Positions 1 through 44,311 of a DNA stretch of 44,311 nt are shown here, in pieces; within the stretch, counting starts at the first letter, position 1; every line of letters begins with the position of its first letter. The position numbers and the translations under genes were made by a program. Source of the DNA: a virus. The stretch lies in the IMG/VR virus record IMGVR_UViG_3300045988_112757; one strand, given 5' to 3'. The notes beneath the pieces are model-generated. The model ran no database searches and was not told the DNA's origin. It saw only the letters and a program-made list of their open reading frames with translations.

Positions 1-100
1 CGGGCGTTAATCGTCGAGGTTTCCCAGCTCCGGGCGTTAATCGTCGAGGTTTCCCGGCTCTCGGCGTTAATCGTCGAGGTTTCCCAGCTCTCGGCGTTGA
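1..100. repeat. 30-bp tandem repeat array, left portion (3 full units plus a partial); continues at 44211-44311
   Basis: Unit cgggcgttaatcgtcgaggtttcccagctc at 1-30, 31-60 and 61-90 (1-2 changes each), partial unit 91-100. Units are head-to-tail with no spacers. Confidence 0.95.
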
Positions 101-377
101 ATTCGCCTTCCGTAGTCAATAGGTAACCAACCCCTTCTTTAATTTCAACAGAAGTGTTGATCCATATTTTATGCTCGGCAAACTGTTCCCGATGCGCCAA
201 AAGAACATCGGCGAAATCCGCGAATTGGCAACACCATGAGAAATTATCTTTAACAACTGCCATAACCGCCTCGACGCTTTCAGCTGCATAAAGACGCTTA
301 TATCCATGTTGGCAGGCTGAATGATTCTTTCCGAAAGACAGAAGGCTGTCTTTTACTTTTTTGTAATTTGTTTCCAT
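1..377 (-). CDS. Decapeptide-repeat protein, 5' part of a gene that wraps the window ends (3' part at 44096-44311)
   Basis: ATG at 377, 18 nt after the LuxR-gene stop. The frame stays open for 125 codons to the window edge: METNYKKVKDSLLSFGKNHSACQHGYKRLYAAESVEAVMAVVKDNFSWCCQFADFADVLLAHREQFAEHKIWINTSVEIKEGVGYLLTTEGEF, then NAESWETSTI-type decapeptides. It is absent from the ORF track because no stop lies inside the window on this side. Confidence 0.75.
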   Translation of the reverse strand, partial: METNYKKVKDSLLSFGKNHSACQHGYKRLYAAESVEAVMAVVKDNFSWCCQFADFADVLLAHREQFAEHKIWINTSVEIKEGVGYLLTTEGEFNAESWETSTINAESRETSTINARSWETSTINA

Positions 378-394
378 ATTATTGTGTTGTTGGT

Positions 395-757
395 TTAGTT
401 CTCTACCGGCTCCTCCACCCGGAACCCGCGGCCCCGACGGGGACTGCGCAACATGCGACATTCGAAATCCGTACTGAACACCTCTACCGAGAACAGGCAC
501 AGCAGAACCGCGGCCCCGATGCGTCGGGTCATCTCGGACACGTTGAGCGTGATGCCGAAATTCTGCGTGAAATACCAGGTAACCAATGCCTGCAAGGTCC
601 GCTTCGTCCCCGTCTTGTCGTAGATGCTCTGGAGGTGGTTGGCTACGCATTGGTAGATCACGTTCATCCGATCTGCGATCTCGCGGGCCGAATAGCCCAA
701 TACGACGAGGTTCATCACCTCACGCTCGCGTTTGCTCAGTATGGCGTCAGTTTTCAT
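395..757 (-). CDS. LuxR/GerE-type HTH transcription regulator with a C-terminal transmembrane helix
   Basis: 120 aa. LSKREREVMNLVVLGYSAREIADRMNVIYQCVANHLQSIYDKTG matches the LuxR C-terminal HTH pattern. A hydrophobic segment RRIGAAVLLCLFSVEVF follows. Confidence 0.85.
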   Translation of the reverse strand: MKTDAILSKREREVMNLVVLGYSAREIADRMNVIYQCVANHLQSIYDKTGTKRTLQALVTWYFTQNFGITLNVSEMTRRIGAAVLLCLFSVEVFSTDFECRMLRSPRRGRGFRVEEPVEN

Positions 758-761
758 AGTC

Positions 762-1019
762 TTAGGCCAGCCCCCAGGGATCGGATACTCCCCATTTGGT
801 AAATATCTGTTCGATCTTCTCCCGCTCCGTGGGCGTATGGTTCACATAGCCATATTTGCGATTGTGGAACGCTTTGTCGCATAGGCCGCCTTCTTTCAAT
901 GCCTGGCTGATTTCATCCATAGCAATGCTGGCAAGGTCCCGCCCTTTTCTCCGGGCGCGGATGACGTTGTAACCTTTTACAAAGGCGCAACGCTCGATGT
1001 CTTCTTGTAAAGTATTCAT
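762..1019 (-). CDS. Hypothetical protein (85 aa)
   Basis: ORF in the same minus-strand operon. Its stop lies 5 nt upstream of the LuxR-gene start. Confidence 0.6.
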   Translation of the reverse strand: MNTLQEDIERCAFVKGYNVIRARRKGRDLASIAMDEISQALKEGGLCDKAFHNRKYGYVNHTPTEREKIEQIFTKWGVSDPWGLA

Positions 1020-1025
1020 TGTTAT

Positions 1026-1121
1026 TATTTGTCTAAAATTTCAAGTATCCGTTTAATACATTCCGCCTGCTCGTCGAGTAAGGCCGTCAAGCGGTCGGCC
1101 GTTTGGGTTATTTCGTTCATT
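1026..1121 (-). CDS. Small hypothetical protein (31 aa, MNEITQTADRLTALLDEQAECIKRILEILDK)
   Basis: ATG at 1121, 12 nt after the upstream stop. It fills the gap between flanking genes and is below the 60-aa cutoff of the ORF track. Confidence 0.4.
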
Positions 1122-1132
1122 TCCGTATCGTG

Positions 1133-1372
1133 TTAGTCCCCGTAATAGGTTCTGCTGTCTCCGTAGTAGTCGGCCGGGATTATCAGCGGGAGCGGATCGA
1201 GGGCGGGGCGTGTCGGCTCCTCCATCGGGCGGTTCTCAATTATCGCCGTCATCACCGAGATCTTCTCGTTGCGCCATGCTTTCTTCAGACAAGCCGAGAA
1301 AGTCATCGTCGGCTGTACCTTTTTCAGATACCATGCGTTCTTCATGATCTTCGATTTGTTGTAAGTTTTCAT
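1133..1372 (-). CDS. Hypothetical protein (79 aa), first gene of the leftward arm
   Basis: ORF directly downstream of the minus-strand promoter at 1449-1479. Confidence 0.6.
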   Translation of the reverse strand: MKTYNKSKIMKNAWYLKKVQPTMTFSACLKKAWRNEKISVMTAIIENRPMEEPTRPALDPLPLIIPADYYGDSRTYYGD

Positions 1373-1402
1373 GGCGTTTCAGTTTTTTTGTATATTTTTA
1401 CA

Positions 1403-1433
1403 TTTTAATAATCGGTAGGTAACTATACCTTTG
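1403..1433 (+). promoter_or_regulatory. Rightward promoter candidate (-7 box TACCTTTG at 1426-1433, weak -33 TTTT at 1403-1406)
   Basis: Matches the Bacteroides TAnnTTTG -7 consensus, 76 nt upstream of the 1509 start codon. Confidence 0.5.
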
Positions 1434-1448
1434 CCGTGTATCACAATG

Positions 1449-1479
1449 CAAATATAACCATTATTTGGTTAGCAACAAA
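1449..1479 (-). promoter_or_regulatory. Leftward promoter candidate (-7 TATATTTG at 1456-1449, -33 TTTG at 1479-1476, 19-nt spacer)
   Basis: Both consensus elements sit at consensus spacing on the minus strand. The predicted start site is near 1442, facing the rightward promoter. Confidence 0.55.
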
Positions 1480-1508
1480 CTTTTTAATGATTATTTTTTA
1501 GTCTTTTT

Positions 1509-1814
1509 ATGGTTATGGATGCCGAAAATACTGATATAGAAGTTATTGACTTCGAAAAAATTTTACGGGTCAAGGGTGTTTCTAAAACAGAATTGGCCGA
1601 CCGCCTTAATATTCCTCCCCAACATGTGGCGCGAACCCTTAGGCGACTTTCGAAAAACTTATCAGAAATTGATAACATTCTGAATCTGCTCGGAACCTCA
1701 CTAAAGGCCGAGGCCGCTGACGGTGCCGCTGGTGCCTCATTAGAGGCCTCCCAGCAGCGCACCATCGAGAACCTTTCCGAAACCATAAAAAACCTAACAT
1801 CAAAGAACCTGTAA
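1509..1814 (+). CDS. Small HTH DNA-binding protein (101 aa), first gene of the rightward arm
   Basis: GVSKTELADRLNIPPQHVARTL reads as a helix-turn-helix. The position next to the divergent control region fits a regulator. Confidence 0.75.
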   Translation: MVMDAENTDIEVIDFEKILRVKGVSKTELADRLNIPPQHVARTLRRLSKNLSEIDNILNLLGTSLKAEAADGAAGASLEASQQRTIENLSETIKNLTSKNL

Positions 1815-1818
1815 AACC

Positions 1819-2058
1819 ATGAAACAACTATCTACCGACAACATCAACGCCCGGATCACCGAGAAACTATCCGCTGAAATCTGCCCCGTCCACGGATGTC
1901 GTCCGACTATAGTTTGGGCTAACGGCAATCTGCAAATCGTCAACCCGTGCTGCGATGAATTTGCCGACGCCTTGCAAGAACAAGCTGCCGAAATTGCCCA
2001 AGAATCCGCCGCTGACGAGATCGCAAACCAATTAAACGACCTTTTCAAGTCATTCTAA
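1819..2058 (+). CDS. Hypothetical Cys-containing protein (79 aa)
   Basis: ORF 5 nt after the previous stop. Contains CPVHGC and CC motifs. Confidence 0.6.
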   Translation: MKQLSTDNINARITEKLSAEICPVHGCRPTIVWANGNLQIVNPCCDEFADALQEQAAEIAQESAADEIANQLNDLFKSF

Positions 2059-2292
2059 TTGCTTGCATACGACGGCCATTAACGGACTTACCTTGTTTCC
2101 GTCAGCCTTTTCGCGAGCTATTAGTTCGGCCATTTCTTCCAGCGTGTAGGCTGAAATGTAGTAGAATGTAAGCGTCAATTTCTTGTCGCCAATATTCTGT
2201 TGCTCTTGACGGAGGTCATTCCCCCATTCCTTGACCCGTTCCATCGTTTCCGCGAGGGTCGTTGTCGAATGTTTGCTTGCTTGTTTTTCCAT
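2050..2292 (-). CDS. Hypothetical protein (80 aa)
   Basis: ORF convergent with 1819..2058, overlapping it by 9 nt. No obvious promoter was seen. Confidence 0.5.
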   Translation of the reverse strand: MEKQASKHSTTTLAETMERVKEWGNDLRQEQQNIGDKKLTLTFYYISAYTLEEMAELIAREKADGNKVSPLMAVVCKQLE

Positions 2293-2323
2293 ATTTCAAA
2301 AAATTGACTTCAAAGAACTAATC

Positions 2324-2839
2324 ATGCAACCGTTAAGCCCGCGGGGCCAACTCGTTATCAGGTACGCCGATGCACTTATCAGGGACCGTAACGCCTACTT
2401 TGACGAGCTCGCCGTATGGAAATACCGCGTCCACTCCACTATGTTTGTTGCGTCGGCTACTATTCTGACTTTGGTTTGCTCATTAGGGCGGCCCATATCG
2501 GGCAATCCGGGTGGCATACATGCTTGCTATCCGGATTGTACATATTGGATAAGCATTGCGACAGTATTGCTGAACGGAATATGTCTGCTTGCTCTTTCGG
2601 CCGCTCTGTATCAAAATATTCGCGCCACAAGTCAGGTAATGCACAGAATCGAAGAACGATTTGATGACTTAAAAGAAACACTTTTGATTCCTGCCGACGA
2701 CGCTTTGATCGTTGACGGCGAATGCAAAATAATTTCACGCGTCGAAATATCGAGGTTCTTTTCGGTTTGTGAGATGGTTGCATATATTTCGTTTATATTA
2801 GTGGTTGTTGGGTTGATACTTCAGTATTGCTTTGCATAA
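2324..2839 (+). CDS. Integral membrane protein (171 aa, about 3 TM segments), unknown function
   Basis: First ATG of the track ORF 2231..2839, which begins at a TTG. Hydrophobic stretches: STMFVASATILTLVCSL, WISIATVLLNGICLLALSAAL and MVAYISFILVVVGLILQY. Confidence 0.7.
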   Translation: MQPLSPRGQLVIRYADALIRDRNAYFDELAVWKYRVHSTMFVASATILTLVCSLGRPISGNPGGIHACYPDCTYWISIATVLLNGICLLALSAALYQNIRATSQVMHRIEERFDDLKETLLIPADDALIVDGECKIISRVEISRFFSVCEMVAYISFILVVVGLILQYCFA

Positions 2840-2906
2840 ACCCTATTGGCACACTATTTCGCCCTTTCGGATTTGGTTGTTTCAATGTTTTTTATATATC
2901 TTTACA

Positions 2907-2968
2907 TTGTTTTGCGGCGTAGAACTCTTTACCTTTGCGGTGTAGTTCAATTCCACAATGCAAATATA
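2907..2968 (+). promoter_or_regulatory. Second copy of the control cassette: TTG (2907-2909), -7 TACCTTTG (2930-2937), shared 15-mer CACAATGCAAATATA (2954-2968)
   Basis: Same -7 box and an identical 15-mer as at 1426-1456. Flanking similarity extends over about 90 bp. Confidence 0.5.
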
Positions 2969-3059
2969 GATAAATATCTATTATAATATATTTATTTGGG
3001 GTAATTTTTAGATAATTATTCTTTATAGTATTTAGGAAAAATATAAAGCCATTGATTTA

Positions 3060-3470
3060 ATGACACTTAAAGAGCGCATAGAGGAATATTGCAAATATGC
3101 CAAAATACGAATTTCGGCATTTGAACGTCGTGCAGGTCTATCAAATGGCTATTTTAATCAAGTAAAAAAGGAGCCGAGCCCATCTAAATTATCTCAGATA
3201 GAAGAGGCATTTCCTGATTTAAATACGGATTGGATGTTGACTGAAAAAGGGTCAATGCTTAAAAATACCGACCAACCTGTCAGTCAAGGAGGAGAAGACG
3301 CAACACTTTCGGAAGCTGACTTAAATAATTCAAACACTATGAAGAAGTATTTAGACCAAGTCCTTCGACAAAACGAGGAACTAATCCGGCAAAACGGGGT
3401 ATTACTTGACTTGTTCCGAGAAGAGAGGGCTAAAAACAAGGGCGAAGTCGCCCTAAAAAAAGAGGGCTAA
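3060..3470 (+). CDS. XRE-like HTH regulator with a C-terminal coiled-coil tail (136 aa), repressor candidate
   Basis: ISAFERRAGLSNGYFNQVKK ... LSQIEEAFPDLNTDWMLTEKG resembles the N-terminal HTH of Bacteroidota phage repressor-type proteins. Confidence 0.8.
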   Translation: MTLKERIEEYCKYAKIRISAFERRAGLSNGYFNQVKKEPSPSKLSQIEEAFPDLNTDWMLTEKGSMLKNTDQPVSQGGEDATLSEADLNNSNTMKKYLDQVLRQNEELIRQNGVLLDLFREERAKNKGEVALKKEG

Positions 3471-3610
3471 AGGTGTTCTAATTAGACTAATGCCTACCGG
3501 AGGAGAGCCGGAACCGTATGCCAAAGCACACACATAATAGCACTAAACAAAAATGCCCCTCTCCGAGTATTCGGGGGGGGGCAAATTGTATAAACCAAAA
3601 ATTAAACACC

Positions 3611-4237
3611 ATGAAGAAACTTTTACTTACTATTTCTTTGGTTTTATTTGCGACCCCTATTTGGGCGCAAGTCGATAAAGAAGCTGATCAAAAACGATAC
3701 GGGAAAGGGCAAATGCCGTTCAATGAAAAAGGAGAGGTCGTCTTTTCCAGAATTGTCCATGAAGAGGGACACGATAAGAAGGCCCTATATAATGCCGCCA
3801 AATTATGTATAACGAATATATTCAATTCGGCAAAAGATGTTATTCAATTAGACGATCCCGAATCAGGGATTGTTATAGTAAAGGGATTTGCCGAAGAACC
3901 ATCAAGAGGATTGATGGGGACTGTACAGGATGCACAGGTATGGTTTTCCCTTAAAATTCAAACAAAAGACAATCGTTATAAAATTGACATATATCAAATA
4001 AAAGGTCATTATCCCGGAGGTGTTGTAAATAACATATACACAAATCCAATGGATTGGCCAGCAGAACAACTGACTTATGAGGCATGTTTTAAACCCAATG
4101 GTAAAATGAAAACAGCAAGAGAGGGGTTTTATCGTCGAGCTATCATAGACTGCTGCAATCGCTTACTAATTCAGATTCAGAAAGATATTCATAACAATTT
4201 AACCGCCAATTCTGATAACGATACAGAAGATTGGTAA
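3611..4237 (+). CDS. Secreted protein (208 aa), possibly DUF4468-like; moron
   Basis: Internal ATG of track ORF 3518..4237 gives the signal peptide MKKLLLTISLVLFATPIWAQ. The family assignment is from memory of the sequence pattern only. Confidence 0.75.
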   Translation: MKKLLLTISLVLFATPIWAQVDKEADQKRYGKGQMPFNEKGEVVFSRIVHEEGHDKKALYNAAKLCITNIFNSAKDVIQLDDPESGIVIVKGFAEEPSRGLMGTVQDAQVWFSLKIQTKDNRYKIDIYQIKGHYPGGVVNNIYTNPMDWPAEQLTYEACFKPNGKMKTAREGFYRRAIIDCCNRLLIQIQKDIHNNLTANSDNDTEDW

Positions 4238-4254
4238 CCCACCCTCCCCACTCC

Positions 4255-4281
4255 CGCCCCGACTTCTGCCGGGGCGTTTTT
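4255..4281 (+). terminator. Rho-independent terminator
   Basis: 7-bp stem CGCCCCG/CGGGGCG, 8-nt loop, then TTTTT. Confidence 0.75.
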
Positions 4282-4304
4282 ACCCAAAGTGTAGAATAAT
4301 TCAC

Positions 4305-4343
4305 TACCTTTGCGCGTTATTTGCACGGAAAATGTTATATTTG
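4305..4343 (+). promoter_or_regulatory. Tandem -7 boxes TACCTTTG (4305-4312) and TATATTTG (4336-4343)
   Basis: Both match TAnnTTTG upstream of the ATG at 4370. The -33 elements are weak. Confidence 0.45.
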
Positions 4344-4369
4344 TAACAAAGAACCACTACTACAACGAC

Positions 4370-4990
4370 ATGACAACGATAGAGATAATAGGAACGATTG
4401 TTACGACGGCAATAGCTGTCGGCGGTTCTATATGGGCTGTATTAGCTAAAATATTCAAGTTAGGCAAAGTTATGCAACACTTGGACGAGTTCGAAAATCG
4501 GGTAACATCCGATTTGGCGGCGATACAGAACAGATTGGATAAGTTGCCGTGTGCATATCACCATGACGATATTACGAAAATGAAATCCATCCTCATTCAG
4601 AAATACCCGACATCTGCGACGATATTCTCTATCAAGATGAGCCCCCGAAAACTGAATGACCTCGGGGCAAAACTATATGCCGACATTAACGGAGGCAAGT
4701 TCATCGCAAAGAATAAAAGCGCTTTATTTGAATTTATCACCAATTCAGCCCCGCGGGTTCCGCTCGATGTCGAGCAAGCCGCCCTGTTGGCTTGCACCTC
4801 CATGGTGAACACTCCGGCATTCAATGACATGAAGAACTATATATACAACGCTGCAACAATAGAGCTGCCGGACGGATACAAATATGACGTATCAATATCG
4901 GATGTATGCTTCGTGTTAAGTATCCCTTTGCGCGATATGTATCTGGAAGCACACCCGGAAATAAACACAAAGGATAACGATAACAAATAG
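4370..4990 (+). CDS. N-terminally membrane-anchored protein (206 aa), unknown function; moron
   Basis: First ATG of the track ORF, which starts at a TTG inside the promoter. TM segment IIGTIVTTAIAVGGSIWAVLAKI. Confidence 0.7.
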   Translation: MTTIEIIGTIVTTAIAVGGSIWAVLAKIFKLGKVMQHLDEFENRVTSDLAAIQNRLDKLPCAYHHDDITKMKSILIQKYPTSATIFSIKMSPRKLNDLGAKLYADINGGKFIAKNKSALFEFITNSAPRVPLDVEQAALLACTSMVNTPAFNDMKNYIYNAATIELPDGYKYDVSISDVCFVLSIPLRDMYLEAHPEINTKDNDNK

Positions 4991-5002
4991 CGATAACACC
5001 AA

Positions 5003-5137
5003 ACCCCATCGATCCCCTGGCCACAAGCCCGGGGATTTTTTGTACATATTGAACAATAAATCGCCCTGAAGCAGACTTACATCCTAAGAGAAACACAAAC
5101 ATTTTGAACAATTCACCCCATCAATCCCCTGGCCACA
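5003..5137. repeat. 23-nt direct repeat pair (5003-5025 and 5115-5137, 22/23 identical)
   Basis: accccatcgatcccctggccaca versus accccatcaatcccctggccaca. A second short repeat, ttgaacaat, lies at 5049-5057 and 5104-5112. Confidence 0.8.
5012..5041 (+). terminator. Rho-independent terminator
   Basis: Stem ATCCCCtGGC / GCCcGGGGAT (9 bp with one mismatch) followed by TTTTTT. Confidence 0.7.
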
Positions 5138-5166
5138 AAAAAATATGAAAATTTTTCGCCGAACTC

Positions 5167-5223
5167 TTGCATAATGTGCCGAGAGTTGGCTCCTTTGCAT
5201 CGTAAGGCTATGAAGATATAGCC
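5167..5223 (+). promoter_or_regulatory. Late promoter A (TTG 5167-5169, N20, CTCCTTTG 5190-5197) plus 5' hairpin (5206-5223)
   Basis: Part of a 71-nt block that is 51/71 identical to 18998-19068. Hairpin is GGCTAT-gaagat-ATAGCC. Confidence 0.55.
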
Positions 5224-5303
5224 CACGGACAAGACAAACGGTAGCATCCGCGAATCTTAACGACGAAAGGACACGTTGTTGGTAGTAGGTTTCCTGGGAA
5301 CGA

Positions 5304-5341
5304 GGGTCTGTGGCTATTCATCCGGCCGCAGACCCTTTTTT
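5304..5341 (+). terminator. Strong intrinsic terminator in the late-operon leader, 3 nt before the terS ATG
   Basis: 11-bp stem GGGTCTGTGGC/GCCGCAGACCC (one G-U pair), 10-nt loop, TTTTTT at 5336-5341. Confidence 0.8.
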
Positions 5342-5343
5342 CT

Positions 5344-5853
5344 ATGGCAAAGAGAACGGAAGGAATCAAGACGACAACCGACAGCAAGCCCACCCGTAAA
5401 GTGGGCCGCCCTCGTGCATATACCCCCGAAGCGCTTGAAGCCAAGTTTGAAGAGTATGTCGAATGGGTGAAAGCGAATCCGCGATACAGCAACAAGGTAT
5501 TGGCCGACGGTTCTATTATTCCCGTACCTTATGAACGCCCATTGACATTATCCGGCTTTGCGGTGTTCGCCGGAATCATCCCGGAAACATTCAGAGAATA
5601 CGAGAAGCTCGATGAGTTTTCCGTCGTGTGTGCACGCGTGCGCGCGCGAATCGAATCCGATCAGTTGGAGGGTGCTATGTGTGAGCAGTACAACCCGACG
5701 ATTGCGTCGCGTGTTCTGCATCTTGCCGACCGCCAGGACGTGACAACCAACGGCAAGGAGATAACGGCCGCAATACAGCCTATTTCCGTGGTCCTCGATC
5801 CCGAAGCTGCCAAGATCATCCAGTCCATCGGCAAAATGACAGTAAAGGAATGA
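5344..5853 (+). CDS. terS: Terminase small subunit
   Basis: 169 aa. N-terminal KVGRPRAYTPEALEAKFEEYVEW is the common small-terminase HTH pattern. It sits directly upstream of, and coupled to, the large subunit. Confidence 0.85.
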   Translation: MAKRTEGIKTTTDSKPTRKVGRPRAYTPEALEAKFEEYVEWVKANPRYSNKVLADGSIIPVPYERPLTLSGFAVFAGIIPETFREYEKLDEFSVVCARVRARIESDQLEGAMCEQYNPTIASRVLHLADRQDVTTNGKEITAAIQPISVVLDPEAAKIIQSIGKMTVKE

Positions 5854-7085
5854 CGCCCGATCCCGTAACATACAGAGGCAAGACCTACAAAGTCAAAATG
5901 TACCTCTACCAGCTATACGCCGGGAGCGGCGCCGTCGTCCGTATCTTCGACGAGGGAAGTTCCCGATCCGGAAAGACTTTCGACACGGCGGACTTTCTGT
6001 ATGACATCTGCGCATCATCGTCCGTACCTCTTAAAATATACTGTTATCGGGCCACGCTTCAAGATTGCAAGGAAAAGACGCTGGACGACTTCCGCAAGAA
6101 GCTGCAACTACGCGGCGTATACGATCCCGATTGTATGCGTGGCGAAAACATTCTCCCTGAATATCGCATCAAGGATAGCGTGATTCGTTTCCGGGGGCTC
6201 GACAAAATGGATGTCAAAGAGGGCCACGACTGCGACATTGTATATTTCAACGAGATGCTCGACGGTGTAAGCCGTGCGCAATTCGACAATATCACCATGC
6301 GTTGCACGCGGATGGTCATCGGTGACTGGAATCCAAAATACACGGAGCATTGGGCGTTCCATATGGAGGGTGCCCCGGATACTATTTTCACGCACACGAC
6401 GTACAAGGATAATCCCTTCTGCCCGGCGGGGGTTCGCCGCACAATCGAGGGATACGAACCCACACCCGAGAATATCGCCGCCGGAACTGCCGACGAATGG
6501 CGCTGGGAAGTATACGGCCTCGGAGTACGTGCCGCGCAGGAGGGGCTGATATTCCCCGACATCGACTGGATCGACGAATTCCCCGAAGACATCGAACGCG
6601 TTGTATTGGGCCTCGACTTCGGATTCACAGCAGACCCCACGGCCTGCGTACGTGTCGGATTCCGTGCCCCGAACCATCTTTATTTGCAGGAGCTGATATA
6701 TCAGCCTATCGCCGACGCTTCGAAATTGTATGCAGCGCTTTCGCCGCACTTCACAAACGGAGTATCCCGATGCTATGCAGATAGCGCCGACAAATATGCC
6801 AAATCCCCCGAAAGCATGATAACCGCAATGCGCATTAAAGGGCTTACGGTCATCCCCGTGCGGAAATACCCGGGGTCTGTCATGGACGGCATCACGGTCA
6901 TGAAAGGATGCAAGATACACTGCGTGCGTTCGCGCAACATGCAGATAGAAGCAAACTCGTACGTGTGGGAGACGGTGAACGGCATCGCCATAAACTACCC
7001 GCACGACAAATTCAACCATCTATGGGACGCTTCCATATATGCCGTTCAGTCTGAATTCAAGAACCTTATTCAAATAGCTGCATAA
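5850..7085 (+). CDS. terL: Terminase large subunit
   Basis: 411 aa. Walker A-like GSSRSGKT. ATGA overlap with terS. Size and position are typical. Confidence 0.9.
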   Translation: MTPDPVTYRGKTYKVKMYLYQLYAGSGAVVRIFDEGSSRSGKTFDTADFLYDICASSSVPLKIYCYRATLQDCKEKTLDDFRKKLQLRGVYDPDCMRGENILPEYRIKDSVIRFRGLDKMDVKEGHDCDIVYFNEMLDGVSRAQFDNITMRCTRMVIGDWNPKYTEHWAFHMEGAPDTIFTHTTYKDNPFCPAGVRRTIEGYEPTPENIAAGTADEWRWEVYGLGVRAAQEGLIFPDIDWIDEFPEDIERVVLGLDFGFTADPTACVRVGFRAPNHLYLQELIYQPIADASKLYAALSPHFTNGVSRCYADSADKYAKSPESMITAMRIKGLTVIPVRKYPGSVMDGITVMKGCKIHCVRSRNMQIEANSYVWETVNGIAINYPHDKFNHLWDASIYAVQSEFKNLIQIAA

Positions 7086-8323
7086 TGAATCTATTCGGCT
7101 ACGAAATACGCAGGAAAAGCAATAATACAGCCTCAAATTTGCCGGCATCGACATTGAGCTACATCGGCGTACCTCCGGTATTTCAGGGATCAACTGAAAC
7201 CGTGGGAACGATCGACACCAGGGGCAAAGCGGGACAAGCCAAAGCATACGCACTTTGCTCGCCGCTGATGTCTGTGATCTCGAAGAAATGCGCGGCAATT
7301 AAGAACCTACGTCTTGCAGCCACCACGGAAGACGGTGAAGATATCGAACGACCGGACGCCGTGCGGACTATATCGCACCCTAATAGCGTGCAAGGCATCG
7401 CGGACTTCGTGGCATACATCGAGGCCATGACGCAGATTTTCGGCAAAGCCTATATCGTACGCATGGAATCGGTGGGGCTCCCGGGGGCTTTCGAGCTGTT
7501 CGTCGTTCCCAATCTTTGCGTCACGGAAAATGCCGCAATATCTCCGGCGTTATCGTTCATGCCCGATGCGGACATCGTGGATTACACGGTGACCATTTGC
7601 GGGTCTTCGATGAAGATAGCCAAAGAAGATATGTTCATCGTGAGGGATGCCTCTTATGATCTCAATGCTTGCGGCGGCAACATCTCCCGAATGGTATCAT
7701 TACAGAAGCCGGTGAATACTTTCGTGGCATCCTACGAAGCGGTGCATGAACTGATGGTCAACCGCGGTATGCTGGCTATTATCTCGCTGACATCCGGAAG
7801 CGGCGATATTATCCGGGATTCTCGGCTGCCGGAAACGGAATCGGAGAAGAACAACATACAACAGGCATTCAGAAAGTATGGCATCCGGGCCGATCAATTC
7901 AAATACGCGATCACGTCCATGAATGCTGCCGTAAGTCCGGTATCGTCAACGATTACCGATCTGGGACTGACAGACGTACAGAAAGCCTGCAAGAAAGAAA
8001 TCGCGGACATCTACCAAGTGCCGAGCGTGCTGCTCGACGTAGAGGGTTCAACGTACGCCAACGCCAAAGAAGCGAAAACGATATTATATAACGACGCGAT
8101 AATCCCCGAGGCAAATAATATATTCTCCGTGCTCAACAGGATATATGGCTTTGAGGATTTCAAGGTGATGCCCTACTACGATCATCTTGAACTCTTCCAA
8201 GAATCTAAGCGCGAACAGGCGGCGGGCATGACCAATCTCGTAAATGCCCTGAATAACGCCGTGTCCGGCGGTCTGATGACCACGGAGCAGGCTAAAACAG
8301 AACTTTTGAAATATATCGTATAA
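7085..8323 (+). CDS. Portal protein
   Basis: 412 aa. TAATG overlap with terL. Lies between terminase and prohead protease. Confidence 0.8.
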   Translation: MNLFGYEIRRKSNNTASNLPASTLSYIGVPPVFQGSTETVGTIDTRGKAGQAKAYALCSPLMSVISKKCAAIKNLRLAATTEDGEDIERPDAVRTISHPNSVQGIADFVAYIEAMTQIFGKAYIVRMESVGLPGAFELFVVPNLCVTENAAISPALSFMPDADIVDYTVTICGSSMKIAKEDMFIVRDASYDLNACGGNISRMVSLQKPVNTFVASYEAVHELMVNRGMLAIISLTSGSGDIIRDSRLPETESEKNNIQQAFRKYGIRADQFKYAITSMNAAVSPVSSTITDLGLTDVQKACKKEIADIYQVPSVLLDVEGSTYANAKEAKTILYNDAIIPEANNIFSVLNRIYGFEDFKVMPYYDHLELFQESKREQAAGMTNLVNALNNAVSGGLMTTEQAKTELLKYIV

Positions 8324-8324
8324 C

Positions 8325-9026
8325 ATGAACTTATCTCAGCAAATAGAAGCACGCCGGGCGGCAATGGGCAACACTTGCCGCAAAGAGTTCGCCGTGACAA
8401 AAGCGGACATTGCGAACGAAGACGAGCATATCATTCTCGTGAAGTTCGCCAATTTCGGTAACAAAGACAGCGCGGGCGATATTCTTATCAAAGGATGCTT
8501 CGCCAAGTCCATCAACGACAGGGGCCCGGGATCGGCCACAAACCGCAAAATCGCGTTCGTATGGCAACATGATTTCGCCGACCCTATCGGCCGGATACTG
8601 TCTATCGAAGAGCGCGAAGACGGCGCATATGCAGAAGTTAAGCTGAGCAACTTCGACGCGGTGCCGAATGCAAAGCGCGCGTGGTTCCAGCTCAAAGACG
8701 GCGATATTAATCAGTTCTCGTTCGGATTCAATTACGTATGGGACAAAATGGAATATGACGAAGCCCTCGACGCGTTCATCGTTAAGGAAGTCGTATTGCA
8801 TGAAATATCCGTCGTTACCGCCGGAGCCAACGAGGAAACGGCATTCGTCGGTGCTGTGAAGAGTTTACCGGACGCCATCAAGGTTATGAGCGATGCTCTC
8901 AATGTGGCGTCATTGGAGGAGAAAATGAAGATCAAAAAGCAAATCATCGAGACATTGAACGCAGCCGAGCCGGAGAAACCACTCACTGAAAACATGTTCG
9001 GGAAAATAGGTTCACATATCAATTAA
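8325..9026 (+). CDS. Prohead serine protease (HK97 family)
   Basis: 233 aa. KFANFGNKDSAGDILIKGCF ... VWQHD...PIG follows the HK97 prohead protease pattern. Position between portal and capsid fits. Confidence 0.85.
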   Translation: MNLSQQIEARRAAMGNTCRKEFAVTKADIANEDEHIILVKFANFGNKDSAGDILIKGCFAKSINDRGPGSATNRKIAFVWQHDFADPIGRILSIEEREDGAYAEVKLSNFDAVPNAKRAWFQLKDGDINQFSFGFNYVWDKMEYDEALDAFIVKEVVLHEISVVTAGANEETAFVGAVKSLPDAIKVMSDALNVASLEEKMKIKKQIIETLNAAEPEKPLTENMFGKIGSHIN

Positions 9027-9045
9027 CCAAAAAACACAAAGAAGA

Positions 9046-10347
9046 ATGGAGATTAAATCATTTGTGCTTCCCGCTGGCGTAGAGTTCAGCGAGGACGAGA
9101 AAAAGGGCCTGAACGCGCTCGGAGATTATATCAAAGGGCAGTTCGAGGAGATGGTCGCAGGCATCAAGTCACAGAACGAGATCGTCGAGGCTGTCAAGGA
9201 GGAGTTCGGGAAACTCGGGCTGTCGCCGGAGAAGATCGAAAAACTGGAGGGCGCGCTTAAAGCCCAGGGCGTCGAGATCGCCACGATGAAGAAAGGCACC
9301 CCCAAGCAGGAGGGACACAAAACGCTGGTCGCCGCGATGGAAGAGGTGCTGAAATCGGAAGAGTTCGCCGCCGCATATAAGGATATGCGGAACGGACGGG
9401 GGAGACTCTCGACGGGCGAGTTCGCGCTCAAACTCGACACGTCGGCCGTGACGAACGAAGACCCCAACCGCACCGTGCTGACGACGAAGATTTACGCAGA
9501 CGCCAGCCCCCGCAATGCGTTCGTGCAACTCTTCACGCGCATCAATGTGCCCGACGACAAGAACCGCATCATGTACAACGATGCTTCCTACACCGACGGC
9601 ACCGGGTATGCAGAGGAGATGACCAAGCACACCAATACCGACACCGCCACGCTTCAGGGCAAATACCGCGAGCTGTCGAAACTGGGGGCCGTGCTGCCGT
9701 TCTCGGCTGAAAGCGCTGAGGATTTCGGATACTTCCTCGCGTGGGCTCAGACCAAAGCCCAGGAGGGCATCGCCGCCAAACTCGATTCTCTGCTGTGGGA
9801 CGGTGACGGCGTGGATGCCTCCAAGCCCAAACACATCTACGGACTGAAAACATCCGGCGTTACGGCATTCAATGCAACGACGGCGGGTGTGGCAGCCAGC
9901 GTGTCGGCGCCGAACATCGCCGACCTGATCCTCGCTATGAAAACGCAGGCAAAGGTCGAGACCAACGATTCGATGGCTCCGAATTACGTGCTGATGAACT
10001 ACGCCACCGAGTTCAAGATGCGCACGCTGAAGAACACCCTCGGCGACTACATCACGGTGCTGCCCAATGGGGCCTTGTCGGTGCACGGCATGACGATTAT
10101 CCCGACCCCGAAACTCTCGGCCTCGGAGCTCGTCGTGCTCGATTCCACGACGCTCCAACTGCACGACAAGCGCAATATCACTATGGAGATCGAGCGCGTT
10201 CCGGAGACGGATTCGTATCGTCTGTGGCTGTGGTATCGCGGACAGGCCCTCGTTACGCGGCCGGATATGAAGGCGAATATCTATGTCGCCGACATCAACA
10301 CCGCTCTGGCCGCCATCGAGAAAGCAACAGCAGGACCGACCGAGTAA
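9046..10347 (+). CDS. Major capsid protein (HK97-like) with N-terminal coiled-coil delta region
   Basis: 433 aa. Position after the protease. The charged helical N-terminus is typical of a cleaved scaffold domain. Confidence 0.85.
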   Translation: MEIKSFVLPAGVEFSEDEKKGLNALGDYIKGQFEEMVAGIKSQNEIVEAVKEEFGKLGLSPEKIEKLEGALKAQGVEIATMKKGTPKQEGHKTLVAAMEEVLKSEEFAAAYKDMRNGRGRLSTGEFALKLDTSAVTNEDPNRTVLTTKIYADASPRNAFVQLFTRINVPDDKNRIMYNDASYTDGTGYAEEMTKHTNTDTATLQGKYRELSKLGAVLPFSAESAEDFGYFLAWAQTKAQEGIAAKLDSLLWDGDGVDASKPKHIYGLKTSGVTAFNATTAGVAASVSAPNIADLILAMKTQAKVETNDSMAPNYVLMNYATEFKMRTLKNTLGDYITVLPNGALSVHGMTIIPTPKLSASELVVLDSTTLQLHDKRNITMEIERVPETDSYRLWLWYRGQALVTRPDMKANIYVADINTALAAIEKATAGPTE

Positions 10348-10350
10348 CCC

Positions 10351-10548
10351 ATGAAAGCGAAAGATGAAGCAGCTATGACACGCGCCCCCGTTAGGCGCGG
10401 TCGTCGCGCCCTTAAAGCCAACGTCCTGCGCGTCGAAGTCATTAGAGCGCATGACGGGATCAACAAGGGCGAAATACTCATCAAATCGCGGGCAACTGCG
10501 GAAATGATGATTGCCAAAGGGTTCTATAAAAAGGCCCTGGAGGAGTAA
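10351..10548 (+). CDS. Small basic hypothetical protein (65 aa)
   Basis: ATG 4 nt after the capsid stop. Confidence 0.55.
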   Translation: MKAKDEAAMTRAPVRRGRRALKANVLRVEVIRAHDGINKGEILIKSRATAEMMIAKGFYKKALEE

Positions 10549-10555
10549 CCGGATA

Positions 10556-10582
10556 GGGGCGGCAACACGCCGCCCCTTCTTC
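10556..10582 (+). terminator. Terminator-like hairpin after the capsid block (possible attenuator)
   Basis: 8-bp GC stem GGGGCGGC/GCCGCCCC, 5-nt loop, followed by TTCTTC, which is an imperfect U tract. Confidence 0.5.
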
Positions 10583-10594
10583 AAACAAAATAAC

Positions 10595-11074
10595 ATGATC
10601 TTAGACGAGCGATATTTCACCTATCCCGAGACATATATTGCGGGAATAGAGACCAAGAGCGACGGTAAACCCGCCGGACCTGCCCCCAAAATCATAAGCG
10701 ACATCCAGGCATATATCGCCAAATACGAACCTCGGTTTCTGCGAATGCTTCTGGGGCCGGATGTCGCCGGCAATATTGAGGATTACCCAGCTATTGTGGC
10801 GCTGCTGGCCCAACCGGACGAGGGAACATCCGTAATTGCCAAGTATATCTATTTCTACTATTCGCGCGACCATATGACATTCAACACCGTTGCCGGGGAA
10901 AAGCTGAAGAACACCGAAAGCAGCACCCGAACATCTCCGACACATCGGCTCGTCCGCGTGTGGAACGATATGGTAGACGAATGCCGAGAGATCATCCGCA
11001 TCGTTGACAATGTTAAGCTGTGTCCGGACTTTTACGCAGAGATATTCGAACCGATCAATACTTACAACCTATGA
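10595..11074 (+). CDS. Virion-module hypothetical protein (159 aa)
   Basis: First ATG of track ORF 10511..11074, after the hairpin. Confidence 0.7.
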   Translation: MILDERYFTYPETYIAGIETKSDGKPAGPAPKIISDIQAYIAKYEPRFLRMLLGPDVAGNIEDYPAIVALLAQPDEGTSVIAKYIYFYYSRDHMTFNTVAGEKLKNTESSTRTSPTHRLVRVWNDMVDECREIIRIVDNVKLCPDFYAEIFEPINTYNL

Positions 11075-11730
11075 AGATAACCCCCAAAGATACGGTTAAT
11101 GATATTGTGATGCGCAACCGTGCATTATTCAGCATGGGTACCGAACGTATCGTAAAAGCCATACAAGGCCTTCCGGAGCCGGAGTTCGTGCCTATGAAAC
11201 GCCGAATGTGGTTCGACAAACGGCTGCCCGTGCGTGACATTGCCGACATCACTATGGGCGAACTGAACGCCATAGAAGCCCGAAAACCGTCGTACGAATA
11301 TTTTTGCATCGTGCTCGGTGTGATGCTCGGGCTCACGAAATTCAACCGCATAGGCGTTGACGGCAATCCGGATTGGAACGCGGGGTTCAGCATAGACGAG
11401 GAGCAAATCGGACGCCTCCGGTTCATCCGTGCCCAGCGCTATTTCATTGCCATACAAAAAGGGTTGGAAGGTATCGGCAAATCGTGGAAAAAGCTGGAAA
11501 TGCCTCTCACGGCCGCCGAGATGAAAGCGCGTGTCAAGCGACCCAATCGCGGACTTGTAGCCGTATGCCGGAAATACTGCCAGATCATGAACGGCGCCGT
11601 TGACATGAATAAAGCATGGAATACGCCGTGGGCGACAGTATACGAAGCATTCGAGGCATGCAAGTGCGACAACATGGAACAGCGGGCCATCTATGAAGCG
11701 AACAAATCTAACGGGAGACGGAGACGATGA
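11071..11730 (+). CDS. Virion-module hypothetical protein (219 aa)
   Basis: ATGA overlap with the previous gene. Confidence 0.7.
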   Translation: MKITPKDTVNDIVMRNRALFSMGTERIVKAIQGLPEPEFVPMKRRMWFDKRLPVRDIADITMGELNAIEARKPSYEYFCIVLGVMLGLTKFNRIGVDGNPDWNAGFSIDEEQIGRLRFIRAQRYFIAIQKGLEGIGKSWKKLEMPLTAAEMKARVKRPNRGLVAVCRKYCQIMNGAVDMNKAWNTPWATVYEAFEACKCDNMEQRAIYEANKSNGRRRR

Positions 11731-12143
11731 AAAAAAGCATTAACGAGATATTCAGAGAATGCGCCGAAGCGGAGGGACTGTGCTCCTATATGTACGCCCG
11801 GATAGCTGAAGCTAATTATCTGATGGATGATGTCAAGCAATACCCCGTATTGCTGCGGCAGTTCAACGAGACGATTTCCGAAACACGGATGTCGGACACG
11901 CGGCGCCGGACGACGACGCTCTATTTCTGCGACACCCTCGGGAAAGCGGAGCCGGACACGGAGACCGAGGTGCAGCCGATCGTCGAAAAGATGGAAGAAC
12001 GCGCCTTTGCATTTATCAACCGGATGCGGTCGATGGGTATAGAGGTCGAGCTTGTGGCCAACGCGACGCCCTTTTACGGCAAATTCGACGTGTTGGTGGC
12101 GGGCGTAACCCTAAGCGCTATTATGACCTATAACATCTGCTGA
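11727..12143 (+). CDS. Virion-module hypothetical protein (138 aa)
   Basis: ATGA overlap with the previous gene. Confidence 0.7.
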   Translation: MKKSINEIFRECAEAEGLCSYMYARIAEANYLMDDVKQYPVLLRQFNETISETRMSDTRRRTTTLYFCDTLGKAEPDTETEVQPIVEKMEERAFAFINRMRSMGIEVELVANATPFYGKFDVLVAGVTLSAIMTYNIC

Positions 12144-12144
12144 T

Positions 12145-12708
12145 ATGCCCACCATCCGGCAAATAGAAGAGGTGTTCAGCCCCGAGCGGATCATCACCAT
12201 CTGCGAGGACGAGTTCGGTCCGCTGGCCGAACAGATCGCCTTTAACATAATGACCAAAAGGACCAACAGCGGCGCCGATGTCAACGCTTTGGGGCTTCCG
12301 GAGGAAACGACCGGAGCGACGGCCGAAAGCCTTAAAACCATCCATGAATCTACGAACGGCGGACTTACGGTCTCATTTGTCGGACGCAAAGGCATCAAGA
12401 ATATCGACGAGGGAAGTTCCCCGCAAGACGTGCAGGAGGAGTTTGGCAGTTTCGGGGCCTTTCTGAATGCCATCGAGCGGTGGGCGCGAGCCAAAGAATC
12501 GCGGTGGAATCTCGAACCAAGATCGATAAATGCGTATGGCGTTGCTTCGAGCGTCTGGGATCACGGAAACGTACTCCATCAGGAGGGCGGCGGAACGGAG
12601 ATCATGAAAGACCTGCTGCCCGAAGTTGTCGAAAGGATCAGCGAAAGAATCACGGAGGAGCTCGACACCTCCATTTATAAACTATTAGATGCGACGATAG
12701 ATCTATGA
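12145..12708 (+). CDS. Virion-module hypothetical protein (187 aa)
   Basis: Starts 2 nt after the previous stop. Confidence 0.7.
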   Translation: MPTIRQIEEVFSPERIITICEDEFGPLAEQIAFNIMTKRTNSGADVNALGLPEETTGATAESLKTIHESTNGGLTVSFVGRKGIKNIDEGSSPQDVQEEFGSFGAFLNAIERWARAKESRWNLEPRSINAYGVASSVWDHGNVLHQEGGGTEIMKDLLPEVVERISERITEELDTSIYKLLDATIDL

Positions 12709-13715
12709 AAACTATTTGGGGAGGGAATAATTCAATCACGGTGCCTAATACCTTTTTCTGCACCAAAAGCCGATACGCATACGTCAAGGTGGCATTAAAA
12801 GAGGCCGTGCGCAATCAAGACGTAACCCTCGAAGTTTACGACGTGGCCAACGAGGATGCCAGCAAGATAACCATTGCCCGCAAAACCGATGATCGGGGCG
12901 TCGCAATATTCCCCATCGGCGCGGTGTGCGAGTCTCTGGTAAAGGAGTACGGTGAAGGTATTGTCGTGATGTTCAACGCCTCCTATCCGGGCGGAGGTGT
13001 CGGATATTCGTCGCGTCCGATTGTCGGATATGCCGACTACGAAATCAAAGCCCTCAATGTGGAAGCCAAAGGCGACACAAACGCCACCAACTACCCGGCG
13101 GCGAAAAAGATAGTCATATATCCTTATGGAATGTTTCGTCAAACCGTATTCGTCCCGGCGTCCAATGCCGTTACATTGAGTGATCCCGAACGGCAATTAA
13201 CATTCGCCCAAGAGATTGGGCCATATATTGAATTCGACCCTGTGTCTGTAGAAGATTTGGATTATACGCCGACAGCTTTGATGGCTTCTATACTATATGG
13301 CGCAGGGGACGAGATGTCTATATCTATCCCCGTAAAAATTGACCTGTGCACAAACGGCGTATTCCTCAAATGGATCGACAAATCGGGCATCCCGTATGTA
13401 TACCGATGGACCCCCGAGATGACGGCCGACGAAATGTCCGTAGATTCCACCTATACACAACTCGATGAAACCCTCCAGCCTTTCGAGGTTCAGAACAAGA
13501 CCATGACCAAGCGATACACGTTGCACAGTCGAATCGTCGAGCGGGATATATACGAGATGTGCAAAACCATCATCGGAAGCCAGGCGGTGTGGACGTGGGA
13601 TACTACCCTTTCCGATTGGGTGCGCTGCTCTATGGAGGACAGCGAAGCCGAAGACAGCGGAGCACCGATGCAAGACCTGGTTATTGAAGTCGTAAAACGC
13701 GAGTACAACCTATGA
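12705..13715 (+). CDS. Tail-module protein (336 aa), function not assignable
   Basis: ATGA overlap. Precedes the 930-aa protein. Confidence 0.75.
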   Translation: MKTIWGGNNSITVPNTFFCTKSRYAYVKVALKEAVRNQDVTLEVYDVANEDASKITIARKTDDRGVAIFPIGAVCESLVKEYGEGIVVMFNASYPGGGVGYSSRPIVGYADYEIKALNVEAKGDTNATNYPAAKKIVIYPYGMFRQTVFVPASNAVTLSDPERQLTFAQEIGPYIEFDPVSVEDLDYTPTALMASILYGAGDEMSISIPVKIDLCTNGVFLKWIDKSGIPYVYRWTPEMTADEMSVDSTYTQLDETLQPFEVQNKTMTKRYTLHSRIVERDIYEMCKTIIGSQAVWTWDTTLSDWVRCSMEDSEAEDSGAPMQDLVIEVVKREYNL

Positions 13716-16504
13716 CGACCTACGAACTTTATATCAACGATATTCTGTGCGACCTATCGAGTGACGAGGTCATAACCCTGCTTTATCAAAGCCCGATCTT
13801 TTCGAGCCTCGACAGCATTCAGTCGAACAGGTCCTATAACATCGCGCTGCCTCCCACGCCTGCGAATATGCGGGCTATCGGTCAGGCATCCCGCCCGGAT
13901 GTGGATGCCGACGCTCCCTATGTGCGCCTTCCGGCGGCATTGTATCAGGACGGGGTGCCGCTGTTCACGCAGGGGTTCGCCGTGGTTACGGATATTGCGG
14001 ACACTATCAACGTGACCCTCACGTGGGGCAATGCGGACAATTTTCAGCCTTTGTTCGACGCGAATCTGCGGGATTTGGGGCCCCAGCTGGAGGCCGCCGG
14101 GGAGGATTACATCGAGTGGAACGAGGACTCGGCAATACTCAAAAAGGGATCGGCCCCGAGCGGCGGCTTGGTCAGATATCCGTATGTAGCCTTTTGGGGC
14201 ATAGATTTCGGAATGGGGCTGTCCAATCCCAAATATCTACATCCGGCTATTGATGTGTGGCGGATACTGTACAGCATTCAGCAGGCACACGGAATCACCA
14301 TCGAGGATTACCGGAGGCTGTATGGAACCTTAGAGCTGCCGCCCATTGTGCCGCTGGTATCTAAGAATGGCGACCCTAAATATAATTTCGCCCTAAAAAC
14401 AGGAAGCCTTCATTTAGATGTGAATACCATATCGGGTTCCGTGGGCCTACCAAACACGATATGGGCCAATAAAGGGTACAGCGGCAATGACGTTGACCAA
14501 GCAGGTATCTATAAAACCGAGAACAACAGAATGGTTATAGACGTCTCGGACGTGAATAGCATTCGGTTCGTGTTTACAGGCGGGGGCGTTAGGGATGGTG
14601 CTATCGCCGGGAATAACCCGCGATTCCAAATTATGGCTGGCAAAGACAGCGATACGTTTGATAACTATGTCGTTATATATGATACTGAGGCTACATATAC
14701 GATGTCTGAAATAGATCAGATGTTTGACGTAACTGCATTCGATTATATAGCCATTCGAGTTACAAGATATGAATGGCAGTCCAATACTCAGTCTATAAAT
14801 TCTATTGTAGGCAATATATACATATGGGGCGACTATGATATAGAGGTCATATTCCCAGGACCATTCCCCATCGCCCCCAACCTCCCCGACATATCCCAGG
14901 GCGATTTTATCCTCGCCATGATGAATATGCAGGGATTGTTCGCCTATGCGGACAAAGACAACCCGAACACGATAAAGTTGATAAGCATCGACGACATAAT
15001 CGCCAATGTTCAGAAAAACGACATCATAGACTGGAGCGACCGGGTAATTCTGAATGATATTCACCGGGTGGATATACCCGATGCGTCGGTTTTCACCATT
15101 GATGACCTCGCGCAAAGCAATATTCTCGACTACGACAACGACGACGATGTAAAGACCGACACGCACGGCACCATCACGATCCGGAACGAAAACATCGAGA
15201 AAGAAGCGGAGCTTGTAGAGCTGCCTTTCTCGGCATCGGAAAATGCGACCACGGACGGGGTAAATTGCGCCGTTGTACCGATCTATGAGGATGACGGCAA
15301 AGGCGGTGCCAATTACTCGGAATGTTCGCCGCGTATCTTGGCATGGAAAGACGATCAGACATATAACAGTTCTGCCATCTGTACGGGGCGTTTCGACCCG
15401 TGGATGAAGTTCGGCGGCGATGGAGGTATCGTGAAGACCCGATACGCATCCTATCAGAAAGTCGTTGACCGCCTCCGGATCATCACCGTCCGGGCAAAAC
15501 TCACAGCTCTCGATCTTTATAACCTCGACTATACGAAGCCGGTATATATCGCCCAATTCGGGCAGATATTCGCCATCTACTCGGTCGAAACAGGCGAGGA
15601 TGGCATTTGCGACTGCCAACTGCTGAAATTGAAAGTAGACGGGGTTGTGCCTGCCCACTACTACCTGTATTTGGATGGCCAAAATGCCGACCAAAGCAAG
15701 ACCGACATAACATCTGCCGGAACAACTATTACGTATAGTGTTCAGTCGAACGGTACGCCCTATGTGGTTTCGAAAGACAACCGTTTGACGGTGACGCTTC
15801 AAACTGCCGAAGACGGCACGATGTTGCTCACTATAAAAGTTCCTCAAAACACATCAGACGCAGAAATCAATTACGATCACGTCATTCTTGGTATCAGCGA
15901 AGCCGACCATGTGCGCCGGGAAATAAGCATATCGCAGAAAGGCAAAGAATACTATCTGACGCTCAATGGGCACAGCTCTGATTTCAGCATTGACGCCACC
16001 GCGGACGGGGAAGTGATCGAGCTGACCTGCGCGACGAACGGAACGCCCCGGATTCAGACGTTCGAGGGAGACGCCATCGATTCCGTGGACATACAGGGCG
16101 ACATCATAAGCATTGCCACGATTCTCAACCCATCGGCAGTTTCGAGAGAGGCGATCGTCGTCGTGGAACTGGAGGAAGCCCCCGCCATAAGCATCACTGT
16201 AACCGTGAAGCAGGCCGCAGCTGTAATCCCTTCCATAGCGTTTAGCCCGAACTTGCCGTGGAGCTCGTCGGCTCAAACCGTGACCATTCTAAACAATGGG
16301 AATGTACCGCTCAGCATCGTCTCTGTGCCCTCTTTTATTAGCAACGCTGGGCTCCCGATCAGCCTTGCGCCGAGGGCCCAAACCACGCGCCGTATTAGTG
16401 CCAACAATACAGGGGTGCCGCGTTTGGGGACCATTTCTATGGAGTATTCGGATGCTTTGGGCCAAATAAAGACCTATAATGTGAGTGTTAAACAAAATGC
16501 TTAA
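13712..16504 (+). CDS. Large tail / host-interaction protein (930 aa) with three C-terminal Ig/BACON-like repeats
   Basis: ATGA overlap. The C-terminal third holds three modules of about 90-100 aa, each ending in a similar strand: REISISQKG, ISITVTVKQAA and TYNVSVKQNA. Confidence 0.85.
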   Translation: MTTYELYINDILCDLSSDEVITLLYQSPIFSSLDSIQSNRSYNIALPPTPANMRAIGQASRPDVDADAPYVRLPAALYQDGVPLFTQGFAVVTDIADTINVTLTWGNADNFQPLFDANLRDLGPQLEAAGEDYIEWNEDSAILKKGSAPSGGLVRYPYVAFWGIDFGMGLSNPKYLHPAIDVWRILYSIQQAHGITIEDYRRLYGTLELPPIVPLVSKNGDPKYNFALKTGSLHLDVNTISGSVGLPNTIWANKGYSGNDVDQAGIYKTENNRMVIDVSDVNSIRFVFTGGGVRDGAIAGNNPRFQIMAGKDSDTFDNYVVIYDTEATYTMSEIDQMFDVTAFDYIAIRVTRYEWQSNTQSINSIVGNIYIWGDYDIEVIFPGPFPIAPNLPDISQGDFILAMMNMQGLFAYADKDNPNTIKLISIDDIIANVQKNDIIDWSDRVILNDIHRVDIPDASVFTIDDLAQSNILDYDNDDDVKTDTHGTITIRNENIEKEAELVELPFSASENATTDGVNCAVVPIYEDDGKGGANYSECSPRILAWKDDQTYNSSAICTGRFDPWMKFGGDGGIVKTRYASYQKVVDRLRIITVRAKLTALDLYNLDYTKPVYIAQFGQIFAIYSVETGEDGICDCQLLKLKVDGVVPAHYYLYLDGQNADQSKTDITSAGTTITYSVQSNGTPYVVSKDNRLTVTLQTAEDGTMLLTIKVPQNTSDAEINYDHVILGISEADHVRREISISQKGKEYYLTLNGHSSDFSIDATADGEVIELTCATNGTPRIQTFEGDAIDSVDIQGDIISIATILNPSAVSREAIVVVELEEAPAISITVTVKQAAAVIPSIAFSPNLPWSSSAQTVTILNNGNVPLSIVSVPSFISNAGLPISLAPRAQTTRRISANNTGVPRLGTISMEYSDALGQIKTYNVSVKQNA

Positions 16505-16559
16505 TTGCAACTATAAATATAATCGGATTATATTAACCATTTAACCCATATGAAGAGAT

Positions 16560-18998
16560 ATGGCACAAGACACTATCGACAAGATCATTAATATCCAGTT
16601 CAGATATTCGGATTTAATCAAAGGATGGGAGGCCGCCTCGGCGGCTATTGACACCGCAAAAGTCAAACTACAAGAGTTTAAGAAAGCAGGTGATTCCGAA
16701 GGCGTTGCCAAGCAAACCCAGATTATCAAAGCATTGCGGACCGAGATGTCGGCCTACACCCGGGAGATTCAGGCAAATATTCGAGAAGAAATCAACCTGG
16801 ACGGAAGCGTTGAGAAACTCCGGGCGGGGGTTCAAGCCCTTACGGCTCAATACAACAAGCTAAGCCGTGAAGAGCGGAACAATGCAGATGTAGGCGGCAA
16901 ATTGAGCTCTCAAATTCGTGAGATGCAGACCGAGTTGAACGAAGCAAACGCATCATTGTTGAACTTTCGGGATAATGTCGGGAACTATGCGAGCGCAGCT
17001 AAAGGTTTTACCCCGCTTACGTTCCAAGTGCAGCAGTTGGCCCGAGAGATGCCATCACTTACGATGTCATTGCAACAGTTCTTTCTGGCGATTTCAAACA
17101 ACCTCCCGATGTTTGCGGACGAATTGACCCGAGCAAGGATGGCCAACAAAGCGCTGCGAGCGGAGGGCAAGCCGACAGTTTCGGTGTTCAAACAAGTGCT
17201 TTCGGCTATTGGTTCCTGGCAAACGGCATTGGTCGTGGGTATCACATTGCTGACGGCCTACGGGAAAGAGATTGGGGCGTGGGTGAAAGGTCTGTTTACG
17301 GCCAAAGAAGCGGCGCTATCTATGGCCGAGGCACAAGATAAGGTGAATGACGCTTTGAAGAAAGACGGGTACGGCATCGGTGAACAAATCGCCAAAGTGA
17401 AAGAATTGCAAATGCAATGGAGGGCTTTAGGGGACGATCTAAAGGCGCGAAAGCAGTTCATTGTCGATAATAAAGACGCATTCGACGATCTCGGGGTACA
17501 GGTAAACAATGTTAATGATGCAGAGAAATTACTTGTTGAACGTACCGATGATTTCATTCAATCTTTGCAATTGAGGGCGCAGGCTGCTGCGGCGCAGAAA
17601 TTAGCATCTGAGCAATATGAAAAATACATAAAAGTTGTCGCAGAAACGGAGGATGATCTTGCCAAATCGGAACGATTAAGAGATTATTATATAAAACAAA
17701 AAGCAGAACGAGAAAAGATGTATGGCGGCCTAACGGCCGATATATATCAACGCCAGATACGAGCTTCGCAGGCAATGATAAACCAGCATCAAGCTGAAAT
17801 AGATAAAATAAACGAACAGCGAAATGCGGCATTGGATACAGGCAGTATTTATACAAAATTGCAAGCGAAATATGAAAAACAGGCCCATGAAATCCTTGAC
17901 GCCGCAGGCATTGAGGAGGCCGCCAATGATAAAGTAAATGAGAAAATAAAGAAAGGCATAACACTTGCGGAGCAGCGAGCCCGAGCAGTAAAAGCCGCGC
18001 GGGAATCCATCGTAAAAGACATTGCGGCAATCGGTAATGCTTTGGATAAAGAGTTGGCCGATGCTTTCAAGGATGGAAACAATGATATTACCAAAGGGCT
18101 CGAATCACAGTTAAAAGAACAAACCCGGAAGTATCAAAACAGACTTACTGAAGCCGCATTGTCGGGCGGAAGTTTAGGGGTTGCAAAGGAAACAGTTTCA
18201 ATAGCCAAAGAGCAATTAAGGCAGTTGGATGATATAGCCAGCAATGAAGAGCTTATCAACCGGTTAGGCTGGGACGATGTGGAGCTGCAACGCCAACGGC
18301 TCGACCTCCGTATGCAGATAGCGAACGCCGAACAAAGCATCGCCCGGGAGCAGGACCGCACAGCGCAAGAGGCAGCACGGCAGACGGCGCAAACTCTCAG
18401 CGGATTATCAGGCATGACAGGGGCCTTTTCTGCAATGTTTGAAGCACTGGGCGGAGAGGGCGAACGTTATGCGGAATTTGCGAAAACATTGGCCGTATTT
18501 CAGGTTGTTTTGGCACAGGCCGAAGCCATAGCCAACGCCGTGGCCTCAGCATCTAAAGCACCGTGGTTCATGCTACCGATAACTATTGCGTCAAGTATCG
18601 CTACGGTAGTCGCAGCCATTGCGCAAGCTACACAAATAACAGATTCGGCACAAACGCCTAAATACGCCTCCGGCGGTCTTGTCACGGGCCCGGGCACCGG
18701 AACTTCGGACAGCATCCCCGCAATGTTATCCAACGGCGAAGCCGTGATGACGGCCCAGGCTGTCAACGACTGGGGCGCAATGCTCTCAGCCATGAACGTG
18801 GCAAGCGGCGGAAACGCCATCCAAGTATCGAATCTTCCCCAGCGCAACGACGGAATGAAGGGGATGGAGCGCATGATGGAACGGGTCCTGATGAATATGC
18901 CGGCGCCCATTGTTTCGGTGGTTGACATCAACAAGGGGCAGAAGCGGGTCAAGGTTCAAAACAACCTCGGAAAATTAGGACGGAAAAAATACGAATAA
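16560..18998 (+). CDS. Tape-measure-like protein (812 aa); an internal ejection-protein role is not excluded
   Basis: Long coiled-coil-rich sequence, a hydrophobic block LAVFQVVLAQAEAIANAVA...ITIASSIATVVAAIAQA, and the C-terminal motif GGLVTGPGTGTSDSIPAMLSNGEAVM seen in tape-measure or minor-tail proteins. Confidence 0.8.
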   Translation: MAQDTIDKIINIQFRYSDLIKGWEAASAAIDTAKVKLQEFKKAGDSEGVAKQTQIIKALRTEMSAYTREIQANIREEINLDGSVEKLRAGVQALTAQYNKLSREERNNADVGGKLSSQIREMQTELNEANASLLNFRDNVGNYASAAKGFTPLTFQVQQLAREMPSLTMSLQQFFLAISNNLPMFADELTRARMANKALRAEGKPTVSVFKQVLSAIGSWQTALVVGITLLTAYGKEIGAWVKGLFTAKEAALSMAEAQDKVNDALKKDGYGIGEQIAKVKELQMQWRALGDDLKARKQFIVDNKDAFDDLGVQVNNVNDAEKLLVERTDDFIQSLQLRAQAAAAQKLASEQYEKYIKVVAETEDDLAKSERLRDYYIKQKAEREKMYGGLTADIYQRQIRASQAMINQHQAEIDKINEQRNAALDTGSIYTKLQAKYEKQAHEILDAAGIEEAANDKVNEKIKKGITLAEQRARAVKAARESIVKDIAAIGNALDKELADAFKDGNNDITKGLESQLKEQTRKYQNRLTEAALSGGSLGVAKETVSIAKEQLRQLDDIASNEELINRLGWDDVELQRQRLDLRMQIANAEQSIAREQDRTAQEAARQTAQTLSGLSGMTGAFSAMFEALGGEGERYAEFAKTLAVFQVVLAQAEAIANAVASASKAPWFMLPITIASSIATVVAAIAQATQITDSAQTPKYASGGLVTGPGTGTSDSIPAMLSNGEAVMTAQAVNDWGAMLSAMNVASGGNAIQVSNLPQRNDGMKGMERMMERVLMNMPAPIVSVVDINKGQKRVKVQNNLGKLGRKKYE

Positions 18999-19002
18999 TT
19001 CT

Positions 19003-19059
19003 TGCACAATGTGCCGAAGGTTAGCACCTTTGACACGAACGCTTATGAGGATATAAGCT
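19003..19059 (+). promoter_or_regulatory. Late promoter B (TTG 19003-19005, N20, CACCTTTG 19026-19033) plus 5' hairpin (19042-19059)
   Basis: Second copy of the 71-nt late element. Hairpin is GCTTAT-gaggat-ATAAGC. Confidence 0.55.
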
Positions 19060-19159
19060 GCGGAACAATGTACGAAACGACACATACATATCGCCACCCT
19101 TTCGTGGCCGCATCTGCCATAAGCGCGAAGTGCTTTGTCTAACTTAACACATCAAACTA

Positions 19160-19738
19160 ATGGCAGTACAAACATGCACCACTACGCTCGGGCGGGACAT
19201 TCTCAACGACTGCAACGAGCCCCACGCGAAAGGCGTGGAAAAGTTTTTCTATTTCATCTCCCGGGATGCTATCGACTGGGACAAATCCACGCGCGAGGAC
19301 TTCATGATTACCAACTTGGTGGCTCTGACCGGCAAGCGGGGGTACAAGGTCCGGAACCCGTCGAATGAAACCCCAGCGATCACCATCACAGACCAAAACC
19401 CGAGCATCGACGCCGCATGGGACAAGGTTCTCCCCGTTACCCTTTTGGCTGACAGCCCGGAGAATGCCGCCGCAGTTCTCGGGTTGAAGCAGGACAAATA
19501 TGTCTGCATCTACGAGAACATGGAGAAAGGCGACGCGGGCAAACAGGCGTTCGGCGTCATCGGCTGGGAGCAGGGCGCGACTGGTGTAGACCTGAATATG
19601 GACAAGAGCGGAGATGTCGGCGGATGGACCGGCAATATCACCGAAACCGGGGCCCCTACTCCTAATCTGTTCTTCTACAAGACGGACTACGCAACGACGA
19701 AGGCGGCGCTCGAATCGCTGTGTTCGGCAGCGGGCTAA
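19160..19738 (+). CDS. Virion structural protein (192 aa), possible tail tube component
   Basis: First gene after late promoter B. The function is guessed from position only. Confidence 0.75.
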   Translation: MAVQTCTTTLGRDILNDCNEPHAKGVEKFFYFISRDAIDWDKSTREDFMITNLVALTGKRGYKVRNPSNETPAITITDQNPSIDAAWDKVLPVTLLADSPENAAAVLGLKQDKYVCIYENMEKGDAGKQAFGVIGWEQGATGVDLNMDKSGDVGGWTGNITETGAPTPNLFFYKTDYATTKAALESLCSAAG

Positions 19739-19740
19739 TC

Positions 19741-20121
19741 ATGCAGACGCAGGAATGGTATAGAGAGAGGGTTTCGGCCCCCTCTCTATCCGATGCCGAC
19801 AAGGCTGTTATCAGAGCGGATTGGGAAGATATCACGGGCAAGGATTTCACCGCATCATTCAATGCCCAGTGCCCGAACTGTCATCACGATGCGGCAATAC
19901 TAATTTTACGGACTATGAACAAGCAGGAAAACGGCGGATACATCCTTAAGAGGGGTATCGCTTTCAGATACAAAGGCAAAGTATATACCGCCGACAATAT
20001 TACGGCTCCGGCGGCTGAATGGTATATCGCGCAAGACCTGAAACACCGTGACGATTTCGAAGCACTCGCAAAGGATTACGACGAGTACGAAACGGTATCT
20101 CCGAAACACAAAGAGGAATAA
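19741..20121 (+). CDS. Hypothetical protein (126 aa) with a CPNCH motif
   Basis: First ATG of track ORF 19720..20121. Confidence 0.65.
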   Translation: MQTQEWYRERVSAPSLSDADKAVIRADWEDITGKDFTASFNAQCPNCHHDAAILILRTMNKQENGGYILKRGIAFRYKGKVYTADNITAPAAEWYIAQDLKHRDDFEALAKDYDEYETVSPKHKEE

Positions 20122-20123
20122 AC

Positions 20124-21344
20124 ATGGCCGATGACAATATTCGCCACGTCAACTGTGCCAGCGATTTCCGTATTGTATTCGCATTTTCAGACGGCAAGTT
20201 ACCCGATTATCCGTGGCGTTTAGGGCTTAAAACGCCCAACACACCGTCATATAACATGTATGTTGCCTCGTTTGACGGGACGACATACAACAACTGTTCG
20301 CCGCTCGACGATGAATCTATTATGGTTTTTGTAGACCATCATCGTCTGGCCCCCGGAATCCTGCATTACTATTTGCAGACGGACGCCCCCGACAGCCTTT
20401 TCCCCGACGGAGAGATGAATGTCACCATTCCCGGCACCGTCAATATAGTGCTGTGGGAGGGTCCGAGTGACGGGGACACGCCGCCGGAAGTTACAGTAAT
20501 CGTCGAACGCCTGTTGAAAGGCGACAAAGGCGATCCGGGCGAGACTGGTCCTGTCGGTCCAAAGGGCGACACGCCGGAAATCACCGCAGACGAGCAGGGC
20601 AACATCTATTCCGACGGAGAATTGTTGACCTCCGTTGTCGCCGAGGCGGCCATTAAAATGAGAATGTTATTCGAGACAGCAGGAGCCATATATAACGAAG
20701 AGACGGGCTTTTATCAGATGAACGGGATCGACGATTTGACAGAAGCGGATTTGATGAAAGCCTGGATGTATCATGACGTACCTGTGAGTGATGTAGTTTC
20801 AGATGCGAATTTTTCGTCGATACTAAATGGTGAAACTACAATAAGGACCAATTTCAAATTCTACCGGTTTTTCAGGAAATGCAATGTTTTGAATTTGTAT
20901 GGCCAAAATAAAATGGAAGTATTTGCATCCGATGGTATCGATTCCGATCAGCCTCTTTATATTAAAGGGATGAGCGTTTTCGGATGTAATTCGATGAAAA
21001 AGATATTGGGTGTCATAGATGTCTACGAAGTATCCAAAACAACGGATATTACTAATTCCGGGATGAATACCAGTCTGTCGAAGTTAGAATCCATATTTTT
21101 TAAGAGGCTGAATGTCAGTTTGAATATATTAGGCAACAGCCCGTATATCTCGTATGAATCGCTTGCTTATTTGTTGGAACACGCTTCCAACACGTCGCCA
21201 ATTACAATCACCGTTCACCCGACTACCTACGGTTACCTTACGGGGACAATGCAGCCTACTGCACAAGTAGGAGGTACAGGCGACGAGTGGAAGGCTCTTG
21301 TGCAAACAGCTCAATCCAGGCAGATTTCATTTGCAACCGCATAA
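20124..21344 (+). CDS. Tail fibre-like protein (406 aa) with a short collagen-like G-X-Y run
   Basis: KGDKGDPGETGPVGPKGDT, six to seven G-X-Y triplets, at about residues 132-150. Confidence 0.8.
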   Translation: MADDNIRHVNCASDFRIVFAFSDGKLPDYPWRLGLKTPNTPSYNMYVASFDGTTYNNCSPLDDESIMVFVDHHRLAPGILHYYLQTDAPDSLFPDGEMNVTIPGTVNIVLWEGPSDGDTPPEVTVIVERLLKGDKGDPGETGPVGPKGDTPEITADEQGNIYSDGELLTSVVAEAAIKMRMLFETAGAIYNEETGFYQMNGIDDLTEADLMKAWMYHDVPVSDVVSDANFSSILNGETTIRTNFKFYRFFRKCNVLNLYGQNKMEVFASDGIDSDQPLYIKGMSVFGCNSMKKILGVIDVYEVSKTTDITNSGMNTSLSKLESIFFKRLNVSLNILGNSPYISYESLAYLLEHASNTSPITITVHPTTYGYLTGTMQPTAQVGGTGDEWKALVQTAQSRQISFATA

Positions 21345-21357
21345 AAATAATTTCGTT

Positions 21358-21681
21358 ATGAGAATACATGGAAAAGAGATACTTGCCACGGATGGCAAGT
21401 ATATGTACCGTAAATGCGATGCAGAGTTCGCTTCGCCGTTGTCCCGTTGTCTCCTTCTTCCAGGGGAGTCCGAAGATGATTTTGTCGAATTCGACAACAA
21501 ACAGGAATATACACCCGCTCCCGAACAGCTGCGGGAAATGGCCTATCGCGCCGAGGCGGACCAATACCTGATGGCTTACGAAGGCTACATCGCAGAAGGC
21601 AAGATTGCCGAGGCCGACGAACAGAAGGCGCTGTACCTGGCCAAGAAGGCCGAAATCAGGGAAAGGTTCCCGGACAAATAG
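21358..21681 (+). CDS. Hypothetical protein (107 aa)
   Basis: First ATG of track ORF 21298..21681. Confidence 0.6.
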   Translation: MRIHGKEILATDGKYMYRKCDAEFASPLSRCLLLPGESEDDFVEFDNKQEYTPAPEQLREMAYRAEADQYLMAYEGYIAEGKIAEADEQKALYLAKKAEIRERFPDK

Positions 21682-21689
21682 CACCGACA

Positions 21690-22199
21690 ATGGCACGGAT
21701 GACTGAAATAATCATTAACATCGGTTACAAACTGAGCGAAATGTTCCAAACGGTTTATGGATGGATCGCTGCGGTAGGCATTTTCATCGTGAATTTCTTC
21801 GCTGGGTATGAGATGGCCATCAATGCCGTAGTAGTATGTGTGGCCCTCGATACTGCCTGGGGCATTGCGGCCCAAATCAAACGCGGACATTTCGCTCTGT
21901 CCGAACTCGGACGGCATGGAATGCTGTCCAAATTGGCGCTGTACGCTTCGGTGATCGCAGCGTTTGTGCTGATCGAGCGAATGGCGGAATTGGAATCGCA
22001 ACTCGCCGTGATCGCTATCTGCACCCTGATCTGTCTGGTCGAACTCTGGTCGATGGGAGGATCGGCCCTGATCGTAAACCCGAAAATGCGGTTCCTGAGA
22101 ATATTCCGTGAAGTGCTGGCCGGAGAAGTCGCCCGCAAAATGCAGGTCCCGGTCGAAGAGGCCAAAAAGTATTTGGACGGAACTAATAAATCAAATTAA
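21690..22199 (+). CDS. Holin-family membrane protein
   Basis: 169 aa with 3-4 TM segments and a charged C-terminus, immediately upstream of the lysin-like gene. Confidence 0.75.
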   Translation: MARMTEIIINIGYKLSEMFQTVYGWIAAVGIFIVNFFAGYEMAINAVVVCVALDTAWGIAAQIKRGHFALSELGRHGMLSKLALYASVIAAFVLIERMAELESQLAVIAICTLICLVELWSMGGSALIVNPKMRFLRIFREVLAGEVARKMQVPVEEAKKYLDGTNKSN

Positions 22200-22200
22200 C

Positions 22201-22611
22201 ATGACACGAGGTCTTAGAAACAACAATCCGCTCAACATCGAGAAGACAAAGGGCGGAAAACCCTGGCAGGGCGAGATCGTGCCGTCGAAAGACATCCGTT
22301 TCGCGCAATTCAGGACAATAGCCTACGGATACCGGGCGGCTTTCAAGCTCCTGAACAACTACCAGCGCAACTACGGACTGGACACCATCCGAAAGATGAT
22401 CAGCCGCTGGGCGCCGTCGAACGAGAACCACACGGACGCCTATATCCGTACCGTGGCCGAGAGATCGGGTGTACCCGCCGACAGCCGAATCACCACGACG
22501 AACCGCGATGTGATGGTGCCTGTCGTTGCGGCGATGTCGTATGTAGAAAACGGTGTCGAAGCCAAGATGCCCGACGTGCAGGCCGGGTGGGATTTGTTCG
22601 TCAAGGGATGA
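22201..22611 (+). CDS. Endolysin-like cell-wall hydrolase (136 aa, RNNNPxNI-motif family)
   Basis: First ATG of the track ORF. N-terminus MTRGLRNNNPLNIEKTKGGKPWQGE and WAPSNENHTDAYI recall the phage lytic-enzyme / structural protein P5-like family. The position after the holin fits. Confidence 0.65.
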   Translation: MTRGLRNNNPLNIEKTKGGKPWQGEIVPSKDIRFAQFRTIAYGYRAAFKLLNNYQRNYGLDTIRKMISRWAPSNENHTDAYIRTVAERSGVPADSRITTTNRDVMVPVVAAMSYVENGVEAKMPDVQAGWDLFVKG

Positions 22612-23108
22612 AACGACTGATTCCATACCTGCTCTCCGTACTCGTCGCCGGGGCGCTGCTCTTTGGCTGGGGATACCGCCGGGGAGCTGCCTCGGTGGGA
22701 ATCCGGTCGGAAGTGCGTATCGATACCGTGTTCTACGAGCGGCCGCAGCCGTACGGTTTTTCCGAACAGCTGGTGACGGTGAATGTCCCGCGGCTGCTGT
22801 TTGCCCCCGCGGATACGGTGGTGCGGGTTGTCGAGGCTGTGAACGGCACCGACAGCGTGCAGATGGAAATCCCGGTGCGCACACTCGAATACCGGGATTC
22901 CACCTACTATGCCCGGGTGGTCGGCCCCGTTATCGGGGATTTGGCGCCCCGGCTGGACTGGATCGAGACCTACAACCGGACCATTACCCGAACCGTGACA
23001 AAACACAGCAGGTTCGCCGTGACGGCTGGGGTGGGTGTAGGATACACGCCGCAAGGCTTGCAACCGACGATCGGGGTGCAGGCAGGCGTAGTGCTGTGGA
23101 ATTTTTAA
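22608..23108 (+). CDS. Membrane-anchored lysis accessory (spanin-like) protein (166 aa)
   Basis: ATGA overlap with the lysin gene. N-terminal TM LIPYLLSVLVAGALLFGWG. Gly-rich beta-like C-terminus. Confidence 0.65.
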   Translation: MKRLIPYLLSVLVAGALLFGWGYRRGAASVGIRSEVRIDTVFYERPQPYGFSEQLVTVNVPRLLFAPADTVVRVVEAVNGTDSVQMEIPVRTLEYRDSTYYARVVGPVIGDLAPRLDWIETYNRTITRTVTKHSRFAVTAGVGVGYTPQGLQPTIGVQAGVVLWNF

Positions 23109-23119
23109 TAATTACCGCT

Positions 23120-23431
23120 ATGAAGATTATTTACAACAACATCATCCCATTCCCGGGATTTGCCGCCATCAACCTCTTCGGGGTAATATTCGCCCGCAAA
23201 GAGTGTCGTCCGCTGTCGGCAACGACCATCAATCACGAGTCGATCCATACCGAGCAGATGAAAGAACTGCTGTATGTGGGATTCTATCTCTGCTACTTAA
23301 TTGAGTGGGTCGTGCGACTCTTTATGAAAGGGAATGCCTATCGCAATATCTCCTTTGAAAGGGAGGCGTACAACTGCCAGCATATCCCCGGATATGTACA
23401 GATTAGGCAGCGGTTTGCGCAATGGCGATAA
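23120..23431 (+). CDS. Small HExxH-motif protein (103 aa)
   Basis: ATG at 23120 inside track ORF 22553..23431. Motif INHESIHTEQ, preceded by GFAAINLFGVIF. Confidence 0.65.
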   Translation: MKIIYNNIIPFPGFAAINLFGVIFARKECRPLSATTINHESIHTEQMKELLYVGFYLCYLIEWVVRLFMKGNAYRNISFEREAYNCQHIPGYVQIRQRFAQWR

Positions 23432-23486
23432 ATTAATACCTCTGGGGGACGGGCATAAAAAGTCCCCAACGCCCCTCTTCATTATT

Positions 23487-23561
23487 CCACTAATGTGTGC
23501 CATACGCACCGAGCATTGAGGACTATTCCTTGATCCGGTGCGTATGGCTTTTCATTAGTGG
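23487..23561. promoter_or_regulatory. Long imperfect inverted repeat / hairpin
   Basis: CCACTAATG..GCCATACGCACCG (23487-23511) pairs with CGGTGCGTATGGC..CATTAGTGG (23536-23561), with C23535 left unpaired opposite A23512. That gives 9 + 13 bp split by a small internal loop, with an apical loop of about 24 nt. Confidence 0.6.
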
Positions 23562-23589
23562 ATAATCAAAGTTAAAACAAATATTTGAG

Positions 23590-23907
23590 ATGGAGATGCG
23601 TAAAACAGAGCTTTTTGCACAAATACTTAAAACCGTTGCAAATGAAACGGAATTGACACCTGAGCAAATCCTTTCGTGTTGTCGCACCGCCGAAACGGTC
23701 GATGCCCGTTATATACTCGTCCATCTGTTAAGACGCGAAGGCATGTACATCAGCGAAATAGCCCGCATGATGAATTTCTCCCGCCGGGGTATCGAAAAAA
23801 TGCTTTCTCAGTTCGAGGACCGCCTCTCTCAGAGCGGGCACATCTTCAAAGTGACCTTTGAACGCATTGCGAACAAAGTGCGCATAGCCTTCGAATCATC
23901 CCGTTGA
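23590..23907 (+). CDS. DnaA-C-terminal-domain-like HTH protein (105 aa)
   Basis: CRTAETVDARYILVHLLRREGMYISEIARMMNFSRRGIEKML resembles the DnaA domain IV pattern. Confidence 0.7.
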   Translation: MEMRKTELFAQILKTVANETELTPEQILSCCRTAETVDARYILVHLLRREGMYISEIARMMNFSRRGIEKMLSQFEDRLSQSGHIFKVTFERIANKVRIAFESSR

Positions 23908-23956
23908 CCACCCTGCCGATCCGGACCACCTTTGCATTGTAGCTATAATACAATGC
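23904..23956 (+). promoter_or_regulatory. Late-type promoter C (TTG 23904-23906, N20, CACCTTTG 23927-23934) with an overlapping 8-bp palindrome (23934-23956)
   Basis: Same TTG-N20-CACCTTTG architecture as promoter B. Palindrome is GCATTGTA-gctataa-TACAATGC. Confidence 0.5.
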
Positions 23957-24004
23957 TACCTCAATCGCTGAAGAGGTAAGAGGCGGACGAAATCATGTAT
24001 ATAC

Positions 24005-24481
24005 ATGGAAGCAGATTATTTAACGAAAGGCGATCTGGCTATGTGGGAGAGCAATCGCCATTGTTACAAGCACCGTGACGGTATGGCTGCCACGGGAATC
24101 GGTTTGGCTGCCGGTTTGGGCGGCGGCGCGCTTCTTCTGGCTGCGGCCGGTATCTGGGGCATCAACCAGGCATCCAAAGCTCGCAGCGAGGGCGCAAGCA
24201 AGGCTATCGACATCCTCGCCCAAACTCAGCTCCAAGAGCGCGTTTCGCGGGAGGGGTGGCAGAACAACCACGCGCCTACGATCAGCCAGTACGTTGATGT
24301 ACGGGCAGGTGCCGGGGCAGGTGCAGGCGCTAACGCGCTGTCGAACGCCGAAGCGATCGCACTGGCTCAGGCAATCAATGGCAATTCGGGTATCAACTCC
24401 GCCATCGGGGGATGCAACTTCCTTCGCGTAGCGAGGTACTCCGCCCCGCAGCCTTGCGGTTGCGACACGTGCCAGGGTTAG
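24005..24481 (+). CDS. Membrane protein (158 aa) with a Gly/Ala-rich segment and C-terminal CGCDTC motif
   Basis: TM segment MAATGIGLAAGLGGGALLLAAAGIWGI, then a (GA)n run, ending PQPCGCDTCQG. Confidence 0.65.
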   Translation: MEADYLTKGDLAMWESNRHCYKHRDGMAATGIGLAAGLGGGALLLAAAGIWGINQASKARSEGASKAIDILAQTQLQERVSREGWQNNHAPTISQYVDVRAGAGAGAGANALSNAEAIALAQAINGNSGINSAIGGCNFLRVARYSAPQPCGCDTCQG

Positions 24482-24539
24482 CCCTTCCGGGGTGGGGCGG
24501 ATTTCCGCCCCGCCCTTAATTCTTAAAAACCGCTACGAT

Positions 24540-24890
24540 ATGCTATTCGCCAAAAAAGAATATCACAATATGGATATGATCCGCACATCATCCAAAGATG
24601 CCCTGAAACGATCACTAATGCAGATGTATCAAGGTGATGTGGCCACAATGGAACGAATGTATGACTTTTACATGAAAGACATGGAAAAGGTCCCCGATTT
24701 CGATCCGGTGCCGCCCTCTATCCTCCAGCAGGCAAAGACAACCATCGGAGAACTGTTCGGATGGGCTGACGCCAATCAGGACAAATTAGTGGGCGCTTAC
24801 AACCTATTCAGAGCCATCAGAAGCGGAGAACCGATAAGTTCCGTAAGCGCCGCCCCCATTGCAGATGTTCCACCATTACCGAAATTATAA
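24540..24890 (+). CDS. Hypothetical protein (116 aa)
   Basis: First ATG of track ORF 24492..24890, downstream of a GC hairpin at 24489-24516. Confidence 0.6.
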   Translation: MLFAKKEYHNMDMIRTSSKDALKRSLMQMYQGDVATMERMYDFYMKDMEKVPDFDPVPPSILQQAKTTIGELFGWADANQDKLVGAYNLFRAIRSGEPISSVSAAPIADVPPLPKL

Positions 24891-24893
24891 ACC

Positions 24894-25085
24894 ATGCAAC
24901 CATACAAGATCGAAGTATACATATATGCCGAATCCGAGCAGGAGGCCAGGGAAGTACAGCAAGCCGCTTATGATTTCGTAAACGAAAACTACCAGCGTGG
25001 TGGGCTCGTGACAGCGTCCAAACTGAAAGACCTGCTGATGAAATACAAAAACAACTTTTTCGTGCAAAACTTTCTGAAACGATGA
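24894..25085 (+). CDS. Hypothetical protein (63 aa)
   Basis: Tightly packed ORF in the same cassette. Confidence 0.55.
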   Translation: MQPYKIEVYIYAESEQEAREVQQAAYDFVNENYQRGGLVTASKLKDLLMKYKNNFFVQNFLKR

Positions 25086-25309
25086 GCGAGAATACTAATC
25101 CCCAGGAACCGCGTCAACCGCGGAACCTTTTCGAACAGATTCTGTTTGGCGTGCAGGTAACGAACGACAATATCGTGACGCTGCACGGCCGCGTAGACGC
25201 CTTCGAGGCGAAAATAAACGCGATATACGATGCACTATACCCTACTTCCGAGCCTAATGCCTCCGGCGCGGATGAAAAAATAGAGACAGTAGGAGGCAAA
25301 ACCAAATAA
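25082..25309 (+). CDS. Hypothetical protein (75 aa)
   Basis: ATGA overlap with the previous gene. Confidence 0.55.
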   Translation: MSENTNPQEPRQPRNLFEQILFGVQVTNDNIVTLHGRVDAFEAKINAIYDALYPTSEPNASGADEKIETVGGKTK

Positions 25310-25320
25310 TTACCCATTTT

Positions 25321-25764
25321 ATGAGTTGTAACAAAATTCAAGCGGCAGTTATTACACCCGTACTGGCTGCCGGATCAGTAGCCTCACCGTATTTTTATGA
25401 GGTGAACATCACTCAGCGTCTTTGCTATCCGACGTGTGCAGACAACACCCCGGTATTCAATCCGCAGTTCTCGCTGAAATCGTTGTCTCAGGTTGGAACG
25501 GGGCGATATGTGGCTACCATCCACGTCGAAGGCATCATCTCCTATGTTCCGTGCAACGGCGGATGCGGATGCACCAAACAGCAGCCTCTATCGCAGGACT
25601 TCACGATTCCCATTCAGTCAGCGTCGGCACCCACCGTAACCATCGAGCAGGGAGCTGCAATGAACGCAGTAGCAGCATCTGCCTGCCAGCCGTGCAGCCG
25701 TACATTCGTATCGGAAACGCCGATTACCGTAACGGTAGCAACGGCCGCAACCCAAACAGCGTAG
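25321..25764 (+). CDS. Cys-motif protein (147 aa), unknown function
   Basis: Contains CNGGCGC and CQPC motifs. Ser/Thr/Ala/Val-rich and beta-like. Confidence 0.65.
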   Translation: MSCNKIQAAVITPVLAAGSVASPYFYEVNITQRLCYPTCADNTPVFNPQFSLKSLSQVGTGRYVATIHVEGIISYVPCNGGCGCTKQQPLSQDFTIPIQSASAPTVTIEQGAAMNAVAASACQPCSRTFVSETPITVTVATAATQTA

Positions 25765-25768
25765 CGGT

Positions 25769-26086
25769 ATGCTGTGGATAGCCCTACTCACTATGGTATG
25801 CGCCACCATTGCGCAACACCTTGGACTGGCTGAAAAGATAGCGCAGATCGGCAGTCAGATCATGGTATGTCCGAAATGCCTCTCTTTCTGGGCCTCGTTA
25901 TTCGTGTTGCTCGTCAATGGATGCAACATACTATGTGCAGTAGGGTTATCCCTGTTTATGGCATACATTGCTAATTGGATTGGATTCGCATATTACGGTG
26001 CGGATAAATTATACGAAATATTATGGCAAAGAACGACAAGAAGTCCGGAACGGAACTCCCCAAAGAAAAGACCGAACCGGCAGTAA
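25769..26086 (+). CDS. Membrane protein (105 aa) with a CPKC motif
   Basis: About 3 TM segments. MVCPKCLSFWASLFVLLV. Confidence 0.65.
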   Translation: MLWIALLTMVCATIAQHLGLAEKIAQIGSQIMVCPKCLSFWASLFVLLVNGCNILCAVGLSLFMAYIANWIGFAYYGADKLYEILWQRTTRSPERNSPKKRPNRQ

Positions 26087-26159
26087 TAATTCAAACGCCG
26101 AATATCGTAGGAGTGTATAAACCGCTCCCGCGCGTGTCGGTGTGTAAAAACTGTTAGAC

Positions 26160-26690
26160 ATGACTTCAATCGAATTAAAGGAACGCTACGAACGGCTGCA
26201 TGACAAGATGGCCGACATGGATGATGAACACGCAAAAAAAGTGTTTGCCGGGGCCCAGATGTGGGCATTCGGAAAAGTGGCGGAATCATCGCCGGCCATT
26301 GCGGAGATATGGCTTGGAAAACTGGAAGCGATATGCTGGAACAACTATCTGTCGGATGCCGAAGCAAAGACGATAGCTTCAAAACTGATCAATCAGGACG
26401 GAAGTACCGGACCCAGATGGAGCAAGGAGGCATTCTTGCAAACCGTCGAAAAACTGGGCGGAGACATCGAAAAAGAACCGTATTACAACGACAATGCCTT
26501 ATGGGTCACGGCTGTAATGATATACAGCGATCATGCCAAGAGCATCGCCGAAGATATGGGGCACGCCTCCCCGTCTGAAATCCCGTCCGAGAAAATGGCG
26601 CTGTCGTGCTACCGGAAAGCCGTGGAAAAACTCTGCGACAAGGACCGGAAGCACTTTATCCGCGAGTATTTCGAAAATGAACTGATTTAA
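26160..26690 (+). CDS. Hypothetical soluble protein (176 aa), last gene of the rightward arm
   Basis: ORF followed directly by the bidirectional terminator. Confidence 0.7.
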   Translation: MTSIELKERYERLHDKMADMDDEHAKKVFAGAQMWAFGKVAESSPAIAEIWLGKLEAICWNNYLSDAEAKTIASKLINQDGSTGPRWSKEAFLQTVEKLGGDIEKEPYYNDNALWVTAVMIYSDHAKSIAEDMGHASPSEIPSEKMALSCYRKAVEKLCDKDRKHFIREYFENELI

Positions 26691-26693
26691 GAA

Positions 26694-26722
26694 AACGTCC
26701 TCGCAAGTAATGCGAGGACGTT
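26694..26722. terminator. Bidirectional terminator where the two arms converge
   Basis: Perfect 12-bp stem AACGTCCTCGCA/TGCGAGGACGTT with a 5-nt loop. T-rich on the plus side (ACTTTATT) and TTTTC on the minus side. Confidence 0.75.
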
Positions 26723-26833
26723 ACTTTATTATGAATGACGAAATGACATACTGGGTATCGCAGCTTGAAATAAACGAGTGCTCGGCGCCGCTGTTCGCTT
26801 TGGTGATCGCAAAGATCATGGAGGTGATGTGAA

Positions 26834-28063
26834 TCAAAACTGCGTCAGCAATGCGGCATTTTTCTCGCGTTCTTCTCGTTCAAAAGAGGCGAGGTAATTT
26901 TCTGTCGTCTTCAAATCCGTGTGTCCGAGGCTTTCCGAAATATAGGCAATACTTGCTCCGGAACGCTTCAATACGGTGGCGAATGAATGGCGAGCCGTAT
27001 ATGTTGAAACCGGCGGCAACCCTAACACCTTAGAAATAGACCTAAATTTACGATTTATACAACTCGTCAGGTCTTTCGCCTTTTGCCGCTGTTCCTCAAT
27101 AGATTCTTTGCCTGTAAGAATCGGGAATATGAAAGCGTCGGGGCTTTCTTTGTTCCCCCATCGTGATATAATATCCTGCATTTGAGGTACAATTATCGCC
27201 CGCACGGCTTTCCGGGACTTTGTGCGGTGCTCCGTCTTTTTCCGTACATAGCTTATTTCCCCGTCCTCAATATCACTATATCGCAACTTTACAAAGTCGG
27301 CAACATTAATCCCATTGCACAAATACATAAACAGCCAATAATCGCGGTATTTTGCCGTTGCTTCGTATCCATCATCATAACGGGCTATCAAGCCTATCTG
27401 CTCCAATGTAAGGGCCAGTTTGCGGCCCTCGCCCTCTTGTATCTCGTAGCGCCCCCGGCCAAATGGATACTGCGCCTCCTTTACAATACCAATAGCCCGG
27501 GCCTGGTTGAATATCGACCGCAGAGCACGCATATATATCGCAATAGTTGTCTGTCCCTTACCCGAAGCGCGCATAAACTCTTCAAATCGACGCAGCCATG
27601 AAATAGAAACATCTATATATTGTACCTCCCGCTTTGAAAAAGCATTCATCGACAGCAACAACGCACGCAGAATATCCGCCGTGCCTATGTGGGATGTTTT
27701 CCGCAATTCCTGCTCTTTGATTTGAATGGCCGCATTTACTGAAGTAGCACCGGCCCCTTTCAAACGAGCGCTTAACAATTCGAGTGTAAAACAACCTTTA
27801 GACGTTAAATCTTCGACAGCTTGTCGAACCAATTCAAAACTATTTTCTATATCTTTGCGAACGGATACAAGCGAGTGGAGGCGCGTTGCGTTCAGTCGCT
27901 CCCAGTCGTCGGGCATCATACTCTTACCGGTTGGGTAGTACGAGCGCACACGACGATACGATACCCGGATACGCACGGGATATTGGCCGTTTGCCAACGC
28001 CCGGCGCGTGTCGAGAATGGTGGCTACCGTCACGCCATCCTTTGAGTAGTAGTGGTTGTTCAT
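26834..28063 (-). CDS. int: Tyrosine recombinase / phage integrase
   Basis: 409 aa. C-terminal catalytic region ...YTARHSFATVLKRSGASIAYISESLGHTDLKTTENYL (R..HxxR..Y pattern). N-terminal arm-type domain typical of Bacteroidota integrases. Confidence 0.95.
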   Translation of the reverse strand: MNNHYYSKDGVTVATILDTRRALANGQYPVRIRVSYRRVRSYYPTGKSMMPDDWERLNATRLHSLVSVRKDIENSFELVRQAVEDLTSKGCFTLELLSARLKGAGATSVNAAIQIKEQELRKTSHIGTADILRALLLSMNAFSKREVQYIDVSISWLRRFEEFMRASGKGQTTIAIYMRALRSIFNQARAIGIVKEAQYPFGRGRYEIQEGEGRKLALTLEQIGLIARYDDGYEATAKYRDYWLFMYLCNGINVADFVKLRYSDIEDGEISYVRKKTEHRTKSRKAVRAIIVPQMQDIISRWGNKESPDAFIFPILTGKESIEEQRQKAKDLTSCINRKFRSISKVLGLPPVSTYTARHSFATVLKRSGASIAYISESLGHTDLKTTENYLASFEREEREKNAALLTQF

Positions 28064-28108
28064 TGCACATTATTTGCACACACATTAGTTATTGCGTGCA
28101 AAGCTATG

Positions 28109-28140
28109 CAAAGATATGAAAAAGAAAATTGTCCGGCAAG
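28109..28140 (-). promoter_or_regulatory. Candidate integrase promoter (-7 TATCTTTG at 28116-28109; a second box TAGCTTTG at 28106-28099; weak -33 CTTG at 28140-28137)
   Basis: Two tandem TAnnTTTG matches on the minus strand, 40-50 nt upstream of the int ATG. Confidence 0.35.
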
Positions 28141-28209
28141 TGTTGCCGGAAACGGCATGAAAAGCTATGAAAAACTATGAAAACCAACAAAATACGCATG
28201 GCATGCAAG

Positions 28210-28239
28210 AGGTCACGAGTTCGAATCTCGTATTCTCCA
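28210..28239 (+). other. attP core candidate: 3' end of a tRNA (T arm plus acceptor 3' strand) with no 5' half
   Basis: GGTC ACGAG TTCGAAT CTCGT ATTCTCC A. No matching GGAGAAT 5' acceptor strand lies upstream. Located between xis and int. Confidence 0.6.
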
Positions 28240-28252
28240 CAATTAAAAATCA

Positions 28253-28286
28253 AGGAGTTACAACATTTTGTAACTCCTATTTTTTT
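28253..28286 (+). terminator. Rho-independent terminator following the tRNA fragment
   Basis: 10-bp stem AGGAGTTACA/TGTAACTCCT, 6-nt loop, then ATTTTTTT. Confidence 0.8.
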
Positions 28287-28372
28287 GCCGTTGCTCACAC
28301 AATTTGCGCCTATCTATAAAAATAGACACAAAAAAATCCCGACCAGCCAAGACTGGCGGCGGGATAATGATT

Positions 28373-28726
28373 CTACAAATTAGTCCCCCGATTTTCTTTC
28401 CGCATCGCACTTTCCGCTAACAATTTTCCCGCATTCGCCCGCGATACATCATGCTCGATCTGCTGATCCACCCATTCCTGCAAATCAGACTTCGGAAAAT
28501 TCAGTTTGCCGTTAATCTTGACAGACGGTATCTCGCCCGAGGCGGCCAACTTGTGAAGTTTGCTGACCGTTGTTTCATATCCGAGCCCCTGAAGAAATGC
28601 GAGAGCCTCGTCCTTTGTCAGGCGCTCTTTCGTGTGATAAGTTTGGGCGGCTATCAAGCGTTTGAAACAGTCCTCCGTAGCCTCGAATACCCACTTGCGA
28701 ATTTCATTCTTTGTAATTGCTCCCAT
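28373..28726 (-). CDS. xis: HTH_17 / excisionase-family DNA-binding protein (117 aa), Xis candidate
   Basis: Internal ATG of track ORF 28373..28888. LTKDEALAFLQGLGYETTVSKLHKLAASGEIPSVKINGKLNFPKSDLQEWV. Adjacent to attP and int. Confidence 0.6.
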   Translation of the reverse strand: MGAITKNEIRKWVFEATEDCFKRLIAAQTYHTKERLTKDEALAFLQGLGYETTVSKLHKLAASGEIPSVKINGKLNFPKSDLQEWVDQQIEHDVSRANAGKLLAESAMRKENRGTNL

Positions 28727-28733
28727 ACCTATA

Positions 28734-28979
28734 TTAGAATAAAGGCAGTTCTTGCTGCCATCCGTCAATATGTTCCCGTAAAATCTTTTTGAAGGTTCGC
28801 CATAAATGCGGCAATGACCTATGTTTTTTGAAGTGATATTTGAACTCGTGGTCGTATTTGGCCCCGAGTTTCCGATCCGTGTCCACAATAAGCTGCATCA
28901 ACCGCCCCCTCGAATAGCTTATATGGACCTCGGAATCGTCCCGCTGGCCGCCTCTGCGTTTTTCTTTCTGCTCACCCAT
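28734..28979 (-). CDS. Hypothetical basic protein (81 aa)
   Basis: ORF ending 8 nt upstream of the Xis-candidate ATG. Confidence 0.5.
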   Translation of the reverse strand: MGEQKEKRRGGQRDDSEVHISYSRGRLMQLIVDTDRKLGAKYDHEFKYHFKKHRSLPHLWRTFKKILREHIDGWQQELPLF

Positions 28980-29049
28980 TGTTTCCCCGAATTAATCACT
29001 ACCTTTACGTTGTGAGCGTAGGGGGTGATCTTTCGGGATTGCCTCTTTT

Positions 29050-29532
29050 TTATTTCGTATCCGTTTTCTCCAGTTCTTCAATCAGGGCGTCGGCGAATAC
29101 GCAAGCCATATCTGCAACCCCATCTTCGGCGATAGGGGCATTCATATCCAATGCAGACACAATCCCCTGCATCGCCTGCCCGGCATACACCCGCCGCCAG
29201 TACTCGCGGTCAGTATTTAAGTTTTGCTTAATAGTCGGCCCGACCATTTTGCGAGCGTCAGCAATATGGTCATACCCTCCCCTCTCCAGCTTCTCCAGAT
29301 AGTCGTCGTCTCGCATCATCAGGTCTTGACTACACTTTGTATTGGCCGGAAGCCAGCCCCCGTCATCTCGATATGATTGTGGTGTTTCTTTGCCAGACAC
29401 GGAATCTCGTACCATAGCTACTATTGAAAATAACGGATTATCTACATTGAAGCAAACAATACGTGCTTTACAGCCGCACCTCGTGCACACAGCCGCACCT
29501 CGCTTGGCAGCCTCCAAATCGAAATTCTTCAT
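29050..29532 (-). CDS. Hypothetical early protein (160 aa)
   Basis: ORF 4 nt downstream of the HNH gene. Confidence 0.65.
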   Translation of the reverse strand: MKNFDLEAAKRGAAVCTRCGCKARIVCFNVDNPLFSIVAMVRDSVSGKETPQSYRDDGGWLPANTKCSQDLMMRDDDYLEKLERGGYDHIADARKMVGPTIKQNLNTDREYWRRVYAGQAMQGIVSALDMNAPIAEDGVADMACVFADALIEELEKTDTK

Positions 29533-29535
29533 GGT

Positions 29536-30093
29536 CTATTCAGTTTTAAGTAGTTCCGGATTGTCGTGGATAAAGTCTTCGTAACGCTGTTTAACGCATC
29601 CCCAATCCAATCGGAAATGCAACGATATTTGATTGAACGATAACCCCTCCACACGCATTTCGTACACTTGTTTTGGCGTTACATCGCCTCTATGTGGCCT
29701 TGTTCTGCAACCTTTCCGTCTGCGGTTTGCCTCTATTGTCTGCCTAATGGCATTAGTAGATGGTTTTCGCCCTTTATTGTGCCTCGAAAGGTGTATTCGG
29801 GGCTCAACACATGCAATGTTTTCGGCTCTATCATCCATTTTGTTGCCGTTAATATGGTGAAAATGTTTGTTGCATCTCCGTACTCCAATGAGATATAAGC
29901 CTATAAGGCGATGGATGTGAATTTTATCTCTACCGATTGCAACAGCGGCATAATTACCATGCAGAAATACTTTTTTACTCTGTTGCATATGAGTAGTTGA
30001 ATACCAAGTAATTGCGTTTTTCAGCAAATCATCATCATAGATAGCTCCACAGCTATTTATGAGTCGTATATCCTTTTGATGTTTTAGTGTCAT
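29536..30093 (-). CDS. HNH endonuclease
   Basis: 185 aa. HIHRLIG...HHINGNKMDDRAENIACVEPRIHLSRHN. Confidence 0.8.
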   Translation of the reverse strand: MTLKHQKDIRLINSCGAIYDDDLLKNAITWYSTTHMQQSKKVFLHGNYAAVAIGRDKIHIHRLIGLYLIGVRRCNKHFHHINGNKMDDRAENIACVEPRIHLSRHNKGRKPSTNAIRQTIEANRRRKGCRTRPHRGDVTPKQVYEMRVEGLSFNQISLHFRLDWGCVKQRYEDFIHDNPELLKTE

Positions 30094-30494
30094 TTTAGCA
30101 AATGTCTGTTATCATGTATGTTGCCGATAATATCACATCCATACCCACTTTCTTCGTTTTCAGTTAAGGCATGAAGCGGGAAGCCGCCGAAAATTCCTTT
30201 GTTGCACTCCTCTACGGACGCGTAGAACATTCCAATCCAGAACTTGACCACATACAACCTGCCGTCGCGTGCGCTTTTCAAAATATCCCCCTCGTAAATC
30301 TCCTTGCCGTTCTTGTCTTTCAGCCCCGTGTACTGGCCGACGGTGACGGGATCAACCTCTCGGACAGCTTCGCCAGATTCGTAGGGCACGATTTGATGTG
30401 CTATACTTAGATCTCTGTTTTCTGCTTTAATATAGCTGCCGACTACCCACTCCCCATTGTCGAGGCGCTTGCCCCGGAATTTAATTTCTCGCAT
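30090..30494 (-). CDS. YopX family protein
   Basis: 134 aa. MREIKFRGKRLDNGEWV...VGQYTGLKDKNGKEIYEGDI...IIGNIHDN is the classic YopX pattern. Confidence 0.9.
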   Translation of the reverse strand: MREIKFRGKRLDNGEWVVGSYIKAENRDLSIAHQIVPYESGEAVREVDPVTVGQYTGLKDKNGKEIYEGDILKSARDGRLYVVKFWIGMFYASVEECNKGIFGGFPLHALTENEESGYGCDIIGNIHDNRHLLK

Positions 30495-30601
30495 AATTAT
30501 CTCATTTTACTATTTTCACATTCTATTCCGCCCCACGATAACCGCCTGCGTCAAGCCGTAGCGGTCGTTAAACATTATCTTTTTCATGGCTTACATTGAT
30601 A

Positions 30602-30847
30602 TTAATTGTACCACTTCGGTTTTGGGAATCTTGTGGTGAAGGTTATTTCATTCACTTCTTCGCATTCGATCATATAAGCCTCCGGCCATAAATCATTTAT
30701 TTGCTCGGCATTTTCGGCATAGGCGACAATAACGAAAGATTCGACGCTTTCGCCCGTACACCAATACGGATACTTGATTGGCCATTTAACTGGCCGATAA
30801 TCGTTACCGCAATCTTTGAATTTGATATAGAATCTTGCTCGTATCAT
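30602..30847 (-). CDS. Hypothetical protein (81 aa)
   Basis: 4-nt overlap with the upstream gene. Confidence 0.6.
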   Translation of the reverse strand: MIRARFYIKFKDCGNDYRPVKWPIKYPYWCTGESVESFVIVAYAENAEQINDLWPEAYMIECEEVNEITFTTRFPKPKWYN

Positions 30848-31272
30848 TTCTCCCTCTTTTTGAAATGTTCGATAATCTCTGCGACCGTGGCCTTGTGAAA
30901 AACACTCGGAAAAAATGTCGTATGGTCCATCGTGTCACGTTTGATCACCCAATCTCCCTGTCTAAGATCGCACCAATACGGAACGTCGCAGACATACCAT
31001 TGGTTCAAATCGTTCTCGTCGTTCATCGCCGCCAACGCCTTGAACAGCTCGATGTTTTCGCCACAGTCTATGTCAGTTTTGCGGACTTGTTTACACGGAT
31101 AGCCAACTGCCTTATCGACACCTTTAGGCGTAGTCCAACATCGGATAATTTTAATGCAGTTTCCCCATAGGAAATCGCAAGAACCATAGCCAATACATTT
31201 TAACCAAACAAGCAACTCGTCTCTCTTCTCCGCATCCTCGACGCGGACAAAGCACGGGGTGGTAAATTTCAT
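30844..31272 (-). CDS. Hypothetical protein (142 aa)
   Basis: ATG at 31272 forms an ATGA overlap with the upstream stop. The track ORF extends to 31314. Confidence 0.65.
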   Translation of the reverse strand: MKFTTPCFVRVEDAEKRDELLVWLKCIGYGSCDFLWGNCIKIIRCWTTPKGVDKAVGYPCKQVRKTDIDCGENIELFKALAAMNDENDLNQWYVCDVPYWCDLRQGDWVIKRDTMDHTTFFPSVFHKATVAEIIEHFKKREK

Positions 31273-31535
31273 TCCTCGTTCTGCTTTTGAATGAATCTCG
31301 CTTTTGCTCCGCATCCGATATTGCCATCAGCCCCAAACGAGCACCCTTTGGGACAATTCGCGGCACAAAACGCCTCAATCGCTTTCTCACGCATCCGCTC
31401 CTCGGCTTCCTGCTCGGCAATCTCTGCGATCTCTTTGAAAAGACGACAATATTCCGCAGTTTCATCGGCTTGATAAGGCGCCGAAAAGGCTTGCCGATAC
31501 CTTTCAATAGCTTCTTTGGCTTTTTGACTTTTCAT
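31269..31535 (-). CDS. Hypothetical Cys-containing protein (88 aa)
   Basis: ORF in the early operon. Confidence 0.6.
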   Translation of the reverse strand: MKSQKAKEAIERYRQAFSAPYQADETAEYCRLFKEIAEIAEQEAEERMREKAIEAFCAANCPKGCSFGADGNIGCGAKARFIQKQNEE

Positions 31536-31538
31536 ATT

Positions 31539-32039
31539 CTATCTGGCTGTCTTATTGAAAATTTCAAACAACGGATTATAGACATCCGCAAATCGTTTTC
31601 GCTGCTCCCGATCGGTCAATGTGTTTGCAAACTTATGGGCGACGATACGTTTCTTTGCATCCCATATTATCCGGGCCTTATCGACACCGGGGACGAAAAA
31701 CGTATTCGGGTACTTGCGCCATTGAATCAATGCTCCGGATTCAACCAATGCGAGCATTTCCGCCGGAAGCGTTTCTTTCACCGTCTCGACATGGAGTATT
31801 TTCCCGCGTTCACGCTCGATTGCAGCCTCCGTTTTTTCGATTTCCCCCTGTAAACGTCGGAGTGATTCGTTTTGCCGATCCCATTTATCGAGTGTAGCGT
31901 GGCCGTTGCGTTTGTCGTTCAATGGCTGACCGTTAGTTTGTTTAACAGTGTCAAAATGGTTTTGCAGCCTGCGATCGAAAAGTTGCTGTTTCTTTTTCAA
32001 CGATTCTTCGAGGATTTCAAGGCGTTTTGTCGGTTTCAT
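31539..32039 (-). CDS. Hypothetical protein (166 aa)
   Basis: ORF in the early operon. Confidence 0.65.
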   Translation of the reverse strand: MKPTKRLEILEESLKKKQQLFDRRLQNHFDTVKQTNGQPLNDKRNGHATLDKWDRQNESLRRLQGEIEKTEAAIERERGKILHVETVKETLPAEMLALVESGALIQWRKYPNTFFVPGVDKARIIWDAKKRIVAHKFANTLTDREQRKRFADVYNPLFEIFNKTAR

Positions 32040-32042
32040 GGC

Positions 32043-32204
32043 TCAATCATTTTTATCGTTATCGTCATCGGGATAGCTCACATCCTCATAATTCACGCAG
32101 AAGTCGAAGCCCGGATCATCGTCGAATACTCCTTTGGCTCGGCATTCTTCGTACTTTCGGCAGTTATAGCAATGACATTCATTTATTGGTCTGTTGATCT
32201 TCAT
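32043..32204 (-). CDS. Small Cys-motif acidic protein (53 aa)
   Basis: MKINRPINECHCYNCRKYEECRAKG... It fills the gap between Dam and the next gene and is below the track cutoff. Confidence 0.45.
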   Translation of the reverse strand: MKINRPINECHCYNCRKYEECRAKGVFDDDPGFDFCVNYEDVSYPDDDNDKND

Positions 32205-32230
32205 TTTTTCCTTCCTTTTAACCTCATAAA

Positions 32231-32653
32231 TCAGAATACTACAACCATGCTTGGGAACGGTGCATTATTTTTTGCTCCGCCAAACTTTAACCGTCCTCGA
32301 ATAAATCGAATCTCTTTCGCTTTACGATAAATAAACTCGTGAAAATAACGTGTATCCGTTCGCGCCGGAATAAGGGCGACTACGATTGTTCCTGGCTTGC
32401 GCGATTCTTCATAGCACTTTTTTACCCAGTCACAAATACTCCTTCCATAAGGCGGGTTACAAAAAACAATTTCACCGGCCCAATTCTGCAATAACCCATC
32501 ATCGTGTTTTGTGTAAAACTTCGCGCACTTCGCATTATCCGGACACGCGCAGGGGTCGAGAGTAAAACGAAACTCCGCATTGAGTTTGTCGAAGAAGTCC
32601 TGTGGAGTAGCCCACAAATCTGTTGCACTTGAAAACATTACATTTGTATTCAT
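32231..32653 (-). CDS. dam: DNA N6-adenine methyltransferase (phage Dam family)
   Basis: 140 aa. ATDLWATPQDFFDKLNAEFRFTLDPCA ... FCNPPYG (NPPY catalytic motif). Confidence 0.9.
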   Translation of the reverse strand: MNTNVMFSSATDLWATPQDFFDKLNAEFRFTLDPCACPDNAKCAKFYTKHDDGLLQNWAGEIVFCNPPYGRSICDWVKKCYEESRKPGTIVVALIPARTDTRYFHEFIYRKAKEIRFIRGRLKFGGAKNNAPFPSMVVVF

Positions 32654-32811
32654 TTTCTCTTTCCTTTTAACTCCGCAACGCGGCGGAGGATATGGTTCTG
32701 CTGTATTTGTTTTGGGGATTCTATTGATCCCGCGGCAAGATGGTACGTCGAATATGCGTAGTAGTATTCAGATGCTTCCCGCCGCAGTCGTTTCAGTAGG
32801 CGTGTTTTCAT
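32650..32811 (-). CDS. Small basic protein (53 aa)
   Basis: ATGA overlaps at both ends, with 32808..33128 and with dam. Below the track cutoff. Confidence 0.45.
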   Translation of the reverse strand: MKTRLLKRLRREASEYYYAYSTYHLAAGSIESPKQIQQNHILRRVAELKGKRK

Positions 32812-33128
32812 TTCAATTCAAATTGCATTTGTTTATTGCGAAAACCTGCTCCCATACAAGCCAAACCGATGTCATTGTTCGAGAATGTCGTTATTGGATT
32901 CACCGTGCAAGGGAGCGACTGAAATAGGCACCAATCCCCATCGCAATGTTCACAATTAAGGCAATATTCCTCGGGGGTACCCCACCACTCAATCCTTTCG
33001 GGATAACCGCTTTCACAACTCAACTTTTTCCATGCTTCCCAGCGTTCACGGCGTAGTTTATCCGACATGTCGGCTTTATGCTCTCCGAACAATTCGGCCC
33101 ATCGAATACCTAATGTTACCGGTTTCAT
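32808..33128 (-). CDS. Hypothetical Cys-rich protein (106 aa)
   Basis: ATGA overlap with the upstream gene. Confidence 0.6.
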   Translation of the reverse strand: MKPVTLGIRWAELFGEHKADMSDKLRRERWEAWKKLSCESGYPERIEWWGTPEEYCLNCEHCDGDWCLFQSLPCTVNPITTFSNNDIGLACMGAGFRNKQMQFELK

Positions 33129-33511
33129 CGTTTAATCAACTTTGCATGTAAACCATCAATCTCATACTCCCGGTAGCATTTATCGCAGATAATTGGCCCA
33201 TCCTCATAAACAGGGTCTCCCAATTCTTCCCAATCGTCAGTATAATTAATGCCCCTCGCCTGAATCCCATTTCCGCAAATGCACGTAAACTCACAGACGA
33301 CTTTATACTTAATATCTTCCACATGAATGTATACATCCAACCGGCCATCATTGGCGGCCTTTTCCCGTTGTATACGTTCGCGCTCGATCTTCTGCAAAAG
33401 CGCGATTTGTTCGGGATTGCCGATTTCAGGTTTTACCTCTACATCCCCGCGCATAAATTTGCCATTCACGAGGCGCAACGGCCGCTCAATGCTTGTTACC
33501 TGATCTTTCAT
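33125..33511 (-). CDS. Hypothetical Cys-rich protein (128 aa)
   Basis: CEFTCICGNG ... ICDKCYREY. The start overlaps the dcm 3' end by 26 nt. Confidence 0.6.
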   Translation of the reverse strand: MKDQVTSIERPLRLVNGKFMRGDVEVKPEIGNPEQIALLQKIERERIQREKAANDGRLDVYIHVEDIKYKVVCEFTCICGNGIQARGINYTDDWEELGDPVYEDGPIICDKCYREYEIDGLHAKLIKR

Positions 33512-34451
33512 AATTTTCGTACTTATTTATCGTTTCGAATATCTGCAAGGCCACCTGCGGAACTATGGCGTTGCCGCATGCTTTGATGGATTCTCTGCAC
33601 CACGCAGGAAAGGAGAGATCAGCCAGCTCGCCGGGAAACCCATCATTTCGATCACATACCGGGGATTCAGTCGGGAAGTCGTCCCAGCCTGGTATTCGTC
33701 GCTTTGCATTACCATTCTGGGCAATCCGCTCTTGCATTTGACTTGGCTGGCCGGGAGACTGGAATTCGTGGCATCGTTGGCCGTAGGCATCGGCAACAGT
33801 CCCATTCGAGCCGCCAGTGCGATTGTCGGTCGGTCGGCAGCTCCCGGAGACAGACTCCGGTTGATACGCCCCGATCCGGCATCTATTGCAGTCGGCGTCG
33901 GCAGCAACTCCAACGGCATGAACACCATCTTGCCCTTCTCGCATTGTTTCAATACCTGCGTCTGTACGGTAGGCAACAAACCAGCATCTGTCCCGTCGGT
34001 GGGGAGCGCCGACACCGCAAGCCGGTATAATGTACGGCTGCACTTCGTATCCTGCCGCCTCCAGGTCAGAGCACACCTGCTCGAAGACCATTCCTTCCGA
34101 CCAATTAACAATTCCGAAAACGTTCTCGCCCACGACCCAACGGGGTCGAACAGTCCGAATAACCCGCAGCATCTCCGGCCAGAGGTAGCGGTCGTCCTCC
34201 GTGCCTTTGCGCTTGCCCGCGAGGCTGAACGGCTGGCAGGGGAATCCGCCGCTGAGCACGTCGATACGATCTCGCCAAATGGTAAAGTCTGCTGTTCGTA
34301 TGTCTCCATATTGTTCTGCATCGGGAAAATGGTATTTCAGTACGCTGCGGCAAAACGGGTCGATCTCGCAGTTGAAGGCGTTCGTCCAGCCAGCCCACTC
34401 GGCCGCCAGATCGAAGCCGCCGATGCCGCTGAAAAGGGAAGCGTGTGTCAT
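33486..34451 (-). CDS. dcm: DNA (cytosine-5)-methyltransferase
   Basis: Motifs FSGIGGFDLA (I), GGFPCQPFS (IV), GENV (VI) and GNAIVPQVA (X). The ATG at 34451 forms an ATGA overlap with the upstream gene. An ATG at 34457 is also possible. Confidence 0.9.
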   Translation of the reverse strand: MTHASLFSGIGGFDLAAEWAGWTNAFNCEIDPFCRSVLKYHFPDAEQYGDIRTADFTIWRDRIDVLSGGFPCQPFSLAGKRKGTEDDRYLWPEMLRVIRTVRPRWVVGENVFGIVNWSEGMVFEQVCSDLEAAGYEVQPYIIPACGVGAPHRRDRCWFVAYRTDAGIETMREGQDGVHAVGVAADADCNRCRIGAYQPESVSGSCRPTDNRTGGSNGTVADAYGQRCHEFQSPGQPSQMQERIAQNGNAKRRIPGWDDFPTESPVCDRNDGFPGELADLSFPAWCRESIKACGNAIVPQVALQIFETINKYENYERSGNKH

Positions 34452-35326
34452 TCGCATAATCCGTAATAACTCATACAGCTTGTCGCTGTGTCGTCGTCGA
34501 ACAAGCTGCCCGTGGCGTTCTGCCACTCGACATAGCGCACGACATCTCGGATCGTCGGATATTTTTCGCCACTGGTGATCGCGTGGGCAGGAATCTTATC
34601 CGGTCCGAAAAACGAGGAGTGCAATTCCATTTCGAGGGTTGCAATCTCGTCGATCCGCTCCGGAGCCTGCCGGGCAATATTGAGGATGTCCCGCTGATTC
34701 GCCATCACGCACGGCCAGCAGCCGACACGCTTGTAGCCCATCCGGTAGAGCGGGTTCGGCTCCAACCCGGCGGCGAGAATGGAATCGATCACCTGCTGCG
34801 CCGACCAGTCGAACACGGGACGCAAAAGATCGTCGGCGAACTTTTCCCGGAACACCCGGACATCCTTACTCCGGTAGGTGTGCTTTTTCGGCTTGCCGTT
34901 TTTGTCGTATCCGTAAGGCTCGAAATAGTACTTGAAATACGTGCATTGCGCCGACATACTGGCCCGGCTGGCCGATTCTGCCGCCCGAATGCCCTGAATC
35001 ATCAGCATATTGTCCTGAACCTCGTCCAGCACGTAATCGATCGTTGGCTTGGTTTTGAGTTCTTCCGTGCAGAATCGAGCCCGCGTCGAGGGCCAGCGCT
35101 TTTTCTGCCGCGCAAGATCAACCATCCCGTCGTACTTCTTCGACTTCAATGTTACCAGGTCGAGATGCAACTTGTCGGCGATGCGATGGATGTACTCGTA
35201 AGTCAGCGGGTGTTCCCAGCCCGTTTCGCAGAATACGGTCGTGAAATTCCGGGTGATATGTTCCCGGGTCCACAACAGCGCCGCAAGGCTGTCTTTTCCG
35301 CCCGAGAATGTGACGATGACTTTCAT
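34448..35326 (-). CDS. PAPS-reductase-family PP-loop protein
   Basis: 292 aa. VTFSGGKDS PP-loop, RFCTEELK, VGCWPC. Confidence 0.85.
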   Translation of the reverse strand: MKVIVTFSGGKDSLAALLWTREHITRNFTTVFCETGWEHPLTYEYIHRIADKLHLDLVTLKSKKYDGMVDLARQKKRWPSTRARFCTEELKTKPTIDYVLDEVQDNMLMIQGIRAAESASRASMSAQCTYFKYYFEPYGYDKNGKPKKHTYRSKDVRVFREKFADDLLRPVFDWSAQQVIDSILAAGLEPNPLYRMGYKRVGCWPCVMANQRDILNIARQAPERIDEIATLEMELHSSFFGPDKIPAHAITSGEKYPTIRDVVRYVEWQNATGSLFDDDTATSCMSYYGLCE

Positions 35327-35338
35327 AGCCTTCCCCCG

Positions 35339-35866
35339 TTAATACTCCAAGGCCGCCCGACGATCGATGAAGAAGTGGATTCCAGGAGCACACTCATTCC
35401 AACGGTCATCGTCAAAATCAGAAACCTCGACGGTAGCGCCGACCGCATACACGAAGTTTTCGTCATGATCCGAACAAATCATCCCAATGTCGGCATTCGA
35501 TCCGTCTATGTTCTGAATCTCCACCACATAGGCTTTGTCGCAGCGACATTTTTCGCATCCGGCGGAACTTCGTCGAGCATCCTCCGGGATTTGCAACTTC
35601 ACGATATATCCCGAAGCCTTTTTCCATCCGATGAAACTGCCATCGGTGGGGCAAGCCATGTATGTACCTTTGGCTCTGCGCAGGTTGGCGTCGCGAAGGT
35701 TGGCTCCGCACAGGTTGGCGTCGCGCAGGTCGGCGTCGCGCAGGTCGGCTCCGCCTTTCAAAGCCTCCAATACTGTTTTGGCGAGCGTATTTTCAACGCT
35801 CGAATACTCGAAAAGGATAGAACCTGTCCAGCGGTTCTTGATCGATATTTTAATTTCTTTGTTCAT
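35339..35866 (-). CDS. Pentapeptide-repeat protein with an unknown C-terminal domain
   Basis: 175 aa. GADLRDADLRDANLCGANLRDANLRRA. Confidence 0.85.
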   Translation of the reverse strand: MNKEIKISIKNRWTGSILFEYSSVENTLAKTVLEALKGGADLRDADLRDANLCGANLRDANLRRAKGTYMACPTDGSFIGWKKASGYIVKLQIPEDARRSSAGCEKCRCDKAYVVEIQNIDGSNADIGMICSDHDENFVYAVGATVEVSDFDDDRWNECAPGIHFFIDRRAALEY

Positions 35867-35876
35867 GGTTGTTGTG

Positions 35877-36236
35877 TCACATTGTTAAATACCAACGTAT
35901 TTCCGACTGGAATTCCTCGATCGTCCGGCAGACGACGTGTCTGTTCCCGTTCGTGATTGCGAGTGAACGCCATTCGATTTGCGCGTCCGATAGGACGGAA
36001 CGTCGGTCGGGAGTCTTCATTTCGATACATAGGGCGTTGAAGCCTCCGCGTCCGAGCAGCAGGATAAGGTCGGCGACGCCTGCCGTTACGCCCTCGGCTT
36101 TCATTATCGCGGCTTCCGTGCGGTTCCGGGCACCGCCGTTCGGTACGGCGAACAGGAGCTTCCCGATGTCCGGGTATTGGAGCCGGAACCAGCTGATGCA
36201 CATTTGTTGCAGGTGTGATTCGATGTGTCGTGCCAT
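35877..36236 (-). CDS. VRR-NUC domain nuclease
   Basis: 119 aa. ...FAVPNGG...GVTAGVADLILLL...ALCIEMK (PD-(D/E)xK-like D..E.K). Confidence 0.8.
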   Translation of the reverse strand: MARHIESHLQQMCISWFRLQYPDIGKLLFAVPNGGARNRTEAAIMKAEGVTAGVADLILLLGRGGFNALCIEMKTPDRRSVLSDAQIEWRSLAITNGNRHVVCRTIEEFQSEIRWYLTM

Positions 36237-36244
36237 AGTGATTG

Positions 36245-36742
36245 TTATAACTCGTCCGGTATATTATACCGCGCCTTGTCTACTTTGAGCATCCAGCCGG
36301 ATTTCTCGGCCCCATTGATGCGTATCGGAGCGTAATCGTCCGTGCTGCAGCCGTTCCGAGCCACCTCATTGCACATCGCGGAATACGTCAGAATCCGACA
36401 TTTCACATCGATGCCCAAGATGTCGGCGATCGTCAGCCGTTTGTACGTAAACGTGTCCAGCACCCTGTTCAGGGCATATTCCAGCCGCTTCCCGCTCATA
36501 CCCGTCTTCCCGATACGCTCGGCAAGGATGGAGAAGAATTCGCTCGACATATCCGGGAAACATACGGACAGCTTATGCACCGCCGTGGCGATATGTGCCG
36601 CCGATGCCGGAGGCCCGGCAAGTACGGAGACCTCCTCACTCCCACTCTTGGCGAGTGTGAGCGCGAGAGATTCCCTCGGCGACGGCCCGAGCGAGCTCAT
36701 CAGGGCTTGGGGGTTGATTCTTTGCGCTTCGTCCATAGTCAT
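36245..36742 (-). CDS. Hypothetical replication-module protein (165 aa)
   Basis: The ORF overlaps the 3' end of the upstream gene by 107 nt, so the true start may be internal. Confidence 0.55.
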   Translation of the reverse strand: MTMDEAQRINPQALMSSLGPSPRESLALTLAKSGSEEVSVLAGPPASAAHIATAVHKLSVCFPDMSSEFFSILAERIGKTGMSGKRLEYALNRVLDTFTYKRLTIADILGIDVKCRILTYSAMCNEVARNGCSTDDYAPIRINGAEKSGWMLKVDKARYNIPDEL

Positions 36743-37508
36743 TTGTCGTTTTCAGCGGGAATAACCCCGCCCAGTTATTTGCCATAGATTGTCGGATGAT
36801 CTTACGGGCAATGTCCGGCTCCCCGTTTGAAAGTTCCCGCAATTTGGAATAACAAGCCTTTAATCCCTGCTGCCGATAGGTCTGTCCGCGCTCAGACTTG
36901 TAAGCAAGCCATTCCGCCATCACTGGCTGGAGCGAAGGTTCGACGAAGGATAAATCAGTCTCTTTTCTTTTGCCGCAACTTTTCTTTTTCTCTGGTCCGT
37001 TTTTTACGGATTCATCGTCAGAGTCCGGAGAGCCGATTTCCCCCTTAGGGGGATTATAGGGGGTACTACTATTCCTCTCCTTATCCTCTCCTATTATAGT
37101 CACTGATTGATCACTGATTGATCCATGATTGATCACTGATTGATCAGTGAATTTAGCTAAAATACTGTCTAATAGCTCCTTATTAATATTTACATCGTCC
37201 AAATTAGGTCGATTGATTATTTGGTGACGGGAGAAAGTAGGAAGATAATAGAAACTCTCCGATTTGACGGAGAGAAGACTAATAAAACCGGTCTTCTCGA
37301 GCAGCCCTAACCACGCCTCCAGCTGTTGAACCTGTATTCTGTCGTAAGGAAATATTTTTGATTTTAGCCAAACGGGATCGGCGATCACCACACCCAGATC
37401 GTCCGCAAAGGTCCAAAGGCCTATATATAGCAGACGGGCGTCACGAGGGATTCGGCCTATTTTCGCGTCATCCCAAAATTGTGGCTTTATAGTTCGTATT
37501 CTCGCCAT
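36636..37508 (-). CDS. Replication initiator / replisome-organiser-like protein
   Basis: 290 aa. N-terminus MARIRTIKPQFWDDAKIGRIP..ARLLYIGLWTFADDLG is common in phage replication proteins. The gene carries an internal iteron array. Confidence 0.75.
   Translation of the reverse strand: MARIRTIKPQFWDDAKIGRIPRDARLLYIGLWTFADDLGVVIADPVWLKSKIFPYDRIQVQQLEAWLGLLEKTGFISLLSVKSESFYYLPTFSRHQIINRPNLDDVNINKELLDSILAKFTDQSVINHGSISDQSVTIIGEDKERNSSTPYNPPKGEIGSPDSDDESVKNGPEKKKSCGKRKETDLSFVEPSLQPVMAEWLAYKSERGQTYRQQGLKACYSKLRELSNGEPDIARKIIRQSMANNWAGLFPLKTTNDYGRSAKNQPPSPDELARAVAEGISRAHTRQEWE
37101..37155. repeat. Iteron array: 4.5 x 11-bp repeat CACTGATTGAT, each junction forming TGATCA (GATC)
   Basis: Units at 37101, 37112, 37123 (2 changes) and 37134, with a partial unit at 37145. 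An AT-rich stretch follows at 37150-37215. Confidence 0.7.
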
Positions 37509-37509
37509 A

Positions 37510-37950
37510 TCATATCCATATTTGCTGGTGTTGCATCTCTCTTTCGATGAAGCCTATCCATTCTGCCTCGTAAGGCGCTGGCAGGTCTATTCCGGCCTCC
37601 GCGGCCGCCCAGTTTCGAAACCGCTCTATTGCGGTGGTCATCTCTCCGGTGTCAAGGTCCCGGCTCGAGCGGAGCCTTTCAATCTCTTTGTGCATCAGCT
37701 CGTCGAACTCGACACGCACGAATAACTCTGGATTGCAGAACCTCTTGAAATACTCCGTTTTCACGTACGACAGTGTGCATCCTGTCTGCATTGCGAATTC
37801 GCCGAGTATCACGTGCAAATAGCGGTTCTGTGGGGAAGTTCGCCGGGGCTTACGCTCCGAACACTCGACAACGGCCCGGCGCGTCATCAAAGCGTTTGCA
37901 CGTCGCTTGAAACGCTCCCGGTCGATGTCGGTGTTCAGATCGTAAACCAT
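37510..37950 (-). CDS. NinB/Orf-like recombination mediator
   Basis: 146 aa, the same length as lambda NinB. RRTSPQNRYLHVILGEF parallels the lambda motif RSLDQNRKLWACLGDV. Confidence 0.6.
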   Translation of the reverse strand: MVYDLNTDIDRERFKRRANALMTRRAVVECSERKPRRTSPQNRYLHVILGEFAMQTGCTLSYVKTEYFKRFCNPELFVRVEFDELMHKEIERLRSSRDLDTGEMTTAIERFRNWAAAEAGIDLPAPYEAEWIGFIEREMQHQQIWI

Positions 37951-37961
37951 ACGGCACTACA

Positions 37962-38258
37962 TCAGAAAGGGAGGTCATCCACGTTCTCGGCGACCGGCAA
38001 ATCCGCAACTTGATCGGGCGTCGGCTCCGCTGGGCGAAATACCACAGACTTACCCCGGCCTACATACACTCGTTTGTCCTTGCGCTCGCGCTCATCCTTG
38101 GACTGACGCATGAACACACAATGCGTGTTCTCGTACTGGTCAGCCTCGCGGAGTTCCGACACGCAGATACTGATGTACTTTTTGCCGTTTTCGGCAACGA
38201 AAATCTTGTCCCTGGGAATGTCGCTGACACACAGCGACACATTGATAAGTTCTGCCAT
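37962..38258 (-). CDS. Short SSB-like protein (98 aa) ending in the acidic DDLPF tip
   Basis: The C-terminus ...AENVDDLPF matches the SSB C-terminal interaction motif. Located between the Erf and NinB-like genes. Confidence 0.6.
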   Translation of the reverse strand: MAELINVSLCVSDIPRDKIFVAENGKKYISICVSELREADQYENTHCVFMRQSKDERERKDKRVYVGRGKSVVFRPAEPTPDQVADLPVAENVDDLPF

Positions 38259-38263
38259 TATTC

Positions 38264-38722
38264 CTATTGTTTTTTGAAAGTTGTCTTAATTACCGTTTTG
38301 CTGCTCCGAGCCGGCGGGAACATCACCACGCCAGTATCGGGGTCTGCAACCCCGGATGACGGTATGTGCTTCAACATCGTTTCCCGTTCCTTGATGTCGG
38401 CTTTCAGGGCTTCCAGCGTGGCGTACATATCCGCCAGCTTGCTATCGCCGCACATCGAATAATCGTATTTGACGCCGGATTCGCACTCTTCAAGCACACA
38501 GTCTCCGAACGCCTGCTTCTTGCCGTATTTGGATAACTCCCGCAGCGTGATGTCTCGCACATCGGCGTTATCCTTGTAGAGGGCTATGGCCTTTTCCATA
38601 CGGCTAATGTTGATATAGGCCGTTATCGGGTCTACCTCCCCGTTTACAACCGAGGAGATAGCCCGGGCGGCCAGCTCGGAGGCAGATGCCGTTTCCCGAA
38701 TCAATGTTACCTGTGTCTCCAT
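38264..38722 (-). CDS. Hypothetical recombination-module protein (152 aa)
   Basis: ATG at 38722, 2 nt after the erf stop. The track ORF extends to 38800. Confidence 0.6.
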   Translation of the reverse strand: METQVTLIRETASASELAARAISSVVNGEVDPITAYINISRMEKAIALYKDNADVRDITLRELSKYGKKQAFGDCVLEECESGVKYDYSMCGDSKLADMYATLEALKADIKERETMLKHIPSSGVADPDTGVVMFPPARSSKTVIKTTFKKQ

Positions 38723-38723
38723 A

Positions 38724-39395
38724 TCACTTCGCATTTTTCCGGGCCTGACGATATGATTCGAAGAGCGCCGAGAAGCGGTCCACGACCTCCGCATCGGCAT
38801 CGTATGATTTCAGCAATCGCGCTCCGGCGTCGAAATCCGCGGCATAGTTGGCCGTAGTGAGAAATCCATACATCCATTTCATCAGCTGGTCGCAGACGAT
38901 GGCGTCGTCCAGCTGTTCCATCGTGATACGCTTGCGGGCCGGAGCAGTTGCCGGGACCGTGGACGGTTGTGCTGTTTTGGTACTTTGTGCCGCCGCCCGG
39001 TTGGCGTTCTCCGTGTGCCGCTCGTCCGTGTCCGCATCTTTCGTATCGTCGATGCAGAACAACCCGTTAAGGGCATATTTGCGGGCATAACTGGATGCTG
39101 TACCCGTGATCTGCGACCCGTCCATACCCTTCTTGTCGAGGTCCTCACGGGCAAAGGCCGTTGCCGTTTCGACCTCTCCGGCGGCGTTCGTGATGCGCGC
39201 CGTGGCCTTCACGTAGTAGCGGTCCCCGACGGCGACGATGTCGTCGCACAGGTTCAGGACGCATTCGTGCGCCTTGAGTATCGGTTTGACCGCTTCGAGA
39301 ATATCCTCGCAGCTTCGATATTTGTATTTTCCGAAGCTGTTATACTGCCCTTTGGGGGCTTTCAATTCCGATTGGATGGCGATTAACTCTTTCAT
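38724..39395 (-). CDS. erf: ERF-family single-strand annealing protein
   Basis: 223 aa. KAPKGQYNSFGKYKYRSCEDILEAVKPIL...GSQITGTASSYARKYALNGLF. Confidence 0.85.
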   Translation of the reverse strand: MKELIAIQSELKAPKGQYNSFGKYKYRSCEDILEAVKPILKAHECVLNLCDDIVAVGDRYYVKATARITNAAGEVETATAFAREDLDKKGMDGSQITGTASSYARKYALNGLFCIDDTKDADTDERHTENANRAAAQSTKTAQPSTVPATAPARKRITMEQLDDAIVCDQLMKWMYGFLTTANYAADFDAGARLLKSYDADAEVVDRFSALFESYRQARKNAK

Positions 39396-39398
39396 GGC

Positions 39399-39569
39399 TT
39401 AGTCTTCAATATAGGTTACTTCCGGTGCTGTAACTTTGGCCGGATCGAGATGACGCATGCAATCCCGTTTGGCTTTCTCGATCTCTTTAGTCGTCATGCG
39501 GCGGTTCTCCTCATGGCTGGTGATCAGCTTGCCAGTAGCACGGCTTCTGACCTCAATACGTGTTTTCAT
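39399..39569 (-). CDS. Small hypothetical protein (56 aa)
   Basis: MKTRIEVRSRATGKLITSHEENRRMTTKEIEKAKRDCMRHLDPAKVTAPEVTYIED. It fills the gap between flanking genes and is below the track cutoff. Confidence 0.45.
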   Translation of the reverse strand: MKTRIEVRSRATGKLITSHEENRRMTTKEIEKAKRDCMRHLDPAKVTAPEVTYIED

Positions 39570-39572
39570 GTA

Positions 39573-39998
39573 TTATAAGTTGTTTCGTTTTGCGTAATTT
39601 CTCAAACTGATCAGATGCCCCGACCATATCCGGCCGTCGATGTCGGTGACATTTACGATCTCGATGCTGTCACGGCATCCGATCTGAACCTCCTCGTAAC
39701 ATCCGAAATCCACATCGTAGCGCATTTCGGTGATCGGTTCGTAATGATGTACCGCCCGGATGTCGTATATTTTGTAGGCTACGGTGTATATCTTACCGTC
39801 ATAATCGCCCCGGACATCCTTGTCGATAGCTTCCCGAATAGCTTGGAAGATCAGCTTGAAATCTACATCCATAAGCCGGGATCGGATTCTCGACCATTCG
39901 CCGCGCTCACCCGTGATGTGCTCGCTGGGAATGTCCACCAACTCTTCCGTAACCGGGAGGGCCGGGGATGTCGTCGTAGTTAGGTATTGCGTGTTCAT
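39573..39998 (-). CDS. Hypothetical protein (141 aa)
   Basis: 4-nt overlap with the upstream gene. Confidence 0.6.
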   Translation of the reverse strand: MNTQYLTTTTSPALPVTEELVDIPSEHITGERGEWSRIRSRLMDVDFKLIFQAIREAIDKDVRGDYDGKIYTVAYKIYDIRAVHHYEPITEMRYDVDFGCYEEVQIGCRDSIEIVNVTDIDGRIWSGHLISLRNYAKRNNL

Positions 39999-40273
39999 GT
40001 TAACAGGCGGTGTAAAAAGGTTGGATGTTTGCGATGACCCTTATCCCAGCCTGCGAACGGCCACGGAACGGGCATTGCTTCGGTATGATTGCCTTTGACT
40101 TCGGACGCGGGGAGATGACCCGCATCCCGAAGTTTGGAGAGCCGCATCTTCACGGCGCATTCAGTTCGCCCGAGCTCCGCCGCTATCTCTTCGATGCTGG
40201 CGCCGTGACGGTACATATATATCAGATTGTTGATGTCGTCAAGACCCCATCGAGGCTTGGTTTCCTTTCTCAT
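39995..40273 (-). CDS. Small HTH protein (92 aa)
   Basis: WGLDDINNLIYMYRHGASIEEIAAELGRTECAVKMRLSKL. Confidence 0.65.
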   Translation of the reverse strand: MRKETKPRWGLDDINNLIYMYRHGASIEEIAAELGRTECAVKMRLSKLRDAGHLPASEVKGNHTEAMPVPWPFAGWDKGHRKHPTFLHRLLT

Positions 40274-40275
40274 GG

Positions 40276-40398
40276 CTAATCGAATATTTCGTTTATCCGT
40301 TTTTCGATACGTTCTTTGCGGTGCTGATCCGAGAACACCCAGCCAAAGGTGATAACTATCGGAACAATGAACAACATGAAAGTGATTAAATGTGTCAT
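40276..40398 (-). CDS. Small membrane peptide (40 aa)
   Basis: MTHLITFMLFIVPIVITFGWVF... The ATG forms an ATGA overlap with the upstream micro-ORF. Confidence 0.35.
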   Translation of the reverse strand: MTHLITFMLFIVPIVITFGWVFSDQHRKERIEKRINEIFD

Positions 40399-40562
40399 AG
40401 CTGATTCCTCCCTTTCATTCGATTGTATGATACATAATTCCAAAGGCTTACTTTGCGCGAAATGCGATGCTTGGTGCGGTGCCACGCACGCCAGATGATG
40501 TCGTAAAGCAATTGCTTGTCGGTGCGTCTCACGCCCCCGATAAGCTGGATTTCATTCTCCAT
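40395..40562 (-). CDS. Small basic protein (55 aa)
   Basis: MENEIQLIGGVRRTDKQLLYDIIWRAWHRTKHRISRK... Below the track cutoff. Confidence 0.4.
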   Translation of the reverse strand: MENEIQLIGGVRRTDKQLLYDIIWRAWHRTKHRISRKVSLWNYVSYNRMKGRNQL

Positions 40563-40573
40563 GATTCAGCGGT

Positions 40574-40840
40574 TTAATGTTTGGCTTTGGGAGGAAATAC
40601 CCGGCTTACGAGTATGGTGCCGACGACGACAGCATACGTCGGATAGATCAAGCGAAACTGAGCAAGGAAACAGCCCAGGGCGTGTTCCTCGCTGGTAGCG
40701 CGGATAATGTTGGTGTAATCGATCTTGTCAAAGGAGCACAAGGGACGATTGGCTCTCAGATGACACCTGTAAAAGCAGGTGCGATGCGTTGCACGGGTAC
40801 TTTTATTCCCCGTTTTGCAACCTTTAACTTCTGTTCGCAT
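40574..40840 (-). CDS. Hypothetical protein (88 aa), first ORF after the early promoter
   Basis: Strand chosen by operon direction. A plus-strand ORF, 40577..40879, overlaps it. Confidence 0.45.
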   Translation of the reverse strand: MRTEVKGCKTGNKSTRATHRTCFYRCHLRANRPLCSFDKIDYTNIIRATSEEHALGCFLAQFRLIYPTYAVVVGTILVSRVFPPKAKH

Positions 40841-40903
40841 TGTCAGTTAAAAGTTCAGTTAATATGTAAAGGACAATAAAAAAGGCGTTGCCCCAGTCAA
40901 GTT

Positions 40904-41006
40904 TTGCGAACAGACACCATCGGTATAACCGAAAGTGGACAAGGGACAACGCTTTATTGAGCGTTAAAATATGTACTTTGTTGATACCAACGGTATCTGT
41001 TCGCAA
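40904..41006. promoter_or_regulatory. Operator pair: 23-nt inverted repeat arms (40904-40926 and 40984-41006, 20/23 complementary), each with a nested ATACC-N3-GGTAT-type palindrome
   Basis: ttgcgaacagacaccatcggtat versus the reverse complement of ataccaacggtatctgttcgcaa. The right arm covers the predicted start site of the early promoter. Confidence 0.55.
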
Positions 41007-41009
41007 CGG

Positions 41010-41040
41010 CAAAAATAGGAATTCATTTCGAATCTGCAAA
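41010..41040 (-). promoter_or_regulatory. Early leftward promoter (-7 TATTTTTG at 41017-41010, -33 TTTG at 41040-41037, 19-nt spacer)
   Basis: Both consensus elements sit at consensus spacing. Confidence 0.6.
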
Positions 41041-41117
41041 AAATACTTAACAAAAAGTTGCCCCGCGAAGGTTTAATTTAATATGACATAAAGCCACGGC
41101 AAGGAAACGAAGTGACT

Positions 41118-41432
41118 CTATTTTATCCCGTTATTAAGCATCCGACGAACATCCGACATTTTGTAGCGAAGCCTTCCGCCAACTTCGATAGGCACGAGCA
41201 GGCCCTGTTTTGCCCATCGCCAAAGGGTCGATAAATTGACATCGAGTAATTCCGCCACCTTCTTCCGACTGGGATAGGTCTCTACGGATTGGTCTGTGAT
41301 AATTTGTTCCAACTGCTCTTTCGTCCTTGCAATAAGAGCTTCGTTTGCCTTGATCAAATCGGATACTTTGACCGAGATAATGGCATCGGGGCAAGCCTTT
41401 GCCAACTCAATAATATCTATATTCATAATCAT
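41118..41432 (-). CDS. HTH_17 (MerR/excisionase-type) DNA-binding regulator (104 aa)
   Basis: KKVAELLDVNLSTLWRWAKQGLLVPIEVGGRLRYKMSDV. Confidence 0.75.
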   Translation of the reverse strand: MIMNIDIIELAKACPDAIISVKVSDLIKANEALIARTKEQLEQIITDQSVETYPSRKKVAELLDVNLSTLWRWAKQGLLVPIEVGGRLRYKMSDVRRMLNNGIK

Positions 41433-41536
41433 CTATGTTGTTTATATTATTTCTTTGCCTCCAAGATAGGCATATTAGCTTCTGTAGGAATATATACCAC
41501 CTTGTTGGGGATGTTATTCTGTTAGCGCACCATAAT

Positions 41537-42001
41537 TTAATCGTCTCTTTTTGCATTATAAATACCCCATAAATACCGATATGCTTTGTGATATTTCTTC
41601 AATCTCTTCAAATCTTCATTTGTGAGTTTGTCGAGGCGTGTAATATCCATATTGTGTTTGAGATCGGCAATTTTAACCTCTAATGCAGTGGAATTTTGAG
41701 CACATCGTCTAATGTATTCCATGTAATCTTCTTTATTGCGCCGTGATATAGCTTCCACGGCGTCGGCTATATCTCTGCCGAATAGCTCATTCAGGCGCTC
41801 ATATGTTACCCCGCCATCCTCTATGACCTCATGGAGCAGCGCAACTTTATCCCGAAAAGGATCATTGTAATGGTATAGTTCATTGACAATATCCAAAACC
41901 CGGAAACAATGATATATAATAGGCCGTCCTGATTTATCCTTAGAGGCTCCTAATTGCATTTCGGCGAAACGTGCCACATTTAAAAGTGATTTTGGTAACA
42001 T
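41537..42001 (-). CDS. HD-domain protein, RelA/SpoT-hydrolase (small alarmone hydrolase)-like
   Basis: 154 aa. ...GRPIIYHCFRV...VALLHEVIEDGGVTYERLNELFGRDIADAVEAISR...VKIADLKHNM follows the (p)ppGpp-hydrolase HD-domain pattern, but with HE in place of the HD dyad. Confidence 0.8.
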   Translation of the reverse strand: MLPKSLLNVARFAEMQLGASKDKSGRPIIYHCFRVLDIVNELYHYNDPFRDKVALLHEVIEDGGVTYERLNELFGRDIADAVEAISRRNKEDYMEYIRRCAQNSTALEVKIADLKHNMDITRLDKLTNEDLKRLKKYHKAYRYLWGIYNAKRDD

Positions 42002-42126
42002 AACTTACTTCAAGATAATAAAATGTCGAGGAAAAGTCTCGGTCTTTTAAAATAGATTTTACCTATATTGAGACACCGCAAACAGAGATAATTCTTATAC
42101 ATCTTGCGCGTGTGGTTCGATACGCT

Positions 42127-42207
42127 TATATTTGCGTCGTCAAATATGGTTAACACAACCAACTACAGTTACACCCAAGGCGTCTAACCCCAAGTAGACG
42201 CTTTTTT
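42127..42207 (+). ncRNA. Candidate stand-alone small transcription unit: -7 box TATATTTG (42127-42134), 13-codon ORF MVNTTNYSYTQGV (42146-42187), terminator (42180-42207)
   Basis: All three elements lie within 81 nt. No other plus-strand gene is nearby. Confidence 0.35.
42180..42207 (+). terminator. Rho-independent terminator
   Basis: 7-bp stem GCGTCTA/TAGACGC, 8-nt loop, TTTTTT. Confidence 0.7.
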
Positions 42208-42664
42208 AATGAGAAAAGTCCGAGGGCTTAGATGTATTGACAGGACGCAAATCCTCTCCACGTGTTTTAATCATATTTGACTTATGAATAGTGGATTTCG
42301 CTTAACTGGCAATCACCTCTATTGCGGCGGTGATAAGTCCACCCATGTAAGATCGTACATTCGTGTACGCTATGGGAAAATTGAGCACGTTTGCGAACAC
42401 TGCCGAAGAGCTTGGGGCTCTCGCAAAGTAGCAGCGTAATCTCATTGGAGTTTTGACCTACCTCGGCCCTCGGATCTTTTCTCCCCATTACCCCAAATTC
42501 AATGCCATCCTCCGCGACCTCTCGGCGTTTTTAAGATAGCGCGCCTTGTATTTCTCATTGGCTTTCTCCGGAGGAACCAGGATTACCGTGTTTCTATCGA
42601 GCCGTAAGGGAACGTTTTAATATCCTTGAAAATATCATTCATAATTACAAGAACTTATCACTTG

Positions 42665-42735
42665 TTGAGCTACCCGGATTCGAACCGGAAGCGCCACCTC
42701 CAAAGGGTGATGTGTTACCGTTACACCATAGCTCA
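42665..42735 (-). tRNA. tRNA-Gln (anticodon UUG)
   Basis: Cloverleaf read by eye. Acceptor UGAGCUA/UAGCUCA (U1-A72 as in bacterial tRNA-Gln), U8, D stem GUGU/ACAC, anticodon stem UCACC/GGUGG, loop CU-UUG-GA, 4-nt variable loop, T arm UCCGG-UUCGAAU-CCGGG, discriminator A. No CCA is encoded. Confidence 0.85.
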
Positions 42736-42883
42736 ATAAATGCCGGTCTTTCCCGGCTGCCAGATGCTTTCGCATAACCTGTCCGATAGAGTCAAGCGTC
42801 TGTTCCGCTTTGCCATTGCCGCGCAATCGGCAATAATCCCTTGCGCTATCGTCGCTCTACTTGCATCATCAACAAAGGGGTTG

Positions 42884-42968
42884 CGGAGGGTGAGAGATTC
42901 GAACTCCCGAAGCGTTTCCGCTCGCCGGATTAGTAAGCCGGAGCCTTCAACCACTCGGCCAACCCTCC
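42884..42968 (-). tRNA. Class-II (serine-type body) tRNA with a non-canonical anticodon arm; nominal anticodon ACU, loop contains CUA
   Basis: Acceptor GGAGGGU/ACCCUCC, discriminator G, 3-bp D stem GCC/GGC with loop GAGUGGUUGAA, variable arm GAGCG-GAAA-CGCUU, T arm GGGAG-UUCGAAU-CUCUC. The anticodon arm CCGGC-UUACUAA-UCCGG has a C31.U39 mismatch. Confidence 0.8.
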
Positions 42969-43034
42969 AAATATCGCCCGCGGGCCTCACGGATGGCGGG
43001 CGACGGTTCTTGTTATGACGTAAGTAAGGCGTCG

Positions 43035-43295
43035 TCACGCCTTTTCTTTGACGAAACGCCCGCCGGCGCCTCGCTTCCGGGTGTACTTCATAAGGTCGAG
43101 TTCTGCGGAAATACGCAGGTTCCGTTCTTCGGCGCACTTTTTCAGGAGGTCATTGCGGTCTTTTTCACCCGCGGTGAAACTCCGGCGAATGTCCGCATTT
43201 ACGCGCTCCAGCCGTTCGATCTCCGCGCGGTATCGCTTCCGCGGAGTGAAGTCCATGCCCAGAAATTTCCGGGCCTTGAATGTCTCGGTTCTCAT
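43035..43295 (-). CDS. Hypothetical coiled-coil basic protein (86 aa)
   Basis: 4-nt overlap with the upstream HTH gene. Confidence 0.6.
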   Translation of the reverse strand: MRTETFKARKFLGMDFTPRKRYRAEIERLERVNADIRRSFTAGEKDRNDLLKKCAEERNLRISAELDLMKYTRKRGAGGRFVKEKA

Positions 43296-43543
43296 ATTTG
43301 TGCAATTTCAGGGTTAACGACCATATGATACTCTTTGTAGCGGACGATCCGCCCTCTGTCGGCATCGTGGCTGTAACACCAATCGCCGACGATGATGTAG
43401 CCTTTACGCCGGAGCCGCGTGACGATCTTTCGCAGCTCTGTTGTGCCGAATTTGTTCATCGCTTTCCACACCGTCAGCGTGCCGCCTCTGATGAAATAGG
43501 CCAAGATGCGGGCCTGCGGCTTCCTTAAATCTTTCTTCTTCAT
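43292..43543 (-). CDS. Winged-helix / HTH_39-like DNA-binding protein (83 aa)
   Basis: ARILAYFIRGGTLTVWKAMNKFGTTELRKIVTRLRRKGYII. Confidence 0.7.
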   Translation of the reverse strand: MKKKDLRKPQARILAYFIRGGTLTVWKAMNKFGTTELRKIVTRLRRKGYIIVGDWCYSHDADRGRIVRYKEYHMVVNPEIAQI

Positions 43544-43993
43544 AGCTGTAAAATTTTAAGGTTTGCGCCCTGACGCTATCGAAAGCAAGGCACACCGATC
43601 GGCAGGGTATCGGCGCCATCAGGGCAAGGGTGCGGGCTTTGCGCGGTGTGATAACCACTAACTTAAATTACAAAATGGACAGAAAGAACGTGTGCACTCA
43701 GCCCGCATTGGAGCCCGTGAAGTCGATCAAAACCGCACGGGCATAATTTGCGTCTATTTATCCCGGTGGTCCTCGCCGCTCATATCATCGCAGCTTTGGA
43801 GCCCGTGCCGGTCTTTCGCGCATTTCGGCTATTTGCTTACTCGCGGCCGCATCTTCTCAATGGCGGCACATAGTGCAGTACGTTGCAGGCGTCGGTCGGA
43901 ATGGTGTGGCTCCGACTGCCCGATCGCTTTCTGCCTTGCGGCTGGGGTTATTGCCAGCGATCAAACCCCTAACCCTTGCGGGCTGCGATCTTG

Positions 43994-44088
43994 GGAGTGC
44001 GGCAGGATTCGAACCTGCGTAGATGGTACTTTACTTCACATCTCCTTCCGTTAGTTATGCGGAGGCATTGCCAACCTGCCACGCACTC
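43994..44088 (-). tRNA. Class-II tRNA-like gene (95 nt) with a very long variable arm and a non-canonical anticodon arm; identity undetermined
   Basis: Acceptor GAGUGCG/CGCACUC, C73 with a possible G-1 at 44089, D stem GCA/UGC, T arm GCAGG-UUCGAAU-CCUGC, variable arm of about 26 nt with an AGAUG/CAUCU stem. The anticodon arm UCCGC-AUAACUA-ACGGA has a C31.A39 mismatch. Confidence 0.7.
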
Positions 44089-44095
44089 CTTGTTA

Positions 44096-44311
44096 CTATC
44101 CCTGCTTCTCGAATTTTATAGAATCATCCGCGAATACAACTCTATTGTCTTGGATATACCGTGCGATGCTTTTATCGTTTACTTGGCATTCGATAGCCGA
44201 AGTAAGGATAATCATCGTCGAGGTTCCCCAGCTCTCGGCGTTAATCGTCGAGGTTCCCCAGCTCCGGGCGTTAATCGTCGAGGTTTCCCAGCTCCGGGCG
44301 TTAATCGTCGA
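44096..44311 (-). CDS. Decapeptide-repeat protein, 3' part of the wrap-around gene (5' part at 1-377)
   Basis: The same frame enters from the right edge: STINARSWETSTINARSWGTSTINAESWGTSTMIILTSAIECQVNDKSIARYIQDNRVVFADDSIKFEKQG, with stop TAG at 44098-44096. Confidence 0.75.
   Translation of the reverse strand, partial: STINARSWETSTINARSWGTSTINAESWGTSTMIILTSAIECQVNDKSIARYIQDNRVVFADDSIKFEKQG
44211..44311. repeat. 30-bp tandem repeat array, right portion
   Basis: Partial unit 44211-44234, full units 44235-44264 and 44265-44294, partial unit 44295-44311. Nt 44265-44311 are identical to nt 1-47. Confidence 0.95.

Follow-up and report, generated by a model that had tools for sequence, protein, structure and literature searches.

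Two virion-gene operons of an Alistipes prophage are headed by a promoter and a small RNA hairpin

How do temperate gut Bacteroidales phages switch on their virion genes? The literature that we searched gave no account of this, and the question is raised by the locus shown above, part of a 44,311-nt Alistipes prophage sequence (hereafter the window, meaning the whole stretch of DNA that was analysed). We observed that two virion-gene operons in the window are both headed by a cassette of a promoter and a small RNA hairpin (Table 1); in the first of them, terS is followed by genes for TerL, portal, protease and major capsid protein. The blocks that hold the two cassettes, 5162-5232 and 18997-19067, align without gaps and are identical at 51 of 71 positions. 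The next-best 71-mer in the whole window, both strands included, matches the first block at 38/71, and similarity in the flanks is at chance level. An earlier note on this DNA had claimed such a block in unrelated surroundings, which was confirmed, as were its positions for the elements of copy 1; for copy 2 it named the right elements but set them one base off, with the block at 18998-19068. No DNA similarity of the window to cultured phages was detected, and its closest TerL is at most 39% identical. Prophages of A. putredinis that have nothing but lysis genes in common with the window carry the cassette too. The blocks are best explained as two instances of one modular cassette for transcription that Alistipes prophages use, and we consider it highly probable that promoter and RNA hairpin alike are genuine elements with a function.

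Table 1. Positions of the cassette elements and of related features in the window
Feature	Position	Strand	Details
GerE/LuxR-family HTH gene, early operon	395..757	-	Pfam GerE 42.2 bits (cutoff 23.5)
Upstream box 1, candidate activator site	5044..5057	+	ACATATTGAACAAT; first of two direct repeats 55 bp apart
Upstream box 2	5099..5112	+	ACATTTTGAACAAT
A/T-rich tract, UP-element-like	5138..5160	+	AAAAAATATGAAAATTTTTC
Type-1 promoter copy 1	5167..5197	+	-33 TTG (5167-5169) within 16-mer TTGCATAATGTGCCGA, 8-nt variable spacer, -7-like box CTCCTTTG (5190-5197)
RNA hairpin 1	5206..5223	+	GGCUAUG-AAGA-UAUAGCC, or 6 bp with loop GAAGAU (DNA: GGCTAT/gaagat/ATAGCC); covariance model 44.3 bits, E = 2.5e-11
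Conserved single-stranded tail 3' of hairpin 1	5224..5235	+	CACGGACAAGAC
Start-region-like segment	5262..5278	+	GACGAAAGGAC, then ACG and TTG; relatives have ATG or an ATG-TAA mini-ORF there
Intrinsic leader terminator	5302..5343	+	14-bp stem GAGGGTCTGTGGC...GCCGCAGACCCTT (5302-5337) plus T run; ends at terS ATG
terS	5344..5853	+	phrog_606, 6e-24; first gene of packaging/head operon
Probable third hairpin	16547..16564	+	CCAUAUGAAGAGAUAUGG plus CACAAGAC; internal, no type-1 promoter, overlaps ATG at 16560
Type-1 promoter copy 2	19002..19032	+	TTGCACAATGTGCCGA (TTG 19002-19004), spacer, CACCTTTG (19025-19032)
RNA hairpin 2	19041..19058	+	GCUUAUG-AGGA-UAUAAGC (DNA: GCTTAT/gaggat/ATAAGC); covariance model 36.1 bits, E = 1e-8
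First gene of second late operon	19160..19738	+	phrog_21217; downstream of 812-aa tape-measure-like gene
Type-1-like promoter without family hairpin	23904..23934	+	TTG-N7-TGCCGA-N8-CACCTTTG; different stem-loop at 23935-23955
Type-1-like promoter	40344..40374	-	TTGTTCATTGTTCCGATAGTTATCACCTTTG; upstream of ORF 39995-40273

The promoter of the cassette, here called type 1, resembles the Bacteroidota primary-sigma (sigma-ABfr) promoter, which has a -33 TTTG and a -7 TAnnTTTG about 19-21 nt apart (PMC7366714). The canonical form is found at the window's other promoters (1426, 2930 and 4305), and canonical TACCTTTG boxes do precede the ORFs that begin at 1509, 3060 and 4310. Type-1 sites keep TTG and TTTG at the expected spacing (TTG-N20-nnnnTTTG) but differ in a dyad-bearing 16-mer and in the -7 octamer, whose first base is never T among type-1 members. 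That the boxes lack TA, as had been claimed, is correct for site 1, where both bases are missing, but in most family members (xAnnTTTG) only the T is missing. The conserved 16-mer, TTGCAYAATGTGCCGA, spans the -33 box into the spacer and contains the dyad GCACA-A-TGTGC, which is perfect in copy 2 and imperfect in copy 1 (GCATA-A-TGTGC). We found the exact 16-mer at more than 118 viral loci, and in viral contigs TTTG stands at exactly offset 27 from it in 60 of 64 distinct matches, while the family flanks and the 8-nt spacer are unrelated between families. Most family members also have an AAWTTTTTC tract 10-20 nt 5' of the TTG, the sequence farther upstream being otherwise unrelated. Among 185,579 species genomes the promoter pattern occurred in Alistipes only: two A. 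putredinis scaffolds have three sites apiece, and an uncultured Alistipes has two. In relatives a tRNA-Thr starts 15 nt after the type-1 TTTG, implying that the motif behaves as a real promoter. The site at 40344-40374 is conserved as ...ATTGTGCCGA... at three other loci, and by our own estimate about 0.01 sites of this kind are expected per window by chance. The site at 23904-23934, which the earlier note had counted as a third member, lies where it was reported and is kept in a relative with a different spacer; it shares no motif with the others beyond the TTG, TGCCGA and -7 elements given in Table 1, and its stem-loop differs. The claim of a distinct late-promoter class stands as a conserved motif of fixed geometry but not as an exclusively late one, since in relatives the 16-mer without the hairpin precedes tRNA, Ant/Bro-like and HTH genes.

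The type-1 promoter probably depends on an activator, and it would combine this dependence with the primary-sigma geometry of a TTG at -33, a 20-nt spacing and a TTTG at -7. The P1 Lpa-dependent late promoters consist of a -10 box and an inverted repeat near -22, and the type-1 16-mer, with its dyad in the -33/spacer region, resembles these activator-dependent promoters. The two upstream boxes are the sole exact matches of their kind in the window, and paired YTTTnGAACAAT boxes were found upstream of the terS promoter in relatives with type-1 and type-3 promoters. The GerE-like protein encoded next to type-1 promoters is 92-100% conserved, with a neighbour gene only ~35% identical, and a GerE-family gene is conserved among hairpin-bearing phages of each of the three promoter types. 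The GerE/LuxR protein is a candidate regulator, acting perhaps through conserved TTGAACAAT boxes. It was rejected as a specific reader of the 16-mer, given that relatives whose recognition helix is identical use type-3 promoters and lack any 16-mer within 10 kb. A regulator encoded directly 5' of the promoter, as for Q, RinA and ArpU, was also rejected: the ORFs at that place sort into more than 25 clusters that are unrelated, and the one in the window (4310-4990) had no family hit and is not conserved in that position. A sigma-54 site on the reverse complement of the 16-mer was discarded on sequence inspection, both the GG-N8-GC spacing and the orientation being wrong. A search for hairpin-linked gene families across 49 loci of ~20 kb recovered only linked structural modules. 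Among the scanned ORFs (PHROGs, Pfam, NCBIfam) no N-, Q-, NusG- or LoaP-like protein was detected; for N this is weak evidence, its proteins being small and divergent. The window gave no hit to an NGN/KOW protein; a host-encoded paralogue is possible.

Right behind the promoter, 4-10 variable nucleotides after the -7 box, lies the hairpin. The two differences that the earlier note had called compensatory are real (G-C to C-G and C-G to U-A), motif and hairpin are conserved in related phages, and a covariance model of the hairpin hits both window copies, whose stem a G.U pair can lengthen to 7 bp, leaving a loop of 4 nt (-7.4 and -5.4 kcal/mol). Two copies alone are weak evidence of covariation; it becomes strong with 27 variants from relatives that were picked by the promoter alone, with the hairpin not used for selection. 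Their consensus is a 7-bp hairpin, NNCURUG-ANGN-YRYAGNN, followed by a CAC-GAC tail. Pairing is kept in 93% of cells and in all 135 of the 135 cells of the five inner pairs, and four stem pairs have changes on both sides. The covariation score was reached by none of 500 shuffles, and sliding the partners lowers pairing to 20-42%. Non-Watson-Crick pairs comprise 28 G.U against 4 of the A.C type, and 175 of 188 cells pair on the plus strand compared with 151/188 on the minus strand; the G.U excess argues for an RNA structure on the sense strand. In the loop, G (25/27) and A (26/27) are followed by a free third position, G (26/27) and then a variable base, and this conservation argues for specific recognition. 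The tail is conserved at column 34 (C, 25/27), column 37 (G, 20/27) and column 38 (A, 23/27) of the same alignment. Judged by these alignments, compensatory changes have kept the hairpin paired in dozens of related gut phages; selection acts on it as an RNA structure of the sense strand whose loop is conserved, in line with the selection that the earlier note had proposed. A K-turn or C/D-box (GUGAUGA) was rejected: its sole support was a chance-level match to snoU54, a box D is missing, and the loop is free at its third base. An Rfam 15 scan of the window at the gathering score matched two tRNAs and nothing else, and E-value scans of both leaders against Rfam gave chance-level matches only. 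Neither Rfam nor the literature searched contains the hairpin/promoter element, and searches on the motif, on Alistipes prophage regulation and on late-gene antitermination in Bacteroides found nothing relevant.

What the hairpin might do is suggested by the leader that it opens. The terminator stem at 5302-5337 is the strongest terminator-like site between 2 and 21 kb, the leader fold that includes it has z = -4.2, and the equivalent first operons of relatives also have a strong conserved terminator between hairpin and start codon, with the stem GGTCTGYTGGC/GCCRRCAGACC kept in many leaders. Since the terminator lies between the hairpin and the terS start codon, read-through is needed for terS. 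We therefore favour, with a probability of roughly 0.4, the reading that the hairpin is a protein-recognised RNA operator promoting antitermination of late transcripts, like nut and put but in neither family. The 18-nt hairpin would form within the first ~25 nt of the transcript, and its conserved loop and tail would be read by a putative trans-acting factor, phage- or host-encoded. Binding of this factor would make RNA polymerase or the leader RNA resist the leader terminator; virion genes would be expressed only with the factor present, and without it transcription would end at the terminator and yield a short leader RNA of ~135 nt. More tentatively, and with a chance of being right that we put well below even, the hairpin may be the loading site of a new Bacteroidota phage antitermination or anti-attenuation system, in which a phage or host factor, or a mini-ORF with its ribosome, licenses terminator read-through and times virion-gene expression.

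The strong conserved terminator between hairpin and terS lends independent support to the antitermination idea. Across leader families, a leader terminator was found in 7 of 14 with the hairpin compared with 1 of 10 without it, an association that is only marginally significant (one-sided Fisher p = 0.05), and the leader families share ancestry. The preferred reading is weakened because the site 2 leader has the hairpin but no canonical terminator to overcome, and the same is true of about half of the leader families with the hairpin. For the site 2 leader, an alternative long-range pairing of CGCUUAUG with CAUAAGCG (19115-19122) was tried and dropped, as relatives show no informative variation there. 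In some relatives, terS is expressed from a related promoter whose leader is 19 nt long and lacks the hairpin, which we counted against antitermination. It is weakened further because hairpins placed 11-24 nt before starts or at intercistronic sites fit translation or stability equally well.

Such placements are common. The hairpin was found behind two other promoter types and at internal promoter-less sites, often 11-24 nt before a start codon, so that the tie to one promoter class supposed in the earlier note does not hold; all copies are oriented alike with respect to transcription. In the window, the segment at 16547-16564 is, from its sequence, probably a third copy of the family hairpin (covariance model 13.3 bits, E = 0.22; fold -5.7 kcal/mol, z = -3.95), and its homologues at three other loci have the loops GAAGAA, GAUGAU and GAGGAU and one A-U to G.U change. 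Other internal copies were found at L157-type loci and, as a second hairpin 3' of the leader terminator, at locus L018. Several type-1 leaders without the family hairpin begin with other small stem-loops; as a general rule, 'every type-1 leader begins with a hairpin' gave a mixed result and was dropped.

The next-best reading, a serious rival to which we give somewhat less weight, places the action of the hairpin after transcription: it would be a 5'-terminal or intercistronic stabiliser against ribonucleases, or a regulator-bound translational operator or enhancer near virion-gene starts in a host without Shine-Dalgarno pairing, the terminator being a separate control. This agrees with a distance of 11-24 nt from hairpin to ATG in about eight independent leader families, with the copy that overlaps the start at 16560 and with the promoter-less internal copies, but not with sites 1 and 2, where that distance is 120 and 101 nt. 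The few nucleotides between -7 box and hairpin would put it at the extreme 5' end of the transcript, as is compatible with a 5'-terminal stabiliser, and other small stem-loops at the start of hairpin-less leaders point the same way. However, a simple stabiliser needs neither the conserved loop (G-A-N-G), which exceeds its definition, nor the CAC-GAC tail, and the hairpins are weak (-5 to -7 kcal/mol). Nor would it explain why leader terminators lie almost only behind the hairpin.

A further reading is ribosome-mediated attenuation, which we judge improbable. Here a ribosome would load between hairpin and terminator, at the start-region-like segment (GACGAAAnnAC with an ATG, an ATG-TAA or a short ORF that extends into the terminator), cover the terminator's 5' arm and thereby permit read-through, with the factor-bound hairpin controlling its loading. 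In relatives with short leaders, GACGAAAnnAC stands directly before the gene's ATG. ATG-TAA or ATG-TAG mini-ORFs stop 9-17 nt before the terminator stem at three loci, a 15-codon ORF runs through the terminator at another, L157-type loci consist of the hairpin, a start-like region and an ATG directly 5' of the terminator, and in the window a TTG ORF (5276-5470) crosses it. The mini-ORFs may instead be relics of a duplicated gene start, and in several families, site 1 included, the start codon is degenerate (ACG, ATA, ATT). We know of no evidence for coupling of ribosome and RNA polymerase at such leaders.

Less probable still is that the inverted repeat serves as double-stranded DNA, an operator located around +4 to +22 and bound by a dimeric HTH protein such as the GerE/LuxR-family one. 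Palindromes of the lux-box type have the form CT-N12-AG, and the repeat is superficially similar (CT-N10-AG here), a lead and not a test; the conservation of the GerE-family gene with the hairpin across all three promoter types also speaks for it. On the other hand, the outer stem positions vary freely yet stay complementary while the recognition helix of the protein is invariant, pairing is markedly better on the sense strand with G.U far ahead of A.C-type pairs, the conserved loop is asymmetric and every copy faces the same way relative to transcription, none of which suits a lux-box-type operator; some GerE-bearing phages, moreover, lack the hairpin ahead of terS. It is scarcely credible that the similarity reflects only common descent of a promoter segment that was duplicated or recombined, the hairpin being functionless, for although many leaders are clearly homologous and phage mosaicism spreads cassettes, at least 27 distinct stems stay paired through two-sided changes while their surroundings diverge, and the hairpin is kept behind three promoter types and at internal sites.

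With its promoter motif, its covariation-backed 18-nt RNA and its leader terminator, the cassette offers a testable handle on how virion genes are switched on, and the culturable type strain Alistipes putredinis DSM 17216 carries it at six sites, apparently in two prophages. If either antitermination or a translation operator is the true function, it would provide a new pair of regulatory RNA and factor and a compact expression-control part for Bacteroidota. If the loading-site system is true, N/nut and Q/pR' would have a functional counterpart in a phylum whose promoters differ and whose translation initiation is not Shine-Dalgarno-based. In contigs of uncultured gut phages, the motif can also serve in practice as a marker by which late operons are annotated and hosts assigned.

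Among known systems, lambda N/nut shares a short hairpin near the start of a phage transcript whose purine-rich loop is conserved, a conserved single-stranded element next to it, downstream terminators, and copies both at the 5' end and internally. The loop GAAGA of site 1 is also the loop sequence of nutL boxB. However, boxB has a 5-bp stem with a GNR(N)A pentaloop, whereas here G1, A2 and G4 are conserved with position 3 free, in a loop of 4-6 nt closed by G.U or U.G; boxA is a CGCUCUUA-like element 5' of its hairpin, whereas CAC-GAC lies 3' and is unlike boxA. A terminator follows hairpin 1 but none follows hairpin 2, the hairpin stands at the very 5' end right after the promoter, and no N-like protein was found in the scanned ORFs. 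HK022 put RNA has two stem-loops, ~70 nt in all, and needs no factor. Like put, the cassette has a cis-acting RNA right after phage promoters that could act on the transcribing polymerase, but only one 18-nt hairpin and a short tail are common to the families, the downstream leader differing between them. The boxB/nut- or put-like antitermination proposed in the earlier note thus finds backing in the conserved terminator before terS but not in the features that define nut and put.

The lambdoid Q/pR'/tR' arrangement is similar in its late promoter immediately 5' of the packaging genes and in a strong terminator that must be overcome in a ~130-nt leader, the order here being promoter (5167-5197), terminator (5302-5337) and terS ATG (5344). 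The Q-binding element of lambda is conserved DNA between two promoter boxes, and a conserved DNA element lies between the type-1 promoter boxes too. A short terminated RNA is predicted here, and lambdoid late control yields such leader RNAs, namely 6S RNA and, in Stx phages, StxS (PMC7547250). Unlike Q systems, the cassette has a covarying RNA hairpin, which Q does not need, in the first ~25 transcribed nt, where no TAnnTTTG-like box that could serve as a sigma-dependent pause element was found; the gene directly 5' of the promoter is variable, and no Q family was among the Pfam, PHROG and NCBIfam hits of the scanned ORFs.

LoaP acts by operon-specific antitermination through a small leader RNA hairpin, and UpxY-type control of long operons is known in Bacteroides. 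The small leader hairpin is the likeness to these NusG paralogues, and the lack of a detected NGN/KOW protein in the window is the difference. Cluster K mycobacteriophages have SAS and extended SAS elements, short conserved sequences including inverted repeats before some start codons, which are orientation-specific and of unproven function. The hairpin resembles them as a recurring, orientation-specific element just 5' of start codons in a subset of phage genes, and differs in its sequence and host phylum, in the covariation of its stem, in its conserved loop and in its link to a promoter and a terminator.

Sites 1 and 2 of the window each carry a type-1 promoter (TTG at -33 inside a conserved 16-mer, an 8-nt spacer and a -7-like box with TTTG) followed by a hairpin. 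At site 1 we indeed found TTG at 5167-5169, CTCCTTTG at 5190-5197 and the hairpin GGCTAT-gaagat-ATAGCC where the earlier note had put them. The elements of site 2 were also present, but their true position is one base leftward (TTG 19002-19004, CACCTTTG 19025-19032, and likewise the hairpin), and the coordinates of site 3 were correct. The two blocks are identical at 51/71 positions without gaps (5162-5232 vs 18997-19067), compared with 38/71 for the runner-up 71-mer in the window, and their surroundings are unrelated as claimed, with identity at chance level on either side. The 16-mer, TTGCAYAATGTGCCGA, has two exact occurrences in the window. Predicted folds were obtained for hairpins 1 and 2 (-7.4 and -5.4 kcal/mol), and an added G.U pair makes a 7-bp stem possible in both. 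The minimum-free-energy fold of the site 2 leader, the stretch between promoter and first gene, offers hairpin 2 an alternative pairing: its 5' arm (CGCUUAUG, 19040-19047) can pair with the distal CAUAAGCG (19115-19122), and relatives are near-alike there.

Promoter-like sites, hairpins and upstream repeats in the window
Feature	Position	Strand	Remarks
Site 1 promoter; hairpin 1	5167-5197; 5206-5223	+	147 nt 5' of terS
Site 2 promoter; hairpin 2	19002-19032; 19041-19058	+	after 812-aa tape-measure-like gene, before next virion-gene block
Site 3, type-1-like promoter, diverged 5' half	23904-23934	+	kept in relatives; without family hairpin
Type-1-like promoter, diverged 5' half	40374-40344	-	kept in relatives; without family hairpin
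Probable third family hairpin, internal, CCAUAUGAAGAGAUAUGG and CACAAGAC	16547-16564	+	overlaps ATG (16560) of 812-aa tape-measure-like gene; covariance-model E = 0.22 only
Direct repeat pair ACAYWTTGAACAAT	5044-5057, 5099-5112	+	5' of terS promoter; kept in relatives
Direct repeat pair ACCCCATCRATCCCCTGGCCACAA	5003-5026, 5115-5138		5' of terS promoter

The proposed search of related phages found the promoter motif conserved with fixed geometry. A scan of viral contigs detected the exact 16-mer at more than 118 loci, where we estimate that chance would give a few tens of matches in a collection of that size, and TTTG lay at the exact offset of 27 in 60/64 distinct 16-mer matches. Families have unrelated upstream sequences and 8-nt spacers but retain the 16-mer and the -7-like box; an A/T-rich tract, AAWTTTTTC, usually lies 10-20 nt 5' of the motif. 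Among 185,579 species, with one genome each, the pattern occurred only in Alistipes, namely in A. putredinis DSM 17216 (two scaffolds with three sites each) and one uncultured Alistipes, and the A. putredinis loci have only lysis genes in common with the window. In several relatives a tRNA-Thr gene lies 15 nt after the motif, which speaks for a genuine promoter with a transcription start no more than 15 nt from TTTG. A phage tRNA-Thr (anticodon AGT) and then an ASCH-like gene stand behind the same motif at the related loci L016 (1717-1835), L202 and L006, including A. putredinis DSM 17216.

The type-1 geometry matches that of the Bacteroidota primary-sigma promoter, with TTTG at -33 and TAnnTTTG at -7 (PMC7366714). 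Unlike in that promoter, the type-1 -7 octamer never begins with T. The earlier note's statement that the boxes lack TA accordingly holds for the T in all members; the A is also missing at site 1, but most members keep it. The 16-mer contains a dyad, GCACA-A-TGTGC, and we infer from the sequence that the type-1 promoter is probably activator-dependent.

We aligned in register 27 distinct variants picked by the promoter 16-mer alone. Paired cells made up 93.1% of the 7-bp structure, and among the five inner pairs no sequence had an unpaired cell (135/135 paired). Both sides had changed in four pairs (CG/GC/UA, CG/UA, GC/AU and UA/UG/CG), and 0/500 shuffles reached the observed paired fraction, doubly changed cell count or covariation score, bearing out the proposed compensatory changes and selection on structure. 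Pairing fell to 20-42% when the 3' partners were shifted by 1-3 columns. Non-Watson-Crick cells comprised 28 G.U vs 4 of A.C type, and pairing was better on the plus strand (175/188) than on the minus strand (151/188), which together indicate that the hairpin is a sense-strand RNA structure. The loop is conserved (G 25/27, A 26/27, G 26/27) with its third base free, and a CAC-GAC tail follows directly 3' of the hairpin. A larger set of 30 distinct hairpins, which was partly selected for pairing and illustrates range only, has all four Watson-Crick pair types at one stem position. Rfam holds no family matching the hairpin.

With the covariance model suggested in the earlier note and pattern scans, the family hairpin was also found behind two other promoter types of the same geometry, TTGGTAATTCACGTGACCGTCGAAACCTTTG and ATTGTTATTTAAATATCCGTCGAAATCTTTG. 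Where type-1 promoters lack the hairpin, the genes behind them are a tRNA with an ASCH-like gene, an Ant/Bro-like gene and HTH genes. Promoters with the hairpin stand mostly before terS (two families), large tail-like proteins, a 213-226-aa protein (phrog_5824), a ParB-like nuclease and the site 2 192-aa protein, the exception being one before an excisionase-like gene. The internal hairpin of the window has no type-1 promoter upstream, and the loops of its homologous copies in relatives vary; a conserved TTATTAACCATTTAAC precedes it. Another internal, promoterless hairpin follows a terS-like gene in L157-type contigs, and in L018 a second hairpin sits past the leader terminator and ahead of the ATG. 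The distance from hairpin to start codon is bimodal, either 11-24 nt (about eight families) or >75 nt with a terminator or other leader sequence between. The hairpin is thus an independent module. In many contigs (L157-L195, e.g. L157 2980-3560), a shortened terS-like gene adjoins the C-terminus of the tape-measure-like gene and is followed by hairpin, ATG and terminator but by no terL, an arrangement that may represent a satellite-like or rearranged element.

Hairpin 1 and terS (5344-5853, +) are separated by a terminator-like site, the strongest in 2-21 kb; its stem has 14 bp, and its T run stops three bases short of the terS ATG. Since no space is left for another promoter between, terS transcripts, and with them the first late operon, must read through it. 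A conserved terminator stem, GGTCTGYTGGC/GCCRRCAGACC, with compensatory variants, follows the hairpin in many leader families of all three promoter types. A leader terminator was present in 7/14 hairpin-bearing leader families vs 1/10 without a hairpin (one-sided p = 0.05), a contrast that is somewhat stronger once two misclassified variants are corrected by hand. The site 2 leader has no canonical terminator. In several leaders a start-region-like GACGAAAnnAC stands between hairpin and terminator; what follows it is ATG-TAA, ATG-TAG, a short ORF that enters the terminator, or a near-cognate codon. The leaders of L008, L035, L099 and L022 have start-stop mini-ORFs (ATG-TAA / ATG-TAG) or a 15-codon ORF just before, or through, the terminator, together with UAG-rich repeats 5' of its stem and a second related hairpin (GGAUA...UAUCC) past it, ~20 nt before the gene start.

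The genome in this window is siphovirus-like and temperate; terS, terL, portal, protease and major capsid protein genes follow site 1, and lysis genes and the integrase lie beyond the site 2 virion block. The same 30-nt tandem repeat (~3.2 copies) stands at both ends (3-98 and 44214-44311), and in relatives the early minus-strand operon runs from the GerE-like gene on into homologues of 40574-40840 and recombination genes; because of both, we regard the window as a circular permutation. The contig is probably circular or terminally redundant, with this operon spanning the window ends. No cultured phages similar at the DNA level were found. The minus strand holds tRNA-Gln (TTG) and tRNA-Ser (ACT) genes (42664-42735 and 42883-42968) and an early region (32231-35326) with two DNA methyltransferase genes and a PAPS-reductase-like gene, recalling the early-expressed cysH and methyltransferase array of a Bacteroidales prophage (bioRxiv 10.64898/2026.06.25.734096). 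An 11-nt repeat (4.6 copies of TCACTGATTGA, 37100-37150) within the replication-initiator gene is a possible iteron or origin, and a 15-nt repeat (4.8 copies, 35678-35749) lies within a pentapeptide/DUF5758 gene. The canonical promoters at 1426-1460 and 2930-2975 have in common TACCTTTGC(C/G)GTGTA...CACAATGCAAATATA 3' of the -7 box, which may serve the immunity or early region as a common operator.

No N, Q, NusG-like or sigma proteins were detected among the ORFs scanned. The 120-aa GerE/LuxR-family HTH protein (395-757, -) has a hydrophobic C-terminal segment, and is 92-100% conserved across phages beside type-1 promoters, where neighbouring genes are only ~35% identical. As the specific reader of the 16-mer it was rejected, showing no co-variation with it, but it is still a candidate regulator. 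The ACAYWTTGAACAAT boxes, common to phages with different promoter types and resembling the 5' half of the 16-mer (TTGCAYAAT), are a possible activator site and a better candidate target for this protein.

We propose that a trans-acting factor would recognize the hairpin loop and tail and, once bound, would promote terminator read-through; by default, transcription would yield a short leader RNA that stops at the terminator. The leading alternative is that the hairpin acts post-transcriptionally, on stability or translation; its internal copies and its closeness to start codons speak for this. Both ideas would be united in a variant with ribosome-mediated attenuation. It is unlikely that the inverted repeat of the hairpin is a double-stranded DNA operator for the GerE/LuxR protein, since the stem stays complementary where its bases vary, A.C-type pairs are far fewer than G.U pairs, the conserved loop is asymmetric and the recognition helix is invariant.

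The searched literature held no description of this promoter/hairpin element, and we regard both the cis-regulatory RNA motif and the promoter class as new for Alistipes phages. The likeness to a boxB/nut- or put-like signal drawn in the earlier note would extend to the proposed working logic. It is to nut/put or pR'-tR' leader control that this logic comes closest, but the cassette lacks defining features of each of these families.

Follow-up and report, generated by a model that had tools for sequence, protein, structure and literature searches.

The window, a 44,311-nucleotide stretch of DNA from an uncultivated, probably Bacteroidota-infecting gut phage, carries its packaging, head and tail genes in one operon on the plus strand. 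The first ORF (5344–5853) encodes the small terminase subunit (Pfam GP3_package, 2.8e-18; phrog_606, 6e-24), and its stop codon overlaps the terL start at 5850. Overlapping stop and start codons link terS, terL and the portal gene, adjacent genes throughout 5344–9026 overlap by 1–4 nt or are separated by a 1-nt gap, and the major capsid gene follows at 9046–10347. An initial sequence-only reading had identified one recognisable promoter for this operon, late promoter A, with a terminator inside its leader, and both statements held: between that terminator and the terS ATG there is neither room nor a motif for another promoter, no promoter motif lies further downstream, and because the genes from 5344 to 9026 are joined and the downstream motif is lacking, promoter A appears to be the sole entry point. 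The size given for the operon, 18 kb, shrank to 13.7 kb (5344–18998), and operon A continues straight into a second late promoter, B, with another 7.5 kb beyond. A scan for strong intrinsic terminators inside operon A turned up none; it gave only a GC hairpin that lacks a U tract (24489) and an end-of-block hairpin (26694).

Upstream of promoter A, a cargo gene (4310–4990) ends in its own intrinsic terminator at 5015–5041 on the plus strand (CCCTGGCCACAAGCCCGGGG followed by ATTTTTT), and a homologous gene-end terminator occupies the equivalent place in L242, a phage of the T3 leader type described below. The box TTGAACAAT occurs in exact form only twice in the window (5049–5057 and 5104–5112, plus strand) and is similar to half-site TTGCACAAT of the promoter; the boxes are kept upstream of the T3 late promoter, occur as TTTAGRACAAT in L354-type phages, and may be additional regulator sites. 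Promoter A itself (TCTTGCATAATGTGCCGAGAGTTGGCTCCTTTG, 5165–5197, plus strand), located by reading the motif and by a window scan, consists of a –33-like CTTG, a near-palindrome (GCATAATGTGC) and a –7 box (CTCCTTTG) that falls short of the Bacteroidota consensus (TAnnTTTG at –7, with TTTG at –33; PMC7366714). The palindrome is perfect, as GCACAATGTGC, in promoter B and in most relatives, where its position between the –33-like and –7-like boxes is conserved, and the complete motif (TCTTGCAYAATGTGCCGA) occurs exactly twice in the window (5165 and 19000), compared to 0.1 copies expected. By its sequence, then, promoter A is a sub-consensus Bacteroidota promoter with an embedded palindrome, and the sub-consensus –7 box suggests that it is probably activator-dependent rather than constitutive like lambda PR'.

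We infer that transcription starts 5–8 nt past the CCTTTG box (5192–5197), which gives a leader of ~137–139 nt, close to the 140 nt proposed originally, with the terminator ~105–140 nt after the start. The conserved block has a sharp 5' edge at ~5144, and nucleotide diversity is about 0.03–0.10 in the leader versus 0.3–0.45 immediately upstream of this edge. From 5' to 3', the leader RNA would comprise a terminal hairpin (P1), a linker, a weak hairpin (P2), a third hairpin (P3) and the terminator that closes it.

That leader terminator occupies 5302–5341 on the plus strand. Direct reading confirmed every coordinate first reported for it: an inner stem of 11 base pairs, including one G·U, between 5304–5314 (GGGTCTGTGGC) and 5325–5335 (GCCGCAGACCC), TTTTTT at 5336–5341, and the terS ATG at 5344. 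RNAfold lengthened the stem to 14 base pairs (5302–5315 with 5324–5337; 8 of the 14 are G-C) around an 8-nt loop, with a folding energy of –25.9 kcal/mol (z = –6.7 against dinucleotide shuffles). The U tract is flush with the stem, and the element ends 3 nt before the ATG. On the minus strand the fold was weaker (–19.3 kcal/mol, 6.6 less) and lacked a T run. In our own scan of both strands of the 44-kb window, this site was the top hairpin-plus-T-run; shuffled windows yielded an expected 0.2 sites at or below –20 kcal/mol, and the shuffle-based chance of such a site in one given 180-nt leader was ~4e-4. It also outscored the gene-end terminators just upstream (–15.1 kcal/mol at 4255; –13.9 kcal/mol at 5015), which share its anatomy. 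Canonical Rho-independent terminators of Bacteroides resemble it in their GC-rich stems, short loops and immediate U tracts but lie at the ends of genes (PMC7366714), whereas this one sits inside a 5' leader and ends 3 nt short of a start codon. With a GC-rich stem, a short loop, a U tract on the transcribed strand only and a maintained structure, the element looks in every sequence respect like a strong intrinsic terminator.

Comparison with related phages supported the same assignment. The cassette of promoter, P1 and terminator was present at more than 100 related viral and metagenomic loci, which fall into four leader lineages (A, S, S2 and T3), and in each lineage it heads a packaging or capsid operon, with the first gene varying: for type A, terS; for S and S2, a scaffold-like protein and then the major capsid protein; and for T3, a 92-aa ORF followed by a ParB-like nuclease, TerL and portal. 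Among ~40 IMG/VR relatives with TerS proteins 65–98% identical, the leader was nearly unaltered. The three non-A lineages have the same promoter and P1 together with a homologous but sequence-diverged terminator; a tract of T5–T9 is present in all four lineages, and its length drifts among relatives. Across these lineages, 98.6% of the cells in the terminator stem alignment were paired, 4 of 12 pairs showed compensatory changes, and the covariation score was 0.400; shuffles gave 0.205 ± 0.028, and slid partners never exceeded 0.157. A U·G wobble is conserved on the plus strand, and the G·U pairs of both P1 and the terminator are compatible with plus-strand RNA. From these comparisons, the hairpin is not a chance feature, and its conservation with covariation in four lineages argues that read-through is somehow provided or tuned. 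Where phages with several late promoters were seen, only one copy carried the terminator (A but not B in the window; likewise in three-copy S-type contigs). In the L354-358 lineage, which has a diverged regulator, terS runs directly from the promoter without P1 or terminator, and the gate thus looks dispensable.

Three other roles for the hairpin were rejected. It does not serve the upstream gene, which ends in its own terminator at 5015–5041 with the late promoter in between. It is not a DNA cruciform or a protein-binding inverted repeat, because the conserved U·G pairs and compensatory changes fit plus-strand RNA only and the minus-strand fold is weaker. Nor is it a pac or terS-binding site, as what follows it is not always terS: S and S2 have a scaffold-like gene there, and T3 has the 92-aa ORF.

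P1 (GGCUAU-GAAGAU-AUAGCC; 5206–5223, plus strand) has a 6-bp stem and a 6-nt loop at the extreme 5' end of the RNA. Its signature U..UGA is invariant, the start of its loop (GA) is conserved, 99% of alignment cells were paired, 3 of 6 pairs showed compensatory changes, and its covariation score was 0.607, compared to 0.311 ± 0.039 for shuffles. A P1 covariance model matched only copies A and B in the window. This hairpin had been put forward as a candidate loading site for antitermination. P1 is a real, covarying RNA structure, but it is also present on late leaders without a terminator (leader B, L293, L257 and L321) and could therefore equally be a 5' stabiliser. Leader B follows promoter B (19000–19032, plus strand), carries its own P1 (GCUUAU-GAGGAU-AUAAGC; 19041–19058) and then has no strong terminator; its hairpins, as originally noted, are weaker (GCCAC/GTGGC at 19093–19108; AGCGC-GAA-GTGCT at 19122–19134, followed by TTGTCT). 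Downstream of P1 in leader A lies a conserved linker (CACGGACA, consensus yRCkGAMA; 5224–5231, plus strand) that is complementary to the GUCUGUGG segment of the terminator 5' arm. P3 (AACGACG-AAAGGACA-CGUUGUU, followed by a UUGG-UAGUAGG tract; 5259–5289, plus strand) comes next; its core, GAAAGRAC...UUGUUGG..AGU, is common to leader types A, S and T3, and P3 is missing from the terminator-less leaders. Searches with Rfam 15 returned two tRNAs and nothing else in the window at gathering score, and no credible match in 4950–5400 at E ≤ 10. An (A/G)UG within P1 opens ORFs that range from 3 codons in the window (AUG AAG AUA UAG) to more than 60 codons in variants, but neither their length nor the place where they stop is conserved, and on that ground we reject ribosome-mediated attenuation by a leader peptide; P1 pairing also buries their start codon.

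A candidate late-promoter-specific factor is the 120-aa LuxR/GerE-type helix-turn-helix protein encoded at 395–757 on the minus strand (Pfam GerE, 3e-11), which also has a hydrophobic helix (residues 73–89) and a disordered Arg-rich tail. Foldseek matched it to the DNA-binding domains of NarL, GerE and VraR with an rmsd of about 1 Å, and its fold is that of an ordinary GerE/NarL-type DNA-binding protein. In S-type and T3-type phages, this protein is nearly invariant (92–94% identical), whereas neighbouring genes have diverged to 31–60%. Where the regulator is at least 92% identical, 48 of 56 loci had the canonical promoter motif; where it has diverged, none of 24 did, and terminators like that of leader A were confined to the first set. 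Regulator subtype thus co-varies with promoter subtype. The protein is likely to be the late activator, judging from this pattern, and probably binds the promoter palindrome. When four genes (41118, 43292, 23590 and 395) were proposed as sources of read-through activity, 395–757 emerged as clearly the best, although its fold is an ordinary DNA-binding one; moreover, its Arg-rich tail is also found in lineages without P1. The adjacent 85-aa ORF (762–1019) was discarded as a terminator-specific factor because it is only 31–34% identical in T3 phages and because, in the terminator-less lineage too, the regulator gene is immediately preceded by a small ORF of similar size (85 or 91 aa). The promoter pattern had no matches in species-representative genomes, where the regulator matched only generic LuxR proteins. 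The NCBI name of P0027, the regulator homologue of the L354-358 lineage, is 'response regulator transcription factor [Alistipes putredinis]', which points to an Alistipes/Bacteroidota host.

We favour an explanation, to which we assign a probability of roughly 45%, in which the hairpin is a genuine, selectively maintained Rho-independent terminator that serves as an attenuator, with read-through regulated by antitermination linked to the promoter or leader. The terminator would act as a transcriptional gate ahead of the packaging, head and tail operon. By default, polymerase from the late promoter would terminate at the U tract and release a short leader transcript, and productive late transcription would need polymerase to pass this point. 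The likeliest route past it would be phage-specified antitermination tied to the late promoter and leader, in which nascent P1, the conserved P3/UUGUUGG segment, or both would act as a nut- or put-like site and the 395–757 protein, probably bound to the palindrome, would switch the cassette on. The read-through mRNA would probably also give poor terS translation, because the terminator ends 3 nt before the ATG and the host does not rely on Shine-Dalgarno pairing, and this outcome would fit a low-copy protein.

The sequence-only reading went further and held that a processive antiterminator, or a factor or RNA that remodels the hairpin, is probably needed. Nothing shows the antiterminator to be processive or a protein, and no Q, N or NusG/LoaP-type domain was present in ~60 ORFs scanned, a set that took in part of the small ORFs. 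The need for processive antitermination is also lessened because operon A showed no strong internal intrinsic terminators, and an activator-dependent promoter weakens the step from terminator to antiterminator, since an activator of conventional fold could by itself give temporal control. One specific version of the favoured explanation, which we hold only tentatively, is that the nascent leader (P1 plus P3/UUGUUGG), either alone in a put-like manner or together with the 395–757 protein, makes polymerase from the late promoter terminator-resistant. With the protein, the helix-turn-helix domain would sit on the palindrome of the promoter, leaving the Arg-rich tail, which is disordered, to grab the emerging hairpin. 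Antitermination of this kind would be the first described for Bacteroidota phages and mechanistically new; the version with 395–757 would combine Q-like DNA loading with N-like RNA loading in a hybrid homologous to neither.

Several known systems offer parallels. In lambdoid phages, the late promoter PR' is followed at once by the terminator tR', which is overridden by antitermination, and a short RNA is a by-product (PMC7547250). As in the lambdoid PR'/tR'/Q system (6S RNA; StxS in Stx phages), a strong terminator separates the late genes from the late promoter, within ~100–200 nt of the latter, termination would be expected to yield a short leader RNA, and a conserved DNA element is placed between the two promoter boxes much as the Q-binding element is in lambda. 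The differences are a Bacteroidota host with sigma-ABfr-type promoters, no Q homologue among the ~60 ORFs scanned, a promoter that looks activator-dependent where PR' is constitutive, a terminator that abuts terS rather than preceding lysis genes, and no sigma-dependent pause element: direct reading of 5198–5341 revealed no TAnnTTTG or TTTG repeat of the –7 box. Like the lambda N/nut hairpin, P1 is promoter-proximal, has a purine-rich loop, lies upstream of the terminator and marks the transcripts of a regulon; we take its GAAGAU loop to resemble the GAAGA loop of nutL boxB by analogy only. Unlike the nut hairpin, P1 sits at the very 5' end with a 6-bp stem and 6-nt loop, the lineages share no conserved boxA of the CGCUCUU type, and no N-like protein was identified. 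The factor-independent, cis-acting put RNA of HK022, in which stem-loops just past a promoter render that promoter's transcripts terminator-resistant, is a further parallel at the level of concept; a put-like mechanism would explain both the lack of a protein factor and the conservation of P3/UUGUUGG, and P3 is absent from terminator-less leaders.

The strongest rival, still doubtful in our judgement, is that the terminator is an attenuator that leaks constitutively and has no antiterminator of its own: the LuxR-type activator would fire the promoter and a fraction of polymerases, either fixed or rising with firing rate, would pass. Such an attenuator would screen out basal transcription in lysogens and fix how strongly the capsid/packaging operon is expressed compared with late operons that lack a terminator, and the abundant leader RNA would be a by-product or itself a small RNA, like StxS from the lambdoid PR'. 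Timing would need no second factor because a sub-consensus promoter co-varies with a conventional DNA-binding activator, and the U-tract drift from 5 to 9 among relatives, the existence of lineages without the terminator, and the lack of an antiterminator homologue in the ~60 ORFs all sit well with this rival. Terminator-ended small RNAs have been validated in Bacteroides (PMC7366714) and in Stx phages (PMC7547250). Nevertheless, a 14-bp, –26 kcal/mol hairpin flush with its U tract would be expected to stop most transcripts, which would be costly ahead of an operon containing the major capsid gene (9046–10347 in the window; also types S and S2). A simple leaky stop also leaves the cross-lineage conservation of P3 and UUGUUGG..AGUAGG unexplained, and a small-RNA role finds no complementary target within the phage for the conserved single-stranded UUGUUGGUAGUAGG tract.

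It is unlikely that the leader is instead a self-contained switch, in which the P1 loop or 3' arm plus the linker, (C)CACGGAC, would form an antiterminator by pairing with the terminator's 5' arm and loop (GUCUGUGGCUAUUCAUC), and P1 folding, or a factor on P1 or the UAG-rich tract, would choose between antiterminator and terminator. When the leader was cut before the 3' arm of the terminator, the minimum-energy fold of types A and T3 did use this pairing. First, cognate duplexes scored –24.5 kcal/mol for the majority A variant (z = –3.7) and –22.4 kcal/mol for T3 (z = –3.0), with 0.4% of shuffles as good in each case, and non-cognate combinations were weaker. Second, there is one compensatory difference, CCACGGAC/GUCUGUGG in A versus CAACGGAC/GUCUGUUG in T3, and the P1 and terminator loops co-vary (GAUGAA/UUCAUC in A; GAUGGC/GCCGUC in T3). 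Third, the pairing is retained in the natural variants ACAGAC and GCGGAC. By contrast, the variant present in the window forms only a marginal duplex, at –18.6 kcal/mol (z = –1.6), which 7% of shuffles match or beat; type S gives no signal (z = –0.3), and in type S2 the pairing falls out of register. P1 and the linker are equally conserved on the terminator-less leaders (B, L293, L257 and L321), the full-length fold favours P1 plus the terminator by a wide margin, and there is no evident ligand or trigger and no Rfam match. As in the TRAP (Bacillus trp), PyrR (pyr) and LicT/SacY-RAT attenuators, mutually exclusive pairings overlap the terminator 5' arm, and (U)AG repeats lie just 5' of the terminator (UAGUAGG in A and S; four UAG repeats in S2). 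In contrast to those attenuators, the alternative pairing here is statistically supported in only two of the four lineages, the phage encodes no TRAP, PyrR or CAT-domain protein, and the element controls phage morphogenesis genes.

Bacteroidota translation initiation depends on an unstructured A/U-rich region upstream of the start codon. A purely post-transcriptional hairpin without useful termination in vivo, which would throttle translation of the gene that follows, guide RNase processing or RNA stability, or protect a 3' end, is very improbable. In its favour, the hairpin stops 3–5 nt short of the start codon in A and T3, the only types that fit the earlier suggestion of translational control, and terS, terL and the portal gene, joined by overlapping codons, are needed at low copy. 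In S and S2, however, the hairpin and U tract lie ~50 nt upstream of the A-rich start region of a scaffold-like gene, so that proximity to the ATG is not the conserved feature, and the T5–T9 tract kept in all four lineages is needless for pure structure.

Our searches found no paper describing late-gene control in temperate gut Bacteroidota phages (Alistipes, Bacteroides) and no deposited phage matching the leader or regulator, and the subject is essentially uncharted. The cassette is compact, well delimited and widespread, with over 100 metagenomic phage contigs carrying it and four or more morphogenetic types represented, and these phages probably must override or tune the terminator to make virions, following lambda logic with unrelated parts. 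If the terminator is merely leaky, then it would be an ordinary though neat example of attenuation. If a phage mechanism overrides it, then that mechanism would be unrelated to Q, N and the NusG family and would represent a new read-through route for the unusual Bacteroidota RNA polymerase; Bacteroides synthetic biology would gain an on-switch that is both tight and portable, and lytic commitment in gut metatranscriptomes would be marked by the coverage ratio across position 5341.

The leader between late promoter A (5165) and the terS start codon ends in a terminator-shaped hairpin followed by six uridines (T; 5302-5341). The sequence-only reading had proposed that GGGTCTGTGGC (5304-5314) pairs with GCCGCAGACCC (5325-5335) just ahead of a TTTTTT run (5336-5341) and the terS ATG (5344), and each of these elements was present in the sequence as described. 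In RNAfold calculations, the stem comprised 14 bp (5302-5315 with 5324-5337) closed by an 8-nt loop, with a folding energy of -25.9 kcal/mol compared to -9.1 ± 2.5 kcal/mol for shuffled sequences (z = -6.7). The two gene-end terminators immediately upstream folded less stably (-15.1 and -13.9 kcal/mol), and T was the top-scoring hairpin-plus-T-run of the window, both strands included, in a custom scan. Because dinucleotide-shuffled windows contained only 0.2 sites per window at -20 kcal/mol or better, a chance site in one given 180-nt leader is very unlikely. From this anatomy we infer that T would terminate transcription in vivo, as the same anatomy is found at this phage's gene ends and at validated Bacteroides sRNA ends (PMC7366714). 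A 24-nt direct repeat, ACCCCATCRATCCCCTGGCCACAA, occurred at 5003-5026 and 5115-5138, its first copy forming the 5' half of the upstream terminator.

Promoter A and its counterpart B (19000) were the only window matches to the late motif TCTTGCAYAATGTGCCGArrGTTnGCnCCTTTG (0.1 expected). The window also contains good promoters of the Bacteroidota TAnnTTTG type (PMC7366714), such as TACCTTTG at 4294 and 28989. The late promoters had the correct geometry (CTTG, 20 nt, C(T/A)CCTTTG), lacked the consensus TA in the -7 box, and carried an 11-bp palindrome, GCACAATGTGC, that was perfect in B and most relatives and had one mismatch in A. These features suggest an activator-dependent sigma-A promoter that probably starts at ~5203-5206, which would give a leader of ~137-139 nt. 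Upstream of promoter A, two exact TTGAACAAT boxes with a 55-nt spacing (5049-5057 and 5104-5112) resembled the promoter half-site TTGCACAAT and were conserved in T3-type and L354-type phages.

An IMG/VR search with TerS returned 80 loci. In ~40 of these, TerS was 65-98% identical over its full length, and promoter, leader, and terminator were all nearly unchanged. Among 36 distinct relatives, the conserved late module had an abrupt left edge at ~5144, with nucleotide diversity of 0.3-0.45 upstream and ~0.03-0.10 across leader and terS; the minimum, 0.028, fell over T itself. In more distant homologues (L039-L080; for example L039 1200-1500), TerS was 72-93% identical from residue 18-20 onward, and terS directly followed, without a leader, the stop codon of a gene that matched, at its end, the window's 812-aa tail gene (16560-18998); in the window this junction is the place of promoter B, and gene order therefore differs.

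Promoter pattern scans of IMG/VR and metagenomes showed that phages of other types carry this promoter as well, and promoter, the 5'-terminal leader hairpin P1 (5206-5223 in A), and terminator occurred together in four leader lineages. Type A, the window's own, precedes terS; type S (L090, L231, L270) precedes a scaffold-like gene (phrog_5824), a phrog_9196 gene, and the major capsid gene, and type S2 (L290) heads the same operon; type T3 (~40 loci, L181 and L242 among them) lies before a 92-aa ORF, a ParB-like nuclease gene, a phrog_15125 gene, and genes for TerL and portal. P1 occurred without a terminator at promoter B, L293 (before a Terminase_2-type terS), L257, and L321. Neither element accompanied the promoter copies in L092/L276 and L122/L253 or, in another lineage, a late-type promoter that precedes a tRNA-Thr(AGT) gene by 15 nt (L228 2289-2407; L283 1053-1165). 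In the multi-copy phages seen, namely the window phage (A with T, B without) and S-type contigs with three promoter copies, T was present on one copy only, the one heading the capsid/packaging operon. As side observations, some type-A relatives (L004, L005, L086) carried a short duplication, GGACACGTTGTAGGACACACGTTGTTGG, in the leader hairpin P3 (equivalent to ~5268-5290), and spacer indels before T (GGTTTCCTGGGAACGA vs GTTCTTGGAA). MAFFT aligned the A-type spacer GGTTTCCTGG with the T 5' arm of types S and T3 (GGTCTGCTGG), a hint that the type A leader may derive from a partly duplicated terminator arm.

Several lines of evidence support conserved RNA structures in these leaders. First, 98.6% of cells in T were paired and 4 of 12 pairs were compensatory (12 distinct sequences from the four lineages), giving a covariation score of 0.400 compared to 0.205 ± 0.028 in shuffles (0/500 as high) and at most 0.157 for slid partners. 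Second, a U.G wobble in T was kept in 10 of the 12 sequences, and the minus-strand fold was weaker (-19.3 kcal/mol), placing the structure in the plus-strand RNA. Third, in 16 distinct P1 sequences, 99% of cells were paired, three of six pairs were compensatory, and the score was 0.607 (0.311 ± 0.039 in shuffles, 0/500 as high; slid partners at most 0.226), with an invariant U-N-U-G-A at the junction of 5' arm and loop. Finally, RNAalifold recovered P1 and the base of T from nine full leaders. A (57.5 bits) and B (49.1 bits) were the only window sites matched by a covariance model covering the -7 box and P1, a GAAAGRAC...UUGUUGG..AGU core between P1 and T (P3 in the window, 5259-5289) was common to types A, S, and T3, and no Rfam family matched. 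Both copies of P1 in the window also enclosed a mini-ORF of three codons (AUG AAG AUA UAG in A, 5210-5221; AUG AGG AUA UAA in B, 19045-19056); the (A/G)UG at this position was invariant in all P1 variants, with ORF lengths from 3 to >60 codons. The mini-ORF is reminiscent of the 3-aa leader peptide in the tetQ leader of Bacteroides CTnDOT. Our comparisons firmly establish that a covarying terminator-shaped hairpin and U tract are maintained in the capsid/packaging late leader of a gut Bacteroidota phage family.

Equally firm is that the promoter upstream of T co-varies with a dedicated LuxR-type factor, the product of 395-757 (minus strand). The only high-identity genes common to the window phage and S-type phage 138724 were 395-757 (92%), 762-1019 (98%), 1133-1372, and 1509-1814; in T3 phages, 395-757 was 92-94% identical, 762-1019 31-34%, and other early genes 45-90%. 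Among 80 IMG/VR loci with the 395-757 protein, those with a regulator at least 92% identical had the canonical promoter in 48/56 cases and the variant promoter, TTGTTATTAAAATGCCTGCTCCCACCTTTG, in 0/56, and those at 81-89% identity had the canonical promoter in 0/24 and the variant in 13/24. T-like terminators were confined to the former group; in the variant lineage, terS comes directly after the promoter, and both P1 and T are missing. This lineage includes regulator sequence P0027, whose NCBI name under Alistipes putredinis is the best host clue. The 120-aa product is a LuxR/GerE HTH protein (Pfam 3e-11), and its AlphaFold model superposed on the DNA-binding domains of NarL, GerE, VraR, and LiaR at ~1 Å over 55-64 residues. 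After the HTH (residues 73-120) come a hydrophobic helix (73-89; IGAAVLLCLFSVEVF), which could serve in membrane association or dimerisation, and a disordered Arg-rich tail, RMLRSPRRGRGFRVEE, whose nearly invariant arginines and RGRGF motif could contact RNA or the minor groove of DNA.

Just downstream of this gene lies an array of a 30-nt unit, ATCGTCGAGGTTTCCCAGCTCCGGGCGTTA, present in tandem at both window ends (10-128 and 44184-44302); the units are possible iterons or operators, and the window probably represents a circular or terminally redundant phage contig that was opened within one array. The leftward early region carries two minus-strand tRNA genes (42664-42968), a tRNA-Gln(TTG) and an 86-nt tRNA-Ser whose anticodon, ACT, is unusual. 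An 11-nt tandem repeat, TGATTGATCAC (37104-37147, inside or near gene 36636-37508), could represent origin iterons, and a 15-nt repeat array (35670-35744) encodes the pentapeptide-repeat part of a DUF5758 protein.

How is T passed? ORF 5344-5853 encodes the small terminase subunit (Pfam GP3_package; phrog_606); terL, portal, prohead protease, and major head genes come next, and no strong internal intrinsic terminators were found in operon A. All head and tail genes lie behind T without another entry point, and read-through must therefore be substantial in lytic growth. Operon B, behind promoter B, includes the holin gene (21690-22199) and, between genes 24005-24481 and 24492-24890, a 12-bp GC hairpin (24489-24516; 10 G-C, -27.6 kcal/mol) that is followed by TAATTCTTAA rather than a U tract; not a canonical terminator, it might act in processing or stability. 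The likeliest mechanism for passing T, at a probability of roughly 45%, would be regulated antitermination tied to promoter or leader; no Q, N, NusG/KOW, or LoaP-type domains were found in the ~60 ORFs scanned. Read-through could also reflect a leaky terminator that tunes expression, with the leader RNA as a by-product, which ranks second and seems to us unlikely.

A switch intrinsic to the leader ranks third and is doubtful. When type A and T3 leaders were cut before the T 3' arm, the minimum-energy fold paired the linker after P1 and the P1 loop/3' arm with the 5' arm and loop of T. Cognate RNAduplex energies were -24.5 kcal/mol for the majority A variant (z = -3.7), -22.4 for T3 (z = -3.0), -18.6 for the window's own variant (z = -1.6), and -13.0, not significant, for type S; non-cognate linker/T combinations were weaker, the P1 and T loops co-varied between types A and T3, and one compensatory difference was seen (CCACGGAC/GUCUGUGG vs CAACGGAC/GUCUGUUG). 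However, this pairing was not kept in types S and S2, and P1 and the linker were equally conserved on leaders without T, making it a lineage-limited possibility and not the core mechanism. A purely post-transcriptional role for T ranks last and is improbable. In types A and T3, only 3-5 nt separate T from the ATG (5 nt in T3), but in types S and S2 T sits ~50 nt ahead of an A-rich start region. This placement fits a secondary effect, whereby T may keep translation low for a low-copy first gene and spare a high-copy one.

Promoter- or leader-linked antitermination has familiar counterparts. The lambdoid PR'-tR'-Q arrangement is closest in logic to the cassette, short terminated RNA included (PMC7547250), and with its promoter-proximal RNA hairpin the cassette is reminiscent of N/nut or HK022 put. 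In membership tests, the cassette belonged to none of the lambdoid Q, N/nut, or put systems: the ~60 ORFs scanned contained neither a Q nor an N homologue, and both a boxA and a pause-inducing promoter-box repeat were absent. Our literature search found no description of late-gene control in Bacteroidota phages. The design of the cassette is that of the textbook, built from parts unrelated to the textbook ones.

Follow-up and report, generated by a model that had tools for sequence, protein, structure and literature searches.

According to textbook wobble rules and PMC11066159, genes for tRNAs with an unmodified adenosine at anticodon position 34 (A34) hardly exist. Outside Arg, A34 is very rare in cellular genomes (PMC11066159), and the only usual A34 tRNA of bacteria is tRNA-Arg(ACG). 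The behaviour of the anticodon ACU is known from an orthogonal tRNA in E. coli, which read AGU and discriminated U from C by at least 95:5 (Schmitt et al. 2024, PMC11066159). The same tRNA carried no inosine, its reading of AGC and AGA was undetectable, and it read AGG weakly (PMC11066159). A tRNA-Ser(ACU) is also mentioned in horizontally acquired Acidithiobacillus tRNA arrays, in a 2015 survey (PMC4758250).

The AGY codons of serine are usually read by tRNA-Ser(GCU). Its G34 reads both AGC and AGU, whereas with A34 little besides AGU should be read. Genes for tRNA-Ser(ACU) are nevertheless found in cultured phages, namely Rhizobium phages RHph_TM30 and TM2_3B (annotated in GenBank as ‘tRNA-Ser(act)’), the Salmonella jumbo phage 7t3 and Ralstonia phage RP13. 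These carriers are large phages with a tRNA cluster of their own. The class is therefore already in public annotation, though unstudied; a literature search found no paper on the function of a phage tRNA-Ser(ACU). Similar genes occur in gut phages, for example in GenBank MT839121.1.

The DNA analysed here is the whole of IMG/VR virus record IMGVR_UViG_3300045988_112757, 44,311 nucleotides long and called the window below. It is the genome, of about 44 kb, of a temperate tailed phage. Its main landmarks, and the features around the tRNA genes, are as follows.

5850-7085, plus strand, large terminase
7085-8323, plus strand, portal
9046-10347, plus strand, major head protein
26834-28063, minus strand, integrase
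41537-42001, minus strand, HD_4 protein of 154 aa, RelA/SpoT-type hydrolase-like (phrog_990, E 2.3e-41; PF13328, 27.9 bits against a cut-off of 27.2)
42664-42735, minus strand, tRNA-Gln(UUG) (ARAGORN; Rfam, 59.3 bits, gathering threshold 29)
42884-42968, minus strand, tRNA-Ser(ACU), class II (ARAGORN and Rfam RF00005)
43292-43543, minus strand, gene for a small winged-helix protein, between the two class-II tRNA elements (Pfam HTH_39, 32.7 bits)
43994-44088, minus strand, weak class-II tRNA-like element (Rfam, 34.2 bits; not called by ARAGORN)

The minus strand also holds an Erf-like annealing protein and a replication initiator. The tRNA-Ser(ACU) and the tRNA-Gln(UUG) are the only tRNAs that ARAGORN calls in the window. 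Two small ORFs separate the HD_4 gene from this upstream tRNA pair. The HD_4 protein is possibly a small alarmone hydrolase and, lying so near the tRNAs, could belong to a translation-protection module.

ARAGORN, which the preliminary description had proposed as a check, calls a tRNA-Ser with anticodon act at 42883-42968 on the minus strand. Rfam cmscan matches RF00005 at 42884-42968 on the same strand with 48.5 bits (E 1.8e-7), and the match is full-length, over model positions 1-71. The gathering threshold is 29, so this is not the score of a pseudogene, an outcome that had been named as one that would speak against the gene. The preliminary description had placed a class-II serine tRNA at 42884-42968; the coordinates are right, and the minus strand was unstated there.

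Read from the sequence, the acceptor stem is GGAGGGU/ACCCUCC, followed by G73, and CCA is not encoded. The D stem has 3 bp plus G13.A22. The variable arm is GAGCG-GAAA-CGCUU, a 5-bp stem capped by a GNRA tetraloop, and the T arm is GGGAG/CUCUC. This agrees with the body as described earlier, with its G73, 3-bp D stem and GNRA-capped variable arm. The identity set of bacterial seryl-tRNA synthetases (SerRS) consists of a long paired variable arm, a 3-bp D stem with G13.A22, G73, and the pairs G1-C72, G2-C71 and A3-U70. All of it is present here, in the sequence as well as in the cmscan alignment.

The anticodon stem is CCGG/CCGG, after which C31 (42937) stands unpaired opposite U39 (42929). The cmscan alignment flags 31-39 as the single non-standard pair in the tRNA. 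The loop and the anticodon then fall as follows.

42936-42930, minus strand, 7-nt anticodon loop U32 U33 A34 C35 U36 A37 A38 (sequence reading)
42932-42934, minus strand, anticodon A34 (42934), C35 (42933), U36 (42932) (sequence reading and cmscan)

The earlier account of this arm, CCGG/CCGG with a C.U at 31-39 and U33-ACU-A37 by canonical numbering, is thus confirmed by both the sequence and cmscan. ACU is the cognate anticodon of the serine codon AGU.

Relatives were sought in IMG/VR with a pattern that allows any base at the nine loop positions but prescribes the flanks of the anticodon arm. It matched 32 related contigs, with CTTACTAAT in 32 of 32 and an identical anticodon loop in every one. 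Homologues with GCU or UGA loops had been considered possible, but these homologues keep ACU. The only frequent polymorphism is in the tetraloop of the variable arm, and it stays within GNRA (GAAA, GUAA, GCAA, GCGA). The tRNA-Gln(UUG), 148 nt downstream of tRNA-Ser(ACU), is present together with it in 32 of 32 relatives.

In an alignment of 31 sequences, nucleotide diversity is 0.013 in tRNA-Ser(ACU), against 0.06-0.27 in its flanks. There the Ser-Gln spacer is lowest, at 0.06, the ORFs and spacer on the upstream side have 0.14-0.15, and the downstream side reaches 0.27. The tRNA is therefore 5- to 20-fold less diverse than what surrounds it, which argues for purifying selection. As far as sequence comparison can tell, tRNA-Ser(ACU) is a real, conserved and selected gene, and not a random lesion.

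A wider Ser(act) set was gathered from three further scans and one BLAST search. It holds 20 unique sequences, which form nine clusters at 85% identity, and ACU is invariant in all 20. The string UACUAA (U33-A34-C35-U36-A37-A38) is likewise invariant in 13 of 13 lineage representatives. Compensatory changes are seen at 21 of the 26 helix pairs across these 13 diverse homologues. The variable-arm stem covaries among the homologues, and so do the anticodon stems (ccggt/accgg, gcggt/accgc, gctgt/acagc, cctga/tcagg, acggt/accgt, ctcgt/acgag). Most lineages have a clean 5-bp anticodon stem and a 7-nt loop YUACUAA. This closed stem fixes the register, which means that the anticodon is ACU. Four more IMG/VR lineages lie outside the gut sample set, and there Ser(act) sits in multi-tRNA clusters.

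Among the fetched loci, Ser(act) was found in 55 and Ser(gct) in 74, and within the span fetched no locus had both. With the same D-arm motif, the ACU pattern matched 42 viral contigs (3 of them not tRNAs) and the GCU pattern 65, the latter being unscreened raw matches. Together with the cultured carriers, these counts make ACU a regular alternative to GCU in phages. The window gene fits, with its serine body, its loop UUACUAA and no Ser(GCU) called alongside by ARAGORN or Rfam. It is best explained, judging by these comparisons, as a member of a recurrent phage class in which ACU replaces the usual GCU reader of AGY codons. The earlier remark that such an anticodon is unusual for a phage tRNA does not hold up, given nine phage lineages that include cultured phages annotated ‘tRNA-Ser(act)’. 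A megablast of 20 kb found no close relatives of the window among GenBank phages, and the distant mode gave tRNA-sized matches only.

The cultured-phage genes share with the window the class-II serine body, YUACUAA and ACU, and no Ser(GCU) lies beside them in the fetched loci. They are 64-74% identical to the window tRNA, their anticodon stem has 5 clean pairs, and CCA is encoded. The window gene, in contrast, has C31.U39, no CCA, and a 44-kb temperate Bacteroidota phage as its carrier.

The gut-phage genes come, besides MT839121.1, from the IMG/VR contigs of loci L128, L159, L177, L180, L184, L204, L207, L160 and L193, and they share with the window the T arm, the type of acceptor and ACUAA. 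Most of them also have 31-39 unpaired, as C.U or U.U, with a compensatory 29-41 change, whereas L184 and L204 have a paired C31-G39. In MT839121.1, for example, the arm is CCUGC/CUACUAA/UCAGG, with C31.U39 and the compensatory 29-41 change, and the gene adjoins a Ser(AGA). These contigs are mostly larger than the window, at 67-134 kb, with L160 and L193 at about 47 kb. In place of Gln, the tRNAs that accompany the gene there are Ser(AGA) or Ser(UGA), Leu(UAA) and Leu(CAA); the exception is again L160 and L193, which have Gln(UUG).

An ordinary tRNA-Ser(GCU) has in common with the window gene the AGY slot, the class-II architecture and a loop in which position 34 is the main difference (CUGCUAA versus UUACUAA). 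Even the mismatch is sometimes shared, since 31-39 is unpaired in 7 of 56 Ser(gct).

Several larger gut contigs contain a second A34 serine tRNA, Ser(AGA), for example L126 at 337-421 on the minus strand, and also L128, L177, L184 and L204. These have a clean stem and the loop CUAGAAA, and they adjoin Ser(ACU), with Leu(UAA) and Leu(CAA) close by in most. Other non-Arg A34 tRNAs among 938 unique tRNAs of the fetched viral loci are, in unique sequences, Thr(AGU) with 6, Leu(AAG) with 4, and His(AUG) and Val(AAC) with 1 each.

The host can be placed through the integrase. Exact copies of the integrase gene in assemblies adjoin genes for a CbiA-like protein, a TonB-dependent receptor and SusD, which places the host in the Bacteroidota. 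These host flank genes (SusC/SusD/CbiA) have 63% GC, against about 50% in the phage. The host codon sample is small, at 2884 codons from 5 flank genes, and the counts that it allows are as follows.

AGT/AGC: host flank genes 3/58, phage 79/153
CAA/CAG: host flank genes 10/87, phage 204/235

AGT makes up 0.63% of phage codons and 0.10% of those in the host flank genes; for CAA this is 1.6% and 0.35%. Each of the two phage tRNAs thus reads a codon that ends in A or U and is all but avoided by the host. Relative to the host flank genes, AGU is about 5-fold enriched, but a good number of further codons ending in A or T exceed it, among them TTA (59-fold), TCA (41-fold) and AGA (15-fold). Compensation thus does not single out AGU. 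It is also still the minority AGY codon in the phage, above all in the late genes (24 versus 79). In the first 50 kb of RHph_TM30, at 43% GC, AGT occurs 177 times and AGC 59 times, and Lys(UUU) and Arg(UCU) lie beside Ser(ACU). In the other Ser(act) clusters, most companion tRNAs have U34 and read codons ending in A. Classical codon-usage compensation is the best-supported mechanism, without accounting for the choice of A34 over G34.

The gene most probably encodes a working serine tRNA, in which A34-C35-U36 reads AGU through a Watson-Crick A34:U pair. It would share its transcription with the leftward early genes of the minus strand, host RNase P and RNase Z would release it from the transcript, and the host CCA-adding enzyme would supply the CCA that is not encoded. 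By the identity rules, charging would fall to the host seryl-tRNA synthetase, which recognises the long variable arm, G73 and G1-C72/G2-C71/A3-U70. This enzyme does not read the anticodon. A34 would be left unmodified, and A37 would probably become t6A, as in other ANN-reading tRNAs. Together, tRNA-Ser(ACU) and tRNA-Gln(UUG) would supply readers for the A/U-ending codons AGU and CAA, and the codon counts above suggest where the benefit would lie. The unpaired 31-39 could weaken the anticodon arm. On the minus strand of 41500-44311, no Bacteroidota-type promoter or -7 box (TAnnTTTG) was found upstream of the tRNAs.

Two other accounts also take the tRNA to be functional. One is that host TadA deaminates A34 to inosine, so that AGU and AGC are read well and AGA weakly, with some serine placed at arginine codons. 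The loop UUACUAA does differ from the TadA substrate loop CUACGAA of phage tRNA-Arg(acg) at 32 and 36 only, passages in PMC11066159, PMC13249217 and PMC11472039 indicate that more than one A34 tRNA is modified in some bacteria, and related gut phages have genes for Ser(AGA) together with Leu(AAG). Seen position by position, the window gene shares U33-A34-C35 and A37-A38 with tRNA-Arg(ACG), but has U32 for C32 and U36 for G36, on a serine class-II body. The E. coli ACU tRNA had no inosine, TadA is described as ‘very specific’ for the Arg2 anticodon and loop, and changes at 32, 37 or 38 blocked modification of other partial substrates (all PMC11066159). Furthermore, the phage uses AGA 96 times, presumably for arginine, which would make an ICU anticodon costly. 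No deaminase motif (H/C-A/V-E ... PCxxC) occurs in any frame of the window. The inosine and AGA reading offered earlier is therefore unlikely, given U36 in place of G36 and an ACU that E. coli does not deaminate (PMC11066159); it keeps some weight since the TadA evidence comes from E. coli and not from the native host enzyme. Quite improbable too is a role in evading defence, in which A34 and the unpaired 31-39 would protect the tRNA from a host anticodon nuclease, or another defence aimed at tRNAs, by which the host tRNA-Ser(GCU) is put out of action; the phage copy would then be a replacement and not a supplement for codon usage. Escape from anticodon nucleases by changes in the anticodon loop has been proposed for phage tRNAs (PMC10264068), and HEPN nucleases such as ApeA cut serine tRNAs among others (bioRxiv 10.64898/2026.01.26.701840). 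Three gut lineages moreover retain the 31-39 mismatch together with a compensatory change at 29-41, and downstream of the tRNA pair there is the HD_4 hydrolase-like gene. Set against this, A34 is common to lineages of very different hosts while the mismatch is not, the set of tRNAs carried is already explained by codon usage, and no nuclease specific for tRNA-Ser(GCU) was identified in this analysis.

Less probable still are the ideas that the gene is a relic or an amber suppressor. As a relic, it would be a decaying or non-functional G34A mutant of a captured tRNA-Ser(GCU). This is very unlikely: the gene is far less diverse than its flanks, ACU is kept across nine lineages with covarying stems, and no GCU twin of this arm turned up in metagenome or genome collections, even if A34 outside Arg is as rare in cells as noted above, the stem has a mismatch, and the adjoining tRNA-like element is clearly decaying. 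In the JGI metagenomes the search for such a twin returned one unrelated tRNA-Ser(GCU), on a 333-kb contig. Among 185,579 species genomes, the anticodon-arm pattern found no tRNA that could be a host or prophage copy, only chance coding matches in high-GC genomes. The suppressor idea starts from the mismatch, which on opening gives a 9-nt loop (CUUACUAAU), and makes the tRNA an amber (CUA) suppressor or other non-triplet decoder. Here one can point to the conservation of C31.U39 or U31.U39 in the window family and two related gut lineages, and to RNAfold, which draws the anticodon arm of the second element with a 9-nt loop. The likeness to the amber-suppressor tRNAs of recoded phages is that both are phage-encoded and have a CUA string in the loop. 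Such a suppressor has CUA at 34-36 of a 7-nt loop, directly after U33, in a genome that needs TAG read-through. In the window gene CUA is at 35-37, the base before it is A34 and not U33, and the genome shows neither TAG recoding nor a need for read-through. Most lineages have the closed 5-bp stem with UACUAA, which puts CUA at 35-37 there as well, and CUAA is also part of ordinary Ser(GCU) loops (CUGCUAA). Nor is a mismatch at 31-39 a rarity, though it is uncommon: it occurs in 43 of 934 unique phage tRNAs (4.6%), the 7 of 56 Ser(gct) included. Long genes are intact under the standard code, TAG ends 9 of 74 predicted genes, and in-frame downstream ORFs are no commoner after TAG than after TAA. 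TAG is an ordinary stop in this phage, and the amber reading suggested earlier is barely conceivable.

Two candidates involving stop codons were also rejected. Global recoding of TAG, TGA or TAA does not fit, as the long structural genes are intact under the standard code. Read-through fusions at TAG were considered for two TAG-ended genes that are followed by an in-frame ORF, but the same in-frame spacing of 3 nt is equally common after TAA. In unrelated fetched loci there are four tRNAs with the anticodon CUA, which ARAGORN labels ‘Pyl’.

The preliminary description had also pointed to the second class-II element of this genome, as showing the same peculiarities and so arguing against a random lesion. 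Its arm is UCCGC/AUAACUA/ACGGA, with a variable arm of about 29 nt and a possible 8-bp acceptor stem. By canonical numbering it has A34-A35-C36 (AAC), U37 and a C31.A39 mismatch. It does therefore share A34, a mismatched closing pair and the string ACUAA. The anticodon however is AAC, followed by U37, and the Rfam score is 34.2 bits. Single-sequence folding gave a z of about -2 for both class-II elements, which is uninformative.

The second element is intact in about two thirds of relatives. Among the first 32, 7 have it collapsed to an acceptor/T-arm minihelix, 2 have a chimeric form and 2 lack it. The minihelix form is a deletion between two GCAGGTT repeats. The loci in which the variation was seen are L002, L009, L015-L018, L023 and L249, L013 and L025, and L246-L266.

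The 3' half of the second element (GCAGGTTCGAATCCTGCCGCACTCC) recurs as a conserved junction in 43 viral contigs. On the 5' side of that junction there is a full tRNA-like body, an acceptor/T-arm minihelix, or unrelated sequence. The junction has the look of a boundary left by recombination or mosaicism, or else of an att-like remnant. Going by this variation, the second element appears to be a mosaic boundary or a decaying element; it is not required by the family and offers no corroboration for the serine gene. The earlier verdict of no random lesion stands on the conserved loop, the covariation and the low diversity, and loses the second element as support. A diverged tRNA-Leu(UAA), which would read the codon most depleted in the host, was tried as an identity for this element and rejected, as it is unlike the Leu(UAA) genes of related gut phages and U33 would be missing.

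Within its class, the window gene is ordinary. It is the class that is at odds with the common statement that A34 tRNAs barely exist. A broader reading is possible and is offered tentatively: phages may carry a widespread class of serine tRNAs, with ACU and sometimes also AGA, in which A34 stays unmodified within a split codon box, as dedicated Watson-Crick readers of U-ending codons and a natural exception to the avoidance of A34 outside tRNA-Arg. The conserved unpaired 31-39 of the Bacteroidota phages would then be a tuning element, which might for example block TadA or an anticodon nuclease, or adjust decoding strength. If expressed and unmodified, these tRNAs are natural material for A34 decoding in a split codon box, and a clean example of a phage tuning translation to AT-richer codons in GC-rich hosts. 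For annotation, it means that phage ‘Ser(act)’ calls should neither be dismissed as pseudogenes nor read as suppressors.

Some further observations concern the rest of the genome and its relatives. A tandem repeat of 30 nt lies at 44214-44311 and at 3-98, in about 3.3 and 3.2 copies, and continues past either end of the window. The genome is probably circular, with the contig opened within an iteron-like array that is situated just upstream of the tRNA-like element. In the early region, the genes for a DNA methyltransferase and a PAPS-reductase-like protein overlap (33486-35326, minus strand), and this pairing is also seen in related contigs. In L204, at 10111-10197 on the minus strand, ARAGORN assigns a four-base anticodon, taag, to a Leu(UAA) homologue whose acceptor is changed at the 5' end. 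Either this gene is degenerate or its loop has 8 nt.

A probable attP core lies at 28196-28240, upstream of the integrase gene, and consists of the T arm and acceptor strand that make up a tRNA's 3' half. The core is identical to the junction beside the host CbiA/SusC/SusD genes in integrated copies (L231, 5826-5870). A weak Rfam match to a tmRNA 3' end, at 28214-28231, is this same attP tRNA fragment.

Follow-up and report, generated by a model that had tools for sequence, protein, structure and literature searches.

The phage genome and its tRNA-like gene

The stretch of DNA that we analyzed (44,311 nt; hereafter, the window) begins and ends within a single 30-nt tandem repeat, which makes it the complete and circularly permuted genome, about 44 kb long, of a temperate phage. 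It encodes a terminase, a portal protein, a major head protein, tail proteins, an integrase, an ERF recombinase, a replication initiator, and a methyltransferase. The gene that we describe here is on the minus strand. Reading along that strand, a LuxR-like gene (395-757) is followed by a gene for a repeat protein, which spans the window's end-to-end junction, then by the tRNA-like gene (the element), and then by about 450 nt in which we found no convincing open reading frame (ORF). Further along are a winged-helix gene (43292-43543), an 86-amino-acid ORF, tRNA-Ser(ACU), tRNA-Gln(UUG), and a gene for an HD_4 hydrolase (41537-42001). The features of the element and its immediate surroundings are:

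43994-44088, minus strand: tRNA-like RNA gene (G1 at 44088, discriminator C73 at 43994; Rfam tRNA model, 34.2 bits, E = 1.1e-5)
44089, minus strand: G-1, which can pair with C73 (a His-type feature), as read from the sequence
44082-44088, minus strand: 5' strand of the acceptor stem, GAGUGCG, which pairs with 43995-44001
44065-44079, minus strand: D arm, GCAG GUUGGCA AUGC (3 bp plus G.A, with GG in the loop), from the Rfam alignment
44073-44079, minus strand: first copy of GCAGGUU, in the D arm, at one end of a microhomology deletion junction
44047-44063, minus strand: anticodon-like hairpin, UCCGC AUAACUA ACGGA (4 bp plus C.A, with U37), part of the allele-specific middle module
44019-44046, minus strand: extra ("variable") arm region, 28 nt long, in which 25 nt are inserted with respect to the tRNA model, also part of the allele-specific middle module
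44002-44018, minus strand: T arm, GCAGG UUCGAAU CCUGC, from the Rfam alignment and common to the alleles
44012-44018, minus strand: second copy of GCAGGUU, in the T arm, at the other end of the microhomology deletion junction
43995-44001, minus strand: 3' strand of the acceptor stem, CGCACUC; C73 (43994) and the trailer CAAG come next
43922-43993, minus strand: 3' trailer and conserved structured block, with a GCAA-capped hairpin and then candidate pseudoknot strands GGGGUU/AACCCC and GAUCGCU/AGCGAUC

The element reads GAGUGCG U G GCAG GUUGGCA AUGC C UCCGC AUAACUA ACGGA A, followed by 25 nt (GGAGAUGUGAAGUAAAGUACCAUCU), AC, and GCAGG UUCGAAU CCUGC CGCACUC C. What the initial annotation had described from the letters is borne out by the sequence and by the alignment to the Rfam model: U8 is present, the D loop contains GG, the T loop is UUCGAAU, and the acceptor, D, and T arms are canonical. 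The pairing that it had suggested between C73 and a G at position -1 is available, with G at 44089 and C at 43994. The anticodon arm does have four Watson-Crick pairs followed by a C.A mismatch (pair 31-39, which Rfam marks as non-standard), and its loop, AUAACUA, has U33, A34 A35 C36, and a pyrimidine (U) at position 37, again as described. In the window, the middle of the element, between the D and T arms, is 46 nt long. The repeat-protein ORF ends in TAG TAA at 44098-44093, which leaves 7 nt between the TAG and G1, the same spacing as in the initial annotation.

The predicted fold is consistent with these features. When the acceptor stem and the T arm are constrained, the element adopts the cloverleaf at -33.1 kcal/mol, versus -33.7 for the unconstrained minimum, which is a difference of +0.6 kcal/mol. 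The z-score of its folding energy relative to shuffled sequences is -2.4.

Comparison with tRNA models and other RNA classes

The initial annotation left open whether the fold would be recognized by tRNA covariance models. Rfam's tRNA model (RF00005) aligns to the element from end to end (model positions 1-71) with a score of 34.2 bits, which is above the gathering score of 29. This is a genuine tRNA-like gene. The E-value was 1.1e-5 in a scan of 301 nt and 0.0016 over the whole window. The alignment includes a 25-nt insertion in the variable region, which fits the description of this arm as unusually long; such an insertion exceeds the usual length in class-II tRNAs. ARAGORN with default settings did not call the element at 43994-44088, and a scan of the whole window with Rfam's default filters and gathering scores missed it. 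When ARAGORN's threshold was relaxed to 80%, the locus was called as either Pro(CGG) or an intron-containing Leu(GAG). These inconsistent anticodons imply that there is no stable anticodon arm, and they agree with the earlier statement that no standard amino acid identity fits.

We then compared the element to each class of RNA that it might belong to. It shares with elongator tRNAs the 7-bp acceptor stem, the D arm with GG, and a T loop that matches UUCRAnY. It does not have a 5-bp anticodon stem or a 7-nt loop with both U33 and a purine at position 37, and its anticodon arm is not conserved: orthologous loci have unrelated inserts of 0-168 nt instead. It has the long variable arm of class-II tRNAs. 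The class-II discriminators are G73 for serine and A73 for leucine and tyrosine, while the element has C73, and AAC at positions 34-36 does not supply a matching anticodon. G-1:C73 is as in tRNA-His, but GUG is absent from positions 34-36 and, with its long extra arm, the element does not have the class-I body of a tRNA-His. A tRNA for selenocysteine would have UCA, G73, a 6-bp D stem, and acceptor and T stems of 8/5. The element lacks UCA, has C73 and a D stem of 3-4 bp, and is 8/5 only if G-1:C73 is counted. Finally, CUA occurs only out of register, and none of CUA, UCA, or UUA is at positions 34-36, as would be expected for a suppressor tRNA.

Two classes of unusual tRNA-like RNA also differ from the element. 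What defines allo-tRNAs is a configuration of the acceptor and T stems of 8/4 or 9/3 (PMC5389517). Unlike them, the element has a 5-bp T stem (7/5, or 8/5 counting G-1:C73), and the T stem is 5 bp in all of the alleles that we describe below, with one mismatch in a divergent member (L197). In tmRNA (SsrA), which also has a tag reading frame and pseudoknots, the alanine identity is specified by G3:U70 and A73; the element has G3-C70 and C73 instead, and ARAGORN's search for tmRNA found nothing here.

Alleles at homologous loci

Homologues in metagenomic phages, on which the initial annotation made its reading depend, are plentiful. We retrieved more than 200 loci with the element at the syntenic position, in four ways, with some contigs fetched twice: 43 loci in IMG/VR by an exact match to a 25-nt 3' motif (the T arm and the 3' acceptor strand); 40 loci by using the neighboring winged-helix protein as an anchor; 69 loci in metagenomes, nearly all from the human gut, by a slightly degenerate form of the 3' motif; and 54 loci by a motif from the 5' part of the element, with no dependence on the 3' end. 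Because dozens of related phage contigs have the same element at the same position, its occurrence is more than chance. In a search of 50,697 GenBank phage records for similar DNA, the Ser and Gln tRNAs had matches and the element did not.

The loci have in common the 5' acceptor strand, the D arm, the T arm, and the 3' acceptor strand (hereafter, the frame), and they differ in the middle, between the D and T arms. The element of the window is a member of this family: it lies at the syntenic locus, upstream of tRNA-Gln, with the shared frame strands, and its 5' strand (GGAGTGCG) and 3' segment (GCAGGTTCGAATCCTGCCGCACTCC) are identical in most other alleles. At the loci where ARAGORN calls tRNA-Gln(UUG), this gene is ~1-1.7 kb downstream of the element.

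The window-type allele, with its 46-nt middle, is found at ~66 of the fetched loci, as 12-13 near-identical sequences. In a minihelix allele, which is present at 22 loci, the middle is 0 nt and the whole element is 36 nt (GGAGUGCG-UG-GCAGG-UUCGAAU-CCUGC-CGCACUCC). At the DNA level, the minihelix (GGAGTGCGTG-GCAGGTT-CGAATCC...) is the exact product of a deletion between the GCAGGTT copies of the D and T arms. Further alleles have middles of 62-63, 71, 104, 120, 147, 158, or 168 nt, and most of these middles cannot be aligned to each other or to the middle of the window's allele. We considered whether the latter might be homologous to the inserts in loci L138 or L083 or to tRNA-Ser, but the similarity was no higher than for shuffled controls. 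Some loci have lost part or all of the element: L048 and L050 lack it and retain the downstream structured block, in L013, a further deletion mediated by GCAGGTT has removed the 5' acceptor strand, and the 3' half is gone from L177. We counted this dispensability in some lineages (including the minihelix as a partial element) against the explanation that we favor below.

Canonical anticodon loops (7 nt, including U33 and a purine as residue 37) are absent from all of the alleles that we found, and ARAGORN did not call any allele at the fetched loci as a tRNA or a tmRNA. The initial annotation had looked to covariation in the anticodon arm for support; instead, the anticodon-like hairpin is invariant within the window-type allele and missing from every other allele. 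As for the long alleles, they had no match in Rfam, including to tmRNA, even at permissive E-values, and ARAGORN's tmRNA mode found nothing, so we rejected tmRNA or another known RNA family. We also rejected self-cleaving ribozymes, as the inserts do not match any ribozyme in Rfam and a resemblance in L027 (CUGAUGA...GAAAC) is not conserved in L014, and group I introns, for which inserts of 168 nt or less are too short.

The middle can be structured in its own right, as suggested by the allele with a 62-63-nt middle. This allele folds like a class-I tRNA in which the anticodon arm is a long irregular hairpin. In its divergent member, L197, the helices are kept with a changed sequence (AUGCG/CGCAU becomes UACG/CGUA). 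We compared these helices by hand, as the automated alignment misaligned the hairpin. The other end of the element also resembles a tRNA: two groups of variants (L086/L096 and L102) encode CCA after C73, and the trailer CAA is common to the element and the phage's tRNA-Ser gene, which together indicate a tRNA-type 3' end.

To quantify the conservation of pairing in the frame, we used 18 distinct frames, with stems that we delimited ourselves, and we slid the pairing partners by 1-3 columns as a control. Standard pairs are found in 93.5% of the cells, versus 35-49% with slid partners. Three of the four pairs in the D stem vary on both sides across alleles, with versions GCUC/GAGC, GUUC/GAAC, GUUU/AAAC, GCGG/CCGU, and GCA/UGC. 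In the acceptor stem, pair 6-67 is C-G, U.G, or U-A. In the set that was retrieved by the 5' motif, for which the 3' end is unbiased, 8 sequences have A-U and 8 have G-C at pair 1-72, and we saw G.U, A-U, or G-C at pair 2-71. The variants of the T arm are A51G, which gives a G.U pair, and U54C; a large share of the invariance seen in the T arm and the 3' acceptor strand is an artifact of retrieving loci by that very motif. Taken together, the compensatory changes indicate that the frame is under selection at the level of RNA.

The commonest state at -1 and 73 is G-1:C73 (15 of the 18 distinct frames). One divergent member has A-1:U73 instead, and G-1.A73, A.C, and U.C occur elsewhere. We also counted the exceptions to G-1:C73 (A.C, U.C, and G.A) against our favored explanation, along with two features of the window-type allele. 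First, some of its variants break pairs of the cloverleaf or a loop position without compensation: G7A (giving A.C), G24A (C11.A24, at ~15 loci), U54C, and an A.C variant that disrupts the stem of the extra arm. Second, the nucleotide diversity within this allele is not clearly lower in the element (0.034) than in the adjacent non-coding DNA (0.050), given that there are few variants.

The main alternative is that the locus is a decaying and functionless remnant of a class-II tRNA, with alleles that represent independent stages of erosion, insertion, and deletion at microhomology. The disruptive variants in the window-type allele (G7A, C11.A24, U54C, and A.C in the extra arm) are what one would expect from decay, as are the precise deletions between GCAGGTT repeats, the losses of the 5' or 3' half, the complete absence of the element from some relatives, the similar diversity of the element and the flanking non-coding DNA, and the lack of a call by ARAGORN. 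However, erosion should not lead to the compensatory changes that the D stem and the acceptor stem show. Furthermore, in at least 10 structurally distinct alleles, the acceptor stem is paired, the D arm has GG in its loop, and the T arm is intact; each class of alleles is present in many contigs; and one class appears to retain its long hairpin despite changes in sequence. On balance, we think that a relic is unlikely, although it is the most credible of the alternatives.

The initial annotation proposed that the element might be a decoder or a suppressor, perhaps as one of a pair with the gene at 42884-42968. As a decoder, it could be a missense suppressor, a nonsense suppressor, or (if read with a 9-nt loop) a frameshift suppressor. 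The cloverleaf scores above Rfam's threshold for tRNAs, the loop includes U33, and phages with recoded stop codons carry suppressor tRNAs. Nevertheless, decoding is very improbable, and the comparison of alleles does not support the initial proposal: the anticodon-like hairpin and the extra arm are specific to one allele, are exchanged for inserts of 62-168 nt or deleted (at 22 loci) or are missing along with the entire element, and the canonical 7-nt anticodon loop, with both U33 and a purine at 37, is missing from all of the alleles. Also, U37 and the C.A at 31-39 are unfavorable, C73 does not match any class-II identity, positions 34-36 do not contain CUA, UCA, or UUA, and the anticodon calls are unstable. 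Nor is there any recoding in this phage. Under the standard code (code 11), the genes for the terminase (411 amino acids), the portal protein (412), the major head protein (433), and the tail proteins (930 and 812) are all intact, so a suppressor tRNA is not needed. We considered alternative genetic codes and rejected them: random ORFs become longer when any of the stop codons is recoded, but the genuine long genes need no such change to be intact. As for the supposed partner at 42884-42968, it is a near-canonical class-II tRNA-Ser(ACU), with 48.5 bits in Rfam and a call by ARAGORN; it is no more similar to the element than a shuffled control; and its presence or absence is independent of the element's alleles. 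We found no support for a functional pair.

Another alternative is that the element acts only in cis, as a processing signal. That is, RNase P and the 3'-end enzymes would cut a polycistronic transcript at the tRNA-like structure, which would part the mRNA for the repeat protein and the LuxR-like protein from the structured non-coding region downstream, and the excised RNA would have no role. The conserved part of the element is only what RNase P would recognize, namely the acceptor/T helix with the elbow. The middle can vary freely or be absent altogether, and RNase P could plausibly still act on the minihelix allele. The location of the element, 7 nt past a stop codon and directly ahead of a conserved structured block, would make sense as well. 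However, L048 and L050 have the same downstream block without the element. Also, the frequent G-1:C73 (and its counterpart A-1:U73 in one divergent member) would be superfluous for a simple cut site, and the middle of one class of alleles looks structurally constrained. We consider a pure processing signal to be improbable, and more so than a relic.

Lastly, the tRNA-like sequence could be an artifact of integration, with an attP core that was copied from a host's tRNA gene. Phages that differ in the upstream sequence have an identical 25-nt segment of the T arm and 3' acceptor strand, which is what an attP core would look like. To look for a host tRNA of this kind, we searched for the 25-nt motif in one representative genome from each of 185,579 species. 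There was a single match, and it was in phage-derived sequence: a 98.9-kb contig of an Alistipes metagenome-assembled genome (MAG), with phage genes on both sides. This excludes a host tRNA or attP as the origin of the motif. Besides, the integrase gene (26834-28063) is ~16 kb from the element, and the 5' acceptor strand and the D arm are carried by the phage as well and covary with the 3' half. We give this alternative hardly any credence. Because the only match was to phage-derived sequence within an Alistipes MAG, Alistipes is the likely host. Promoters of the sigma-70 type are not suitable for Bacteroidota.

Possible roles of a putative non-decoding RNA

We think that there is about an even chance that the locus encodes a small RNA that is shaped like a tRNA but does not decode, and which acts as a mimic or a scaffold, with a frame that is under selection and a middle that is exchangeable. 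We favor a non-decoding RNA because the anticodon region, which any decoder would need, is the least conserved part of the element and can be deleted, and because the conserved and covarying part is the target of the proteins that mature tRNAs and that bind acceptor ends.

The selected part, comprising the 7-bp acceptor stem (usually with G-1:C73), the D arm, and the T arm, would form the acceptor/T helix and the elbow. This frame would make the transcript a substrate for the host's tRNA maturation, with RNase P acting at the 5' end, followed by 3' trimming and the addition of CCA. G-1:C73 is an established identity rule for histidyl-tRNA synthetase (HisRS), and HisRS may also accept the transcript via this pair. 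The product would be a stable RNA of ~95 nt that tRNA-binding proteins would take for a tRNA. Its middle, between the D and T arms, would be a module that can be exchanged or lost; in the window, it would form the anticodon-like hairpin and a long extra hairpin. Rather than serving as an adaptor for translation, the RNA would be either a mimic of tRNA (a decoy or sponge for a factor that binds or targets tRNAs) or a scaffold for the middle module. What we show here is the fold, the conserved and covarying frame, the replacement and loss of the middle among alleles, and the lack of a canonical anticodon loop and of recoding; that the RNA is expressed, processed, and charged, and that it has a target, is inferred. 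In the phage genome itself, we looked for an antisense target of the middle domain and found no complementarity beyond 10 nt, with 10-mers at the level expected by chance.

A putative role as a decoy or mimic in the conflict between phage and host is plausible; a decoy was among the suggestions of the initial annotation and comes close to our favored explanation. It would fit with the location of the element in an accessory region, the cassette-like turnover of the middle, and the nearby tRNA genes and HD_4 hydrolase. It would also fit with current work in which phage tRNAs are proposed or shown to neutralize host nucleases that cut tRNAs (PMC10264068, PMC11464382, and PMC11555353). In both cases, tRNA genes are carried by phages in accessory regions. 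However, those phage tRNAs are functional replacements for cleaved host tRNAs, and they have normal anticodon loops with escape mutations, while the element is not a plausible decoder. A role against such nucleases would therefore have to be as a decoy.

Among known RNAs, the closest likeness seems to be to three different systems: in its behavior, the element most resembles certain irregular tRNAs with G-1; in topology, the long alleles most resemble tmRNA; and in design, the family most resembles engineered tRNA scaffolds. The first of these, the irregular G-1 tRNAs, were charged by HisRS yet were not used in translation; Mukai et al. (2017, NAR; PMC5389517) proposed that their role is regulatory or lies outside translation. 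Like the element, the irregular G-1 tRNAs and allo-tRNA-like sequences of that study are non-canonical, are found in metagenomes and phages, and have long extra arms or odd anticodon regions; but the irregular tRNAs retain an anticodon, such as GGU (PMC5389517), while the phage family swaps or deletes the entire middle, and their sequences are not related to the element. A pseudo-tRNA from Bacillus cereus, tRNA-Other, is another tRNA-like small RNA that does not decode (cited in PMC5389517); it is encoded on the chromosome, exists in only one form, whose middle is not exchangeable, and is not related in sequence to the element.

The likeness to tmRNA lies in the 5' and 3' ends of a tRNA-like acceptor/T domain enclosing a large middle without an anticodon, which is the topology of the 158-168 nt alleles. 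The window's allele differs in that its middle is only 46 nt. In the one insert that we inspected by eye for a tag reading frame (L011), we did not see one. As for the engineered scaffolds, in 2007 Ponchon and Dardel reportedly replaced the anticodon arm of a tRNA with arbitrary RNA, and the frame is said to give processing and stability in bacteria. These constructs have the same architecture as the alleles of this family; they are from the laboratory, while the family is natural and polymorphic.

A broader and more tentative idea is that these are natural tRNA scaffolds: a class of small RNAs that has not been described, with a constant frame that often includes the His-type G-1:C73 and is matured by the host's tRNA machinery, and a cassette-like middle that is swapped by recombination, and which is used in conflicts between phage and host or between phages. 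We consider this idea to be less likely than not. Such RNAs might be decoys, for example, for enzymes that attack the acceptor ends of tRNAs or class-II tRNAs, and the allele in the window would be the closest mimic of a tRNA among all of the versions. Rfam 15 yielded no description of this phage tRNA-like family, and neither did searches of the accessible literature on tRNA mimics in phages, on pseudo-tRNAs, and on minihelices that resemble tRNAs.

The tRNA genes of phages are commonly interpreted as helpers for codon usage or as replacements for tRNAs that are destroyed by defense systems. If our favored explanation is correct, then a common group of phages from the human gut also maintains tRNA-shaped RNAs that cannot decode. 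These would be nature's equivalent of the engineered tRNA scaffold, with conservation of the part that enzymes of tRNA processing and of acceptor-end binding recognize and with a cassette-like remainder, and they would be a new type of non-coding RNA in phages that acts on the host's tRNA machinery or on immunity that is directed at tRNAs. In practice, genes of this kind are missed by ARAGORN and by Rfam's default filters, and a naive reading of the "anticodon" leads to an incorrect annotation.

The structured block just downstream of the element (43922-43993) shows its own variation in pairing: across the window and loci L056 and L002, a pair in its second helix changes from G-C to G.U to A-U. 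We treat this block as context, and it may or may not be part of the same RNA as the tRNA-like gene.

Non-coding structure beside the tRNA-like gene

Two conserved non-coding segments lie downstream of the tRNA-like gene:

43922-43993 (-), conserved block immediately after the tRNA-like gene
43694-43821 (-), conserved domain, non-coding and roughly 130 nt long, with a predicted multi-stem fold

The first block includes a hairpin capped by GCAA, and its GGGGUU/AACCCC and GAUCGCU/AGCGAUC helices interleave, so that together they could form a pseudoknot. Among relatives, the GAUCGCU/AGCGAUC helix shows a G-C to G.U to A-U series. Phages without the tRNA-like gene retain this block. When compared to Rfam, the block had no match, and neither did the domain at 43694-43821. 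In one hairpin of that domain, we found double compensatory changes (GCCCGG/CCGGGC to GCCUGU/ACAGGC). The domain also contains insertions or deletions whose lengths are not divisible by three, which argues against a coding role. Either a structured RNA or a group of protein-binding inverted repeats could account for this domain.

Deletions and repeats around the tRNA-like gene

The heptamer GCAGGTT was found repeatedly at deletion junctions. Its copies include:

44012-44018 (-), GCAGGTT in the T arm of the tRNA-like gene
44073-44079 (-), GCAGGTT in the D arm
3' end of the LuxR-like gene in three related phage loci (L021, L006, and L013), GCAGGTT

The minihelix allele, which consists of the acceptor/T helix without the middle, arises when a deletion joins the heptamer of the D arm to that of the T arm. 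In L013, a deletion from the heptamer of the LuxR-like gene to that of the D arm has left an allele with no 5' acceptor strand. Some relatives have no repeat-protein gene, and there the LuxR-like gene adjoins the tRNA-like gene. Both ends of the window (3-98 and 44214-44311) have the same 30-nt tandem repeat; therefore, the genome is circularly permuted. These 30-nt units encode the 10-residue repeats (STINARSWGT-like) of the repeat protein.

Other tRNA and tRNA-like genes, and a nearby protein gene

42884-42968 (-), class-II tRNA-Ser with anticodon ACU
41537-42001 (-), protein of 154 amino acids with a marginal HD_4 match

The tRNA-Ser has a C31.U39 mismatch. In relatives, ARAGORN reported the anticodon ACU wherever the gene is present, and a tRNA-Thr(AGU) in the related locus L102 has A34 as well. 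A34 is uncommon in bacterial and phage tRNAs, except for Arg(ACG). The 154-residue protein only marginally matches HD_4, a RelA/SpoT-type hydrolase domain (27.9 bits; the cut-off is 27.2), and its gene and the tRNA cluster are about 0.7 kb apart. Given its location, it may be relevant to conflict that is based on alarmones or directed at tRNA ends.

The same phages carry a further tRNA-like family, with a 5' end of GACGCAG and G73:

9847-9942 of L016 (-), 6810-6905 of L027 (-), and 44-140 of L002 (-), GACGCAG-type genes in related phage loci

The family's motif is present in 22 related loci, and there is no member in the window. These genes score 46-51 bits against Rfam's tRNA model; the place of the anticodon arm is taken by a covarying hairpin, about 15 bp long, and the anticodon loop is absent.

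Short tandem repeats

37100-37150, 11-nt unit, 4.6 copies, within the replication-initiator gene (36636-37508)
35678-35749, 15-nt unit, 4.8 copies

These repeats may be origin iterons.
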